Origin: an uncultured Prevotella sp.
GTDB taxonomy: Bacteria; Bacteroidota; Bacteroidia; Bacteroidales; Bacteroidaceae
Reading direction: 5' to 3'
Assembly (NCBI GenBank): GCA_900550035.1
Contig: URQS01000002.1
Location: 17,150 to 81,149, forward strand
DNA: 64,000 bases
The number at the start of each line of letters is the position of its first letter. Positions within the stretch are counted from its first letter, which is position 1. Shown here in pieces: positions 1-64,000 of this stretch. The notes under the pieces were generated by a model, which was given only the letters and a program-made list of their open reading frames with translations, made no database searches and had not been told where the DNA came from. A program made the translations under genes and the position numbers.

Positions 1-288
1 TATGTCCTCACGACGTGTGAGCGCAGTAAGTATGCGCCACGTCATAAGATATATAGCCGTGAGCAAGCCTGACATTACAGCCGCGCCAAGTAGCGGATAA
101 TAGAAAAACTGCACGACAAATGCCTTAAGCCATGAGGTAAGTGTCTGGCTATGGTAATAGTCGGCTGTATAGAGAAACAGCTGATGCTGCTCGTTGTAGT
201 ACAATACATGCGACAGCAAATCGGTGTATGACGCAAAGAATACGCCAAACAGCACAAGGGCTAACAAATAGTGAAGAGACTTTCTCAT
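1..288 (-). CDS. DUF6057-like membrane protein, 5' part (runs off window start)
   Basis: Manual translation from ATG at 288: MRKSLHYLLALVLFGVFFASYTDLLSHVLYYNEQHQLFLYTADYY...FVVQFFYYPLLGAAV..., open to base 1; the EQxQLFL and QFFYYP motifs recall DUF6057. Not in the ORF track. Confidence 0.65.
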   Translation of the reverse strand, partial: MRKSLHYLLALVLFGVFFASYTDLLSHVLYYNEQHQLFLYTADYYHSQTLTSWLKAFVVQFFYYPLLGAAVMSGLLTAIYLMTWRILTALTRREDI

Positions 289-321
289 TTACTGATTTTT
301 TTAGTTAGCTATAACTAATAC

Positions 322-373
322 AAAAAGGAGTGTGCCATAAAAGGACTCATACTCATCCTTATTGACACACTCC
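322..373 (-). terminator. Intrinsic terminator-like hairpin after susD
   Basis: Imperfect inverted repeat GGAGTGTG...CACACTCC followed by a U-tract on the minus strand. Confidence 0.6.
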
Positions 374-400
374 AATTTATTATTTACGTTTTATGTTTTC

Positions 401-2071
401 TTAGTTCTTGCCATAACCCGGATTCTGCTTGAGATTCGGGTTAAGGTCCATCTCTTCCTGCGGAATCGGATAGATGTAGTTGTGGTCAGAATACTTGCTG
501 CCCGGAAGATCAACATGCTCTGTACCTACGTAAGGAGTGAAGTTCTCGCCATTGAGAGTCCAAACCATACTGTGATACTTGCGGTTGAGCACTTCCTTAG
601 CGTCTCCCCAACGACGGAGGTTCCACTTACGTATGTCGCCCTCAAGCGCAAACTCTACACGCCACTCATTCTTGATACGCTTCAAGAGGTCGGCCTGTGT
701 TGCGCAATATGTAGGCTTGCTTGCATCGGTCTTCTGCAATGCTGGCATACCTACACGTGCACGTACCTTATTTACTGCATCGAAAGCCTCCTGGCAAAGC
801 GGATTAATGTTATTCATTGCCTCAGCATAGGTGAGCAGAACCTCAGCATAACGGATAAGCACATAGTCCTTGCCCATGTCCCAACCCTGCGATTGAGGAT
901 TGATAGACGGGTCGAGCCACTTCTGCTGATAGTAGCCAGTCTCAGTAGCATCGCCATGACGACCTATACCAGTGGTGCCACTGCTTGCAAGAGGAGCAAC
1001 CTTGATTGTAACACCATACATTACCTCACCGTCGTGCAGAACGTTAACCTCAAGACGCGGGTCGCGATTGGCAAACGGATTGGCTGGGTCAAAAATCTGA
1101 GAGAGCTGTCTTGCTGTCGGGTTGCCGTTATTATCACGTGCCACTACGCCAGCAGCACTTGACTCATATATCGGGCTACCGTCCTTATCCTCGAAAGCAT
1201 CGACAAGATCCTGAGTCGGGTCCATACCGCCCCATCCGAGTGTCGGGAATGCTTCCCAACCAATAAGGTAGTTGGAACGCTCAGGTGCCTTATACTGGAT
1301 GACAAGTATGTTCTCGCAGCAACCGTCGGTCTCCTCCCAGAACAGATTGGCATACTTGCCTGTGTTGTCCTTGTCCCAAAGGTCATATACGCCAGCATCC
1401 ATGATTGCCTTAGCCTCCTTGGCAGCAGTCTGGTTGTCGCCATAATACATGGCAGCACGCATCTTCATGGCACGGGCAGCACCCTTGGTGATACGGCCAT
1501 AGTTGGCTGCATCCCACTGCTCAGGAAGAGAAGCGATAGCCTTATCAAGGTCTGCCATTGCCTTGGCGTAAACATCCTCGCGTGAAGACTGTTCTGTATT
1601 GTTCAGGTCAGCCAATGTCAGAGGCTTGTCAATATAAGGTACTGAGCCGAAACTACGGATAAGGTCCCAATACAGATAGCCACGGAAGAAGTAAGCCTGA
1701 CCTTCCAACTTCTGACGGGTAGCATCGTCCATTGATACGGAAGGCAGCTTCTCAAGTGCGAGGTTTGCCTCACGGATGTATGTGTAGCTACTCTTCCAAT
1801 GATAGTCAGAGGGGTCGTAAACGCCCTTCGACTCGTTGCCGGCAGCCCACTTGATACCCATTGTTGCGTCGTCGGTATTGATTGCATCATCGGCTGACCA
1901 GCCAAGACTGTTGTACATATCGCTGACGTACATCTCGGCATCAGTGCTTGATTTCCAGAAGCTGGCGTCAGAAAGTTCCTCCTTCGGAGCCTTGTCAAGA
2001 AAATCACTACAAGATGTGAGTGCAGCAACTCCAGCGAACGCTAATGCTATATTTAATATATTATTTTTCAT
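401..2071 (-). CDS. susD: RagB/SusD family glycan-binding lipoprotein
   Basis: Lipobox LTSCSDFLD, motifs GQAYFFRG, FGSVP, GRITKGAA, RYAEVLL, C-terminal PIPQEEMDLNPNLKQNPGY; follows susC. Confidence 0.95.
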   Translation of the reverse strand: MKNNILNIALAFAGVAALTSCSDFLDKAPKEELSDASFWKSSTDAEMYVSDMYNSLGWSADDAINTDDATMGIKWAAGNESKGVYDPSDYHWKSSYTYIREANLALEKLPSVSMDDATRQKLEGQAYFFRGYLYWDLIRSFGSVPYIDKPLTLADLNNTEQSSREDVYAKAMADLDKAIASLPEQWDAANYGRITKGAARAMKMRAAMYYGDNQTAAKEAKAIMDAGVYDLWDKDNTGKYANLFWEETDGCCENILVIQYKAPERSNYLIGWEAFPTLGWGGMDPTQDLVDAFEDKDGSPIYESSAAGVVARDNNGNPTARQLSQIFDPANPFANRDPRLEVNVLHDGEVMYGVTIKVAPLASSGTTGIGRHGDATETGYYQQKWLDPSINPQSQGWDMGKDYVLIRYAEVLLTYAEAMNNINPLCQEAFDAVNKVRARVGMPALQKTDASKPTYCATQADLLKRIKNEWRVEFALEGDIRKWNLRRWGDAKEVLNRKYHSMVWTLNGENFTPYVGTEHVDLPGSKYSDHNYIYPIPQEEMDLNPNLKQNPGYGKN

Positions 2072-2086
2072 TTGTTCTGAGTTGTT

Positions 2087-5000
2087 TTAGAATGTAAGTT
2101 TAAGACCGCAAGAAATCTTTCTGACGTTGCTGTACGACCAGCCACGGCTGTTGCCAGCCTCTGGGTCAAGACCCTTGTCAAGGCCTGAGATAGTGAAGAG
2201 GTTCTCGCCTGCGAGGTACACCTGGGCAAACGACAGACCTATACGGCTGATAAGGTCAGAAGGCAGAGTGTAAGCCAATGTGAGGTTCTTCATGCGAACA
2301 TACGAAGCGTCCTGCAGCCAGAATGTAGACATCTGGTTGTTGGTCTGCGACGAAAGCGACAGACGCGGGAAGCTGCCGTTAGGATTCTCCTCGCTCCAAC
2401 GGTCCCAATGCTTGTTAAGACATGATGCACTGTTGAAGAATGCGTATGACGACTCACCATTATAGTAGCGCTTAGTGTCGAATGCGCCCTGCAGAAGACC
2501 GCTCAACTCGAAGTTCTTGTAACCTACGCTGAAGTTGAAACCACCAGTCCACTTAGGCATTTTATTACCAATAATCTTTCTGTCGGCAGCTGTAATCTTG
2601 CCGTCGTCATCAAGGTCCTTATAGCGGATATCACCAAGTTTCTCATTACCAGTACGCAGCGGACCTTTCTTGAGTTCTTCTTCCGAACGGAACAACCCAT
2701 CAGCCACATAGCCATACCATGAACTTACGCCATAACCCTCAATATTCCACTGTGTATTATCTATGTTACCATAACCATCATCAATAGGACCATCAGTACC
2801 AGCCATATCGATAATCTCATTCTTGTTGTAGCCCATGTTTAGCGAGAGGTTGTAGCTCCAGTCCTTACCGATACGGTTGTTGTGACCAAGCACAAGCTCA
2901 AAACCACGGTTCTCTACGCTACCTACGTTCTGTGCAGGAGCATCCAAACCGATAACACCCTGAAGCGGCAAGTAGAGCAGCATGTCGTTGGTCTTCTTCT
3001 TGTATACCGAAAGCTCCATTGTCAACTTGTTGTTGAAGAAGCCGGCGTCGACGCCAAGCTCGTAGTTGGTTACGGTAGCCCACTTCAGCTGGTCGTTGAC
3101 AAGGCGGCTCTCATAAGCTGTAGAATACAGTGAGTTGCCGAACATGTATGAACCGTAAGCATAGGTAGGAACTGCAGGATAGAGGTCATCAGGCTTCAAC
3201 TCCTCGTTACCGGTCTTACCCCAACCCAGACGAAGCTTAAGGTTGCTCAACCAGTCAATGTTCTTCATGAAAGCCTCCTCAGAGATACGCCAGCCTGCTG
3301 ATAATGCAGGGAATGTACCCCAACGTGAGTTCTTAGGGAAGCGTGAAGAAGCGTCGCGACGTACGTTAGCCTCAAAGAGATACTTGCCGGCATAGTTGTA
3401 CTGCAGACGTCCGAAGTAAGAGAGACGTGTCATCTCTGTACCACCGTTTTTATTCTTCTGTGAAGAAGCGTCGAGAGTGTTGAGCGACGAGTCGAGGTTG
3501 TTGTTGCCACCACCCTTACGGTCGGCAGTCACATAACGGTACTTGACGTCGTACGACTCCATACCTGCGAGTACGCCAAGGTTGTGGTCGCCAAACGACT
3601 TGTTGTAGTTAACGAGAATCTGGCCTGTGAGGTAGTCGTAGTTGTAGTTTCTGACATAACCCTCACGCTGACCTGAGTTGTATGTGCCGTAGCCCCATGT
3701 CTTCTTGAAGCCAAGCTGGTCCTGAGTCCAGTTGCGCCATGAGTATACACCCTTGATGCTGAGGTCCTTGATAGGCTTGATTTCAGCCGAACCGATGAGG
3801 AATACCTCCTGGTTGATGGTCTTCTTCCAGCCTGTCTTGTCTCTGCCCTGAACTGCTACAGGGTTGTCAACACCAACGTACTTGAAGTTGCCGTCCTCGT
3901 CATAAACAGGATCTGTAGGATGCGAACGTGAGATACCCTGAATCACCTGGGTATAACCAGCCCATGCATCCTGCTGTGTGCCACGATAGCCCGAAGCATT
4001 GAGTCCGAGAGTGATGTATTTGTTGATTTGCGATGTAATGTTCATGCGGGCGTTGATACGGTTGTAGTCAATGTCCTTTGTCACACCTTCCTGGCCGAGG
4101 TAGCCAAGATACATATTGTATGTAGTCTTGTCGTTACCGCCGCTGAGCGAGAGGTTGTGCTGGTGCTCGAAACCGCTACCGGTAAGAGCCTCTTTATACC
4201 AGTCGGTGCTTGCGAGCTGACCAGTGCGATACTTCTCTACCGTCTCGTCAGAGAAAGGCTTCTTTGCACCCGGGTGGTCGTTAAGATAAGCCTCGTTGTA
4301 GAGGTAAGCATAGCCGTAAGCGTCAACGAGGTCGAGTTTAGCGAGAAGTGACGACCATGAGAATGTAGCGTTGTAAGAAACTGTGGTCTTGCCGGTCTTA
4401 CCCTTCTTTGTAGTGATAAGGATAACGCCGTTGGCAGCCTGCACACCATAGATGGCAGCCGAAGCGGCATCCTTCAATACTGTTACCGACTCTATTTCGG
4501 CAGGGTTGATAACGTTCATCGAACCCGGCACACCATCCACGATAACGAGTGGAGAGGCTGCATTAATCGAGTTCTTACCACGTACTGTGATAGAAGCGTT
4601 CTGGCTACCAGGAGCACCCGAAGTCTGCACAGCTGTCACACCAGCCATCTCACCAGCAAGAGCTGACGAAAGGCTCGATACAGGACGTGTGGCAAGCTTC
4701 TCGGCATTCATAGAAGCTACGGCACCAGTAAGGTTCTCCTTCTTCTGTACACCGTAACCTACTACTACAAGCTCGTCGAGAGTCTGTGAGTCATCCTTAA
4801 GAACTATGGCAACATTTGCCTTTGCCTTGACAATCTGCTTGAGATAGCCAATTGAACTAATCTCAAGCTCTGCACCGGCAGGTGCATCAAGTGTAAATTT
4901 ACCGTCAATATCGGTAACTGTTCCGCCAGTAGAGCCTTTCACCTTTACTGACGCGCCGATAATCGGTTCGCCGTTAGCGTCCTTCACAGTACCCTTGACG

Positions 5001-5148
5001 GTTTGTTTCTGTTGATTGTTTGTTAGTAGAGCAACGTTTTCATGTACGTTTGTGATTTGAGAGGCAAACAGCGGTTTTACCCCCCCGCCAGCAAAACGGA
5101 CAGCATGAGAATCCGTGCGTTGTTAAAATAGGAGTTTTGCATAAACAT
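2087..5148 (-). CDS. susC: SusC/RagA TonB-dependent transporter, frameshifted at a G7 tract in the signal-peptide region (main ORF 2087-4987)
   Basis: Motifs VVVGYGVQKK, LKDAASAAIYG, ANGVILITTKKG and terminal Phe. The likely start ATG at 5148 (MFMQNSYFNNARILMLSVLLAGG) hits TAA at 5079-5077; one extra G joins it to the main frame. Confidence 0.9.
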
Positions 5149-5269
5149 GCTTTGTTTTTGGGTTCCTAACAATTATTGTTTGTATAGGCAGACATAGGAA
5201 CCTTTGTCAGCCTTTTGGTTAATTATTTCTAAAGTCGTTATAGAATTGGGTTGTCTTAAGATTGTGCTG

Positions 5270-5277
5270 CAAAGATA
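5270..5277 (-). promoter_or_regulatory. Bacteroidota -7 promoter box for susC
   Basis: TATCTTTG on the minus strand matches TAnnTTTG. Confidence 0.55.
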
Positions 5278-5547
5278 AACATAAATTACATAACTAAAGC
5301 TAATATTTTTAGGATTTTTTTAACTGGCTGCATTTTTAACAATTGGCGGAATAACATCAGATAAAAAAGTAATATAATACTACTTGACCAAATATCATAT
5401 ATTAAAGTGGCATTTAATATAACAATAAATGGCAAAGTAATATATAATAGAATCCCGATCGCCATGTACCATCTTTGTCTACTCGTTGTACGTATCCCCT
5501 AGTGGTCAATTGCTTCACATACTCATACTGTTATTTTTGCAAGTTTT

Positions 5548-5591
5548 CGCTCTAAAAGGTATATACCGTCTACCTTTTAGAGCGTTTTTTT
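5548..5591 (+). terminator. Hairpin with a plus-strand U-tract
   Basis: Perfect 14-bp inverted repeat CGCTCTAAAAGGTA/TACCTTTTAGAGCG followed by a T run. Confidence 0.7.
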
Positions 5592-5677
5592 ACATTCTAT
5601 TAATGCAATGATACAATCTAATTTCGATAATCCTTCAAGAACCTGATAAATTTAAAGGTACCATTATTAATCTTATA

Positions 5678-5896
5678 TCACAACTCCGCTTTTAGTTCGT
5701 TGTACAAGTCTACCGGTCCCAAATGCCAATACATTGTGCTTGCGGTAGACAGCTTTTTATATAGCTGCGAATGATAGACGCGTTTTACTGCATCTGCAAT
5801 ACTTATGCCTTTGTCTTCCGAGAGCCATGCAGCAAGCCATCCTATTTTAAGAGGCAACAGCAAATAAAGGTTCTCTTGTGTTATCTTTACACTCAT
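5678..5896 (-). CDS. Small helical protein, DUF3791-like
   Basis: 72 aa; start overlaps the upstream stop (ATGA); SQLYKKL...YWHLGPVDLY pattern typical of DUF3990 neighbours. Confidence 0.65.
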   Translation of the reverse strand: MSVKITQENLYLLLPLKIGWLAAWLSEDKGISIADAVKRVYHSQLYKKLSTASTMYWHLGPVDLYNELKAEL

Positions 5897-6381
5897 AGTT
5901 TTATTTCTTTTGATTCAACAAATTTTATGGCAAGTAGCGATTCCTCCGTATGGAAAAGATACTGGTCAACCAGTTTGTAGGTTTTTAGCTCTTGAATAAG
6001 AGTCGGCAGACTGATAACGCCTCCTTCATAAAGCGTAAACTGCGTATATACACTATCATCTGCTACTGGACCATAAACAACGTCATAATCATGAACGAAG
6101 CCTCTCTCCGTACGGTTCTTCATCACGAAATTCACCCATTCTTCGGTTGGTTTTTCGAAAATGAGTGATTTCATACGCTTAACAAAATCTTCATCCAATT
6201 CATAGACATTCACATAGCCGACATTCACTCCTTTGTCTTTCATTCTACGCTCTACCAACCTCTTTGCCTGTTCATAAGAAGTTGTCGTGTAAAAGCCCGA
6301 ACCATAGTCGAGAGAGCGATTGGGTTCGCGTATTTCAGGATTCTTGACCTCTTCTATGCTGCCATGATATACCTTGCTCAT
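5893..6381 (-). CDS. DUF3990 family protein (ADP-ribosyltransferase-like motifs)
   Basis: YHGS, DYGSGFYTT, YDVVYGPVADD and QYLFHT motifs. Confidence 0.85.
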   Translation of the reverse strand: MSKVYHGSIEEVKNPEIREPNRSLDYGSGFYTTTSYEQAKRLVERRMKDKGVNVGYVNVYELDEDFVKRMKSLIFEKPTEEWVNFVMKNRTERGFVHDYDVVYGPVADDSVYTQFTLYEGGVISLPTLIQELKTYKLVDQYLFHTEESLLAIKFVESKEIKL

Positions 6382-6593
6382 TTCTTTCTTTCGTTTATCA
6401 TTTTATCTATTTCTTCAACCAGCCATTGGTGACCATGTGTATGAAGCACATCAAAAAAATCACAGAAATGTTCAGCGATTCCATATTGCTCATACAGACT
6501 AATCACATCCTCTGTAGTCATATTCTTTGCCTTGGCATATTGTTCTATACAGAAGGATACGAACATGGCTCTGTCTTGTCTTTCGTTTCTCAT
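6378..6593 (-). CDS. DUF3791 family protein
   Basis: FVSFCIEQYA and FDVLHTHG motifs; stop overlaps the DUF3990 start. Confidence 0.8.
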   Translation of the reverse strand: MRNERQDRAMFVSFCIEQYAKAKNMTTEDVISLYEQYGIAEHFCDFFDVLHTHGHQWLVEEIDKMINERKK

Positions 6594-6745
6594 TGTTACT
6601 CTCCTTTCTTTTACTCTGTAACACTCACTTTGGTAGCGTTTGATTCTATCCAGTAGAATATTATGGCTACAAAAATATGAAAAAACAATTCATTCTTAGC
6701 ATAAATCACAAGAAATCTATCGCCTTGCTACTCGTCAGACTGAAG

Positions 6746-8176
6746 TCAGCTCTTCCTTGGCAGCCAACCGCTCATCCACAATCCAGCAAACGTCAGCATG
6801 CCGTTGAGCATAAGCAGTTCGTAGCCGAACTTATATCCCCACAGGCTCTGAGCTGCCGTATCAATGGCGAAGCAGAGCAATGGCGAGGCTACGGCTATGT
6901 AGGGCACGAGACAATCGGCTACGGGACGACGTGTCGTCAAGCCGAAGGCGAACAGACCAAGCAACGGACCGTAGGTGTACGAGCACATTACGTAGATGGC
7001 ATCTATCACGCTGGTGGAATTGAGCATTCGGAACATCAGGATGAACGCCACAAACACTACGGCAACGCCTATATGTGCACGTCGGCGCAGACGCTCGTCG
7101 GCAGGTCGCTGGCGTATGTCGACACAATAGCTTGTGGTGAGTGCCGTAAGAGCAGAGTCGGCACTTGAGAACGAAGCCGCCACAACACCGATGGTGAAGA
7201 GCACCGTAACTATGCTGCCCAACCTGCCCGTAGCTGCAAACATAGGCAACAGCTCGTCGCCACTTGTCGGCATGGCTATGCCGTCGCGTTGTGCCAGCAT
7301 CATGAGCAGTACGCCGAGCGACATAAACAGTAGGTTGGCAGGTACAAAGGCGAATCCGTAGGTACACACATCCTTCTGAGCCTCGCGTAGCGTGCGACAC
7401 GTGAGATTCTTCTGCATCATGTCCTGGTCGAGTCCGGTCATAACGATGGCTATGAAGGCACCGCTGAACAACTGCTTCCAGAAGTTCTGCGTCGAGAAGA
7501 AGTCGTCCATTACAAACATACGGCTGTGGCTGTCGGCTGCTATGGCACGCACCGCCTCGGGGATGCTCATACTCAACTGTCCCACCACATTATATATAAT
7601 AAGTATAAGGGCTGCAAACATACACGTGGTCTGGAACGAGTCGGTCCATACCAACGTCTTTATGCCACCACGACGAGTATACAGCCATATCAGCAACGTC
7701 ATGCCAACCACCGTAACGACGAAGGGTACGCCTACAGCATCGAGCACAAAACGTTGCAGAATGATGCACACCACATAGAAGCGTACAGCAGCACCCGTCA
7801 TCTTCGAAATAAGGAAGAACCACGCTCCCGTCTTGTACGAACGCTCTCCAAAGCGCCCCTGCAGATAGGTGTAGATTGTGGTGAGATTAAGTCGGTAATA
7901 AACCGGCAACAACACAAAGGCTATGACAAAATATCCCAGAATGAATCCTATGCACGTCTGGATGTAGGTCATGTCGATGCGCATGGTCATACCGGGCACG
8001 CTGACGAACGTTATGCCCGAGATTGACGCGCCCACCATGCCGAACGCCACCATATACCACGGCGAACGGCGGTTGGCCCGAAAGAAAGTTTCGTTGTTGG
8101 CATTACGATGTGCCGTGAGTCTGCTGAACCCCATGAGAGCAGCAAAATACAGAATTACTGTTAAGAGTATAAGCAT
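6746..8176 (-). CDS. Sodium:solute symporter family protein
   Basis: Many TM helices; ASISGITFVSVPG, GGIKTLVWTDSFQ, GLDQDMMQKNL motifs. Confidence 0.9.
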   Translation of the reverse strand: MLILLTVILYFAALMGFSRLTAHRNANNETFFRANRRSPWYMVAFGMVGASISGITFVSVPGMTMRIDMTYIQTCIGFILGYFVIAFVLLPVYYRLNLTTIYTYLQGRFGERSYKTGAWFFLISKMTGAAVRFYVVCIILQRFVLDAVGVPFVVTVVGMTLLIWLYTRRGGIKTLVWTDSFQTTCMFAALILIIYNVVGQLSMSIPEAVRAIAADSHSRMFVMDDFFSTQNFWKQLFSGAFIAIVMTGLDQDMMQKNLTCRTLREAQKDVCTYGFAFVPANLLFMSLGVLLMMLAQRDGIAMPTSGDELLPMFAATGRLGSIVTVLFTIGVVAASFSSADSALTALTTSYCVDIRQRPADERLRRRAHIGVAVVFVAFILMFRMLNSTSVIDAIYVMCSYTYGPLLGLFAFGLTTRRPVADCLVPYIAVASPLLCFAIDTAAQSLWGYKFGYELLMLNGMLTFAGLWMSGWLPRKS

Positions 8177-8179
8177 TAT

Positions 8180-8381
8180 TTAAATCATTGAACTTTCGCA
8201 AGTTCAGAAGTTAATGGAATTAAAGAAGTAACCACTCCCTTTGGTCGTTCAAGAAGTTAACGGACAATAGCTTTATTGCTTAAACAACAGGACATTTGTC
8301 CATTAACTTCACGAGCGAAGCGAGTTATCTTCCTATAACTTCCTATAACTACTTTCGCTTGCGAAACTTAATTAAATCATT
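8180..8381. mobile_element. MITE-like element with flanking direct repeats
   Basis: TTAAATCATT at 8180-8189 and 8372-8381; terminal IR TTTCGCAAG (8194-8202)/CTTGCGAAA (8358-8366); internal imperfect IR GAAGTTAACGGACA/TGTCCATTAACTTC. Confidence 0.5.
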
Positions 8382-8462
8382 AATCGCGTGCAAAATTACT
8401 GTTTTATATTTATTTGAGCTAACTTTGCAGTATAATAGTGACAGATTTTTAAGACACATGCA

Positions 8463-9977
8463 ATGCATATGAAACAATTAACGAATAAATTTGTGAAGAC
8501 CAAATGGATAGCTATTATGAGCCTAAGAGTCTTCATCGGACTGTTTTTGTTTACCGCACTTGTCAGCGGACGCCCCAATGACAAGGCTGTGATGCTGCGC
8601 GGCACCGTCGTCGACCAAGACGGTGTCGGAATAGAGGGCGTAGTGGTCAACAACGGACGCGAGTTCTGCCGCACCGACCGACGCGGCACATGGCAGCTGC
8701 CCACCGACACTACGGTGAGCAAGTTTGTGGCAATATCCACTCCGCGCGAATTTGTGCTGCCGCAGCGCAACGGACTGGCTGCGGGCTACTACATTCCCAT
8801 AAGCGAGGCTATAGCCAACCGCACTGCCAACAAATTCACTCTGGAGCGACGCGACTCCATATCCAACCGCTTCCACTACATCGTAGTGAGCGACCCGCAG
8901 ATACTCAACGCCCACGACATGAAGCGATGGCGCAACGAGACGGTTGACGACATAATGCACACAGCAGGCAAGTTGCGCAAGACGGGCGATGTAATTGGTA
9001 TGTCGCTTGGCGACGTGGTGTTCGACAACATGTCGCTTTATCCGCAGTATGTCAACTCCATCAAAAGCCGACGCATGACCTTCTTCCAGTGTATCGGCAA
9101 CCACGACTTCGACAAACGATATGCCGATCTGCACAACTCCGAACCAGGCGTGGAGGAATATGCCGAAAAGATGTTCGGCAAGTATTTCGGACCCGTCAAC
9201 TACTCATTCAACATCGGACGTTGCCACATCATCACGATGAAGAACATCGACTATCGTGGCGGATGCAAGTATGAGGAGCAGTTTACCGATGCCGAACTGC
9301 AATGGCTCGAACGCGACCTTAGCTATGTGCCGAAGGACATGGTCGTGATTCTGAACATGCACGCACCGGGATGGAACAAGATGGAGACAATAGATAACAT
9401 TCTGAATGCCGACCGCTTGGCAGAAATTCTTGCACCGTACGAGGCGCACGTCTTTGCCGGACACACCCACTTCTTCGAGAATGTGGAGGTGACACCCCGA
9501 CTCTATCAGCACAACATTGCAGCAGCTTGCGGAGCTTGGTGGACAAGTACGCTCAACCGCGACGGCGCTCCCAACGGATATATGGTGGTGAACGTGGACA
9601 GTACCGACCTGAAATGGTCGTATCGTGCCGTAGGCTACAAGCAGAACATACAGATGCGTGTGTACAAGCCGGGCGAATTCGCCTCACAGCGCGACTACGT
9701 GGTGGCTAACGTATGGGACTGGGATCCGCATTGCCGCGTGGTATGGTATGAAGACGGCAAGTACAAGGGACAGATGCAACGGTTCACATCGTACGACGAC
9801 GCCTTCCTCAAGACAAAGCCGCGCAAGCATCAATTGGCACTGACGCAGCACCTCTTCCGCGCACGCCCCACATCAAAGAAGTACCGCCGCATAAAGGTGA
9901 TATTCATCAACCGCTTCGGTGACACATTCTCCTACTCCATCGAAAACCTCAACAACCGACCGTTCCTGCTGGAATAG
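8463..9977 (+). CDS. Secreted calcineurin-like metallophosphoesterase
   Basis: SDPQ, LGDVVFD, IGNHD, GHTH motifs; N-terminal signal-like segment (the start could be the later Met of MSLRVF). Confidence 0.9.
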   Translation: MHMKQLTNKFVKTKWIAIMSLRVFIGLFLFTALVSGRPNDKAVMLRGTVVDQDGVGIEGVVVNNGREFCRTDRRGTWQLPTDTTVSKFVAISTPREFVLPQRNGLAAGYYIPISEAIANRTANKFTLERRDSISNRFHYIVVSDPQILNAHDMKRWRNETVDDIMHTAGKLRKTGDVIGMSLGDVVFDNMSLYPQYVNSIKSRRMTFFQCIGNHDFDKRYADLHNSEPGVEEYAEKMFGKYFGPVNYSFNIGRCHIITMKNIDYRGGCKYEEQFTDAELQWLERDLSYVPKDMVVILNMHAPGWNKMETIDNILNADRLAEILAPYEAHVFAGHTHFFENVEVTPRLYQHNIAAACGAWWTSTLNRDGAPNGYMVVNVDSTDLKWSYRAVGYKQNIQMRVYKPGEFASQRDYVVANVWDWDPHCRVVWYEDGKYKGQMQRFTSYDDAFLKTKPRKHQLALTQHLFRARPTSKKYRRIKVIFINRFGDTFSYSIENLNNRPFLLE

Positions 9978-10013
9978 TTGAGAGTTGAAAATTGAGAGTT
10001 GAGAGTTATGATT
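9975..10013 (+). repeat. Heptamer-based 39-bp repeat, copy A, starting at the stop codon
   Basis: TAGTTGAGAGTTGAAAATTGAGAGTTGAGAGTTATGATT; 37/39 identical to the reverse complement of 12307-12345. Confidence 0.85.
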
Positions 10014-10088
10014 TGAGATTTTATTTGTAACTTTGCAATCTCCTTAAGCTACGAAGCATAAGATAATTTACTAAAAACTATAATATTT

Positions 10089-12221
10089 ATGAGAATCAAA
10101 CCAACAAATCTGTTGCGTCTCGCCGTTTTTTTTCTGTTTATGGCGATGACAGCAATGGCTCAGGCGGCAACCGACGATTTCGACGTGCTTATGCAACGCA
10201 TACGCAAAGACTTCAGCCGCAATCCCAACATCGAGGCTACATTCAAGCAGTATGACGCCAGCAAGGGCGCCTTCACCGACATCGACTACTCACGCAACGA
10301 CCTCACCAACTGGCCACCGCTCAAGCACCTTGAGCGTCTGCAGCAGTGGGCTGCAGCCTACACCAACAGCAAAAACAAGCACTATGGCGAGGACGCTCTC
10401 TACGAAAACATAGTAAAAGCTCTGCAGCATTGGCAGAACGTGAACCCCAACTGCCGCAACTGGTGGTACAACCAGATAGCCGAACCGCAGTCGCTCGGCA
10501 TCACTCTTATCCTGCTTCGCTCTGGAAAGAAGCAGGTGCCGCACGAACTTGAGACAGCCATACTCAACCGTATGCGTGAGGAAGGCGGCGACCCAGCCAA
10601 GTGGACTGGTGCCAACCGTACCGACATCTGCCTGCACTGGATCTATCGCTCTTGCCTTGAGCGCAACGAGAAAGACCTTGTCACAGCCATGCAGCTCGTA
10701 TTCGACCCAGTACGCTACACCACAGAGGAGGGCTTCCAGCACGACAACTCATACTTCCAGCACAGCGTTCAGCTGTACATCGGAGGCTATGGCGACGAGG
10801 TATTGAAGGGCATAACACAGGTGGCCATGTACGCATTGGGCACCAAGTATGCTCTCCCTGCCGAGAAGGTGCAGATACTGAGCAAGTTCATGCGCGAGAC
10901 TTACTATCAGACAATACGCGGACAATATATGCTGTGGGACGTTATGGGACGCAGCGTGAGCCGCCGCAATATGCTCAACAAGAAAGACAAGGCAAAGTTT
11001 GCACAGCGCATGATTGAACTCGACCCGAAACACGCCGACGAGTTCCGTCAGATTATCGACCGCATGAACGGCAAGCAGCAGCCTTCGTATGCCATTCAGC
11101 CTCGCCATACACACTATTTCCGTGCCGACTACACCCTGCATGTCCGCCCGGGATATATCTTCGATGTTCGTCTGGTGTCTAATCGTACGGCACGCCTGGA
11201 GTATGGCAACCGCGAGAACCTCAAGACTTACTTCGCAAGCGACGGATGCAACTCTATCGTGAAGCACGGCGACGAATACTTCAACATATTCCCCACATGG
11301 GACTGGGCACGCATTCCGGGCACAACGGCTCCGCATCTCGACGAGATTCCTATCGCTAAGAAAGACTGGATGCAGCCCGGCACTTCAAAGTTTGCAGGTG
11401 GCGTGAGCGACTCTATCTATGGAGCTACTACTTACGCCTACAACGACCGTTGGGACGGCATCAACACCGAGGCTAAGAAGTCGTGGTTCTTCTTCGACAA
11501 CGAGATTGTTTGTCTCGGTGCTGGCATCACCTCAGACAACGAGGCCCCGATAATGACTTCGCTCAACCAGCGTCTTGCCAACAGAGGCGACAAGCTGACT
11601 TATGCCAACGTTAAGGGTGCTGCCACAGAAGGCACATCGGTTGAAGGCAACAACGTAGCATGGGTGATGTACGATGGTGTTGGCTACGCTATGCCTAACG
11701 GCGGAAACGTGAAGGCTGAGATTAAGAAGCAGTCGGGTACATGGCATGCCATCAACCAGACTCAGATTAAGACCGAGCAGACCAACGACGTATTCTCTGT
11801 AACGCTCGACCACGGCGCAAAGCCCAACAACGCCACATACGCCTACATCGTAGTGCCCGAGGCTAACACAGCCGACCGTATGGCTGAATATGCCAAGCAC
11901 AAGCACATCGCCATTCTGAGCAACACACCACAGATTCAGGCTGTTCAGCAGAGCGACCTCGGCGTATGGCAGACAGTATTCTTCGAAGCTGGTCAGTATA
12001 AGGACAAGAACATCACCCTCACAGCCGACCGTCCGTGCGCTGTAATGGTACGCCGCATGCCTAATGGCTCAACAGTAATGCACGTGGCTGACCCTGCACA
12101 GAAGCAGCAGCCCATCAACATCAGCGTGAAACTGAAGGGCATGAAAAAAACCGCAACCGTAAACTGCGACTTCACTGGTACCGGTATCTATGCCGGTGCG
12201 ACAAAGAAGTATACACTTTAA
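10089..12221 (+). CDS. Polysaccharide lyase family 8, chondroitin AC lyase-like
   Basis: Signal peptide; NWWYNQI, TGANRTD, FQHDNSYFQH..QLYIGGYG, WDWARIPGTT, AKKSWFFFD motifs. Confidence 0.92.
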   Translation: MRIKPTNLLRLAVFFLFMAMTAMAQAATDDFDVLMQRIRKDFSRNPNIEATFKQYDASKGAFTDIDYSRNDLTNWPPLKHLERLQQWAAAYTNSKNKHYGEDALYENIVKALQHWQNVNPNCRNWWYNQIAEPQSLGITLILLRSGKKQVPHELETAILNRMREEGGDPAKWTGANRTDICLHWIYRSCLERNEKDLVTAMQLVFDPVRYTTEEGFQHDNSYFQHSVQLYIGGYGDEVLKGITQVAMYALGTKYALPAEKVQILSKFMRETYYQTIRGQYMLWDVMGRSVSRRNMLNKKDKAKFAQRMIELDPKHADEFRQIIDRMNGKQQPSYAIQPRHTHYFRADYTLHVRPGYIFDVRLVSNRTARLEYGNRENLKTYFASDGCNSIVKHGDEYFNIFPTWDWARIPGTTAPHLDEIPIAKKDWMQPGTSKFAGGVSDSIYGATTYAYNDRWDGINTEAKKSWFFFDNEIVCLGAGITSDNEAPIMTSLNQRLANRGDKLTYANVKGAATEGTSVEGNNVAWVMYDGVGYAMPNGGNVKAEIKKQSGTWHAINQTQIKTEQTNDVFSVTLDHGAKPNNATYAYIVVPEANTADRMAEYAKHKHIAILSNTPQIQAVQQSDLGVWQTVFFEAGQYKDKNITLTADRPCAVMVRRMPNGSTVMHVADPAQKQQPINISVKLKGMKKTATVNCDFTGTGIYAGATKKYTL

Positions 12222-12345
12222 AAATTGATAATTGAGAGTTGAGAGTTATGATATGCTTTGTTGTGTCCATAATTATACAGTAGCAATTATACTAATACAA
12301 TAAGGTAATCATAACTTTCAACTTTCAATTTTCAACTCTCAACTA
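12222..12345. repeat. Two inverted copies of the heptamer-based repeat between convergent genes
   Basis: 12230-12252 is identical to 9990-10012; 12307-12345 is the inverted copy and supplies the TGA stop of the glycosylase gene. Confidence 0.85.
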
Positions 12346-12920
12346 AAGAGAAGCCCCTCAAACAACCTCCCATAATACTCCGCCTTCTTCTCTACCTTTA
12401 GCGGATAAGCCCTTGAGCTGCTTGGCATTCGCCAGAGCCTCAACATACGACCTTCAAATTCGAACTCCACATATTCGCCTACACGTGGTTCGTCACTTAT
12501 GTCGAAACACTCGCGCAGCACGTCGGTAGCCTTTTGTCCAGTTGTCACAATGGCTTCAAGACGAGGCAATGAGCGCACCATAGCCTTCAAGTCGGTAGGC
12601 TCAACCACCTCCAAGTCTTTGTCGGCAGCTGTATTCTTCAGCCTACGCACAGCCGTAGCTGTGTCGTACATACCAATACCCTTGGCTGTGAGAAAGTCGA
12701 TTATCGCTTCCAAATAAAATGTCTTATGCTCTACATCCACAAAGTGGAGCTTGTCGCCAAAAAAACACAGACCAAAGATTCGCCACATATCATTGGTGAA
12801 GTTGGGATAATAGAAATGCATAGACCAACGCTTCTCGGCGGGTGGGAAACTGCCAAGCATCAGCAGACGACAGCCTTCGGGAAGGAAAGGCTTAAAGGGA
12901 TGACGTTCGATGGAACACAT
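12339..12920 (-). CDS. Uracil-DNA glycosylase superfamily protein (mismatch-specific type)
   Basis: LMLGSFPP, FYYPNFTNDMWRI, MPSSSRAYP motifs. Start placed at MCSIERHP because the upstream in-frame extension is repeat-encoded. Confidence 0.85.
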   Translation of the reverse strand: MCSIERHPFKPFLPEGCRLLMLGSFPPAEKRWSMHFYYPNFTNDMWRIFGLCFFGDKLHFVDVEHKTFYLEAIIDFLTAKGIGMYDTATAVRRLKNTAADKDLEVVEPTDLKAMVRSLPRLEAIVTTGQKATDVLRECFDISDEPRVGEYVEFEFEGRMLRLWRMPSSSRAYPLKVEKKAEYYGRLFEGLLFS

Positions 12921-12921
12921 A

Positions 12922-12956
12922 TTGAATTTTGAATTTTGAGTTTTGAATTTTGAATT
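12922..12956. repeat. Five tandem heptamers TTGARTT directly before the glycosylase start codon
   Basis: ttgaatt ttgaatt ttgagtt ttgaatt ttgaatt. Confidence 0.9.
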
Positions 12957-13121
12957 GCTATACATTATTATATATATAGCATTCACTGAATGCAGAACAC
13001 AAAATTAATGAAATTAATCGGCAGAGGAGCAAAAAACTAAAGATTCTTAGCAATAAATTTGCAAGATACAAAAAAAGTACGTACCTTTGCACTCGCTTTT
13101 GAAACATAAGGCAAACACGGA

Positions 13122-13194
13122 GATCCGCTAGCTCAGCTGGTAGAGCACAACACTTTTAATGTTGGGGTCATGGGTTCGAGCCCCATGCGGATCA
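13122..13194 (+). tRNA. tRNA-Lys (TTT)
   Basis: Acceptor stem GATCCGC/GCGGATC, D-arm, anticodon arm CAACA-CTTTTAA-TGTTG, TTCGA T-loop; upstream TACCTTTG promoter box at 13082-13089. Confidence 0.97.
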
Positions 13195-13199
13195 CAAAG

Positions 13200-13231
13200 A
13201 AAAGGACTTTACTTCGGTAAAGTCCTTTTTT
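13200..13231 (+). terminator. tRNA terminator
   Basis: AAAAGGACTTTAC-TTCG-GTAAAGTCCTTTTTT. Confidence 0.9.
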
Positions 13232-13272
13232 ATTTCTACACATAGAAGAAAAAAAAAGAAAGAAAGAAAGAA

Positions 13273-13422
13273 CTCATCAGCGGTACTGCATTGCTGCGTG
13301 CTGACGGCATCAAGGTGCGTGTAGTGAGCGTTGGATTCTCGGCTCCCTACAAAGTGCTTGACGAGAAACTCGGATTCACTGCCGACAATGTCTACAAGCA
13401 GGTGAAGGAGATGCTTGCTTAA
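13273..13422 (+). pseudogene. tkt: Transketolase 3' remnant with an internal deletion
   Basis: Reads LISGTALLRADGIKVRVVSV|GFSAPYKVLDEKLGFTADNVYKQVKEMLA*. Both halves resemble the Bacteroidales transketolase C-terminus as recalled, with the intervening segment missing. Confidence 0.75.
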
Positions 13423-13453
13423 GCCAAGCACTTACATATGTTATATTATAATG

Positions 13454-13495
13454 AAGCCAACTACGCTGTTTATACATACGTAGTTGGCTTTTTTT
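13454..13495 (+). terminator. Terminator after the tkt remnant
   Basis: AAGCCAACTACG...CGTAGTTGGCTT followed by a T run. Confidence 0.85.
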
Positions 13496-13625
13496 GTTCG
13501 TAATATTAAATAATAGATGTATTTTACACGGAATTACATCCCTTTTTGAACGATAATAGTCTATCGTATCATTTCTTATGCCGTAACTTTGCACTATAAT
13601 AGAAACCTAAAATCAAGACAACAGA

Positions 13626-14606
13626 ATGCAAAAGAAGAATTTACTGAGAAACGTGTTCATAGCCGCGTCACTATTCTCGGCGGTTGCATCAGCCAACGCA
13701 CGCAACAAATACCTGTTTGTATATTTCACCGGCAACAGTCCGCAGCAGGAGCAGGTGTCGTATGCCATCAGCGACGACGGATTCAACTATACTCCACTGA
13801 ACGGTGGAAAACCTGTAATTTCATCCGACTCTATAGCACGTACCGGATGCGTACGCGACCCTCATATACTGCGCACCAAGAATGGCGAATATCTTATGGT
13901 AGTAACCGATATGCGCTCGTCGCTCGGATGGTCGAGCAATCGTGGCATCGTGCTGCTTAAGTCGCGCGACTTAATTCACTGGCAACATCACACCGTACAC
14001 TTCCCCGAGAAATATGCCGGAAAGAACTTTGCCAATGTGACACGTGTATGGGCACCGCAGACTATATACGACAAAAAAGCCGGAAAGTATATGGTCTACT
14101 TCTCGCTGCTCACCAACGACGGCACCATTCCCTACGACCGCGTGTATTGGGCATACACCAACGACGACTTCACTGACCTTGAAGGCGAACCGAAGGTGCT
14201 CTTCGACTTCCACGCTCCTGCTATCGACACCGACATTGTGCAGGACAAGAAGGGCGAGTATCACCTCTTCTTCAAGACCGAGCAGGAGGGCGCACACAAG
14301 GGCATACGCCAGTATGTGTTCCACGACCTGCACGACACGGCATCATGGACATTGCTCGACGGATTCTGCGAGCAGACAAAGGACAATGTTGAGGGTGCCG
14401 GAGTGTTTCCGCTCATAGGTGGCGGATGGTGTCTGATGTACGACTGCTATATGTCGGGACACTATCAGTTCACTCGTTCGGAAGACCTGCGCACATTCCG
14501 TTGGATAGCCGACACTAAGACCAAAGGTGCTTTCACTCCGCGTCACGGAACTGTGATTCAGATTACACCGAAGGAATACAAGCGACTGATGAAACACTAT
14601 AAATAA
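13626..14606 (+). CDS. Glycoside hydrolase family 43
   Basis: Signal peptide; YLFVYFTGN, VRDPHILR, WAPQTIYD, IDTDIV, EGAGVF, PRHGTV beta-propeller motifs. Confidence 0.88.
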   Translation: MQKKNLLRNVFIAASLFSAVASANARNKYLFVYFTGNSPQQEQVSYAISDDGFNYTPLNGGKPVISSDSIARTGCVRDPHILRTKNGEYLMVVTDMRSSLGWSSNRGIVLLKSRDLIHWQHHTVHFPEKYAGKNFANVTRVWAPQTIYDKKAGKYMVYFSLLTNDGTIPYDRVYWAYTNDDFTDLEGEPKVLFDFHAPAIDTDIVQDKKGEYHLFFKTEQEGAHKGIRQYVFHDLHDTASWTLLDGFCEQTKDNVEGAGVFPLIGGGWCLMYDCYMSGHYQFTRSEDLRTFRWIADTKTKGAFTPRHGTVIQITPKEYKRLMKHYK

Positions 14607-14762
14607 TGAAGTTGACTAGAGGCAATTAGACAAGATACAGCAAGGCGCTCCGGGCAGCGTGAAGGAGTTTAAGGTTTATATATATAAATAAATAGAAGTT
14701 TGAGGAAGTTAACTTCTTCTTAAATTCCTCAAACTCCTATTTTTGACCCTACTTCATGGGGG

Positions 14763-15340
14763 TTATTCGCAAACGATGCTTCCGCCCATTAGCTGCATCA
14801 TAATCTTCACATTTCCATTCTTTCCGACTTTCGTTTTCTTCACAGCCGACTTAGGCCAGAAGCTATTCTTGTCGGCAGTCTCGTAATAACTGCTTACTTC
14901 CTTGCCTGTGAGCATAGGCAATGAGAGATTGAGCGAGAGCGGTTTGTTGGTGCCGTTGAGTGCTGCCACATACCATTTGTCGCCGTGACGACGTGCTATG
15001 AGAACATATTTGCCTGGATAACCATCAATGAATCGGGTCTCGCCCCATGTAGTAGGAACATCCTTAAGGAAGTCAATTTCGTGCTGTGGAAGTTCAGTGA
15101 GGTTGTTGGGATAGATGGCTATGCACTGAATGCTTGCCTGATTGGCAATAGCGGCAGCCATCTCAAACACGTCGGACGTATAACGACGATGACGGCTCTT
15201 ATTGTCACGCGACATGTAACGGTTCATAATAGTGCCTCCCCAATCCATTGCAGCAACAGTGTTGCGACAGAACGAAGTGCGCCCGTTGACGCAGCAGCAA
15301 AAAGCAATGCTGTGATAGAATTTCTGAGCGAAATGTTCAT
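14763..15340 (-). pseudogene. GH97 glycoside hydrolase with a large internal deletion
   Basis: Signal peptide from ATG 15340 (MNISLRNSITALLFAAASTGAL) is joined out of frame to the C-terminal portion FCRNTVAAMDWGG...PTTWGETRFIDGYPGKYVLIARRHGDKWYVA. Confidence 0.8.
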
Positions 15341-15357
15341 ATTATGTTGAATGTGAT

Positions 15358-16140
15358 TTAATGTTCGTTATCTGCTAATTGCTCTGGCTGCTGCTTTTGT
15401 TGCTCCACATATTCCTTCACAATCATGCCAAACTCCTTCTTGAAGCACTGCGAGAAGTAGCGCGGAGTAGAGAATCCGACACGATAGGCGAGTTCGTTGA
15501 TGCGTATATCAGGTTGCTGACGCAGTATGCGGCACGCCTCCTTCAATCGTATAGAACTGATGAACGACGTTATGTTCTGTCCCGTTATTGCACGCAACTT
15601 GTTATAGAGCGACGACGAACTGATGCAGAGGTCGACAGCAAGCTGTTCGCGACCGTATTCGCTATCGGTAATGTGCTCCTTGATCCTGGCTATCACATTC
15701 TCAACAAAAACCTTTTCCAGACTGCTGTAGTGCTGTTCTTCGACATCGAAGTCGGTCTGCTGCTCGAAACGCTGACGTATGCGCTCGCGGTTTTCAATAA
15801 TGTTCATGATACGCAGACGCAGGTCGTCGAGGCTGAACGGCTTGGCGAGGTAAGCGTCAGCACCCGCACGCAATGTCGAGTGCCGTCTTCTCGATTATGT
15901 GTTGCGCACGCTCGCCGTTGGTGGCTGTCTTCACATTAAAGTAAGGCGACAACAGCGACGACATGACCTGCAACAGTTCGGGTGAGCGGTGTGAGCAGCT
16001 CGTGTGTGATATTGGTGAAGATGACAGCCATCTGCAAACGGTTCTTGGTACGCAGGCGCTCGCGATACCACAGTGTTGCGGCGTAGAGTCCACCGACGAG
16101 CAAACACACATATACAAGATAAGCCCAGGGCGATGCATAC
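15358..16140 (-). pseudogene. Hybrid two-component system remnant (TM-HisKA, receiver and AraC pieces)
   Basis: Three out-of-frame pieces: ...FTNITHELLTPLT | PELLQVMSSLLSPYFNVKTATNGERA...ALDI | RAGADAYLAKPF...AraC HTH (VGFSTPRYFSQCFKKEFG). Confidence 0.85.
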
Positions 16141-16189
16141 TTTCTAATGGCGGTCATTAGAAAATGACAAGATATATTTCTAATGACCG
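16141..16189. repeat. Palindromic repeat at the truncated 5' end of the HTCS remnant
   Basis: Perfect 13-bp IR CGGTCATTAGAAA (16151-16163)/TTTCTAATGACCG (16177-16189), plus a third partial copy at 16141. Confidence 0.75.
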
Positions 16190-16263
16190 ATTTGGGTTTA
16201 TGCCCATAAAAAATCCCCCAAACGCCAGTAGTGGCACTTTGGGGGATTATTGTTTATGTTTTA

Positions 16264-17679
16264 TCATTTGCTGAATGTCAGTCCTTCCACATGGTCGTTG
16301 ACGTAGATGTTAGCCATATCGGCTGTCTTATACCAACGTGGTTTGCCTGGCATATCGTCAGAAATAAGTTTGCCGTTGATTGTGAAGTTCTCAAATCGGA
16401 TGTTCTTCACCATTCGGCTCTGGTCGTAACCGGCAATGATGCCCATATTAGGAGCCGAGCCACGGTAGGCTATGTTGCGCAGCGTGATGTCCTCGATGCC
16501 TCGTCCTGGGGCTGAACAATACTTCTTGTTGTAGCACACACGAATGTTGAAGAGCATTCCACGACGAATATTGTCAATGTTGAAGTTCTGGAACGTAACG
16601 TTCTTCACCGTGATGTTGTCGCCGTTGTTTATGCCAATGCAACCCTGATAGTCTATCTGATTTTCTGCATGTTCAAGAATCTCGACGCCGTCGTACAGCA
16701 CATTGTTTATCAGTTCGTCCTCGGGAGTTTCGCTGTGCAGACCTATCATGATAGGGTGAGCCACGTCAGCCCACATCACAAAGTCCTTGATAGTGATGTT
16801 GCTGCATCCGCCATGATAGTTCTTGCGAGTGCAATAGATGGTGGAGCAGTCGTCGCTGGTGCGTGCAAAGAGGTGCTCCTGACGGATGTTGTTGCTGGCG
16901 AAGATGTTGAAACCATCGCCCCAGCCATACCAGCTCATCACCTTGGCATTCTTCACCGTCACGGAGTCGCTGCCACCGATAGGCAATTGAGTAGTGAGAG
17001 GTCCGTCGATATATACGTTCTTCGAGTATCTCACCATAATACCCTCATGGTGTCCAGGCATCACGATGCCATGACCGAGAATCTTCACGTCGCGTGAGCC
17101 ATAGGTCGAAAGCCAACCCTTGATTACTGCCCCGTTGTCTATAAAGACCGTCTTGCCCGAAGGGATGTGTATGGAGTCGCCCTTGAAGTCGTGTACGCCC
17201 GGACCGAAATACATCAGGTTCTTTTTCTTTATCTTAGGTTTTTCAATGATGTTGTCGGCGAAGAGTTGCAGGTTTTGATAGATGTTTCCGTTTATCTCTA
17301 CAGAGAGGTAGCGAGGGCGGTCGAGCGTAAACGTCAACGTGTTGCCCTCCTGTACAGCCTCTATTCCGTAGGAGTTTGGACGAATTCTGTAACTTTTGAT
17401 ATCCTGAGCAATGCTCTTTACCTGTATTTCAACTTTACCTTCGAATTCAAACTTTGCCACCGAGGTAAGCTCTACATTATGTTTAGCATCAGCCACACGG
17501 TCTACCTTAAAGGCATAAGTGTCTATGTCCTTCCATTCGCCACCATTGATGCGAGCCTTCACTTCGAAGTCGTGTTTCTGTTCGATGCCCGCTGGTGCCT
17601 TGGCAACTTCAAGGCGGTCTTTTGCCGCCATGGAAAGTGTGATGAGGCATAATGCCAATGTTGTTAATATCCTAATCAT
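16264..17679 (-). CDS. GH28-like parallel beta-helix glycoside hydrolase
   Basis: Signal peptide; YFGPGVH, WGDG and SDDC acidic motifs; repeated NITxxN coils. Confidence 0.75.
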   Translation of the reverse strand: MIRILTTLALCLITLSMAAKDRLEVAKAPAGIEQKHDFEVKARINGGEWKDIDTYAFKVDRVADAKHNVELTSVAKFEFEGKVEIQVKSIAQDIKSYRIRPNSYGIEAVQEGNTLTFTLDRPRYLSVEINGNIYQNLQLFADNIIEKPKIKKKNLMYFGPGVHDFKGDSIHIPSGKTVFIDNGAVIKGWLSTYGSRDVKILGHGIVMPGHHEGIMVRYSKNVYIDGPLTTQLPIGGSDSVTVKNAKVMSWYGWGDGFNIFASNNIRQEHLFARTSDDCSTIYCTRKNYHGGCSNITIKDFVMWADVAHPIMIGLHSETPEDELINNVLYDGVEILEHAENQIDYQGCIGINNGDNITVKNVTFQNFNIDNIRRGMLFNIRVCYNKKYCSAPGRGIEDITLRNIAYRGSAPNMGIIAGYDQSRMVKNIRFENFTINGKLISDDMPGKPRWYKTADMANIYVNDHVEGLTFSK

Positions 17680-17774
17680 GTTGTTATAATGTTGTTATGT
17701 CATGATTTACATGTCGATTTACCATTGTTATATCTAAATATGAATGAGGTAAGCGTTTTGCTTATGTCATTTTC

Positions 17775-17816
17775 AAAAAAAGGAGATAAAGCTATCACAT
17801 ACTTTACCTCCTTTTT
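17775..17816. terminator. Terminator after the second susD
   Basis: AAAAAGGAGATAAAG...CTTTACCTCCTTTTT. Confidence 0.75.
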
Positions 17817-17835
17817 ATATGTTTATGGCAACTGA

Positions 17836-19842
17836 TTACCAACCTGGGTTCTGCTTCAAAGCAGGGTTCAAGCGAATCTGCTGCAATGGGATTGCCTCCA
17901 GATAGTCGCGTTGGGTGTAGTGCAAGTTCTCGGCGAGGGTAGCGATGGAGCGACCATAGTCTGGATCATTCTCACCTGTGCCTGTATATACACCATACAG
18001 CAATGGATACTTCTCAGGATAGTAGCATGGCTCACCAAAGTACTGATTGTCGTTACACTTATAGGTGGTGTAAGCGGTGTTCAATACGTGGCGACCTAAC
18101 TTCTGGCCACGGAGATTGATGTGGGCGATGCCCCAACGTTTCAGGTCGTCCATGCGGAATCCTTCTCCGAAGAGTTCGCAAGCACGCTCACGACGAATCT
18201 CATCCAGCATGTTCATCTTGTGGCAAACAGTCTTGTTGGTCTTGTAATCCCACCATCCTGCATCCCACACGTTCTTGATGAGGGCGTTGGTGAGGTGAGC
18301 CACCCGTGCACGGTCACGAAGCTTGTTGATGGAGAGGTTCAAGTCCTCATCGGAGATTTGACCATTGCCAAGCTCGCATGTAGCCTCGGCATAATTGAGA
18401 TATACCTCGGCTAGGCGGAGAAGAGGCAAGTCTGGAGACTCTGTTCTGGTAGGGCGAGTGCCCTCAGGGTTATATTTACGACACCCATAATCATTGAAGT
18501 TCGTGTTGTTGCGGAGCTTTGGTCGGAAGATGCCTCTTACACTAGCGTATGCTGGGTCAGAAGAATCGAACTTGTCATTGTTCTTCACAAATAAAGGATC
18601 TGGATATGGCTTACCATCAGCCTCAGTATGCATTGTGCAGTGTTCGCCGACACCCCAAGAGGCTCGGTCTGGACACCATGCGCAGCCTACAAAGCGATAG
18701 TCTCGATTATGATATTCGCCAGCGAATGTACTCCATCCTTCAAACTCAGGGTTGTTTTCTGCGTCTTCCATTTTTCCTGTACGGCTGATACGGATAGGCA
18801 GACCATTGCGGCAGAGGAAGGACTCGCCGAATTGTGCGCTAATGTTTACTCCTTGCCAGGTATCTACGATATGGCCAATATTGAAACCTGGGCGCTTCAA
18901 GTCATAGTCGTATTTTTTGTAGAGGATGAACTCATGATTGGTATTTTTTCCAACATTCTTGAAGTTTGAGATGTTGCCATCATTGTCGTCAATATTGAAG
19001 AGATAATAATAGCTAAGAGAGTCACACTCATTCCAAAGAGAGTATGTGCCATTGGCTTGTGCCTCGTCCATTACCGCCTTTGATACTTGCTTGCATTCAC
19101 TGAACATGTCGCCTGTAGATGGATAACCTTCAGGCTTTGCCTTTCCTGCACCATTCTCGGTACCATCTCCATCCAGGTCATAATTGATGGAAGGCACATA
19201 TTTTTCCCAAGTAGCCTCATAGAGAAGAACTCTTCCGAAGAACGCCTGAGCTGCTTCCTTGCTAATGCGTCCCTTGTCGGCTGCGGCGATGCTGCTCTCT
19301 TTGGGTAGTAATTCGATAGCCTTGCGGAAGTCGTTTGCCAAGAAGTTGAATACCTCGTAGCGGCTATTGCGAGGTCCATAGAGTACCTCATCGTTTACGT
19401 CCATGACATGATCAACGATTGGCACGCCTCCAAAGGTCTTCAGTAAGTCGAAGTATGCCATGCCACGGAAGAAATATGCTGTACCTACCGAGGCGTTGAG
19501 GGCAGTTTTGTCACCAGAGTATTCTTCCGCCTTTTTCAGCAGGATGTTGTATTGACGGATGTGTGAGTAACTATTGTTCCAAGTATTGTTGCTCTCAGGA
19601 GCGGCAGAGCCTCCATTTGAGCTAAGTCCACCGATGTCCGTATTTTTATCCCATGTTATTGATTGCCATGATGGCAGATGCTCAATGAAGGCATCCGCTG
19701 CTTGCTGGAACTGAGTAGCATTCTTGAACACGATGGCCTCTGTGCCCTCTGACAGTGGCTCCTTATCGAGGAAGTCACTGCAGGAGGTTAAGCTTGCTAT
19801 AAGAGCAGAAGCCATTACTAATTTTGATATTGTAGATTTCAT
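17836..19842 (-). CDS. susD: RagB/SusD family lipoprotein
   Basis: LTSCSDFLD lipobox; AYFFRG, FGGVP, LRLAEVYLNYAEA, IRRERACEL, LKQNPGW motifs. Confidence 0.95.
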   Translation of the reverse strand: MKSTISKLVMASALIASLTSCSDFLDKEPLSEGTEAIVFKNATQFQQAADAFIEHLPSWQSITWDKNTDIGGLSSNGGSAAPESNNTWNNSYSHIRQYNILLKKAEEYSGDKTALNASVGTAYFFRGMAYFDLLKTFGGVPIVDHVMDVNDEVLYGPRNSRYEVFNFLANDFRKAIELLPKESSIAAADKGRISKEAAQAFFGRVLLYEATWEKYVPSINYDLDGDGTENGAGKAKPEGYPSTGDMFSECKQVSKAVMDEAQANGTYSLWNECDSLSYYYLFNIDDNDGNISNFKNVGKNTNHEFILYKKYDYDLKRPGFNIGHIVDTWQGVNISAQFGESFLCRNGLPIRISRTGKMEDAENNPEFEGWSTFAGEYHNRDYRFVGCAWCPDRASWGVGEHCTMHTEADGKPYPDPLFVKNNDKFDSSDPAYASVRGIFRPKLRNNTNFNDYGCRKYNPEGTRPTRTESPDLPLLRLAEVYLNYAEATCELGNGQISDEDLNLSINKLRDRARVAHLTNALIKNVWDAGWWDYKTNKTVCHKMNMLDEIRRERACELFGEGFRMDDLKRWGIAHINLRGQKLGRHVLNTAYTTYKCNDNQYFGEPCYYPEKYPLLYGVYTGTGENDPDYGRSIATLAENLHYTQRDYLEAIPLQQIRLNPALKQNPGW

Positions 19843-19889
19843 ACTAATAATCTTTTTGTTGTTCTTTTGTTGTGTACTGGAAACTTCAC

Positions 19890-22800
19890 TTAGAAAGTTA
19901 GGTCGAGACCAAAAGTCAATTGGCGACTGAAAGGGAAAGTGTTGTTGGATGCCTCGCCAAACTCCGGATCGTAACCATCCTTAACCTTAGTCCACTCCCA
20001 GAGATCATCGCCAGAGAAGTAGAATCTTACCTTACTGAGTCCTGCCTTGGCTGTCCATACCTGTGGAAGGGTATAGCCGATGACGAGTGACTTGAGTCGG
20101 ATGTACTTGTTGTCCTGTACGCTCACATCTTTGTTCTCGTAGTTCCATTTATTGAAATTCTGGTCGCGAGAAGCAATGGAATATTCTGCATTCGGATTCT
20201 CTGGAGTCCACATCTTACCCATGAAGCTCTTGTTCTGACGAACATAGTTTGTTACCCATGGAGCATAGAAATGACCAGTGCGGAGAATCTTCTGCTTGCC
20301 GATTCCTTGGAAGAAGGCATTAAAGTCGATGCCTTTCCATTCCAAACCCATCTTGAAGCCGAAAGAGAGACGTGGAGCAGCATCGCCAGCATAGTAGAGA
20401 TCATCGCGGGTAATCTTGCCATCACCGTTGACATCAACAACTTTTCGAGCACCAGGGCGCAAGGTGTTGGTAATCTGCTTTCCAGGCGCAGGGATGATGT
20501 TACCTTCCTTCGGACCTGTATGGTTGGCATTCCAATAGTACATCTCATAGTATGCATCTACTTCCTCTTGATTCTGGAACAAACCGTCTGTTTGGTAAAC
20601 GTAGATGGCATTACGTGGCTTGCCAATCAGGCGATTGCTGTTTTTGCCAGCGTTAGGTACGTTCTCAGTATTGGTGAGTTTCATTACTTTAGACCAAGCA
20701 TCTGAGAAGTTGATACCAATATTGTACTTCACTTGACCAATCTTGTCACGCCAATTAACCGCAAATTCCCAACCACGGGCACGGAACTTACCATCGTTTA
20801 CCTTAGGAGCGGATGCACCAAGAACCTGTGGGTATTCCACGCTGATGAACATACCGTTGTTGGTCTTGATGAAGTAATCGAACGAACCACTGAGTCGGTT
20901 GTTGAGCAGGGTGAAGTCAAGACCAAAGTTGTGGCTGTCGATAGTCTCCCAGGTACGTTGGTCGCTGGTCATGCCTCCGAGCCAAAGGGTTGGGTGGGCA
21001 CTAGGGGTGACACCGATGATGGTAGATCCTGTAGATACCGTGGCATAGCGCTCATAATTGCCGATGCCTTCCACGCTGCCTGTCTTTCCATAGTTGTAGC
21101 GGAGCTTCAAGTCGCTGAGCCAGGTGAGGCTCTTCATCCATTTCTCGCCAGAGATTCTCCAGTAGCCGGAGATTGAGTAGAAGTTCTTCCAACGTTGTGA
21201 GGTAGAGAGCTTGGACGAGCCATCACGGCGACCGAGAAATTCGACAGAGTAACGGTTGTCAAAATTATAGCTTACACGTGTCAAGTAAGAAAGCAGTCCC
21301 CATGAAGACTTACCGCCGTTGGCAACATTGTTGTCGCCATTGGTGAATACGTTCAAATCCTCGATGCCCGAATTCTCATACATAGGTCCTTTGTATCTGC
21401 CGAGTTTGAGGTTCTTGTTAGTCTCTTGCTCTGCGGTCATACCCACCATGGCTGCCACGTTGTGATATTTGGCAAAGGTGTTCTGGTAGTTGAGCAAGGC
21501 ACTGAGATTGATGTTCTCCCATCGCTTGTTCTCTTGTACCATGCTGCCAGGAGCATATTTCGTGTTGGTAACGAAGCCTACCCAATCATGATAATCTACC
21601 TTATAGTTGGTGGTTTGGCTGTTTTGCTCTACCATCTTGTAGGCAGCGTTACCAGTGAGGGTCAAGCCCTTGACAAACTTTTTGAAGTCGTATGTGCCAG
21701 ATACGTTGCCACGAAGAGTTGTCAGTTGATATTTACTTGTACCGCCTTGGGTCAAACCAGCAATTGGGTTTCTGTGTCCGAAAGTATCGTATGCCTCACC
21801 GCTTTCATTATATATAGGCCAGAACCACTGGTCGAACCAACCTTGACCAACATCGGTAGATGGACTTTGTACATCACGTTTCTCGTATGCAATGTTGGTG
21901 GAGATTTTCAAATCATCAGTAGCTTTGTAGTCTGCGTTCAAACGACCACTCCATTTGCGTTGTCCATCATAAGCTGGTTTCAACTGTGACTTGGCACTCT
22001 CATATCCCAAGGAAAGATTATAGCCAAATCGCTGGTCGGCTCCGGAAATGTTGACGTTATGTCTTTGTGAGGTAGCTTGTCCATAAAGGGCCTTCATGAT
22101 GTCCTGTGAAGTGTCCCAACGCTCAACTTTGTTGCTGTTTTGGACGGTTAGCACTTTTCCTGCACGTAAAGCATTAAAAAGCTTCTCACCTTTGTAAATT
22201 GTTGGATTGCCTGTCTCTGGGTCAATGTCTGTTTTATCCAAAGAAGGACCTCCGAAGCTGTTGAAAATCCACCAGTTGATATTATCGTGAACAACAGCAG
22301 GGTCGGAAGAACCGCAAAGCGCACTGGCATCATTATATTGAGCCTCATAGAACATGTCAAGCCATTCATTTGTATTAGTCAATGGCGTTTGGATACCATC
22401 GATGGTACGGCTGATGGAACCATTGTAAGAGATATGCGCCTTGCCTTCCTTGCCACGCTTGGTGGTAACAAGGATGACACCTGATGCGGCACGAGAACCA
22501 TAGATGGCAGCGGAGGCATCTTTCAAGACGGAGATGTTGTCGATGTCGTTGCCGTTCATGGAGTTCAACTCGTCCAGGGAACCTGTTACGCCATCAATGA
22601 TGATGAGTGGTGAAGAGTTACCATTCACAGAGATATCACCACGAATCTGGAAGGCAGCGCCCTCACTACCTGGACGGGTTGAGCTACGTGTAACGGTCAA
22701 ACCTGGTATCTCACCTTGTAAGGCTACAGCAGTAGAGGATACTGTACGGTCTTTGAATACTTCCTCGCCTTTGATTTGTGTGATGGCAGAGGTTAGGGAA

Positions 22801-23183
22801 GCCTTCTTCTGCTGGCCATAGCCTACCACTACGACATCTTCCAAGGCATTGGCATCTTCCTGAAGGGAAATGCGCAAGTTATTTCCTTTGGCATTCTTGA
22901 CAATTTGTGTCTTGTAGCCAATATATGAAACCTCAATAGGACCGTTAACATTGGTTATGGTAAACTTGCCATCCACGTCGGTGACGGTTACGTTCTTGGA
23001 ACCTTTCACTCTGACGGTAGCACCGATGACAGGCTCTCCGTTTTGGTCAACGATAGTTCCTTGTACTACATTGCCTTTCTGCTGTTGAACGCTGAGGCTC
23101 GTGTCTGTAGCCGCAGAGGCATCCTGTATTGCAGAGCTGGATGCCAAGCAAAGAGCTGCTGCGATTAAATATCTTTTATCCAT
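19890..23183 (-). CDS. susC: SusC/RagA TonB-dependent transporter
   Basis: Signal peptide; VVVGYG, LKDASAAIYGSRAASGVILVTTKRG; terminal Phe. Confidence 0.96.
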   Translation of the reverse strand: MDKRYLIAAALCLASSSAIQDASAATDTSLSVQQQKGNVVQGTIVDQNGEPVIGATVRVKGSKNVTVTDVDGKFTITNVNGPIEVSYIGYKTQIVKNAKGNNLRISLQEDANALEDVVVVGYGQQKKASLTSAITQIKGEEVFKDRTVSSTAVALQGEIPGLTVTRSSTRPGSEGAAFQIRGDISVNGNSSPLIIIDGVTGSLDELNSMNGNDIDNISVLKDASAAIYGSRAASGVILVTTKRGKEGKAHISYNGSISRTIDGIQTPLTNTNEWLDMFYEAQYNDASALCGSSDPAVVHDNINWWIFNSFGGPSLDKTDIDPETGNPTIYKGEKLFNALRAGKVLTVQNSNKVERWDTSQDIMKALYGQATSQRHNVNISGADQRFGYNLSLGYESAKSQLKPAYDGQRKWSGRLNADYKATDDLKISTNIAYEKRDVQSPSTDVGQGWFDQWFWPIYNESGEAYDTFGHRNPIAGLTQGGTSKYQLTTLRGNVSGTYDFKKFVKGLTLTGNAAYKMVEQNSQTTNYKVDYHDWVGFVTNTKYAPGSMVQENKRWENINLSALLNYQNTFAKYHNVAAMVGMTAEQETNKNLKLGRYKGPMYENSGIEDLNVFTNGDNNVANGGKSSWGLLSYLTRVSYNFDNRYSVEFLGRRDGSSKLSTSQRWKNFYSISGYWRISGEKWMKSLTWLSDLKLRYNYGKTGSVEGIGNYERYATVSTGSTIIGVTPSAHPTLWLGGMTSDQRTWETIDSHNFGLDFTLLNNRLSGSFDYFIKTNNGMFISVEYPQVLGASAPKVNDGKFRARGWEFAVNWRDKIGQVKYNIGINFSDAWSKVMKLTNTENVPNAGKNSNRLIGKPRNAIYVYQTDGLFQNQEEVDAYYEMYYWNANHTGPKEGNIIPAPGKQITNTLRPGARKVVDVNGDGKITRDDLYYAGDAAPRLSFGFKMGLEWKGIDFNAFFQGIGKQKILRTGHFYAPWVTNYVRQNKSFMGKMWTPENPNAEYSIASRDQNFNKWNYENKDVSVQDNKYIRLKSLVIGYTLPQVWTAKAGLSKVRFYFSGDDLWEWTKVKDGYDPEFGEASNNTFPFSRQLTFGLDLTF

Positions 23184-23203
23184 AAACTTGTTTATTTCCT
23201 ATG

Positions 23204-24424
23204 TTAGTCGATAGCGTAAACATTAAATTCAGAAATCATGGCGTTGTCGCTAGATCCCTTGAACTTTTCACCTATATATACCTTGATGTATCTTGCCTTT
23301 GGCAACTTATCGGTCAAGTCAACATTTTGAGGTGCATCATTGTTTGGGTCAAAGCGATATTCGCCCATGTCATTCCACTCCCAGTTACTTGGGTTGCTTG
23401 GGGCGGTGGCACCTGCGTTTGTGCAAACGAAGATTTGCTCACCTGTTTGCTCTTTATTGTTGTTGACACGACCTGTAATCTCGATGCTAGCCAATGTATG
23501 CTCACTTCCCAAGTCAACGATGAACCAATGAGGATACTTATCGTTTCCATTCTTCCACTTGGTATGCCAGAAAGTTTTGGTGCTGCCATCAAACATACAG
23601 ATGACACGACCATTGCTGGTGCCTTCGCCTACAGCTTCTTGGGAATCGTAACCGATGGTGGCTGCGCTGCTATTGTTGTCATAGCCTGGTACACTCCATT
23701 TGCTACGGTCTAAGATTTGAACTTCCAGAGGTGTAACTTGATAAGTGCGATCGTCAGAAGCATTGTCGTAGTTGTCTTCCGTATGGATGGTGATTTCACA
23801 TTCCTCGTTTGTGATAAACTGGTTGTCGTCACCGTATGTAAGACGAACGAATTGGGCACCTTGTGACTTTGGAGACACTGCAAATTTGCAAGAGCCAGAC
23901 TTAGAAGCGTCGCTTGTTGACTTGTAGCTGACAGAAACATTTACATTCTCATCATACTCATTGATATAGCCAACCTTGATACCACCATAAGAAGGATCGA
24001 CCGTAATCTTGTCGAGTACCTTTGCAAAGTTAGGGGCACCTGGTGTGCCTTGTACTTCAACGGCTCCACTGTTGTTTCCTCTTACAGAACAAGCAAAGAG
24101 CTTGAAGGTAACAGGTTCAGTCTTTACGAATCCATTGATGGTAGTTTGCATCTTGCCTGCATCATCAGCATGTTCTTTAGAATACAATTCATAACATTCT
24201 GCACCCTTGGCATTGGTATAAACCACTTTAGTGTACATGAAACTCTTACTGCCAGGGATGTCCCATGACAAAGTTACACCACCTGCTACGCTAGTAGCTA
24301 CTACGTTTGTTACTTGCGCTGGAGCAGAATCATCAATGTTGATTCTTCCTTCCACATCATCTGAGCAAGCTCCCAACAAGAGTGAGAGAAGCAACAGGGG
24401 AATAGCGAATAGTTGTTTACTCAT
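23204..24424 (-). CDS. Surface lipoprotein with DUF4959-like and F5/8 type C domains
   Basis: LGAC lipobox; APAQVTNV; FDGSTKTFWHT, YPHWFIVDLG, ARYIKV discoidin motifs. Confidence 0.8.
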   Translation of the reverse strand: MSKQLFAIPLLLLSLLLGACSDDVEGRINIDDSAPAQVTNVVATSVAGGVTLSWDIPGSKSFMYTKVVYTNAKGAECYELYSKEHADDAGKMQTTINGFVKTEPVTFKLFACSVRGNNSGAVEVQGTPGAPNFAKVLDKITVDPSYGGIKVGYINEYDENVNVSVSYKSTSDASKSGSCKFAVSPKSQGAQFVRLTYGDDNQFITNEECEITIHTEDNYDNASDDRTYQVTPLEVQILDRSKWSVPGYDNNSSAATIGYDSQEAVGEGTSNGRVICMFDGSTKTFWHTKWKNGNDKYPHWFIVDLGSEHTLASIEITGRVNNNKEQTGEQIFVCTNAGATAPSNPSNWEWNDMGEYRFDPNNDAPQNVDLTDKLPKARYIKVYIGEKFKGSSDNAMISEFNVYAID

Positions 24425-24650
24425 TTCTATAGAATTTAAACGTTAATATTAATAGTTATTTGTACTCTTGTTACGAATGTGTAAAAAAAAACACTTATGC
24501 GAAAATAAGAAAAATATTACTTGCTGCCAGGTTGGATGAAGTGAGAGAATGGTTCGGATTTTAACGGGACACTAATGTGGAGATTTCGTTTTAAATAAGT
24601 AACTTTGCATCATCTTAACTCGTATATTGCACATAATTTAAATAAAGAGA

Positions 24651-27600
24651 ATGAAACGATTTCGTTTATATATAACCCTGTTTCTATGCGTGGTTAGCCA
24701 TTTGATGGCTAACTCACAGACTGTATATCGTCTTGTAGATACAGCGATAGGTTTGCCTGATGATGAGGTGAAGGGCTTTTTCTATGCGCCAGATGGCAGG
24801 TTGGGAATCCGTACTTCTTCTGGATTTTCTCTTTTTGATGGTTGCGCTTTTCGTGTGTTCTCGCCCATGGGTGCCAAGCCTTATCAGATGAACTATGTCA
24901 CCACGCTTCCTCGTATCTATGTGGATGCAGAGCAGCGTGTATGGAGCAAGGAGCAGGGACAGCTTTTGGTGTTCGACTTGAAGCGTGAGGCTTTCGAACC
25001 TCATGTGGACCAAGTGTTGGCTAATTGGGGCATCAAGGAACCTATCCGTGATTTTTTTGTGGATGAGGCTAAGGAATACTGGGCAGTTACCGTAACAGGA
25101 AAACTCTTGCATCAAGGGCGCCAAATAGCGTTGAGGACGCAAGGATTACGAGATATATGCCGACAGGGCGATAGGGTATGGATGGTTTATAGCGATGGCT
25201 ATTTGGTAGGTGTGGATGCCCATACTTATCAAATGAAATCCACCACCCGCTTATGGAAGAAGCCTGTGCTGCCTCGTGATTTCGTTAGATTCGCCCAAAA
25301 AGGACAACAACTTTGGGTGATGTGGGACCATGGTGTGGCCTCTTATCTCCCTAAGCAGAACCGATGGCTGCAGCGATATAGCGATGAGTATCATACTTTT
25401 ACCACTTTGGCAGTTTCTTCTGAGGGAAAAGTATTCTTGGGTGTGCGCCAAATGGGGCTTGTAACTATCGAGCCAAATGGAAAGCAGAACCATCAAGCCT
25501 CTTTTCCTATAATGAACGGAGCCCTTGTGGCAGACGATATTCAGAGCATTGCTTATGAACGAGGAAATCTAGTGCTTGGATTTTATTATAAAGGCATGGC
25601 TCTCCATAATGCCAACATGCAAGGTTTCCCTTTCTATGCCTTCAGCCAGTTTCAGGCTGACGGATTAGGCTTTTATAGGGCTTCTTGTACCAGTGGTGGC
25701 AATGTTTGCTTGGCATTCCCCCAACAAGTACTGACCTTTAATCCTTACCAGATAACTTTGCAACCTTTACTGGGAACGGGTGCTGGCGATGACTTTATCC
25801 AGAGCTTTACGGATAGCCGGGGCAGGGTATGGGTAGGTACATTCCGCAAGGGAATCTATCTGAAGGATGGCGATAAGGTGAGCCATTTCATGCAAGAGGA
25901 TGTGCCCAACAAAGACATTGACTACAACATTGTGCGCGACTTTGCAGAAGATCATCAGCATCAGATATGGGTTTGTTATCATGGAGGCGTAGGCCGTTTT
26001 GATGAGCAGGCTAAGCGTATCTTTCCTTTGCAAAACAAGCTTTTTGTAGGTAATACGAACATCAATACCATTGCTTTTGATAGGCTACATCGTTTGTGGA
26101 CTGCAACCAATAAGGGACTTATCATGGATAATCAATTGAAACTGAAAGCAGTTTGCAAGGCGCTTGTCATAGATAAGCAAGGATGGGTATGGGTAGGCAC
26201 CTTGAATGGCGTTTATGCCTTTGATACCCATAGAGCCAAGACTTATCGGTACGGCAAGGAAGAAGGCATGACCAATGAGATGATACAAGACTTGGTAGTG
26301 GATAAACTCGGGGATGTTTGGGCTACTACAGCCAATGGGCTTTGTCGATTCCGTCGCACTCGTTCTTCAGAACAGCCTTTTTCCTTGACCATGTTTGACA
26401 GTCAGAACAAATTGGGCGATGCCAAGTTCTTGCCGCAGACTGCTGCCAGCATGGCAAACGGCAATCTCTTTTTGGGCAGTGCTATGGGATTCTATGTTGT
26501 AGATCCCGCCCAAGTGAAGGACATGAAATATACAGGTCATCCTGTGTTCACATCCCTATTGGTGAACAACCAAGAAGTGATGGCTGGTAGGAAATATGAT
26601 GGCAGAGTTATCTTACCTTTTGCCTTGAGTGCTACCAAGAAGATTGTGCTGGAACATGATGAGAACTTCATCACCATTCATTTCTCGGGGTTGAACTTTG
26701 ACATGCCTCATCATACCTATTATAAATATAGGCTCCATGGGGTAAATGACGATTGGATAGAGATAAGTCCGCAAGACGGAATAGGCAGGGCAAACTATAC
26801 CGACTTGTCTCCTGGCACTTACGAGTTAGAAGTCTATTCGGCAGGTCTCGACAAAGTATGGAGCAAGCAATCGGCTACCTTGGAGATAGAGGTGCTGGCT
26901 CCGCTTTGGGCTACCTGGTGGGCCAAACTCTTGTACTTCCTGACGTTCATTGCCATCATTGCCTTTGGTATTCGCTGGAAGATTGAGCAGAACCGCAAGC
27001 GCATGGAGAATGAGAAATACAAGGAGTTGGAGGAGATGAAATATCGTTTCTTCACCAACATCAGCCACGAGTTCCGCACGCTGCTCACTCTCATCATAAC
27101 ACCTTTAGGAAGTATATTGCGCCGGACCGAAGACGACGATATGCGCTCTAAGCTTTCGGCTGTCAATAAGAATGCGGGCGAACTCCTGCAGCTTGTAAAT
27201 CAGTTGCTCGACTTCCGCAAGATGGAGATGAAAGGCGAACGTCTGAATCTTGTAGGCGGCAATATTGATGAGTTTGTGGAGTATACCATCCGGAAGTTTT
27301 CTCCGCTGTCAGAACAGAAAGGCATTGCTTTGCGGTTTGTAAACAATGCCGACGGACTGTTCATGCTGTTCGATCGCGACAAGATGGCTAAGATTTTGGC
27401 AAACCTTCTGTCCAACGCCTTCAAATATACCGATGCTGGCGGCACTGTTACTGTGAGTATATCAACAACCATACAAGACAGCCGTCGATACTTGCAGACG
27501 ACAGTATCAGACACAGGATGCGGCATAACCGAATCCGACCGTAAGCATTTGTTCGAACGATTCTTCCGTTCAGACCACCAAAACACTACCAATGTTGGTT

Positions 27601-28562
27601 CTGGCATCGGACTTAATATGGTTGCCGAATATGTACACATGCATAAGGGTGAAATAAAAGTGGAGAGCCAAACAGGCAAGGGCAGCAAATTTATTGTGCT
27701 GTTGCCAACCGACCTGAAGAATACAACGGCAGCAGCAACTGACGATATTGCCAAGCAGTCGGCATCAGCAACAGAGGATAAGACATTGGCATGCTCGTCG
27801 TCAGCACAAACCATATCGTCGACAATACTTATAGTTGAGGACAACGATGAGTTCCGCAACTTCATGGCGCAAGAGCTTAGTGCTATATATAATAAGGTAT
27901 TATCGGCACGCGACGGCATTGAGGGTGCCATGCTTGCAGAAGAACACACCCCCAATATTATTGTGAGCGACGTTATGATGCCACGTATGAATGGAGTGGA
28001 CATGTGTCGAAGAATAAAAGAGAACCTCACTACTTCGCACATTCCCGTGATATTGCTTACAGCCTGGAGCACCGACAAGGCTCGCAAGGAGGGCTATCGT
28101 GCCGGAGCCGATGCCTATATAGCAAAGCCATTTGACATGGAAATGCTCATTGTGCGCATCAACAACTTGCTGGAGAAGCAGGAGAAACGCCAGCGCGACT
28201 TCTCGCACAACCTCTCGCTTGACGCCAAGAGCATAGCCAACTCACCGCATGACGAGGAATTCCTTCAGCAGGTGATATCATGTATTGAGAAGAATATCAG
28301 CAACAGCGAATACACAATCGACTCTTTAGCTCACGATATTCTTATGTCGCGAATGAGTATGTATCGCAAGATGAAGTCGCTCACGGGTCAGACTCCTGCC
28401 GATTTTATACGTACTGTAAGGCTTAAGTCGGCTGCCCAACTATTGAAGTCCGGTCAGTGTAATGTATCCGAAGCATGCTGGAGCACTGGCTTTGCATCGC
28501 CACAAAACTTTGCGAAACACTTTAAGGAAATGTTTGGTGTATTACCTTCGCAATATTCTTGA
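24651..28562 (+). CDS. Hybrid two-component sensor kinase/response regulator (AraC output)
   Basis: Beta-propeller repeats, YYY domain, TM, FFTNISHEFRT, NLLSNAFKYT, GSGIGL, SDVMMP, AraC HTH. Confidence 0.95.
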   Translation: MKRFRLYITLFLCVVSHLMANSQTVYRLVDTAIGLPDDEVKGFFYAPDGRLGIRTSSGFSLFDGCAFRVFSPMGAKPYQMNYVTTLPRIYVDAEQRVWSKEQGQLLVFDLKREAFEPHVDQVLANWGIKEPIRDFFVDEAKEYWAVTVTGKLLHQGRQIALRTQGLRDICRQGDRVWMVYSDGYLVGVDAHTYQMKSTTRLWKKPVLPRDFVRFAQKGQQLWVMWDHGVASYLPKQNRWLQRYSDEYHTFTTLAVSSEGKVFLGVRQMGLVTIEPNGKQNHQASFPIMNGALVADDIQSIAYERGNLVLGFYYKGMALHNANMQGFPFYAFSQFQADGLGFYRASCTSGGNVCLAFPQQVLTFNPYQITLQPLLGTGAGDDFIQSFTDSRGRVWVGTFRKGIYLKDGDKVSHFMQEDVPNKDIDYNIVRDFAEDHQHQIWVCYHGGVGRFDEQAKRIFPLQNKLFVGNTNINTIAFDRLHRLWTATNKGLIMDNQLKLKAVCKALVIDKQGWVWVGTLNGVYAFDTHRAKTYRYGKEEGMTNEMIQDLVVDKLGDVWATTANGLCRFRRTRSSEQPFSLTMFDSQNKLGDAKFLPQTAASMANGNLFLGSAMGFYVVDPAQVKDMKYTGHPVFTSLLVNNQEVMAGRKYDGRVILPFALSATKKIVLEHDENFITIHFSGLNFDMPHHTYYKYRLHGVNDDWIEISPQDGIGRANYTDLSPGTYELEVYSAGLDKVWSKQSATLEIEVLAPLWATWWAKLLYFLTFIAIIAFGIRWKIEQNRKRMENEKYKELEEMKYRFFTNISHEFRTLLTLIITPLGSILRRTEDDDMRSKLSAVNKNAGELLQLVNQLLDFRKMEMKGERLNLVGGNIDEFVEYTIRKFSPLSEQKGIALRFVNNADGLFMLFDRDKMAKILANLLSNAFKYTDAGGTVTVSISTTIQDSRRYLQTTVSDTGCGITESDRKHLFERFFRSDHQNTTNVGSGIGLNMVAEYVHMHKGEIKVESQTGKGSKFIVLLPTDLKNTTAAATDDIAKQSASATEDKTLACSSSAQTISSTILIVEDNDEFRNFMAQELSAIYNKVLSARDGIEGAMLAEEHTPNIIVSDVMMPRMNGVDMCRRIKENLTTSHIPVILLTAWSTDKARKEGYRAGADAYIAKPFDMEMLIVRINNLLEKQEKRQRDFSHNLSLDAKSIANSPHDEEFLQQVISCIEKNISNSEYTIDSLAHDILMSRMSMYRKMKSLTGQTPADFIRTVRLKSAAQLLKSGQCNVSEACWSTGFASPQNFAKHFKEMFGVLPSQYS

Positions 28563-28708
28563 CATTCAATGTTACATTTAACATACATGGCTGAAATGTA
28601 ACAATTGTTCTTTGAGACGTTTGACATACATCGTTGGTATGATTCATACATACGGTTGTAAGGTTTAGCGATAACTTTGCAACCGTAAACCCAAATAACT
28701 AAAAACGT

Positions 28709-29224
28709 ATGAATTCAAAAGCCAACCCCCAACGTCAACTTATAGCTGATTTCTTCACAGCTCACAATGTGGAACTTGTAAACTATACGATTGCCCGTCT
28801 TGGCAATCGTGAGGAGAGCGAGGACCTCGTTCAGGAAGTGTTCATAAAGCTTTTAGCTTTTGATGGCATGATAAAAGAGGCAACTATCAAATCATTTGCC
28901 TTTACCATTGCCACAAATAAAATCAAGGATGTGTTGCGCCGACGTATCTATCGTCATAACATGGAAGAGAACACCAAGTATGAGATGGAGTTGCAGCACA
29001 GCGATGTAGAGCGCACCACCGAATATCACGAGACATTGACCATTGTCAATCAATCTATCAAGAAGCTCACACCTGCCTGTGCCAAGGTGTACTGCATGAG
29101 CTTGTTTGACGATGTTGCTGCCAGCGATATTGCCCAGAAATTGAATGTGTCAAAACGTACTGTCGAGGCACAGTTGTTTGCTTCGCGCAAACAGATGAGG
29201 AGCATGCTCAAGGCGGCAATGTAA
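28709..29224 (+). CDS. ECF sigma-70 factor
   Basis: EDLVQEVFIKL (region 2) and IAQKLNVSKRTVE (region 4). Confidence 0.9.
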   Translation: MNSKANPQRQLIADFFTAHNVELVNYTIARLGNREESEDLVQEVFIKLLAFDGMIKEATIKSFAFTIATNKIKDVLRRRIYRHNMEENTKYEMELQHSDVERTTEYHETLTIVNQSIKKLTPACAKVYCMSLFDDVAASDIAQKLNVSKRTVEAQLFASRKQMRSMLKAAM

Positions 29225-29304
29225 CCAACATGGTTTTTCTTGTTACGTATTTGAATTCTGCAATTCGTAATATAATCGAACTTGAGAACAGAAAACCCAA
29301 AATT

Positions 29305-31650
29305 ATGAAACAAAAAAAATTATACGTAGTAATCTGGTTGCTCTGCATATGCATAAATGCAACGGCTAAGAAAAAGACCGACAGCCCGGAGATTGTAAAG
29401 CTCAAGGGCAAGATAGAGAATGTGATGGCGAAGGTGGATAAGCAACCCGACTGGCTCTACTCTCGATTGCAGATGTATTGGAAGACCCAGGCATCTGATG
29501 TCTTTGTGAATGGGGAGACATTCTCTCATCCTGGAGGAGCTAAAGCGGCAGGTCCTACCGTGAAATATAATGGCTCACGAAGCACGGCATCTCAATACAA
29601 TCGCCCTAAGCTGGAGGATATTGTTCCTTACGATGACGATGAGCAGGGCAGCGTGACTTACATCAACAAGGCTACAGGAAAGATGGAGAAGACTTCTCCA
29701 GCCAAGACGGGATGCAATCTGGCAGGTGTGAACCGTCAGATTATCGGCATCGCCCGTGACGCCGCTCGCATCTATGCTGCCACTGGCGATATGCGCTATG
29801 GGCAGATGGCAGCCAAGGTGTTCGATGTCTATATGAAAGGCATTGCCTATCGCAATGTGCCTATCGACTTGAACCATGGTCATCAGCAAACGTTGGTGGG
29901 CATGACTACCTTTGAGGTTATCCACGAGGATGCCATCAACGAACTCACCCAGATGTATCCCCTTATCAGGAATCTCGTGAAGGACGACCAAGCCGTCATC
30001 GAGGCTGGTTTCAAGAAGTGGGCAGAGAACATCATCGCCAACGGTGTGCCTCACAACAACTGGAATTTGTTTCAGGCTGACTTCATCGTAAAGATAGCCT
30101 TGGTATTGCAAGACGACCAGGCATACGCTGATGGCAAGGGCAAGCAATACTACTTGGATTATATCGTAAATCAAAATAGTATTCGCCAGTGGAGCATGAA
30201 CAGGCTCATCGACTTCGGCTTTGACGCCAAGAGCAAGACTTGGTATGAGTCGCCAGGCTACAGCACCACGGTATTGAGCAGTATCTGCGATTTCGCCAAC
30301 ATGCTGGACAAGAAGGCTAGCATCGACCTCTTCAAGCAGCGTCCTATCCTAAAGGATGCCGTGAAGACATCTGCCGAATATCTCTTCCCTAACCGGATGA
30401 TTGCTGGTTTCGGAGATACTCATCCTGGTTATCTCAATACGGGTGGCATCGACCATATCTTGCAGTATGCTACTCGCCATAAGGACAAGAACCTTGTCTC
30501 TGAGATGAATATTCTGAAGAGTGCCGTGGCTCCCAAGGCACCTGTCTCAGAGATTGAGGCATATACGAGCACCCTGTTCTATGCTCCTAATGTATCGTGG
30601 ATAGCGATGCGAAGTGGCATGGACAAACAGCACGACTTGATGGCTTCCGTCAATGCCAGCCTTGGCAACCATCAGCATGCCAACGGCATCTCGCTCGAAC
30701 TTTATGGCAAGGGATATGTCTTGGGCCCAGATGCAGGTATCGGCAAGAATCTATATAGCGGATTGGATTATCTCGAATACTATTCGCAGATGCCGGCTCA
30801 CAATACGGTGGTGGTAGATGGCGTTTCGAGCTATCCGGTCATGATGTCGCAGCATAGCTTCAAGGTGGTGGCTTCATATCCTGAGGTAAGCGCAGAGAAG
30901 CCTGCAAGCAAGAAGCTGTCCGAGCAGAAGGAGCGAATGACATACGCCACAGTGAGCTTCATCGAACCGGAGACTCAATCATTGCAGCAGCGCACCACTG
31001 CCGTCATCAAGACTTCCGACAAGGGTGGCTACTACGTAGACGTGTTCCGCAGCCGTAAGCAGGATGGCAGCGACAAGACCCACGACTATTTCTATCATAA
31101 CCTGGGACAGCAAATGCTGATCACAGATGCTGCCACAGACAAGCCTCTCGACATGAAGCCTACCGAAGAACTCGCCTTTGCCGGGGGCCATCTGTATGCT
31201 TATTCCTATATATATAATAAGGAGTGCGCCGAGATGACATCTTCTGTAAAGACTCGGTTCGTCACTAAGATAGAAGACGAAAAGGTGGTTGCTGCAATGG
31301 ACGGCCAACGCGAGATAACCATGACGGTGTGGATGAAAGCCGACACCGACCGAACCATATTCAAGGCTCTGTCGCCTGCCAACCTCGAATACGAGCGTAT
31401 GCCCAACCAGCCATATAAGGTTATCGACCAACCGGTATTGACTTTTGTGGCACGACAGAAAGGCGAGGCATGGAACCATCCCTTCGTATGCGTGTACGAA
31501 CCAAGTTCTGACACCGAACCGGGCGACATAGCATCGGTAGATTACTTTACTCCGAGAGAGCAGGGTGCCGTAGGCATCATCGTAAAGCTGAAGAACGGAA
31601 CCGAGCAGCGTATCGTATGCTTGGAGAACGGAAATGTCGAAACAAAATAA
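29305..31650 (+). CDS. Heparinase II/III-like polysaccharide lyase
   Basis: Signal peptide from MKQKKLY; HNNWN, WYESPGYS, GFGD, NHQHANG, AHNTVVVDG motifs. Confidence 0.75.
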   Translation: MKQKKLYVVIWLLCICINATAKKKTDSPEIVKLKGKIENVMAKVDKQPDWLYSRLQMYWKTQASDVFVNGETFSHPGGAKAAGPTVKYNGSRSTASQYNRPKLEDIVPYDDDEQGSVTYINKATGKMEKTSPAKTGCNLAGVNRQIIGIARDAARIYAATGDMRYGQMAAKVFDVYMKGIAYRNVPIDLNHGHQQTLVGMTTFEVIHEDAINELTQMYPLIRNLVKDDQAVIEAGFKKWAENIIANGVPHNNWNLFQADFIVKIALVLQDDQAYADGKGKQYYLDYIVNQNSIRQWSMNRLIDFGFDAKSKTWYESPGYSTTVLSSICDFANMLDKKASIDLFKQRPILKDAVKTSAEYLFPNRMIAGFGDTHPGYLNTGGIDHILQYATRHKDKNLVSEMNILKSAVAPKAPVSEIEAYTSTLFYAPNVSWIAMRSGMDKQHDLMASVNASLGNHQHANGISLELYGKGYVLGPDAGIGKNLYSGLDYLEYYSQMPAHNTVVVDGVSSYPVMMSQHSFKVVASYPEVSAEKPASKKLSEQKERMTYATVSFIEPETQSLQQRTTAVIKTSDKGGYYVDVFRSRKQDGSDKTHDYFYHNLGQQMLITDAATDKPLDMKPTEELAFAGGHLYAYSYIYNKECAEMTSSVKTRFVTKIEDEKVVAAMDGQREITMTVWMKADTDRTIFKALSPANLEYERMPNQPYKVIDQPVLTFVARQKGEAWNHPFVCVYEPSSDTEPGDIASVDYFTPREQGAVGIIVKLKNGTEQRIVCLENGNVETK

Positions 31651-31661
31651 AAATAATCCTT

Positions 31662-33593
31662 ATGAACTATATATATTATATATTCCGTCGCTTGTCGGTT
31701 GTCTGCTCGATGCTTATGGCAGCGCTGACGGTGCATGCGCAAGAGTCGTTGCAGTCGCCCGATGGCAAATACACATTCGTGTTCGCCACAAAGAAGGGAC
31801 AGCTCACCTACTCTCTCTCCTATAGCGGCAAGACCATTATAGAACAAGGCGAGCTGGGTGTCAACATCGACAACCACCTTGTGGAGTCGGCTATGGGCAT
31901 ACCGGTGGATACCAACCGTGTGTGGACCAAGGGAATGGAAGTAATCAATGTGACCCGTCTGAGCGAAGACAATACTTGGAAGCCAGTCTATGGCGAGTAT
32001 GCCCAGATACGTGACCACTACAATGAGATGACCATACACCTGATAAAGGGTGGCAATCACAACAACAGCTCTAACGGTTACGACAAGCGCCAACAGTATC
32101 TCTTCGACATCATCGTACGTGCCTACGATGAGGGTGTAGCCATACGCTACCACTTCCCCGAGGCTACAAATGGACTGTTTATGCACATCACATCCGACCT
32201 CACGTCCTTCGCATTCGCTCCAGGTGCAGAGGCTTGGCACTTTGCCTGGGCACAATCGCACGCCGAACGTGTGCCTCTGATCAAGAGCCAGCCTGCATGG
32301 CGCGAAAAGGCAGAGCGTCCGCTGACGCTCCGTCTTGCCAATGGCTTGTATGCAGCAATAGGCGAGGCTGCCCTGAGCGACTTTGTACGAGGCAAGCTAC
32401 AACTTGTCGACGACAACAAGCTGCAAATGGCTCTGTACGATTCTGCCGACATCATCACCGCCTACGACATGCCGTGGCGATATATTATGGTGGGCGAGAA
32501 GGCTGTCGACCTTATCAACAACAAGCAGATGGGGCTCAATCTCAATGCGCCTTGCAAGATACAAAATACCTCTTGGATTCGTCCCGGCAAGGCTTTCCGT
32601 GTGTGCCGACTGGATATGAAGACTTGCATGGAGGGTGTGGACTTCTGTGTGGATAGAGGTCTTCAGTACATCGAGCTTGATGCAGGTTGGTATGGTCCAG
32701 AGATGAAGATGTCTTCTTCTGCCTTGAAAGTATTGGAAACTCGCGACATTGATATGCCAAAGCTCTGCCAGTATGCCAAGAGCAAGGGCATCGGCGTGTG
32801 GGTTTATGTCAACCAGAGAGCCTTGTATCAAGAGCTTGACCAGCTTTTGCCGCTCTATGAGAAGTGGGGCATCAGTGGCATCAAGTTTGGCTTTGTGCAG
32901 ATAGGTTCGCAGGAGTGGACCACTTGGCTTCACAATGCCGTAAAGAAATGTGCCGACTATCACATCATGGTGGATATCCACGATGAGTATCGTCCTACGG
33001 GATGGAGCCGCACTTATCCTAATCTCATGACGCAAGAAGGTATCGGAGGCAATGAGGAAATGCCAGATGCTGAGCACAACACGGTGCTACCCTTCACCCG
33101 ATTCCTCTGCGGACCTGCCGACTACACTCCATGCTACTTCAACGGCAGAGTGAAGAACACCAAGGCACACCAGTTGGCCATGCCAGTAGTGTATTACAGT
33201 CCGATAACATTCCTCTACTGGTACGACCTGCCCAATGTATATAAAGGCGAGACGGAACTCGACTTCTGGAAGCATTGCCCAACGGTGTGGGACGAGAGCA
33301 AGGCTCTCGACGGCGAGATAGGCGAATACATAGTCCAGGCACGCCGTTCGGGCAACGAATGGTTTGTCGGCGCCATGAACGGATTGCAACCACGCGACAT
33401 AACAATCGCAACATCGCGATTCCTTCAACATGGCAAACGCTATCGTATGGAGGTATACAACGACGACCCCTCGCTCAATACACGCACCAAGGTGTCATCC
33501 ACCATCATGAACATCAAGGCTGGCAAGACCCTCCGTCTGCATCTGCAGCCATCGGGCGGCGCGGCTTTGCGCTTTGTATTAATGGACAAATAA
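31662..33593 (+). CDS. Glycoside hydrolase family 97
   Basis: SPDG, RAYDEGVA, WIRPGK, LDAGWY, PTGWSRTYPN, GPADYTP, PTVWDES motifs; start placed at MNYIYY. Confidence 0.92.
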   Translation: MNYIYYIFRRLSVVCSMLMAALTVHAQESLQSPDGKYTFVFATKKGQLTYSLSYSGKTIIEQGELGVNIDNHLVESAMGIPVDTNRVWTKGMEVINVTRLSEDNTWKPVYGEYAQIRDHYNEMTIHLIKGGNHNNSSNGYDKRQQYLFDIIVRAYDEGVAIRYHFPEATNGLFMHITSDLTSFAFAPGAEAWHFAWAQSHAERVPLIKSQPAWREKAERPLTLRLANGLYAAIGEAALSDFVRGKLQLVDDNKLQMALYDSADIITAYDMPWRYIMVGEKAVDLINNKQMGLNLNAPCKIQNTSWIRPGKAFRVCRLDMKTCMEGVDFCVDRGLQYIELDAGWYGPEMKMSSSALKVLETRDIDMPKLCQYAKSKGIGVWVYVNQRALYQELDQLLPLYEKWGISGIKFGFVQIGSQEWTTWLHNAVKKCADYHIMVDIHDEYRPTGWSRTYPNLMTQEGIGGNEEMPDAEHNTVLPFTRFLCGPADYTPCYFNGRVKNTKAHQLAMPVVYYSPITFLYWYDLPNVYKGETELDFWKHCPTVWDESKALDGEIGEYIVQARRSGNEWFVGAMNGLQPRDITIATSRFLQHGKRYRMEVYNDDPSLNTRTKVSSTIMNIKAGKTLRLHLQPSGGAALRFVLMDK

Positions 33594-33739
33594 CCCATAA
33601 AACACCCCTTTTGAAACCATGTTTTGCTTGTTTATCAAGGGTATAATGCCCCACAAGAATGTTACTAATAAGGAAGATAAACCATCAATTCTTTTGGCTT
33701 CTGACTTTTTATTTGTAACTTCACAGCGCATTTCAAGAC

Positions 33740-35311
33740 ATGAAGGTTATGGAAGAGATAAGAAAATATCCAGTGGGCATACAGACATTCTCTGAGATAC
33801 GTGAGGAGAATTATGTTTATGTAGACAAGACCAAGTATATTGTAGATTTCATAAGGAATGGATCCAAATATCTGTTTCTGAGTCGTCCAAGACGATTCGG
33901 CAAGTCTCTTTTTGTCTCTACACTCCAAGCTTACTTTGAAGGAAGAAAGGAATTGTTTGATGGTCTTGCCCTTGGTGGTTATGAGAAGGAATGGGTTAGA
34001 CATCCTGTTTTCCACTTTGATATGAGCACCGCCAAGCACATGGAGCCAGCCAACTTAATTAATGAGATTGAAGGCAAGCTTTGTCAGTTGGAACAGGTAT
34101 ATGGTACGGAGGATTGGGCTGTTAATACCAACCAACGTTTGGAGTGTCTTGTGAAGCGAGCTTATAGGCAAACCGGACAAAAGGTCGTGCTGCTTATCGA
34201 CGAATATGATGCACCGTTGCTTGATGTTGTGCATGAGAAGGATAACTTAAAACAGTTAAGGTCGATAATACAGAACTTCTATAATCCTATTAAGTACTTG
34301 GACCCCTGGCTGCAGTTCGTGTTTATCACGGGTATTACAAAGTTCTCGCAGTTGAGTATATTCAGCGAAATCAACAATCTGGATAATATCAGTATGTACA
34401 ATCATTATTCTGCTATTTGTGGTATTAGCAAGGACGAATTACTCAATGACATGCAGCCTGACGTGGAGATGTTGGCAAATCATTTAGGCAAGACTGTTGA
34501 GGAGACTGTTGCCGAGTTGAAGTCGTATTATGACGGCTATCATTTTAGCGAAAACTCAGAGGATATATTTAATCCGTTTAGTCTTGTCAAGGCATTAAGA
34601 AATAAGAAGGTTGCTGCTTATTGGTTCAGTTCCGGCACTCCAAGCTATCTAATCAAGACCATGCATAAATACCACGTTGGTGTAATGGATATTGAGCAGA
34701 AAAGTGTTGGAGTGGACGACTTTGACGTCTCGCCTGAACAAATGACCTCGGCTCTTCCGTTGTTGTATCAGAGTGGTTATCTTACCATCAAGAAGTACAA
34801 CCCTATATTTCAGAGCTATCAGCTCGACTATCCTAATAAGGAGGTTCGCATCGGTATGATAAAGTCGTTGGCACCTAACTATTTATCACCAGTTCAATTA
34901 GATAATAATAGTTTCGTCTTCGACTTCTTGGAACAGCTTTATAATGATAATATGGATGGTGCATTACGTAAGATGCAGTCGTATCTTGCCAGTATCTCTA
35001 ACCGCTTGTCTAATAAGAGCGAGAAGGATTTTCAAACAGTGTTCTATCTCATATTTAATCTTATGGGAGCATATATATTGGTTGAAGAGGATAGTGCAAT
35101 AGGCAGGGCTGACGCTGTGCTACATCTACCAGACACCATATATGTTATGGAGTTAAAGTTCGACAAGTCGGCAGATGAGGCCTTGCGGCAGATAGACGAC
35201 AAGGGTTATTTGATTCCTTATTCGGCAGACGCAAAGCGGTTGGTAAAGGTTGGAATTAATTATGACAGCAATAAGCGCACCATAGGTGAATGGAAAATAG
35301 TTGAAGCATGA
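33740..35311 (+). CDS. AAA-ATPase-like protein with a C-terminal PD-(D/E)XK nuclease domain
   Basis: [16 protein letters not shown] (Walker A), LIDEYD (Walker B), GRAD...MELK...QI..KGY. Confidence 0.92.
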
Positions 35312-35347
35312 GTTATTGTCATGACTTAATTTTATAAGAATAAGCAG

Positions 35348-35383
35348 AAGCCCTAATTACAGTAAATGTGATTAGGGCTTTTT
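35348..35383 (+). terminator. Terminator
   Basis: AAGCCCTAATTAC...GTGATTAGGGCTTTTT. Confidence 0.8.
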
Positions 35384-35433
35384 ACGTATCTTTTGGCTCC
35401 CGTTCGTATTATAACAAATACGATATTATAGAT

Positions 35434-36852
35434 ATGAAACATTCGCTTTATACGTTTACGCGTTCTTTTGTGCTTGCGGCAGTACTTGTGCTGCAAGGCG
35501 TTTTGGCATCTGCCGCCCATGCCGTTGGTGTGGGTGGGGCAGGTATGTATCAGTGGTCGGTTGAGCTGCGTGGCTACATCTCCAACGAGACGGGCAAGGC
35601 CCCGGTGGCTTATCTCTGGGTGCCCGAGGGCTGCAAAAAGGTTAATGCCGTCATTCTGTCGCAGCAGAATATGACGGAGGAGACTATCTACAAGAACCCT
35701 CGCTTTCAAGCCAAGATGAAGAAGCTTGGTGTGGCTATGGTATGGGTGGCACCTGCATTTAACAACAACTGGGACCCGACATCGGGTGCGCAGCAGATAT
35801 TCGAGGCGTTGATGCCGTGTCTTGCCGACCAAAGTGGATATACCGAGATAGCCAAGGCTCCAGTCATTCCTTTGGGACATTCTGCCCAGGCAACCTTCCC
35901 TTGGAACTTTGCGGCTTGGAATCCGAACCGCGCACTGTGCATCATATCCTTTCATGGCGACGCTCCACGCACCAACCTCTGTGGCTATGGCGCTGCCAAT
36001 GTGGAGTGGGGACGCAACCGCAACATCGACGGCATACCAGGACTGATGGTAGAAGGTGAGTACGAATGGTGGGAGGCTCGTGTGCGCCCAGCCCTTGCTT
36101 TCCGCATGATGTACCCAGAGAGTTGCATCTCCTTCCTCTGTGATACAGGCAGAGGACATTTTGATTGTGGCGACCGTACAGCCTTGTATATTGCCAAGTT
36201 CATTCAGAAGGCATTAGAACAGCGTTTGAATGCCGATGGAACGCTCCGCAAGCTCAATCCTAAGGATGGTTGGCTTGCCGAGAGATTCCATTCTGACATG
36301 ATGGGTACAGATGGAGCAGATAAAGGCAAAGCTCCTGAGATAGCTTCTGCCTCTCGCCCTCAGCCTGCACCTTATAATATATATAAGGGCGACAAGCACG
36401 ATGCCTTCTGGTATTTCGATAAGGAAATGGCGGAACTCACAGAGGCTCGATACAAGGAGACGGCGGACAAGAAAGTGCAGTATGTTGGTTTCGAGTATCA
36501 AGGTAAGCTCATTACATACAACGATAAGTTGCAGGGAGGCATGAAGCTTGATTTAAGAAACCTGAAGGGCATCACCTTCCAGCTAAAGGCGGTCTATACC
36601 GATAGCTCTCATAATGCAACCACCCAAGAGCATGGCAAAAAGAATCCTCACATTGAGGTAATCAATGGTCCTGTCAAGAAAGTCAATGATACGACCTTCA
36701 AGTTCTATCCATACGAGGCAGGATGGGACAATGCCCGTAGATCATTCACCTGCTGGCTGGTAGCGGTTGCTGATGCCGATGGTGAATATAAGGGTGCCGT
36801 GCAACCTATCTGTATTGAGATTCCGAAAGATGTGATGAATCGCTTGAAATGA
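35434..36852 (+). CDS. Secreted hypothetical protein, possible alpha/beta-hydrolase fold
   Basis: Signal peptide from MKHSLY; PVIPLGHSAQA resembles a nucleophile elbow; later GRGHFD. Confidence 0.6.
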   Translation: MKHSLYTFTRSFVLAAVLVLQGVLASAAHAVGVGGAGMYQWSVELRGYISNETGKAPVAYLWVPEGCKKVNAVILSQQNMTEETIYKNPRFQAKMKKLGVAMVWVAPAFNNNWDPTSGAQQIFEALMPCLADQSGYTEIAKAPVIPLGHSAQATFPWNFAAWNPNRALCIISFHGDAPRTNLCGYGAANVEWGRNRNIDGIPGLMVEGEYEWWEARVRPALAFRMMYPESCISFLCDTGRGHFDCGDRTALYIAKFIQKALEQRLNADGTLRKLNPKDGWLAERFHSDMMGTDGADKGKAPEIASASRPQPAPYNIYKGDKHDAFWYFDKEMAELTEARYKETADKKVQYVGFEYQGKLITYNDKLQGGMKLDLRNLKGITFQLKAVYTDSSHNATTQEHGKKNPHIEVINGPVKKVNDTTFKFYPYEAGWDNARRSFTCWLVAVADADGEYKGAVQPICIEIPKDVMNRLK

Positions 36853-36871
36853 AAATAAAACAGATGAGAGT

Positions 36872-36905
36872 AATCCCATTGGTAGTAATGCCAATGGGAT
36901 TTTTT
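36872..36905 (+). terminator. Terminator
   Basis: AATCCCATTGG...CCAATGGGATTTTTT. Confidence 0.85.
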
Positions 36906-36982
36906 GTTAGCGCTTATAAGTACATTTTGCTTTATAATCGTATACATAGAAAAACAAAACATAACAATGATGATTAAGACAT

Positions 36983-39900
36983 ATGAATATCAAGAATCTA
37001 TTATTATTTTCGGTGACTCTCTTCGGCTCAACTCTTTCTGTAAGTGCATACGAGCATGAGTGGGAGAACCCGATCGTGTTTGAGAGAGGTAAGGAACAAC
37101 CACATGCTTGGTTCAAAACCTCGCATACGAAATTGCTCAATGGCAAGTGGCGTTTCCATTATTCCGATGACATCAAGGATGCCCCGACGGATTTCTACCG
37201 CCAGAACTTCGATGACTCCAAGTGGGCACAGATTCCTGTGCCATCCAACTGGGAACTCTTAGGCTTTGGTGCACTATTGTATGCCAATATCACCTATCCG
37301 TGGTCGCCTAATCCTCCTTACATCGACATCCCTAACCCTGTGGGTACTTACCGTACTTCTTTCACTGTGCCTTCACAGTGGAAAGACAGAGAAGTGATGC
37401 TCCACTTCGGTTCTATTACGGGTTATGCGAGAGTATGGGTGAATGGCACGGAGGTGGGTATGACCAAGTGCTCCAAGACTCCTGCTGAGTTCAATGTGAC
37501 GAAGTATGTTCATCCTGATGGTCGTGCCAATCAAATGGCGGTACAAGTGTATCGTTGGCACGATGGCAGCTATATGGAGGATCAGGACTTCTGGCGTATC
37601 ACAGGAATAGAGCGTGACGTGTATCTGCAAGCTTACAACCCTGTGTCTGTATGGGATTACAATATTACGGCTACTCCTGTGGATAACTATCGCAATGGAC
37701 AGCTTGAGACAGATGTTACCATTCGCAATTTCTCCGGTAAGTCAGTCTCTGATAAGATGTTGGTTCAACTTCGAGATGCCAGTGGCAAGTTGGTGCTGAA
37801 TGAGAGTAAGCCTTTCAGAACAGATGGCAAGGAAACAACCATCCACGTGAGCAAGAAACTCAACAAGGTAAACCTATGGAGTGGCGAAAAACCTTATCTC
37901 TATCAGATGTCGATGATACTGGGTGGTGACACCGTGCGCCAGCAAGTGGGCTTCCGTGAGGTAAAGATCGAGAACGCCCGACTGCTTGTCAATGGCAAGA
38001 TGGTATATATCAAGGGTGTCAATCGCCATGAGCACAATGACTCCCTAGGACACGTGCAGAGCCACGAAATTATGATGGATAATCTGCGCCGCCTGCGTGA
38101 GTTGAACATCAATGCCGTGCGTAGCAGCCATTATCCTAATTGTCCAGAATGGCTCGACCTCTGTGATAAGTATGGCATCTATGTGGTGGATGAGGCAAAT
38201 ATCGAGACCCACGGAATGGGCAGTTGTGTCTATTTCACCGATACCGTACCACATCCTGCTTATCGCAAGGAATGGGCTCCTGCACACCGTGACCGCATCC
38301 ATCGTATGTTCTATCGTGACCGTAACCATCCTAGCATCATTGGTTGGTCTATGGGTAATGAGTGTGGCAATGGACAGGTATTCCATGAGCAGTATCGCTG
38401 GTTGAAAGCGAACGATAAAACTCGCTTCGTACAGTTTGAGCAAGCTTGGGAGGAAGAAAATACCGACATCGTGTGCCACATGTATCCCAACTGGGGCAGG
38501 GTGCTCGCCTATGCCAAGAGTGGCAAACAGCGTCCTTTCATCATGTGTGAGTATGCTCATGCGCAAGGTAATAGCAATGGAAATCTTCAGGATTACTGGG
38601 ACGTAATCAAGAAGTCGCCTAACTTGCAAGGTGGATTTATCTGGGACTTCCAAGACCAGGGCATCCGCCGTACCATCAACGAGAATACCGACCATCGTAC
38701 CTATTGGATGTATAATGGAGAGATGGGCAGTTACGTTTGGCCTGTGGAGATGAACAGTGGTTGTGATGGTGTCCTTGCTTCCGATATGAGTTACAAGCCG
38801 CAAGCCTTAGAGGTGAAGAAGGTATATCAAGACATTATCTTCCCAAGTTTCGACTGGAAAAAGGGTGAGTTGACAGTGAGAAATGAGTATCAATTCTCTA
38901 CGCTTGCCGACTATGACTTCCATTGGACGCTCTGCAAGGAAGGCAAGGAGGTGGCTGCGGGCGACTTCCGCTTGAAGACCTTGCCACAGCAAGAGAGCAA
39001 GGTGCACATCAAGATGCCATCGCTGAAAGATTCTGATGAATATACGCTTCAAGTGTATGCCTATACTCGTGAGGCAAGCGACCTCTTGCCTACTCATTAT
39101 GATGTGGCAAAGGAGCAGTTCTTGCATGAGGGCAAGTTGGAAGAGAATGTTAGCCTGCAAGCACAAGGCGACGTCAAGGTGGAAACCCAGAAGAACAACA
39201 TCGTGCTGACAATAGGCGACATCAAGGCGGAAATCAACAAGCAGAATGGTGCGCTCACCAATTATGCCATGGATGGTGTTTCAGTCTTGCACAATCGTAC
39301 TGCCTTGGAACCTTACTTCTGGCGTGCGCCTAATGACAACGATTACGGCAACAAGATGCCACAAAAGAGTAACGTATGGCGTTCGGCACAGACCAATCGC
39401 TATGTATCGAAATGTCAGGTGGGCGAACCTACTGAGGAAGGAGTGCTCATTACCTTTGACATGGTGTTGAGCGATTTCAAGCAACCTTATCATCTCTCTT
39501 ATCTCTTCCGCAAGGATGGCAGCATTGACGTTAAGGCGAGTATGGACACCAGGGGAAAGAAACTGCCGGAATTACCTCGCTTCGGTATGCGTATGACGCT
39601 TCCTAAGGGCTTCGAGAACGTAAGCTACTATGGTCGTGGTCCATGGGAGAACTACTCCGACAGAAAGACAAGTCAGTTCATCGGTCTCTACCATACCACC
39701 GTGACGGATATGTATTACCCATACATCTTCCCTCAGCAGACAGGCAACCACAGTGATGTGCGTTGGGCAGAAATAGCTTCGCCTAAGGCTGGCATCACCC
39801 TTCGCTTCCAAGCCGAGAAGCCGATGGATTTCTCTGCCTTGCACTTCGCGGACGAAGATCTCGACATGGGATTGGAGAAGAAGATGATGCACCAGAAGGA

Positions 39901-40051
39901 CATGCACCCACGTCAGGAAACGTATGTGATTCTGGATGGTGCTCAGCGAGGAGTCGGTGGTGATAACAGTTGGGGTGAGCCACCTCATAAGGAGTATCGC
40001 CTCTTCGAAGGGGAGTATTCTTTGGCTTATCGCCTGACATTGAAGAAGTAA
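36983..40051 (+). CDS. GH2 beta-galactosidase (LacZ-type architecture)
   Basis: EDQDFWR, KGVNRHE, RSSHYP, DEANIETHG, WSMGNE, CEYAHA, GGFIWD motifs. Confidence 0.95.
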   Translation: MNIKNLLLFSVTLFGSTLSVSAYEHEWENPIVFERGKEQPHAWFKTSHTKLLNGKWRFHYSDDIKDAPTDFYRQNFDDSKWAQIPVPSNWELLGFGALLYANITYPWSPNPPYIDIPNPVGTYRTSFTVPSQWKDREVMLHFGSITGYARVWVNGTEVGMTKCSKTPAEFNVTKYVHPDGRANQMAVQVYRWHDGSYMEDQDFWRITGIERDVYLQAYNPVSVWDYNITATPVDNYRNGQLETDVTIRNFSGKSVSDKMLVQLRDASGKLVLNESKPFRTDGKETTIHVSKKLNKVNLWSGEKPYLYQMSMILGGDTVRQQVGFREVKIENARLLVNGKMVYIKGVNRHEHNDSLGHVQSHEIMMDNLRRLRELNINAVRSSHYPNCPEWLDLCDKYGIYVVDEANIETHGMGSCVYFTDTVPHPAYRKEWAPAHRDRIHRMFYRDRNHPSIIGWSMGNECGNGQVFHEQYRWLKANDKTRFVQFEQAWEEENTDIVCHMYPNWGRVLAYAKSGKQRPFIMCEYAHAQGNSNGNLQDYWDVIKKSPNLQGGFIWDFQDQGIRRTINENTDHRTYWMYNGEMGSYVWPVEMNSGCDGVLASDMSYKPQALEVKKVYQDIIFPSFDWKKGELTVRNEYQFSTLADYDFHWTLCKEGKEVAAGDFRLKTLPQQESKVHIKMPSLKDSDEYTLQVYAYTREASDLLPTHYDVAKEQFLHEGKLEENVSLQAQGDVKVETQKNNIVLTIGDIKAEINKQNGALTNYAMDGVSVLHNRTALEPYFWRAPNDNDYGNKMPQKSNVWRSAQTNRYVSKCQVGEPTEEGVLITFDMVLSDFKQPYHLSYLFRKDGSIDVKASMDTRGKKLPELPRFGMRMTLPKGFENVSYYGRGPWENYSDRKTSQFIGLYHTTVTDMYYPYIFPQQTGNHSDVRWAEIASPKAGITLRFQAEKPMDFSALHFADEDLDMGLEKKMMHQKDMHPRQETYVILDGAQRGVGGDNSWGEPPHKEYRLFEGEYSLAYRLTLKK

Positions 40052-40075
40052 AAGACTTTTTCTTCTTGCTTTATA

Positions 40076-40118
40076 CAAAAAGTTATCCAGGGATGTTGCA
40101 TCTTTGGATAACTTTTTG
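40076..40118. terminator. Bidirectional terminator
   Basis: CAAAAAGTTATCCA...TGGATAACTTTTTG between convergent genes. Confidence 0.85.
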
Positions 40119-40179
40119 TTTCTTTTGCAGCATCAGAACTTAAATGTGCTGTATAGGTATATTGAGTTGTTACTTGCAA

Positions 40180-41592
40180 CTAAAATAGTTCATCGGCAGT
40201 TATCTCTTTCTGAATTTGATTCCAATATTCATTGTGTGTCACGCCATTTGTCGTAATCATTGTTAAGAGAATCGATTTCTTGGTCTTAGTGTCATCAATG
40301 AATCTTTCCACTTTATTGTTGAGCGACATCGCATAATCTTTCGTAATGGTATATTCTCCTTTTGAGAACTTAATTTCACAAATGTTGATGATGTTGTCGC
40401 TCCTATCTAGTACCATGTCTATTTGAGCACCAGAGGAGTGCATTCCTCCTTTCGCTTTCCAAGAATAGCATTGTGTGGCTACACCAGCAATCCCCATCGC
40501 TTGTTTGATTTGTGGAATATGCTGAAAGCAAACTCGTTCGAAAGCCAATCCTGTCCATGCGGCTCTGATAGGAGAATTGTAGCTGTTGGACCAGAAATGT
40601 TCATCATTGTTTTGGTTCTCTTTGATGTACTTATAATAAAATATAGTGAAGTTATCAACCAATTGGATCAGGTCATCTTTGGATTTTCCCCCATAAGAAG
40701 GTATTCGCTTGATGAATCCACATTCCGTCAAGTCTTCCAGCATTCTCGTGAGTTTACCATTGCTTGTAATGCCGCCTTCTTTTACCAATTCGTCACGGGT
40801 CATTCCAAGACGGATTGTGCCTAAGGCATCGATAATCTTGAGATATGATTCTGGCTCATTGAAAAGAGAATCGTATAACTCATTAAACTCATTATGTAGG
40901 AAACCTGTTTCGGAGAAAATCATGTTGTCTATATTTTGGGCCACACTCAGCCCTTTGTCAAGGCGTGACCAATAGAAGGCAACTCCCCCTAAAACCATAT
41001 AATATTCTATAAGGTCGTAATGAGAAGCACGCATGCCCAGATACTTGGCATATTCTTCGCATTCGTGTAGCGTGAATGGCTGGAGATGTATGCGATAAGT
41101 AACACGATTGTGCAGCCCACCATGGTTTTTTAATACTTTATTGATAATCCATGAGGTGGCAGAGCCGCAGATAATCAAGAGAACATCTTTGCGAGCAGAG
41201 GCAAAGGAGTTCCAAAAATATTCCAATGCCGAAAGGAATCCTGAGCGAGGGGTGTCAAGCCAGGGAACCTCGTCTATGAAGATAACTTTCTTTTCGTCCT
41301 TGCTTTCTTTGATGAATTGAGCCAGTTGAAAGAAGGCATCGCTCCAATCTGTTGGGATTCTTACTTTCTTCATTCCACTCATTTTTAGGGCATCTCTGAA
41401 GTTGCGAAGTTGTTTCTTGAGTGTTTCTTTATACACACCAGTATGCTGAAAGGCAAACTGATAGTTGAAAGTCTCTCTGATAAGGAAAGTCTTCCCAATG
41501 CGTCGACGTCCATAAACTGCCACAAACTCAGAGTATTCTGAGTGATATGCCTGCTGTAATGTTTTTATTTCTTTTTCTCTTCCGATAAGCAT
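40180..41592 (-). CDS. ATP-binding protein (ATPase_2-type) with a C-terminal PD-(D/E)XK-like domain
   Basis: LIGREKE, YGRRRIGKT, IFIDEVPW, CGSA, QIDMVLDR...ICEIKF motifs. Confidence 0.9.
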   Translation of the reverse strand: MLIGREKEIKTLQQAYHSEYSEFVAVYGRRRIGKTFLIRETFNYQFAFQHTGVYKETLKKQLRNFRDALKMSGMKKVRIPTDWSDAFFQLAQFIKESKDEKKVIFIDEVPWLDTPRSGFLSALEYFWNSFASARKDVLLIICGSATSWIINKVLKNHGGLHNRVTYRIHLQPFTLHECEEYAKYLGMRASHYDLIEYYMVLGGVAFYWSRLDKGLSVAQNIDNMIFSETGFLHNEFNELYDSLFNEPESYLKIIDALGTIRLGMTRDELVKEGGITSNGKLTRMLEDLTECGFIKRIPSYGGKSKDDLIQLVDNFTIFYYKYIKENQNNDEHFWSNSYNSPIRAAWTGLAFERVCFQHIPQIKQAMGIAGVATQCYSWKAKGGMHSSGAQIDMVLDRSDNIINICEIKFSKGEYTITKDYAMSLNNKVERFIDDTKTKKSILLTMITTNGVTHNEYWNQIQKEITADELF

Positions 41593-41623
41593 AATGGTCT
41601 CTTCTTTTTGAGTGCAAACATAA

Positions 41624-41695
41624 TAAAAATATGCTTATAAGCTGCCAAAACCATGTTAAAAAGTATAGTTTTGGCAGCTTATAAGCATATTTTTA
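41624..41695. promoter_or_regulatory. Perfect 28-bp inverted repeat over the ATPase promoter
   Basis: TAAAAATATGCTTATAAGCTGCCAAAAC, 16-bp spacer, exact reverse complement; a TATGTTTG -7 box lies adjacent on the minus strand. Confidence 0.8.
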
Positions 41696-41789
41696 ACGTA
41701 TAACAAACAATAGCTGCGCTTCCTTATTACTCAGCAAGCTTTTGACATATCGAAAGGTATGGGCATCTGGGGCATGCTGATTATTGCGC

Positions 41790-41827
41790 CCTCGCGAGGA
41801 AACAATTGCAACCTCGCGAGGAAACAA
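41790..41827. repeat. Two direct copies of CCTCGCGAGGAAACAA, 22-bp period
   Basis: 41790-41805 and 41812-41827; the core CCTCGCGAGG is palindromic. Confidence 0.8.
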
Positions 41828-41837
41828 AAAAGGTTTC

Positions 41838-42053
41838 TTATTTCGCCACTCTGAACCAGTCGGCATCAATCCATCCGCGATTGCCCATGGTATTGCTGCG
41901 CTCGCTGACATATCCCATTTTGGCTCCAATCCATTTGCCCTGCCTTAGGGCGAATACGTCGCCTACATCTTTATATCGCTTGCCGTCGAGGCTGTAGGCA
42001 AACCGGCACATGCCGTCGTTCACCCTCATGCGCATATATATGTCGAGATATAT
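41838..42053 (-). pseudogene. GH43 C-terminal beta-sandwich remnant truncated by the IS
   Basis: CRFAYSLDGKRY..VGDVF...GKWIGAKMG...DADWFRV; abuts the IS end at 42054. Confidence 0.75.
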
Positions 42054-42591
42054 CCTGACTTCGTCATTGCGTCACCCAAAAATCTTCGTCAAAGAGTTTT
42101 GCAATTTTCTGATGCCTTGCCATCAACATTGTCTGAGTGTATACCTCCTTGTTCAGAGGTAGCTTAATTTGTATTGTTGTGATGGTCTTTGCCAATGCAA
42201 GCACCTTGTCTACGCTCATCTTAATCTCTGAGACTTTCAACATACGCTCCAATTCCTTGTAGACTTTCAAAGCCACAAAGCATATACATATATGAGCTTC
42301 TATGCGTTTGCGTGTAAAATGAAACATTGGGCGTATCTCTATCTTTGATTTTGCAATACGGGAAGCCCGTTCTACGTGCCAAAGGTTATGATATGCTGTA
42401 TATACATCCTGTATTGGTATATCCGTATTGGTGAGATAACCACCAAGACTGACGAGCAGACCGAGTATGATTTGGGGATTGCTGTGCCGGCCTTCTTTCG
42501 AGAAACCTGTCTTGCGTAATTCGTCCTCATAATCCGCTTCAAAGTAAAGTGTGGTGACATCATAGAATAACACCCGATTTTTTGCAAGCAC
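42054..42591 (-). mobile_element. IS1634-family transposase remnant
   Basis: FYDVTTLYFE, GFSKEGR, YHNLWHVER, RPMFH..KRIEAHICICF motifs; end motif CCTGACTT at 42054; 5' part and central part missing. Confidence 0.88.
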
Positions 42592-42796
42592 CTAATTGTT
42601 CTTTTAGGTCTATCCGATGTTTAACAAACATTAAATCTTCAGCGCTCTCATTTTTCTTTTACGTATTAGTTGTTTGGTATTCGTAATTATAATAAAACCA
42701 ACAATAATAGTAAGCAAAAAGGATGCTGACGCAGGTATAGCCACATTGAATTTGCTGTATGACAATGAAAATGTAAAGGAATAAGAATGCAACAAT

Positions 42797-44020
42797 ATGA
42801 AGTTTAGTTATTGGTATTACATCGCTACGCTTTTAGCATTGCTGCTCGCAACGGGCAGCAATGCTAAAGTCATCATTACAGCCACTAACACCTCGCAGCA
42901 TCAGCGCCAGGAGGTTGTGGCATGGAACGCCAAGGACGTTTGGCAGCGGCTTGGAGTAAAGGAGGGCAGCAGCTTGATAGTGAAGAATCCTTACGGTCAG
43001 ACCGTAACTCATCAGATTACACACGACGGCCGACTGCTCATTGACGTGACGGTGCGACCGGAAGGCACGGCTGAATTTACGGTTGAGCAGGGCAACAGCG
43101 CCGACTTCAAGCCTTATGTATTCGGCAAGCAGTATGCCTGGCGTGTCGACGACATAACGTGGGAGAACGACATTGCTGCCTATCGTGTCTACGGTCCGGC
43201 TCTGCAACGTTCGGGCGAGAAGGCTTATGGCATCGACGTATGGCTGAAGAGTACCAAGGAGCTTGACGTTGACCATCGCTATGCCGTGACATGGCAGTCG
43301 AACATCGACAAGGCTTTCTTCCGTAGCATTGGCAATCAGGAGGGAGTCGACTTCGTTGACCGTGCCACATCCTTCCACCTCGACCACGGACAGGGACTCG
43401 ACTGCTACAACGTAGGGCCGAGTATGGGATGCGGCACGCCTGCCGTGATGATTGGCGACTCGCTGGTTATGCCCTATTGCTATAAGGACTATGAGATATT
43501 GGACAACGGACCGCTTGAATTCACGCTCAGCCTTACATATCCAACGGTAGATATAGACGGACAAAACGTGACCGAACATCGACTGATATCGCTTGCCAAG
43601 GGTTGCTACTTCAACCGTATGACGGTATGGTACGACGGTCTGACCCGACCGATGGATGTGGCTGGAGGCTTCGTTGTGCATACATCTGCCTCTGAAGACC
43701 TAACGCTGGGCAAGGACTTCATCGCCTACGATGACCCAACCGATTCGTACGAACGTCATAACTTCCAGATATATGTGGCTGCAATTTTCCCCGAAGGCGG
43801 AGTGAAGACACGCTTTTTGCCCGACTGGGAGCACCTGAAGCAGGGCATCTATGGCAATGCTGTGGGCGTAAAGCGTGGCGTGAAAGCAGGCGAGAAGTGG
43901 AGCTACTGGTTTGGAGCGTCATGGTGTCAGAGCGGTACACCCGACCACGACTTCTGGATGATGCAGATAGACAGATTCAAAGAATATATAGCCAAGCCCC
44001 TGACCACAAGCATCAAGTAG
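42797..44020 (+). CDS. DUF4861 family secreted protein
   Basis: RVDDITWEND..YRVYGPAL, GIDVWLK, HLDHG.GLDCY.VGPS.GCG, ILDNGPL motifs. Confidence 0.85.
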   Translation: MKFSYWYYIATLLALLLATGSNAKVIITATNTSQHQRQEVVAWNAKDVWQRLGVKEGSSLIVKNPYGQTVTHQITHDGRLLIDVTVRPEGTAEFTVEQGNSADFKPYVFGKQYAWRVDDITWENDIAAYRVYGPALQRSGEKAYGIDVWLKSTKELDVDHRYAVTWQSNIDKAFFRSIGNQEGVDFVDRATSFHLDHGQGLDCYNVGPSMGCGTPAVMIGDSLVMPYCYKDYEILDNGPLEFTLSLTYPTVDIDGQNVTEHRLISLAKGCYFNRMTVWYDGLTRPMDVAGGFVVHTSASEDLTLGKDFIAYDDPTDSYERHNFQIYVAAIFPEGGVKTRFLPDWEHLKQGIYGNAVGVKRGVKAGEKWSYWFGASWCQSGTPDHDFWMMQIDRFKEYIAKPLTTSIK

Positions 44021-44102
44021 ACAGAAGAGCTTAATGTCAACATTAAGTATACCTTACGACTCATTCGTATTATTAATGTAAAACAGATCGAACATAATAT
44101 AT

Positions 44103-45335
44103 ATGATAAAGACCAAACGATTGATAGCACTCCTGTTTGCCGCCTTTGCCTTTAGTTCAGCCATAAGCATACAGGCGCAGACTCTCGACATAGACCGACA
44201 ATTGAAGTATTGCAGCACACAGGTGCACCGTGCTCTCGACGAGCTGCGTCATAAGGACGGCACATACGACTATACGATGCAACCCCGCAACATACTCAAT
44301 ACCGACAGACATAAGGGATGGAACTGCCGACCGGCTAAAGCCGAGGAGTGGTGCGACGGTTTCTGGCCAGGCATACTGTGGATGACATACCAGAATACCG
44401 GCGACGAGGCTGTGCGCCGTGCAGCCGAGGGATATACAGAGTCGCTACGGGACATAGCCTATCAGCCTTGCTACGACCATGACATAGGTTTCCTCATGTT
44501 CTGTTCATACGGCAAGGGCTATGAAGTGAACCATTCACGTGAATACAAGGACGTGATTCTTGCCTCAGCCGACTCGCTCGCCACGCTGTTCAATCCTATC
44601 GTAGGCACTATATTGAGCTGGCCACGCGAGGTAAAGCCACGCAACTGGCCCCATAACACCATTATGGACAACATGATGAATCTCGATATGATGTTCTGGG
44701 CAGCCAAGAACGGTGGCAACCCATTGCTCTACGACCTGGCTGTGACTCACGCCAAGACAACCATGCTGAACCACTTCCGCCCCGACGGCAGCTGCTATCA
44801 CGTGGCTGTATACGACACCATCAACGGCAATCTCATCAAGGGCGTCACGCATCAGGGCTATGCCGACAACTCGATGTGGGCACGTGGACAGTCGTGGGCT
44901 ATATACGGCTACACTATGGTGTACAGATATACACATAATAAGGTATTCCTCGACTTCGCGCAGAAAGTTACCGATGTTTATCTGAAACGACTCAAGCAGA
45001 CAAGCGACGACCTCATACCATTATGGGACATGGACGACCCTCGTGGCACAAAGGCTCCTAAGGATGCCAGTGCAGCGTGCGTTGTTGCCGATGCCTTGCT
45101 CGAACTGCAAGAGTATGTCGGCGATGAGAAGGGGGCTGAATACAAGGCTATAGCCCTGCAAACGCTCGCACAACTCAGCACACCGAAGTATCAGAGTGGC
45201 AAGCGCAACGTATCGTTCCTCATGCATAGCACAGGTCATCATCCTGCCGGAAGCGAAATCGATGCAAGCATAATATATGCCGACTACTATTATCTCGAAG
45301 CTCTGATGAGGGCAAAGCGTCTGAATGTGCGCTAA
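44103..45335 (+). CDS. GH88 unsaturated glucuronyl hydrolase
   Basis: Signal peptide; WCDGFWPG, HDIGF, TIMDNMMNL, THQG...WARGQSWAIYG, YADYYYLEAL motifs. Confidence 0.93.
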   Translation: MIKTKRLIALLFAAFAFSSAISIQAQTLDIDRQLKYCSTQVHRALDELRHKDGTYDYTMQPRNILNTDRHKGWNCRPAKAEEWCDGFWPGILWMTYQNTGDEAVRRAAEGYTESLRDIAYQPCYDHDIGFLMFCSYGKGYEVNHSREYKDVILASADSLATLFNPIVGTILSWPREVKPRNWPHNTIMDNMMNLDMMFWAAKNGGNPLLYDLAVTHAKTTMLNHFRPDGSCYHVAVYDTINGNLIKGVTHQGYADNSMWARGQSWAIYGYTMVYRYTHNKVFLDFAQKVTDVYLKRLKQTSDDLIPLWDMDDPRGTKAPKDASAACVVADALLELQEYVGDEKGAEYKAIALQTLAQLSTPKYQSGKRNVSFLMHSTGHHPAGSEIDASIIYADYYYLEALMRAKRLNVR

Positions 45336-45513
45336 TCAGGATAAAAAACAGAAGAAGATTTGTTTCAAAATAAGCATACAGTTAGATTGTAAAATTTAGT
45401 AGATTGTTTAAGTAGTAGATGTTTTTATGGTTTATTAGTTAATTTAAGGTTTAAGGTTAGTTTTAAGATTATGAAAATGGGTTTGTCGTGAGGCACACCC
45501 TTTTTTATGCCCA

Positions 45514-45563
45514 TAAAAAGAGGGTGTGCAATAGTCAATTAAACTATTGCACACCCGCCTTTT
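45514..45563. terminator. Terminator for the yitT-like gene
   Basis: GGGTGTGCAATAGT...ACTATTGCACACCC flanked by A and T runs. Confidence 0.8.
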
Positions 45564-45583
45564 ATCATCCTTACCGTATCTGG

Positions 45584-46519
45584 TTATTCCTTATTCTGCC
45601 GCATCTTCTCGCGCAGCTCCTTCAGATTGAGCTTTCTGTGTGCCTTGACATGGTCGAAGCCCTGACCGTAGACCCCTATTACCGACGACTGTGCCACAAA
45701 GGCATTGGGGTCAATCTCGTCGATGAGTTCGAAGATGAAGCTCGACTCGCTCTTCTTGGCTATGCAGAATAGCACCTTAATGTCTTTCTTGGTGAAGAAT
45801 CCGCTACCATTGAGCATAGAGCAACCGCGGTCGGCTATCTGATTGATGGCCTCGCCTATCTCCTGATACTTGTCGGATATGATGAAGAACTGCACGCTTC
45901 GGCGTAGAGAGTTGACCAAATGGTCGACAACAAACGAGATGACGAAGAGCAGAACGTAGCCGTAGAGCACCTTTTCCCAGTCTTGCAGCACCACATACGA
46001 CGAGGTGATGATGGTAAGGTCGCAGAAGAGGATGATATGGCCGAGCGACACGTCACGATACTTATGCACCATAGCAGCAATAACGTCCGAACCACCTGTC
46101 GAACCTCCTGCCGACAGACCCAGTCCGACGCTGGTGCCCAAGAACACGGCACCAACCATACATGCCATGAATTTCTGGTCGGCAAGCAGATGCAGATCGG
46201 GCGGCATAATGCTCTGCAATATAGTAGAGGCAAGCGTGAACACCACAACTCCGTAGATGGTCTTGGCACAGAAACGCCATCCCAGCACCTTCAGAGCCAC
46301 GATAAGCAGCACAGCGTTGAGCGCAAAGAAGGTGTCCTGCACGGGTATGCCCGTGCCCCAATACACAATCGAAGCCACACCGATGATGCCGCCAGTAGTG
46401 ATTTCGTTGGGCAGCAGGAACAGATTAAGACCTACTACGCCTAACAACATTGCAATGGTGATGATGCCATAGTCGCGCAACTGGCGCAACAACTTGCCTT
46501 TGTTTCTTCTTGAATGCAT
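45584..46519 (-). CDS. YitT family membrane protein
   Basis: TGGIIG, GGSTGGSD and IDPNAFV...G.YGQGF motifs. Confidence 0.9.
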   Translation of the reverse strand: MHSRRNKGKLLRQLRDYGIITIAMLLGVVGLNLFLLPNEITTGGIIGVASIVYWGTGIPVQDTFFALNAVLLIVALKVLGWRFCAKTIYGVVVFTLASTILQSIMPPDLHLLADQKFMACMVGAVFLGTSVGLGLSAGGSTGGSDVIAAMVHKYRDVSLGHIILFCDLTIITSSYVVLQDWEKVLYGYVLLFVISFVVDHLVNSLRRSVQFFIISDKYQEIGEAINQIADRGCSMLNGSGFFTKKDIKVLFCIAKKSESSFIFELIDEIDPNAFVAQSSVIGVYGQGFDHVKAHRKLNLKELREKMRQNKE

Positions 46520-46856
46520 AAATTGTCGATTTGTTTAGATCATTTTTCCAACTAAAAATGTTGGTATGCAAAGTTAATAAGAATTACTAAAAACGACAAG
46601 AATTTTTGTGTCCTAAAAATCACACAACAAAAAAAAACAACATCTCAACACCATAACTTTGGAGCACTGCCCCAAACAATATTTGCATTTTCTATCACTC
46701 AAAACTGCGACCTGAACGCACAAGGAAATCTTTGGCTCGAAATTCGCGAGTTTTGAGCTCTTAGCATCAAAGCATTGGATTTCAATCACTTGCAGCATTA
46801 CCGCCCAAAATAAGCAATGGCAAACCTCACAAAAACAGTCCTTCTCATTTAAAATG

Positions 46857-46944
46857 GACTACTTTTGCAATGCAAAAAGACTACAGTTGCAATGCAAAAC
46901 GACTACAGTTGCACTGCAAAAGGACTACATTTGAAGGCAAAGAA
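46857..46944. repeat. Four tandem degenerate 22-bp repeats
   Basis: Units start at 46857, 46879, 46901 and 46923; consensus GACTACAGTTGCAATGCAAAAN. Confidence 0.85.
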
Positions 46945-47081
46945 GGATAAAATGAAAAATTGAAGGGCAACTGACAAGCAAAAAAGCAATAAAAACGCTC
47001 ATGTAATTCTCTAAAATCGATTTTTGATTTGTAACACTTTTTTACCGCATGTACTATATTTGCATATGAAAAATACCAAAT

Positions 47082-47118
47082 AAAAAAAGCCCAGAGCGTA
47101 ATGCCCTGGGCTTTTTTT
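47082..47118. terminator. Terminator of the kdu operon
   Basis: AAAAAAAGCCCAGAGC-GTAAT-GCCCTGGGCTTTTTTT. Confidence 0.88.
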
Positions 47119-47135
47119 AGTATATAAACTTACGA

Positions 47136-47930
47136 TTATGGCTGCTTGCCGATGTAAGCCAAGATACCACCGTCTACGTAGAGAACGTGACCGTTTACGA
47201 AGTTTGAGGCATCGCTGGCGAGGAACACAACGGGACCCATCAAGTCCTCGGGAGTACCCCAACGTGCAGCAGGAGTCTTAGCTACGATGAAGCTGTCGAA
47301 CGGATGACGTGAGCCGTCAGCCTGACGCTCGCGCAGAGGAGCGGTCTGAGGAGTAGCGATGTAGCCCGGACCGATACCGTTGCACTGTATGTTGTATTCG
47401 CCGAACTCTGAACAAATGTTGCGTGTGAGCATCTTCAAGCCGCCCTTTGCAGCTGCGTATGCCGAAACAGTCTCACGACCAAGCTCTGACATCATTGAGC
47501 AGATGTTGATAATCTTGCCGTGACCCTTCTCCTTCATGCCAGGAATGACAGCCTTAGACACGATGAAAGGAGCGTTGAGGTCGATATCGATAACCTGACG
47601 GAAGTCCTCTACAGACATCTCAGTCATAGGAATACGCTTGATGATACCAGCATTGTTAACGAGGATGTCGATAAAACCGAGTTCCTTGTTGATGTCGGCT
47701 ACCATTGCCTTTACCTGCTCTTCGTCGGTAACGTCGCAGATATAACCATGAGCCTCGATGCCCTTAGCCTTATAGTCGGCAAGAGCCTGGTCCATGTGGT
47801 GCTGTGAACGGCAGTTGAACGCAATCTTTGCGCCTGCATTGTACAGAGCTTCAGCCATAGCAAAACCGATGCCGTAGGCTGCTCCAGTAACGAGGGCTAC
47901 CTTGCCCTCAAGTGAAAACATTTTGTCCAT
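47136..47930 (-). CDS. kduD: SDR, gluconate 5-dehydrogenase/KduD-like 2-keto-3-deoxygluconate oxidoreductase
   Basis: TGAAYGIG, NNAG, YAAAK motifs; directly after kduI. Confidence 0.85.
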   Translation of the reverse strand: MDKMFSLEGKVALVTGAAYGIGFAMAEALYNAGAKIAFNCRSQHHMDQALADYKAKGIEAHGYICDVTDEEQVKAMVADINKELGFIDILVNNAGIIKRIPMTEMSVEDFRQVIDIDLNAPFIVSKAVIPGMKEKGHGKIINICSMMSELGRETVSAYAAAKGGLKMLTRNICSEFGEYNIQCNGIGPGYIATPQTAPLRERQADGSRHPFDSFIVAKTPAARWGTPEDLMGPVVFLASDASNFVNGHVLYVDGGILAYIGKQP

Positions 47931-47947
47931 TGTTGTTACTTTTAGTT

Positions 47948-48865
47948 TTATTTCAAGTCAGTTGTCTGGATTTTCTGCATATCGCCATAGTCGAGATTCT
48001 CGCCTGCCATACCCCAGATGAATGTATAGTTGCTGGTACCGGCAGCGCAGTGAACCGACCATTGCGGAGAGATGACAGCCTGCTCGTTGTTCAGCCACAT
48101 CGGACGGGTCTCCTGCGGCTCACCCATAATGTGACAAATGCGCTGCCCCTCGGGTACGTTGAAGTAGAGATAGGTCTCCATACGGCGCATGTGTGTGTGA
48201 GCCGGCATTGTGTTCCATACCGAACCGGTCTTCAGCTCGGTAACACCCATCTGCAACTGGCATGTGCGTACGCCTGCTACACCGTTGATGATGAGCTGAT
48301 GTATAACACGGTCGTTGCTCTCGGCAAGCGAACCAGCCTTGATGTTCTTGGCTTCCTTCAGTGTGACGAGCTTTGTGGGGAATGAAGTGTGAGCTGTAGC
48401 ACTGTTCATATAGAACTTGGCAGGATTCTTGGGGTCCTTGCTTGAGAGTGTGATGTTGTTAGGGTTTTTCTCTGTAGAGCGTCCTATGTAGATGCCCTCC
48501 TGGAAGTTGAGGTCGTACTTCTTGCCGTCAACTGTAACAACACCAGGTCCGCCGATGTTGATGATACCCATCTCACGGTTCTCGAGGAATGTCTTGGCGA
48601 GCAGCGGCTCGATTGGTTCGATCTTGATAGGAGCGTCAACTGGCTCGGCACCTCCTATGAGGAAGCGGTCGTACATAGTGTATGTCCAGTTAACTTCGTT
48701 TGGAGCGAATACCTTCTCTACCAAGAACTCCTTGCGCAAACGGTCGGTAGTGTAGTGCTTGGCATCCTCCGGATGATTCGCCCAACGTACCTGATAGTTT
48801 ACATTCTGTGCCATTGCCGACATTGACATGAGGGCAACGGCTGCTGTGATGAATAATTTCTTCAT
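47948..48865 (-). CDS. kduI: 5-dehydro-4-deoxy-D-glucuronate isomerase with an N-terminal signal peptide
   Basis: [36 protein letters not shown] motifs; leader [20 protein letters not shown]. Confidence 0.95.
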
Positions 48866-48888
48866 TTATCTATTGTTTGTTTTTAGAT

Positions 48889-50250
48889 TTACTTGCGTGT
48901 AACGTCCTTAACGATGCGTGTGCGGTTGTACCACATCATACCCAATGTGATGGCTACAAGGATAGCCGGGCCAACATACTTGACATGGCATGAGAGCTTG
49001 TAGATGATCCATCCGAATGACGAAGCGGCAAAGTCGAGTGCACCACCCGAGAATCCTTCAGGAATGTGAGCGGTAGCGTCGCCAGTGGCAGCATATACCT
49101 GATTGGCTGCCATGGTGAAGTCGGGAGCCATATCCGTTACGAAGTACAGACCGATGATGAGCGTTACAAGACCGATGATGAGGGTCTTCACCACATTGCC
49201 CTTAGTGAAAGGCAATACCATCGGGAACAGATAGAACATTCCGGCGAGCGATGCCAACGGAAGGAACTGATTGCCCGGGAGGAACACAGCCAATGCAAGG
49301 ATAACGGGGATGAGGATGACCGAAGCCACGAGTGTGGTAGGATGACCGATAACGAGAGCGGGGCTCATACCGATGTAGACCTTCTTGCCGTTGAACTTCG
49401 ACTTAACCAGCTCCTGTGTCTTCTCCGAAATAGGCTTCAATCCCTCGATGAAGAGTGATGTGATGCGTGGGATAAGCTCCATAACGGCACCCATTGTAAC
49501 GCCGAGGAAGAGCACCTTCTTGATGTCAAGCTGTGCTGCCCAACCGATGAGCATACCTACGATGACACCCAATACGAGCGGTTCGCCGAGCACACCAAAC
49601 TTCTTCTTCATGCCCTCAGCGTCGATGTCGAGCTTAGAGAAGCCTGGAATGCTGTCGAGAGCCTTGTTGAATATGATGGCGAAAGGCATGAAGCTCTGGC
49701 AGAAAGGCTGCGGAATAGAGATGCCTTCGAGGTCGTAATGCTTCTGGAACTTCTCGGCTGTAAGGTCGGCACATACAAGTGTGTTGATGTAGCAGATGAT
49801 GGCTGCAAAGTAGCCCCACAACAGGCTCTCGCCCATCACGAAATATACAACCGCACCGATGAATGCAAAGTGCCAGTAGTTCCAAAGGTCGATATTGACA
49901 GTACGTGTGGTCTTGGTGATGAGCATGAGGAAATTGACGCCAAGACAGATGGGGATGATGAGTGCGCCAACAGCGGTGTTGTAAGCCACAGCGGCTGCAG
50001 CAGGCCAACCCATGTCGAACACGTTGAGCTGCAAATGATATATCTCGGAGATGCCCTTGAGCGGATCGTTGAAGTTGGAGGTAAGCAATGATGTAACAAC
50101 TCCCAAACCTACGAAGCCCACACCAACATAAAGTCCCGACTTGAATGCCTTGCCGAACTTCATGCCGATGCCAAGACCGATGACGGTGAAGAGTATAGGC
50201 ATCATCACCGATGCACCAAGACTAATTATGTAACTGAAAACTTGATCCAT
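48889..50250 (-). CDS. PTS galactitol-family EIIC (GatC-like) permease, orphan
   Basis: LGASVMMP, DMGWP, RTVNIDLWNYWHFAF, LPGNQFLPLASL motifs; many TM helices; no EIIA or EIIB in the window. Confidence 0.88.
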   Translation of the reverse strand: MDQVFSYIISLGASVMMPILFTVIGLGIGMKFGKAFKSGLYVGVGFVGLGVVTSLLTSNFNDPLKGISEIYHLQLNVFDMGWPAAAAVAYNTAVGALIIPICLGVNFLMLITKTTRTVNIDLWNYWHFAFIGAVVYFVMGESLLWGYFAAIICYINTLVCADLTAEKFQKHYDLEGISIPQPFCQSFMPFAIIFNKALDSIPGFSKLDIDAEGMKKKFGVLGEPLVLGVIVGMLIGWAAQLDIKKVLFLGVTMGAVMELIPRITSLFIEGLKPISEKTQELVKSKFNGKKVYIGMSPALVIGHPTTLVASVILIPVILALAVFLPGNQFLPLASLAGMFYLFPMVLPFTKGNVVKTLIIGLVTLIIGLYFVTDMAPDFTMAANQVYAATGDATAHIPEGFSGGALDFAASSFGWIIYKLSCHVKYVGPAILVAITLGMMWYNRTRIVKDVTRK

Positions 50251-50289
50251 TTATTTTTAATATAAGGAAAGATTATAGTTGCTATATAT

Positions 50290-50964
50290 TTACTTAGACT
50301 CGCGTGCATTGGCTACATACTGCAACGACTCGCGGCACTTGTCGCTAACGGCCTTCCAGTCGCCTGCAGCGATAGTGGCCTTCGGGAACAGCTTAGAGCC
50401 CATGCCTACGCAGTTGGCGCCAGCCTTGATCCATGAAGCAATGTTGTCAGCGTCGGGCGAAACACCACCGGTAACCATGATGAGCGACCAAGGCATCGGA
50501 GCCTTCAAGCCCTTAACGAAGTTAGGACCGAGAACGTCGCCAGGGAATACCTTGCAAAGGTCGCAACCCATCTCCTGAGCCATACCTACCTCTGTCACCG
50601 AACCGCAACCCGGTGTGTAGGGGATGAGGCGGCGGTTGCACACCTTGGCAACATCGGGGTTGAACAACGGGCCTACTACGAAGCAAGCACCAAGCTGGAT
50701 GTAGAGCGATGCTGTAGGAGCGTCAACAATTGAACCTACACCCATAGCCATCTCAGGACATTCCTTTGCTGCAAACTTAACCACCTCGGCAAACACTTCG
50801 TGTGCGAAGTCGCCACGGTTGGTGAACTCGAATGCGCGCACGCCACCCTCGTAGCATGCCTTTACTATATTCTTTGCTATCTCTACATCGTTGCTGTAGA
50901 ATACAGGTACCATACCGGTTCCGGTAATCTTAGCAAGTACCTGCTGTTTGTTGAATTTTGCCAT
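50290..50964 (-). CDS. eda: KDPG/KHG aldolase
   Basis: FEFTNR, GVGSIVD, PGC....E, CKVFPG, MVTGGV motifs; start placed at MAKFNK. Confidence 0.92.
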
Positions 50965-50980
50965 AATTAAAGTATAATTG

Positions 50981-51026
50981 GAAGCCCTACCCCCAGCCCC
51001 TCCCCCGTAGGGAGGGGAGTGGTATG
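50981..51026. repeat. GC-rich REP-like palindrome between kdgK and eda
   Basis: CCCCAGCCCCTCCCCCGTAGGGAGGGGAG hairpin. Confidence 0.65.
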
Positions 51027-51064
51027 TTGGGCTACTTAAAGATTTTAAAATTAATTTTAAAGTT

Positions 51065-52087
51065 TTATCTCTGTACTCTACCGTTAGCATTACCAGCAGC
51101 AAGAGCCTCTACCTCGTCAACTGCAACAAGGTTGAAGTCGCCATTGATAGTGTGCTTCAGAGCCGAAGCAGCTACTGCAAACTCGAGAGCCTCGCCCTGT
51201 GTCGGCTTGGTGAGCAAGCCGTGGATAAGACCACCTGAGAATGAGTCGCCACCACCTACGCGGTCGATGATAGGCATGATGTCGTAACGACGGCTCTCGT
51301 AGAACTCCTCACCGTTGTAGATAAGAGCCTTCCATCCGTTGTGAGTAGCCGAGAAGCTCTCGCGCAATGTAGAAACTACGTACTTGAAACCGAACTCCTT
51401 CTGCATCTGCTCGAAAATCTTGTGATAACCGCTTGCGTCGGTCTGGCCACCCTCTACGTCAGCGTCGGGCTTGAAGCCGAGGCAGAGCTGTGCGTCCTCC
51501 TCGTTGCCGATGCAAACGTCAACATACTGCATCAATGGGCGCATTACAGAGATTGCTTTCTCAGAAGTCCAAAGCTTCTTGCGGAAGTTGAGGTCGACGC
51601 TCACTGTAACGCCATGACGCTTGGCAGCCTCGCAAGCGAGACGGGTCAGCTCGGCAGCCTTGTCGCTGATAGCTGGTGTGATGCCGCTCCAGTGGAACCA
51701 CTGTGCGCCCTCCATGATAGCGTCGAAATCGAAATCCTCGGGATTAGCCTCGGCGATAGAAGAGTGTGCACGGTCGTAGATAACCTTCGACGGACGCATT
51801 GAAGCACCTGTCTCAGCATAGTAAAGACCTACGCGTTCGCCACCACGAGCGATGAAGCGTGTATCAACGCCATAACGACGCAATGCGTTGATGGCAATCT
51901 GTCCGATGTCGTGCTTAGGAAGTTTGCTCACAAAGTAAGCCTCATGTCCATAGTTGGCCACACTTACAGCCACATTAGCCTCACCACCACCAGGGATGAT
52001 ACGGAACATTTCTGACTGGATGAAACGATCGTTGCCGTTAGGCGAAAGGCGGAGCATAATCTCGCCAAGAGTAATAATTTTTGCCAT
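51065..52087 (-). CDS. kdgK: 2-keto-3-deoxygluconate kinase (PfkB family)
   Basis: [29 protein letters not shown] motifs. Confidence 0.93.
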
Positions 52088-52182
52088 TGTTGTTATATAT
52101 GTTAATATCTTTAGTTAATAAGTATACGAGTTTATAGAATAACCTACTGATATAAGAACTGATATATACACTCTATACTGTC

Positions 52183-53412
52183 TTATTTAACAGTTACGGC
52201 AGTCTGCAGAGGCTGCTTAAGGTTGTTGATAAAGTCTTCTATCTGCATGTACCACACACGCTGGTTGGGAGTTCCGCTCTTGCACCATGAGGCGCCGAAG
52301 TAGTAGGTGAACTGTTCGTTGTTCTTCACGCCACGCTTTACGCCGACGGCGTTGCCCACGATGCCTGCCTTCTTGTGCCAAGGGTCGCGTACGAGCTGGG
52401 TGGCGTCGGCTCCGTTGGGGAAGAGTGCTGCCACATAAATCTCAAACTGATGGCGCTCGGCTGAATCTGTCGGGTCGGTATAGGCTACATAGTTGGGCGC
52501 GAGCTTCAGGTCGGATGCCTTCTCAGTGTGCACTACCACTCCACCGCAAACGTCCATCGGCTTCTTGAGTCCGTCGTACCAAACGGTCATCTTGTTGAAG
52601 AACGACCACTTGTCGAGGCTTATGATACGGTGTTCGGTCACGTTCTGACCGTCAATCTTCTCGGTATTATAAACAAGTTCGAGTGTGAAGCGCAGCGGAC
52701 CATTGTCAAGCACGCGGTATTCCTTGAAACAATACGGCATTACGATGCTGTCGCCAAGCATGATGGCAGGTGTACCGCATCCCAGGCTGGGACCTACGTT
52801 GTAGCAGTCGAGTCCGGTGCCGTGGTCTAGGTGGAGCGAAACAACCTGGTCGAGCGAGTCGGCCTCCTGCTTGCGTCCTTCCTTGCGCATCTGTGCCGAA
52901 AGACGATGGCCGTTGTATACAACAGCATAGCGCTTCTCTACATCGGGATAAGGAGTGCTCTTGAGCCACACGTCCATACCAAACGCTTTCTCGCCGGTGC
53001 GCTGCAATGCAGGACCGTAAGCTCTGTACGAGCAACGGTCGTTCTCCCATACGAAGTCGTCGACACGCCAAGGATACAGTTTTCCTTCAGCAAAGCTCTG
53101 TATAGGGGCGGGTGTGCCTGCCTTGACATAGAACTTGGCTGTGCCGCCAGGGATAACAGTAGTCTCGACAAGCAGCTTGTTGTCGTGTGTTATCTGGCAT
53201 GCCTCTGGCAGTCCATAGGGGTTTAACACTCTCACGGGGCTGCCCTGGGCCACTCCGAGAGCCTTCCACACTTCGTTGGCATCGAACTCTGCCACCTCAA
53301 GTCGTTGCTCCTGTCCGCTGTTTTTCACGGTGAGCACAACATCGGCCATGCATTCAACCCCTTGAACCATTGCAAGGAGAAGCATGAACGCATACTTTAT
53401 TTTCCGTATCAT
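52183..53412 (-). CDS. DUF4861 family secreted protein, paralog of 42797-44020
   Basis: Same motif set (WRVDDFVWEND, HLDHGTGLDCYNVGPSLGCGTPA). Confidence 0.85.
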   Translation of the reverse strand: MIRKIKYAFMLLLAMVQGVECMADVVLTVKNSGQEQRLEVAEFDANEVWKALGVAQGSPVRVLNPYGLPEACQITHDNKLLVETTVIPGGTAKFYVKAGTPAPIQSFAEGKLYPWRVDDFVWENDRCSYRAYGPALQRTGEKAFGMDVWLKSTPYPDVEKRYAVVYNGHRLSAQMRKEGRKQEADSLDQVVSLHLDHGTGLDCYNVGPSLGCGTPAIMLGDSIVMPYCFKEYRVLDNGPLRFTLELVYNTEKIDGQNVTEHRIISLDKWSFFNKMTVWYDGLKKPMDVCGGVVVHTEKASDLKLAPNYVAYTDPTDSAERHQFEIYVAALFPNGADATQLVRDPWHKKAGIVGNAVGVKRGVKNNEQFTYYFGASWCKSGTPNQRVWYMQIEDFINNLKQPLQTAVTVK

Positions 53413-53674
53413 TTTCTATATATTAATATGTAATAGATATCATCTAAACGTAACAAAATTGATTATTTTCATTTGATATAAGCTTGATAGCGCCTTCAAA
53501 TATACTAATAATTATTCTATTTAAGAATATTGTATTTTAGTTTTCCGTTAGATTTAATAACTGTTATACATTTATTGTTTATAATAGTACGTCTCAGTTT
53601 ACAAAATTACGGCAAACCAATTATTTTCGGGTATAAAAACGTACAAACGACATACGAATTTCGTACACAGGTAT

Positions 53675-53715
53675 AAAAAAAAAGAGATTGCCCCATATCA
53701 CATGGAGCAATCCCG
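53675..53715 (-). terminator. Terminator of a candidate short transcript
   Basis: Minus strand GGGATTGCTCCATG-loop-TGGGGCAATCTC followed by a long T run. Confidence 0.75.
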
Positions 53716-54134
53716 AAAAAGGAGTTTTCTAACATCAACTTTTAACTTAGGGCGTTATACACATTTACCGTAAGCCCTAAATATAAACTAATTATAAATA
53801 AACCATTTAATACAAAAAATCCCTATTTTCCATTTACATGCGAAATATCACTATTTCTAAAAATGAAATATCACTATTTCTATCTATATTACTAATCTAA
53901 ATCCTGCAGCCCTTGACTACTGCCAACGGCAGCAGACACTTCCCAAGTGGCTTGGGAAGATAAAGGGGTGTACATTAAGAATTGTCTGCTTGTTTGACTT
54001 TTAGTTTTTAATAAATTTGATATAAATGTGTGTGCTATTGAATTATGATGCAAAGGTAGCAGGAAAACACCAATCGGACGGTACATTTTTGTCCGAAAGG
54101 TGTATCTACCTGTTCACTTTTGGGCTTTTAACAC

Positions 54135-55691
54135 TTATTTGAGCGCTACTTTAGCCAAAATGCCTTCTGTAGCCCATGGGTCTTCGATTTCTTTTAGAAT
54201 CTGACCCATTCGCTTGGTGAGCTGTTTAATCAGTTTGCGATTCTCAGGCTTGTTGGCAATATTGTTGAGCTGATAAGGATCGTTCTGGTCGTCGAAGAGC
54301 AGAATCTCCTTACGCTTGTAGTCGCGTGTGATGTATATTGCCATTGTGTAGCGGTGGGTCTTGAGTCCGCGTGCTGCCGGGAAATAGTTGACAACGAGTC
54401 CGTCCTTATCCTTGTCGCCGTCCATATTCTGTATGTACAGAGCTGCATCGGGACGCTCAACGGTCTTAGACGCAGGGTCGAGGAAGAGGCTTGAATAGTC
54501 GACACCCTGAGTTACCGACGGAATCTGGTCGTGCAGACCTACAAGACCGAGCATTGTAGGCATGATGTCGGGCGACGAAAGCAGCAGATTGTCGGTACGC
54601 GGAGTGAGATGGCCCTTATATCTTATTAAGAATGGAACGTTCATCGACTCTGAATACGGCGAGTTCTTAGGGTCGTCGGTGTTCTGCGAGCACATCGTCT
54701 CGCCGTGGTCGGATGTGAACACAACGATTGTATTGTCGTCAAGACCTGCCTCACGCAGTGCATCGAGAATCATGCCGAAGGCGCGGTCAACGCCCGTAAC
54801 CGATGCGAAATAATAGCGAACAGACTCTGCCTTGCGCATTTCGCGGTTCGCATTCTTACGAACGAGGAGCTGGTCGAGCGGCTGCTTGGCATACAGATTA
54901 TAATCTTCTTCCATACAGTCGGTGAGCGAACGATACGGGCTGTGAGGCGGGTTCATGCCCACCATGAGGAAGAACGGCTTGTTGGAGTCGCGCTCGCCGT
55001 TACGGTTGAGAATGTAGCTTACGGCATGCTTTGCCTCATATATAGGCGACCATTCGTGCGGATCGTGACGATTGCCGTTGTTGTCCCAGTAGTGCGGGTT
55101 CTTGTGCTCGTCGAATGTGCCGTACGAGAGCCAATAGTTGAATCCGTGACGCTGTTGCGGCTCGGTGTAGGCATCCCATACGGGGCGCTGTGTCTCTACG
55201 TATTCGCCGGGATTCTGTGGCGAGTTCTTGGTTGGGAACTGCACGTGCAGCTTGCCGATGTATCCGCAGTCGTAGCCCGCCTGGCTCATCACGTCGCTCC
55301 AGCTTACGGGGTCGGTGAGCCAAGAAGAGATAGGACGGCTTGAGTTGCAGTTGAGAGGAACACCACTCTTATTAGGATACATACCAGTAAGCAGCGAGCC
55401 ACGATGGGGGCTGCTCAACGGACAGTTGCTCTGTGCCGATGTGAGCACTACCGATTCACGAGCGAAGCGGTTGATATTGGGGGTATGCACGGGGTCGTTC
55501 TGCGAGTTGATGGATCCCTCAAAGCCTGGTTGGCCCCAGAACTCCATGGCGTAATTGCGCATCTGGTCGGGGAATACATACACCACATTAGGACGCTGCT
55601 GTGCGGCAGCTGTTGTAGCAAACACCGAAAGTATAGGTGTTGCAACGTTCTTTAGCATAGACAGCTTGCTAAAAAAGCTTGAATTAGACAT
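54135..55691 (-). CDS. S1 (Ser-type formylglycine) sulfatase, probably chondroitin 4-O-sulfatase-like
   Basis: PNVVYVFPDQ, SSPHRGSLLTG, GYIGKLH, NPPHSPY, FTSDHG motifs. Specificity rests on recalled resemblance to B. thetaiotaomicron BT3349 and is not verified. Confidence 0.85.
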   Translation of the reverse strand: MSNSSFFSKLSMLKNVATPILSVFATTAAAQQRPNVVYVFPDQMRNYAMEFWGQPGFEGSINSQNDPVHTPNINRFARESVVLTSAQSNCPLSSPHRGSLLTGMYPNKSGVPLNCNSSRPISSWLTDPVSWSDVMSQAGYDCGYIGKLHVQFPTKNSPQNPGEYVETQRPVWDAYTEPQQRHGFNYWLSYGTFDEHKNPHYWDNNGNRHDPHEWSPIYEAKHAVSYILNRNGERDSNKPFFLMVGMNPPHSPYRSLTDCMEEDYNLYAKQPLDQLLVRKNANREMRKAESVRYYFASVTGVDRAFGMILDALREAGLDDNTIVVFTSDHGETMCSQNTDDPKNSPYSESMNVPFLIRYKGHLTPRTDNLLLSSPDIMPTMLGLVGLHDQIPSVTQGVDYSSLFLDPASKTVERPDAALYIQNMDGDKDKDGLVVNYFPAARGLKTHRYTMAIYITRDYKRKEILLFDDQNDPYQLNNIANKPENRKLIKQLTKRMGQILKEIEDPWATEGILAKVALK

Positions 55692-55761
55692 ATATATTAT
55701 TGTTTTTAGGTTTTACTATAGAGATATAAAGATTCCGTGCAAAAGGTTATTCATCACGTTA

Positions 55762-55826
55762 CAAAGTTATGAAATCATTGTGGAACAAACGTATATTTTA
55801 GTACAGAATCTTTATTATTTAGTACC
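55762..55826 (-). promoter_or_regulatory. Sulfatase promoter with a tandem activator-like site
   Basis: TAACTTTG -7 box (minus strand, 55762-55769); TATTTTAGTAC direct repeats at 55794 and 55816, 22 bp apart. Confidence 0.6.
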
Positions 55827-55956
55827 TATTTGCATGGTTTTTAGACATTTTTTGCAGTTGACATCCAAAAACAAACGTTATTAAAGCTGTATGCGTGCTG
55901 TTAAAAAAACTTGATTGTTTGCACGTTGCGCCATAAAGTAGTAATTTTGCAACGCA

Positions 55957-56361
55957 ATGAAATACATATTATTAACGATCATCACGCTGATGCTGTTCAC
56001 GGCGTGCGCCAAGACCGACGACGAGAAGGCTCAGGACCTGCTCGCCCAGATAGACCTGCTCTATGCCAAAGGTAAGTACAAGGAGACTCTCGACTCAATA
56101 ACCGTACTGCGCGACCGCTTCCCTATGGCACTCGAGTCAAGACGCAAGGCGCTTGCTATATGGCAGAAAGCATCGCTCGCTATGGCACAGAAAGACGTAG
56201 CCAACACCGACATACGCCTGCAGGAAGTGACACAACAGATAGAGGAAACCACCGACCGACTGGCACGCAACATGCTGCTTGTAAAGCGCGACTCGCTGCA
56301 GGCACGATATGAGGCAATGTGCGGCGTAGTGAGAATGATACACGCAAGGCAGAAACAATAG
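55957..56361 (+). CDS. Hypothetical lipoprotein
   Basis: LFTAC lipobox, helical body. Confidence 0.75.
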   Translation: MKYILLTIITLMLFTACAKTDDEKAQDLLAQIDLLYAKGKYKETLDSITVLRDRFPMALESRRKALAIWQKASLAMAQKDVANTDIRLQEVTQQIEETTDRLARNMLLVKRDSLQARYEAMCGVVRMIHARQKQ

Positions 56362-56423
56362 CAAGGGATAAACTTGTTTATTTGACAAGTTTTTTGTATT
56401 TTTGTGCCGACTTATTAACAGAC

Positions 56424-56966
56424 ATGACAAAGACAGAAGAACAATTCAGAAGCGTGATGCAGGAGTGCCGGACGTTATTCGGCAAGAAACTGCACGACTA
56501 TGGGGCATCGTGGCGCATATTGCGCCCGTCGTCGCTTACCGACCAGCTCTTCATCAAGGCCAAGCGCATACGCTCAATCGAAATCACCGGCACTACGCTT
56601 GTAGGCGAAGGTATACGCCCTGAGTTTATCGCTTTGATAAACTATGGCATCATCGGACTTATACAGCTCAAGAACGGATTCACAGACACAGTGGACACCA
56701 CGCCCGACGAGGCGATGGCAATGTACGACGAGTACGCACAGGAGTGTCTGGAACTGATGTTGCGCAAGAACCACGACTACGCCGAGGCTTGGCGCGACAT
56801 GCGTGTGAGCAGCTATACCGACTTTATTCTGACTAAAATACAACGCATCAAGGAGATAGAGAACATCAACGGCAACACTCTCGTATCAGAAGGCATCGAT
56901 GCCAACTATATGGACATCATCAACTATGCCTGCTTCGGAGCTATAAAAACTGTGGAGAACGAATAA
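56424..56966 (+). CDS. DUF1599 family protein
   Basis: Two KxHDY..W repeats; start placed at MTKTEEQ. Confidence 0.85.
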   Translation: MTKTEEQFRSVMQECRTLFGKKLHDYGASWRILRPSSLTDQLFIKAKRIRSIEITGTTLVGEGIRPEFIALINYGIIGLIQLKNGFTDTVDTTPDEAMAMYDEYAQECLELMLRKNHDYAEAWRDMRVSSYTDFILTKIQRIKEIENINGNTLVSEGIDANYMDIINYACFGAIKTVENE

Positions 56967-57014
56967 ACCCACACGCTGCCAACATATAACAGCAGAAATA
57001 AATCATCAACAAAA

Positions 57015-59093
57015 ATGTCCAAACTCAGAATACTCGCTGTAAACCTGTGCCGACTGGTACTTGGCCTGACATTCATACTTTCGGGATATGTCAAGGCTAT
57101 CGACCCGCTTGGCACACAATACAAACTGAAGGACTATGCAGCCGCATTGCATCTGGCGGAGTACATACCCGACTGGCTCACGCTCACGGGAGCGATAACA
57201 TTGGCTATGACGGAGTTTGCATTGGGCATATTCATGCTGTTTGCGATACGCCGCCGACTTGTGTCAAAGCTCACGACGGCAATGATGGTGGTGATGACAC
57301 TCATCACGGTGTGGATATTCATTGCAAACCCAGTGAAGGACTGCGGATGCTTCGGTGACGCAATAAAACTGACCAACGGCGAGACTCTGCTCAAGAACAT
57401 TGTGCTGCTGGCAGCAGCAATAATAACGATGTTGCGCCCGATGGACATGGGCAGACTCATATCGAAGTCGAACCAATGGATTGTGACCAACTACTCGCTG
57501 ATATACATCGTGTGCACAAGCATATACTGCCTGTATGCCCTACCGACGTTCGACTTCCGTCCGTATCACATAGGAGCCAACATCAAGAAGGGCATGGAGA
57601 TACCCGAAGGGGCAGAACAGCCGGAGTTTGAGACTACATTCATACTGAAAAAGAACGGACAGACACGCGAATTCACGCTCGACAACTATCCTGACTCTAC
57701 TTGGGAGTTTGTCGACTCGAAGACCATTCAGACACGACAAGGCTATGAGCCACCAATACACGACTTCAGCCTGACGGACACGGAAACCGGCGAAGACATC
57801 ACCGAGAATGTGCTCAACCATAAGGGCTACACTTTCTTGCTCATATCACGTTCGCTGGCATACGCCGATGACAGCAATTTCGGCAACATCGACCAGATAT
57901 ACGAGTATGCAACCGAATACAATATACCGTTCTACTGCATAACGGCATCTACCGACAAAGACATCAACCGATGGCGCGACATGACAGGAGCAGAATACCC
58001 GTTCTGCACAGCCGACGAGACAACACTCAAGACCATAATACGTAGCAACCCCGGACTGCTGCTCCTTAAGGATGCAACCATCATAGGCAAGTGGAGCCAC
58101 AACCAATTGCCAAACACCGAAGAACTGACAGCAAGCCCCGACAAGCTGCCTATAGGACAACAGACAGACGACGGAGTGACCGGCAAACTGATTAAGGTGC
58201 TGCTGACATTCCTGCTGCCTCTGACTGTGCTGACCATTGCCGACCGCATATGGGCATGGTCGAAGTGGGTGCGCAACAAAGAAAAGAAAGAATCGGACAA
58301 AATATTTCAAATCTTTAAAAACAAAAGGAAAATGAGAAAGAAAATTGTAGCAGGTAACTGGAAAATGAACCTCAACCTGCAGGATGGCGTTGCTCTCGCT
58401 AAGGAAATCAACGAGGCACTTGTAGCTGACAAACCAAACTGTGAAGTTATCATCTGCACTCCGTTCATCCACCTCGCTTCTGTAGCTCAGGTGCTCGACC
58501 AGAACGTAGTAGCTCTCGGTGCTGAGAACTGCGCTGACAAGGCTAAGGGTGCTTACACTGGCGAAGTTTCAGCTGAGATGGTTAAGAGCACTGGTGCTCA
58601 GTACGTAATCCTCGGCCACTCAGAGCGTCGTCAGTACTACGGCGAGACTGCTGAGATTCTGAAGGAGAAGGTAGACCTCGCACTTGCTAACGGTCTGAAG
58701 ATTCTCTTCTGCTGCGGCGAGACTCTTGAGGAGCGTCAGGCAGAGAAGCAGAACGAGGTAGTAAAGGCAGAACTCGAAGGCTCAGTATTCCACCTCGACG
58801 CAGAGGCTTGGAAGAACATCGTTATCGCTTACGAGCCAATCTGGGCTATCGGTACTGGCATGACTGCTACTTCTGACCAGGCTGAGGAGATGCTTGCTTA
58901 CATCCGCTCAATCGTTGCCGAGAAGTACGGCCAGGAGGCTGCTGAGGAGACTTCTATCCTCTACGGTGGAAGCTGCAAGGCAAGCAACGCTCCCGAGCTC
59001 TTCTCTAAGCCTAACATCGACGGTGGCCTCATCGGTGGCGCTTCATTGAAGTGCGCTGACTTCAAGGGCATCATCGACGCTTGGAAGAAGTAA
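57015..59093 (+). CDS. tpiA: DoxX/MauE-like (BT_3928-type) membrane protein fused in frame to triosephosphate isomerase (TPI part from 58332)
   Basis: N-part [23 protein letters not shown]-part [44 protein letters not shown]; no stop between them. Confidence 0.92.
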
Positions 59094-59122
59094 TCAGGAC
59101 TCAACAAGACTAATTCAAAACA

Positions 59123-59151
59123 GTGGAGCTGCCGCAATTGCCGGCGGCTCC
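59123..59151 (+). terminator. Hairpin after tpiA
   Basis: GTGGAGCTGCCG-CAATTGC-CGGCGGCTCCAC; weak U-tract. Confidence 0.55.
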
Positions 59152-59167
59152 ACATTATAATATATAT

Positions 59168-59860
59168 ATGAAACGCTTTCTATTCATACTGAACTTGCTA
59201 TTATGCATAGGTGCTGCCGCCCAGGCACAAACCTACACACAACACCTGCAGCAGAAAAAGCAGGGCAAGGCAAACGTCACCGTGACTCAGAGTCGCGAAA
59301 TAGAAACGCTTGTCAACGGGGCAAACGTGAGCGCACGCAAACCTGCCATCGACAACCATACGCCCAATAACGCGCACAAAACCGACAACGCCCCAACTAA
59401 AAAGCAGAATACTCAGGAGCAGGCGCTGCAAAAGCACACTGCCAACTCAAATAAAGGCGAAACTAACGCCAAACACGAACAGCATGCCACTCACGAACAA
59501 CATGCTAACAACCGCAAGACCGAAAACGAAGAAAATGACGACAACGAAATGGAAATACCTACTGTCGACATGCGCAAAAAGGTGATGCGACGCTCATACA
59601 AGGTGAACGGCTACCGCGTACAGGTATTTGCCGGTGGCAACTCGCGCAACGACAAGATTAAAGCTCAAAACGCTGGCAACGCCGTAAAAATGGCATTTCC
59701 AAGCCAACCAATATACGTACACTTCTACTCTCCACGATGGATTTGCCGCATGGGCAACTACCGCACCTACGCAGAGGCCAATGCCATTCTGCAACAGGTA
59801 AAGAAAATGGGATACAAACAAGCTTGCATCGTAAGCGGAAAGATAACAGTGGCGTATTAG
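59168..59860 (+). CDS. SPOR domain protein
   Basis: Signal peptide, low-complexity linker, GYRVQVF...PRW.CR.GNY C-terminal domain. Confidence 0.82.
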   Translation: MKRFLFILNLLLCIGAAAQAQTYTQHLQQKKQGKANVTVTQSREIETLVNGANVSARKPAIDNHTPNNAHKTDNAPTKKQNTQEQALQKHTANSNKGETNAKHEQHATHEQHANNRKTENEENDDNEMEIPTVDMRKKVMRRSYKVNGYRVQVFAGGNSRNDKIKAQNAGNAVKMAFPSQPIYVHFYSPRWICRMGNYRTYAEANAILQQVKKMGYKQACIVSGKITVAY

Positions 59861-60115
59861 GAATTAGGAATGACGAATTAGGAATTGGTTGCCTGCGGCA
59901 ATTAGGAATTAAGAATGACGAATTAGGAATTGGTTGTCTACGGCTATTAGGAGTAACTCGTAATTCAAACAACTCGTAATTCGTAATTCAAAACAACTCG
60001 TAATTCGTAATTCGTAACTCGTAATTCAAAAAACTCGTAATTCGTAACTCAAAAAAACTCGTAACTCGTAATTCAAAACAACTCGTAATTCGTAACTCGT
60101 AATTCGTAATTCAAA
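59856..60115. repeat. Inverted heptamer arrays filling the SPOR-folE intergenic region
   Basis: Two 45-bp units (59856-59900, 59901-59945) built of GAATTAG/GAATGAC, then many AAYTCGT/AATTCAA heptamers ending at the folE ATG. Confidence 0.92.
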
Positions 60116-60706
60116 ATGATAACTCCCGAATATCGCGAGGGTCTCGACGACCTCGCATCACACTACAAAGAAGTGCTGACATTGCTCGGCGAAGACCCCG
60201 AACGTGAGGGACTGCAGAAGACTCCTATGCGCGTTGCAAAGGCTATGCAGGTGCTCACACGCGGCTACTCACAGGATCCGCACAAGGTGTTGACCGACGC
60301 CCTCTTCAAGGAAGACTACAACCAGATGGTGCTCGTCAAGGACATCGACGTGTTCTCGCTCTGCGAACACCACATGTTGCCCTTCTACGGCAAGGCACAC
60401 GTGGCTTATATCCCTAACGGCTACATCACCGGACTAAGCAAGATTGCACGCGTTGTGGACATCTTCTCACATCGTCTGCAGGTGCAGGAGCGTCTGACAC
60501 AGCAGATACGCGAGTGTATAGAGGACACACTCCATCCCCTCGGAGTGATGGTAGTGATTGAGGCAAAGCACATGTGCATGCAGATGCGTGGTGTGGAGAA
60601 GCAAAGCTCTATAACCATGACAAGCGACTTCTCGGGCGCTTTCGAGCAGGCAAAGACACGCCAGGAACTGATGAATCTCATCAATTCAAACTCGCACAAA
60701 TTCTAA
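60116..60706 (+). CDS. folE: GTP cyclohydrolase I
   Basis: [45 protein letters not shown] motifs. Confidence 0.97.
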
Positions 60707-60839
60707 TCAACAAAAAAATTCAAAAAAAGTTGATATATCCGTGCAATGTTTTCAAACAGCCTGCATTATAGTTAATGTAAGGCAATAAAACAATAACATT
60801 GCAACGAATATATAAACAATAAAAATCAAAACAAACAAA

Positions 60840-61526
60840 ATGAAAAATTTCAAGAATCTTCTCATGACATTCATCGGCATCATCGCCGTAGCCATGTGTG
60901 CAACATCATGCCTCAACAGTGATGACGACTCTATCGACGCTGTAACCCAGAAGCGCTACCAGCAATTGATGTCTGGAATGTACTCGGGCAAGGCTCGATT
61001 CTACCAGCTGAAATCTACAGGAAGCTTGTCAAGCCAAAAGACTTATGTAAAGTACGACTCTATCCATACTTCATGGGACGTAAATGCTGACTCTACATTC
61101 AGAATCAACAACTTCCCTGTATTTATGCTCGATAGCGCTATAGTAGTAGAGAAGACTTCTACTGGCAACGAGGCAGAGAAATACCGTGCTCTCAATCAGG
61201 CCATCCGCGCGTTGAAGAACAGTTCGGAGGGCTATATAATGGGTACTAAGGCAAGATATGTAATTCCTTCATCAAGCTGGGTAAGCGAAAACGTAATCCA
61301 GTTCTATGTACAGCCTTACACAATTGAGCGCACCATCAACTTCGACGGAGATGACCACAAGGTTTACTTCGTATTCAGCCCATACACTACTGGAGCTTTC
61401 TCGGCAACCAACCGCAAGTTCCAGGCACAGCTTGCACTGAGCGCTATCTGCATCGACAAGTTAGATCCGTCGCACACTGTACCATCACAGTTCATGAACA
61501 GCATTGTTGTTACACTGTCTGACTAA
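60840..61526 (+). CDS. Hypothetical lipoprotein (DUF4840-like)
   Basis: [10 protein letters not shown] lipobox; beta-rich body. Confidence 0.6.
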
Positions 61527-61567
61527 ATTGTGATGACATCACTATTACAATAAGCAAATATTCATCA

Positions 61568-62317
61568 ATGAAATTCATTTCATGGAACGTAAACGGTCTG
61601 CGTGCGTGCGTGCAGAAAGGGTTTGAAGACTCTTTCCGCACGCTCGACGCGGACTTTTTCTGTCTGCAGGAGACAAAGATGCAGGCGGGTCAGCTCGACC
61701 TTCAGTTTGAAGGCTACAACTCCTACTGGAACTATGCCGACAAGAAAGGATATTCGGGCACTGCAATATACACACGCCACACACCTATCAGCGTAAGCTA
61801 CGGCATAGGCATAGACGAGCACGACCACGAGGGACGCGTCATAACACTCGAGATGGAGGACTTCTATCTCGTGACATGCTATACGCCCAACTCACAGGAC
61901 GGACTGCGCCGACTCGACTATCGCATGCAGTGGGAGACCGACTTCCTCAACTATATCAAGCAGTTGGACGCAAAGAAACCCGTCATCCTTTGCGGCGACC
62001 TGAACGTGGCACACGAAGAAATCGACCTCAAGAACCCAAAGACCAACCGCAAGAATGCCGGATTTACCGACGAGGAACGCCAGAAAATGACAAAATTCCT
62101 TGCCAATGGATTTATCGACACCTTCCGCACGCTACATCCCGACGACCCTACCTACTCATGGTGGTCGTACAGATTCCGCGCTCGCGAGAAGAACGCAGGA
62201 TGGCGCATCGACTACTTCATCGTGTCGGAACGACTGCGCGCCAATATAGCATCAGCAGCAATACATACTGAAATATACGGCAGCGACCACTGCCCTGTAG
62301 AGCTCGTCATTGAATGA
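61568..62317 (+). CDS. xth: Exodeoxyribonuclease III
   Basis: [38 protein letters not shown] motifs. Confidence 0.96.
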
Positions 62318-62519
62318 CGGGCTTATTTTTTATAATGTGATACGCATAACCTAAAGAAACATTAAAATATTTGTCATTTACGCAAAAAGTAATTATCTTT
62401 GCACAGATAAACTGTGTCCGTGTATACATCTGTTTCTTGACATTTCTATCTGGACATACAACAATTCATTAAAATAGATTAAAACAACAACCAAATACAG
62501 CCTAACCCCATAACTTACA

Positions 62520-63212
62520 ATGATTAAAAGAATAAAGAAACTCAAGAAAATACGCCTACACCGTGAAGGAACCGACACACTCGTATACGGATTCATATTC
62601 ATCGCAGCTATCGCACTGCTGTTGTGGCGATTCTGCGACAACAAAGCCCCATTCTGGTGCTTCACTGTCATATTCGCTGTAGTATACGGTATCGTCATCA
62701 ACTTCTTCCGCTGTCCTATCAGATTTTTCCCAAGCGAAGACACAGAGAAGATTGTAGTAGCTCCTGCCGACGGTCGTATAGTAGTGATTGAGGAAGTAGA
62801 CGAAGACACATACTTTCACGAGCGCCGCATCATGGTGAGCATTTTCATGAGTCTCTTCAACGTACACGCCAACTGGTTCCCCGTAGACGGACGCGTGAAA
62901 CTCGTAGCACACCACAACGGCAACTTCCACAAGGCATGGCTGCCCAAGGCAAGCGAGGAGAACGAGCATGCCGACGTTATCATTACAACTCCCGACGGCG
63001 ACGACATCCTGTGCCGACAAATAGCTGGTGCTGTGGCACGACGCATCGTGACATATGCCAAGGAAGGCGAGGACTGCTACATCGACGAGCATCTCGGATT
63101 TATCAAGTTCGGCTCGCGCGTTGACGTGTATCTGCCGCTCGGCACTGAGATATGCGTAAAGATGGGACAGGCTACAACAGGCGACCAGACCATAATAGCC
63201 AAGCTCAAGTAG
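62520..63212 (+). CDS. psd: Phosphatidylserine decarboxylase
   Basis: FFRCP, APADG, SIFMS..NVH, ARRIV and FGS self-cleavage motif. Confidence 0.93.
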
Positions 63213-63304
63213 AGATTGGCTAATAAAGAAATACGGAACTACAATGAACTTGAATAATCGCGGCAATGCCGCGATTTTGATTTTATAAATTCAAAATTCG
63301 AATA

Positions 63305-64000
63305 ATGGCAAACTTTATTACAAGTAAGATACCAAACACCCTGACATGTGGCAATCTCGTATCGGGCTGCATAGCTACCTACTTCGCCTTGTGCGGCGAA
63401 GCACAACTGGCGCTCATGTGGATTGTAGCAGGAGCCGTATTCGACTTCTTCGACGGAATGAGCGCCCGTCTGCTCGGAGTAAGCTCGCCAATAGGCAAGG
63501 AACTCGACTCGCTGGCCGATGACGTGACATTCGGTGTGGCACCAGCAGCAATGGTGTTCACCCAACTCTCGGTAATGGAATATCCGTCGTTTATGGAACC
63601 GATAGCGCCATACGTACCGTTCTTCGCATTCGTAATGGCAGCATTCTCGGCATTACGATTGGCTAAGTTCAATCTCGACACACGACAGACCACATCGTTC
63701 ATCGGACTCCCTACACCTGCCAACGCCTTATTCTGGGCATCGTTGCTGGTATCACAACCCGACATCATCGAGAGTTCTTCAATGATGGTGTTGCCTATGC
63801 TCGCAATGATATGCGTAAGCAGCTGGCTATTGATAGCTGAAATTCCGATGTTCGCCCTAAAGTTCAAGAACTGGGGATGGGCAGGCAACGAGTTAAGATA
63901 CTCATTCATCGTATTCTCTGCCGCCATGATAATATGGTTGGGCATAATGCAAAGCTTCTGGGTTATCATTACAGCTTACTTCCTGACATCGATTGTCGCA
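63305..64000 (+). CDS. pssA: CDP-diacylglycerol--serine O-phosphatidyltransferase (runs off window end)
   Basis: Manual translation MANFITSKIPNTLTCGNLVSGC...FDFFDGMSARLL..SSPIGKELDSLADDVTFGVAP...ALRLAKFN. Confidence 0.93.
   Translation, partial: MANFITSKIPNTLTCGNLVSGCIATYFALCGEAQLALMWIVAGAVFDFFDGMSARLLGVSSPIGKELDSLADDVTFGVAPAAMVFTQLSVMEYPSFMEPIAPYVPFFAFVMAAFSALRLAKFNLDTRQTTSFIGLPTPANALFWASLLVSQPDIIESSSMMVLPMLAMICVSSWLLIAEIPMFALKFKNWGWAGNELRYSFIVFSAAMIIWLGIMQSFWVIITAYFLTSIVA

Follow-up and report, generated by a model that had tools for sequence, protein, structure and literature searches.

Gene Order and Content of the Locus

Six co-oriented genes run along the minus strand between positions 47,136 and 53,412 of the window (the whole 64,000-nt stretch of Prevotella DNA that was analyzed), in the order DUF4861 > kdgK > eda > EIIC > kduI > SDR and where the sequence-only reading had placed them. 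The run opens with a DUF4861/BT3233-family protein bearing an N-terminal leader (52183..53412; PF16153, with the NCBIfam BT3233 family above its cut-off). Two leaderless proteins follow: a KdgK-type PfkB kinase (51065..52087), whose family suggests conversion of KDG to KDG-6-P, and a 224-aa KDPG aldolase with an ATG start, Eda (50290..50964; PRK07114 above cut-off). The core of the module is an orphan Gat-family EIIC permease (48889..50250; PF03611) and KduI, the DKI isomerase (47948..48865; PRK00924 above cut-off), and the run closes with a leaderless reductase of the gluconate-5-dehydrogenase SDR family (47136..47930).

The proposed operon structure held up: The gaps measure 95, 100, 39, 23, and 17 bp in order from DUF4861, and a minus-strand stem-loop with a 17-pair stem and a T run, resembling an intrinsic terminator, lies at 47081..47119. 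In close relatives, RNA-library contigs from four studies span each of the six genes and most of the gaps between them, although neither a single transcript nor an expression level can be read from contigs. The kdgK–eda gap also holds a GC-rich, REP-like repeat (50982..51026) of ~45 bp that is dispersed rather than system specific, with 79 blastn matches of at least 20 bases on 35 contigs. Elsewhere in the window lie a GH88 with an N-terminal leader, the likely source of periplasmic DKI (44103..45335, plus strand); an adjoining DUF4861 that shares 57% identity with the one in the run (42797..44020, plus); a PL8 lyase with a leader, a source of unsaturated disaccharides (10089..12221, plus); a heparinase II/III-like lyase (29230..31650, plus); and, upstream of the six-gene run on the same strand, a sulfatase (54135..55691, minus).

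Two members of the run could be placed more closely. The reductase scores 497.9 against PRK07097 (cut-off 369), a model that we take to be DhuD, but only 228.6 against TIGR01832 (cut-off 338.85), and it falls below the cut-off of PRK06935. It is therefore a putative DhuD-type DKII reductase rather than KduD proper. Operons of kduI with dhuD have been described in Bacteroidaceae (bioRxiv 10.1101/2025.01.30.635655, available portion). DUF4861 is predicted to form a galactose-mutarotase-like β-supersandwich, matching mutarotases at Z 13.1 and non-catalytic GH38 and lyase domains at least as well (Z 13–16). It has invariant His, Asp, and Arg residues; we found no solved structure with a sequence relation to it, and Atlas matches stayed under 0.9. 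Its fold, together with the defects of BT3233 mutants on chondroitin sulfate and heparin (PMC8121099 Table S2), hints that DUF4861 might serve as a periplasmic ring-opening step upstream of KduI.

KduI Carries a Conserved Export Signal

The only KduI copy found in the source genome exceeds the cut-offs of its family models (PF04962, 73.6 bits vs. 23.9; PRK00924, 395.8 vs. 250). The HxH..RxE and WSxH motifs, whose residues we take to be metal ligands, are intact here (H223, H225, E230, H272) and in 105/105 leader-type sequences, so that the protein would be expected to convert DKI to DKII. Alignment to family models and PDB chains begins only at residues 21–25. Ahead of it, and unlike in canonical cytoplasmic KduI, stands a Sec/SPI-type signal peptide (residues 1–19; 48809..48865, minus strand) ending in Ala-Met-Ala before Gln20, as the Bacteroidetes Q-rule of Gln at +1 after SPI cleavage would have it (PMC5837995, available text). 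Scored by our own hydrophobicity/charge heuristic rather than SignalP, the n/h/c pattern is kept though the sequence varies: All 97 EIIC-linked KduIs qualify, 85 of 98 leader calls fit a small-x-small-Gln site, and the pattern with Gln at +1 holds down to ~48% identity. The chain of PDB 9KD0 likewise begins at the Gln equivalent to the predicted mature Gln20, so the leader may already be known. Our search of the full-text literature, which covered mainly open-access journals, found no description of an exported KduI or of BT4107 function; PDB 9KD0/9KCZ may already have an associated publication.

Leader and permease are strictly linked. Across 201 family genomes, a co-oriented kduI lies downstream of 97/97 EIIC matches, every one with a leader. 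Unlinked kduI copies begin MK/RTNYE, with no leader, in 52 of 53 cases; the exception is a duplicated leader-type copy whose ATG is missing. Of 251 genomes sampled at the order level, 5 have the EIIC, always adjoining a leader-type kduI, and no EIIC lies within 1.5 kb of a leader-less kduI at the 25 loci examined there. A phylum sample returned EIIC above cut-off in 1 of 301 genomes, the source genome. The co-occurrence that the sequence-only reading had offered as a check is thus confirmed, and the pairing it described as an operon feature exists at this locus but has a wider scope: The two-gene EIIC–kduI module is the common core, present in about half of the family genomes sampled, whereas the six genes found together here are a rarer, local arrangement. 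In the tree, a single branch divides leader-type KduIs from 25 leader-less ones, so the linkage represents one origin rather than 97 events.

No leader-less kduI is listed in about 70 of the 95 EIIC genomes, the source genome included (71/95 by listing, with one match unlisted), and 94 of the 95 carry the cytoplasmic reductase DhuD. Conversely, 28 of 123 kduI-bearing genomes have no EIIC, implying that the family has some other DKI importer.

A Gat-Family Permease in Genomes Lacking PTS Partners

The permease matches PF03611 at E 4.8e-73, which places it in the Gat family (AG superfamily), but reaches 391.6 bits against TIGR00827, the galactitol-specific PTS IIC model, below the 542.2 cut-off. 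Its predicted fold is that of GatC/UlaA, with no extra domain (Foldseek to PDB 9U82, E 5.5e-27, TM 0.73; UlaA also matched). It retains W83, N125, W127, H128, and D399 of GatC and both hinge glycines, and differs in the cavity by D296 to Ser, HGTS to QPFC, F340 to Tyr, and S87 to Ala. Cavity positions are near-invariant in 106 sequences, where Ser or Thr replaces the acidic D296.

A profile search of the whole source genome (89.5% complete) found no HPr, EI N-domain, EIIA_2, or PTS_IIB. HPr was absent from 95/95 EIIC-bearing genomes. For the remaining PTS components, 80 of the 94 further EIIC genomes were searched: EI-N and EIIA_2 were found in 0/80, and PTS_IIB gave one borderline match (1/80), covering 31 positions in a 336-aa frame. 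EIIA and EIIB here denote the AG-type families PF00359 and PF02302. The absence of EIIA, EIIB, EI, and HPr first noted for the window therefore extends to the genome and to EIIC-bearing relatives. One PEP-utilizer match was considered as Enzyme I and rejected; from its sequence, we identified it as pyruvate phosphate dikinase.

The nearest named outside relative of the permease is in Lactobacillus intestinalis, where an IclR gene accompanies kduD–EIIC–kdgK–eda; that locus holds no kduI, IIA, or IIB, and the record no KduI. A further record (L274), which ends ~1 kb past EIIC, has the same gene set with a DhuD-type reductase.

Proteomes and Mutants of the Bacteroides thetaiotaomicron Counterpart

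B. thetaiotaomicron, our positive control for PF03611, appears to hold the orthologous module as BT4106 (KduI 2) and BT4107 (EIIC), judging by names, gene order, and mass rather than direct alignment. The localization of KduI, proposed as a check, can be read for this likely ortholog from published fractionation. BT4106 is found in outer-membrane vesicles (log2 vesicle/OM +3.5), opposite to its leader-less paralog and the reductase, which are depleted there (BT3231, −4.3; BT3232, −7.5; PMC6222051 supplements). In the available supplements of PMC10319031, vesicle minus membrane values on heparin, hyaluronan, and levan are +1.1, +0.5, and −0.4 for BT4106; −5.2, −3.0, and −2.5 for BT3231; and −8.0, −8.0, and −6.4 for BT4107. 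In our own cross-table comparison of the same published tables, BT4107 and BT4106 are higher on hyaluronan than on levan by +4.0 and +3.9 log2 (~16-fold), against −0.7 to +0.4 for three housekeeping controls, and BT4107 reaches a SecY-like LFQ intensity on hyaluronan. Both proteomics tables label BT4106 'Cytosol', and true cytoplasmic proteins such as ribosomal S21 also appear in vesicle lists. The database entry for BT4106 gives 33.05 kDa, the mass from a Met15 start in the closest relative compared, which suggests a mis-set start in a reference entry.

Mutant data are less favorable. The growth defect on lyase substrates anticipated for a permease mutant did not appear: RB-TnSeq lists BT4106 and BT4107 phenotypes only on D-galacturonate (−1.6 to −1.8) and none on chondroitin sulfate, hyaluronan, heparin, or pectins, in a table of specific phenotypes in which weak or broad defects are invisible (PMC8121099 Table S2). 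This strain also has the leader-less KduI route. The strong requirements on D-galacturonate are the hexuronate transporter BT4105 (−4.3, −4.5) and cytoplasmic UxaC (−3.0, −4.5), so the weaker BT4106/BT4107 defect is probably a partial polar effect on BT4105 (PMC8121099 Table S2). BT3231 matters on heparin yet has no entry in that table for either chondroitin sulfate or hyaluronan, a pattern that a second route through exported KduI may explain.

A Proposed Split-Compartment Route and Its Alternatives

Standard pathway descriptions place DKI isomerization in the cytoplasm, and periplasmic release of DKI by lyases and GH88 is established for Bacteroides. We think it probable that the module divides the route between compartments. 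Periplasmic lyases and GH88 would free DKI (5-keto-4-deoxyuronate) from glycosaminoglycans or pectin, and DUF4861 may open or interconvert its ring form. KduI, Sec-exported and cleaved before Gln20, would isomerize DKI to 2,5-diketo-3-deoxygluconate (DKII) in the periplasm; export is documented by fractionation of the likely ortholog, and the reaction is predicted from family and intact motifs. The lone EIIC would then bring DKII, still unphosphorylated, through the inner membrane independently of the PTS, using the elevator mechanism associated with its fold; H+ or Na+ symport would probably be required to import the anion, unless the next step traps it. In the cytoplasm, DhuD would reduce DKII to KDG, KdgK phosphorylate it, and Eda cleave it. 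The split may arise because isomerization must precede import: The linear substrates that Gat carriers bind end in a CH2OH group, which DKII and KDG have and the aldehyde DKI does not. The sequence-only interpretation is thus supported as a whole, with transport itself, its substrate, and its energization at candidate level. A bolder extension, possible but doubtful, is that a PTS permease was domesticated as a DKII secondary carrier in a PTS-less lineage and that KduI in outer-membrane vesicles makes DKII an extracellular, shared metabolite cross-feeding Lactobacillales, which combine the same permease subfamily with KduD/DhuD, KdgK, and Eda but have no KduI nearby.

KdgT has a broad substrate range, and the EIIC could resemble it as a PTS-independent carrier of 2-keto-3-deoxy acids generally (DKI, DKII, and KDG), leaving periplasmic KduI an accessory—in aldehyde detoxification, GH88 relief, or vesicle action—and the essential isomerization to an internal-start KduI or another enzyme. 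KDG would be a useful substrate for a close EIIC relative whose uxu/uxa hexuronate cluster lacks kduD (L275), and the only KdgT-like match (PF03812) in the source genome falls below cut-off. Met13, Met15, and Met18 lie inside the leader region here, and in 53 of 97 leader-type KduIs an ATG occurs no more than 16 codons from the mature motif, so a cytoplasmic form could arise from an internal start. However, the other 44 have none, the position is not conserved, and in none of 97 cases do leader and EIIC occur apart, which would be unexpected if DKI entered directly. Another essential isomerase is disfavored in that the sole candidate for DhuI is one RpiB-family gene, a 151-aa frame; PF12408, tried as a DhuI profile, matched none of its controls and so does not bear on this. 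On balance we consider a broad carrier unlikely. That the module serves galacturonate, with periplasmic KduI making tagaturonate and a galactitol-type EIIC importing it, strikes us as highly improbable. It would account for the galacturonate-specific impairment of BT4106/BT4107 mutants, for the MFS gene that follows kduI in 57/80 loci at the position of BT4105, and for the help of E. coli KduI in converting galacturonate (PMC3578941, available text). Yet the source genome has no match to UxaC, UxaA, the mannitol-dehydrogenase family (UxaB), or a similar MFS protein; UxaA is missing from 22/80 EIIC genomes, whereas nearly all keep DhuD; partial polarity covers the weaker phenotype; and both proteins are high on hyaluronan, a polymer that contains no galacturonate.

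The remaining readings concern whether the parts do what their families suggest. An EIIC that acts as a sensor, as an exporter of excess keto-acid, or with an unrecognized phosphoryl donor would fit a PTS search confined to AG-type IIA/IIB, HPr, and EI families and the lack of a listed lyase-substrate phenotype in B. thetaiotaomicron; its place inside catabolic operons that also encode KdgK, a kinase for which group translocation would leave no need, its lack of an extra domain, and the SecY-like abundance of BT4107 on hyaluronan make such a role very hard to credit. Scarcely credible is a leader that is a gene-calling artifact, with ordinary cytoplasmic KduI made from an internal Met. The 33.05-kDa entry and the 'Cytosol' labels speak for it; against them stand the conserved n/h/c pattern and +1 Gln, vesicle partitioning opposite to BT3231, and the first residue of PDB 9KD0.

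The split-compartment route bears on a broader gap. To our knowledge, lyases combined with GH88/GH105 always yield DKI as their end product, from pectin and glycosaminoglycans alike. The available text of a 2022 review has monomers imported and names no carrier for DKI (PMC9067506). The EIIC is a candidate importer for this route in about half of the sampled Bacteroidaceae genomes, and isomerization would move from its usual place in the cytoplasm to the periplasm. BT4106/BT4107 offer, in a tractable host, a natural test of the old question of whether an EIIC of the AG family can function independently of the PTS.

Comparison with Known Systems

The cytoplasmic KduI–KduD/DhuD–KdgK–Eda pathway of E. 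coli and Dickeya, and of Bacteroides BT3231–BT3233, shares its enzyme families, and presumably its chemistry, with the route proposed here. The type E operon has the same kduI–dhuD adjacency; the KduI studied here differs in its SPI leader and its tie to EIIC, neither of which is mentioned in the available portion of that description (bioRxiv 10.1101/2025.01.30.635655). BT4107–BT4106–BT4105 matches in EIIC–KduI order and names, but the annotations make BT4107 a PTS component and BT4106 a cytosolic enzyme, and the literature searched describes no function for the module; the present locus has no MFS gene and instead gathers kdgK, eda, dhuD, and DUF4861 into one run.

The fold is common to the galactitol EIIC GatC (E. 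coli; Leminorella grimontii, PDB 9U82) and UlaA, but unlike for GatC, no IIA, IIB, HPr, or EI was found for the permease here, and its cavity is altered; in C. difficile and Salmonella, IIA and IIB adjoin its relatives at 42–45% identity. KdgT, the KDG:H+ symporter of Dickeya and E. coli, likely does the same job, PTS-independent import of 2-keto-3-deoxy sugar acids ahead of KdgK and Eda, from a different Pfam family, and we know of no KdgT that works alongside an exported isomerase. Stand-alone Gat-family IIC proteins have reportedly been proposed as secondary carriers by Saier/TCDB. That idea and GatC-mediated xylose uptake, as given in the available part of bioRxiv 10.1101/2025.04.02.646771, likewise involve movement of an unphosphorylated linear sugar. 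What sets the present case apart from earlier stand-alone IICs is that a whole PTS-less lineage retains the IIC: Its cavity is near-invariant, it has a dedicated partner enzyme, and a substrate can be proposed for it.

Results

The core of the system is a two-gene module, EIIC plus kduI. Among 80 loci selected by similarity to the permease (EIIC), kduI is present in 77, and the remaining three stop at EIIC or shortly past it; an MFS gene comes next in 57, and kdgK, eda, dhuD, and DUF4861 lie close by in only 2–5. In 201 Bacteroidaceae genomes selected independently of this feature, 95 carry EIIC, with 97 matches in all; 123 carry kduI, for which 150 of the 151 matches are listed. Pairing with a leader-bearing KduI, anticipated by a sequence-only reading of the window, proved strict: Each of the 97 EIIC matches is followed downstream by a leader-bearing kduI in the same orientation, within 410 bp of the EIIC-match end in 95, at 1.3 kb in one, and at 11.7 kb in one. 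Of 53 unlinked kduI copies among the matches listed, 52 start at the mature motif itself. The other, a leader-type duplicate (L147, G548:C1:235381-235841), lacks an in-frame ATG and otherwise has the N terminus of the same genome's EIIC-linked copy. EIIC is rare in the order sample (5/251 genomes, three families), adjoined each time by leader-type kduI; in the phylum sample only the source genome exceeds the cut-off. In an unrooted tree of 130 mature KduI sequences, from which leader-less Bacteroidaceae copies were left out, a single branch divides 105 leader-type from 25 leader-less sequences, indicating one old pairing retained in many neighborhoods, not independent events.

In the source genome (3.24 Mb, completeness 89.5%), whose nearest named relatives place it with Prevotella-type Bacteroidaceae, the module sits in a run of six minus-strand genes—DUF4861 (52183–53412), kdgK (51065–52087), eda (50290–50964), EIIC (48889–50250), kduI (47948–48865), and a reductase (47136–47930)—with the order, strand, and terminator read earlier. 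The reductase, previously called kduD-like, is there, but family models assign it to the DhuD type (DKII to KDG, by family) and not to KduD proper; it has no leader. The surrounding region is devoted to glycan degradation: its enzymes include a PL8, a heparinase II/III-like lyase, a GH88, and a sulfatase, and it also encodes SusC/D pairs and a hybrid two-component regulator. Between sulfatase and DUF4861, an 18-nt sequence occurs as two identical direct repeats, 23 nt apart (53842–53882); the pair is unique in the genome and is a candidate regulator site for the operon.

Other features of the window include a GC-rich, ~45-bp REP-like element (50982–51026; 79 blastn matches across 35 contigs), short intergenic 22-nt tandem repeats (46852–46917 and 41783–41826), a 692-aa frame joining an N-terminal MauE/DoxX membrane domain to triosephosphate isomerase, by real fusion or read-through (57015–59093), and a short GH97 C-terminal fragment (14763–15248) separate from a full GH97 (31617–33593). 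Further uncharacterized inner-membrane proteins are a sodium:solute symporter (6746–8176) and a YitT-family protein (45584–46519). Elsewhere, the pyruvate phosphate dikinase gene (L001, G000:C58:523-4578) is broken into two overlapping frames, by assembly error or a real frameshift.

The signal-type leader first proposed for KduI is borne out by its homologues. Its N terminus comprises 19 residues closing with Ala-Met-Ala, then Gln20, and alignments of family models and solved chains start only past this leader. Homologues down to ~48% identity keep a basic start and hydrophobic core, usually with Gln after the small-x-small site, in otherwise variable letters; SPI substrates of Bacteroidetes typically have Gln at +1 (PMC5837995). 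Leaders were called by a simple heuristic, whose single false positive (L192) was fixed by eye. PDB 9KD0 is a KduI chain beginning at the Gln behind the leader and PDB 9KCZ is of the leader-less type, so the depositors probably recognized the leader; a full-text literature search found no paper on 9KD0 or the KduI leader. Some exported KduIs (L122–L126, L203–L206) carry 7–25 additional residues behind the leader, often with Cys pairs in one group—possibly periplasmic disulfides.

Published fractionations of B. thetaiotaomicron agree with export. BT4106 and BT4107, the inferred KduI and EIIC orthologs, are annotated there as KduI 2 and PTS IIC. BT4106 is among three proteins labeled cytosolic in a vesicle-enriched list (log2 vesicle/OM +3.5; mean peptide counts IM 1, OM 6.75, vesicle 15), and the paralogous leader-less KduI BT3231 (−4.3, zero vesicle peptides) and reductase BT3232 (−7.5) do not partition to vesicles (PMC6222051). 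In PMC10319031, vesicle levels of BT4106 match or exceed its membrane levels under the three conditions covered, and BT3231, BT3232, and BT4107 are vesicle-depleted by 2.5–8 log2. The 33.05-kDa database mass of BT4106 matches a Met15 start in the closest relative fetched (full length 34.5 kDa), which would hide the leader.

The absence of PTS partners held genome-wide: With positive controls, profile searches of the source genome matched no HPr, EI N-domain, EIIA_2, or PTS_IIB. Searches for EI-N and EIIA_2 in 80 of the 94 further EIIC genomes were likewise unmatched, and the search for PTS_IIB there gave one borderline, partial match. Two of the 201 family genomes contain HPr, and both lack EIIC; the two genes (L267, L268) come from one genus. 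The permease is intact despite the missing PTS. Its predicted model (pLDDT 89.9) matches the GatC and UlaA folds, and cavity positions named for LgGatC (PDB 9U82), transferred by alignment (D406 by eye), are almost invariant in 106 Bacteroidales sequences: W82, N124, W126, H127, and D406 are retained, whereas D296 is Ser (Thr once), HGTS is QPFC (QPFV in nine), and F340 is Tyr. Loss of the acidic residue would fit an anionic substrate.

Close EIIC homologues are named from many Lactobacillales; they have the cavity signature too, and most other Gat IICs do not. The nearest named non-Bacteroidota match (56% identity, plasmid records), from Lactobacillus intestinalis, lies in IclR, then kduD-EIIC-kdgK-eda; kduI, IIA, and IIB are absent from the locus, and KduI from the whole 319-kb record. 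Two low-GC loci read IclR-eda-kdgK-dhuD-EIIC (L274) and EIIC within a uxu/uxa cluster without kduD (L275). By gene content, the subfamily thus appears to accompany post-isomerization steps, which, from three loci only, favors DKII or KDG over DKI as cargo. C. difficile and Salmonella relatives (42–45% identity) have IIA and IIB.

Discussion

Leader-less kduI is additionally present in 24 of the 95 EIIC genomes; among matches listed, the other 71, source genome included, have none. DhuD-type reductase occurs in 94. If KduI is active only outside, DKII must cross the inner membrane. In the source genome, searches for the MFS neighbor, UxaC, UxaA, and UxaB gave no match and KdgT stayed below cut-off, leaving EIIC as the obvious carrier.

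B. thetaiotaomicron mutant data point both for and against this route. In PMC8121099 Table S2, which lists specific phenotypes, the growth defect expected of the permease mutant on chondroitin, hyaluronan, or pectin is not listed: BT4106 and BT4107 mutants have specific defects on galacturonate only (−1.6 to −1.8). BT4106 and BT4107 may have a real role on galacturonate, although UxaA is missing from 22/80 EIIC genomes. The hexuronate transporter BT4105 (−4.3, −4.5) and UxaC (−3.0, −4.5) show stronger defects, and the weaker effect could reflect partial polarity on BT4105. BT3231 has specific defects on heparin, also chlorpromazine, and the DUF4861 gene BT3233 on heparin and chondroitin sulfate. 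Silence of BT4106 and BT4107 on glycosaminoglycans would be explained by two redundant routes. Compared across separate PMC10319031 tables rather than as a designed contrast, hyaluronan versus levan raises BT4107 (+4.0 log2), BT4106 (+3.9), BT4105 (+2.5), and BT3231 (+2.3), with AtpD, YidC, and SecY at −0.7 to +0.4; BT4107 does not rise on heparin (−0.6, a value without heparin control rows), which may be why heparin reveals BT3231.

We favor, with somewhat better than even confidence, periplasmic isomerization, PTS-independent DKII import, and a cytoplasmic remainder. KduI would convert DKI to DKII in the periplasm, and EIIC would carry DKII, presumably coupled to ions. DUF4861, whose predicted model is a generic beta-supersandwich, may open the ring; its fusion to a GH88/GH105 domain (P0484) and long forms (759–766 aa; L074, L334) inside EIIC-kduI-dhuD loci tie it to DKI release. 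EIIC is Gat-family by sequence and fold, yet stands outside any PTS: The system would work like a KdgT-type importer, but made from a PTS permease.
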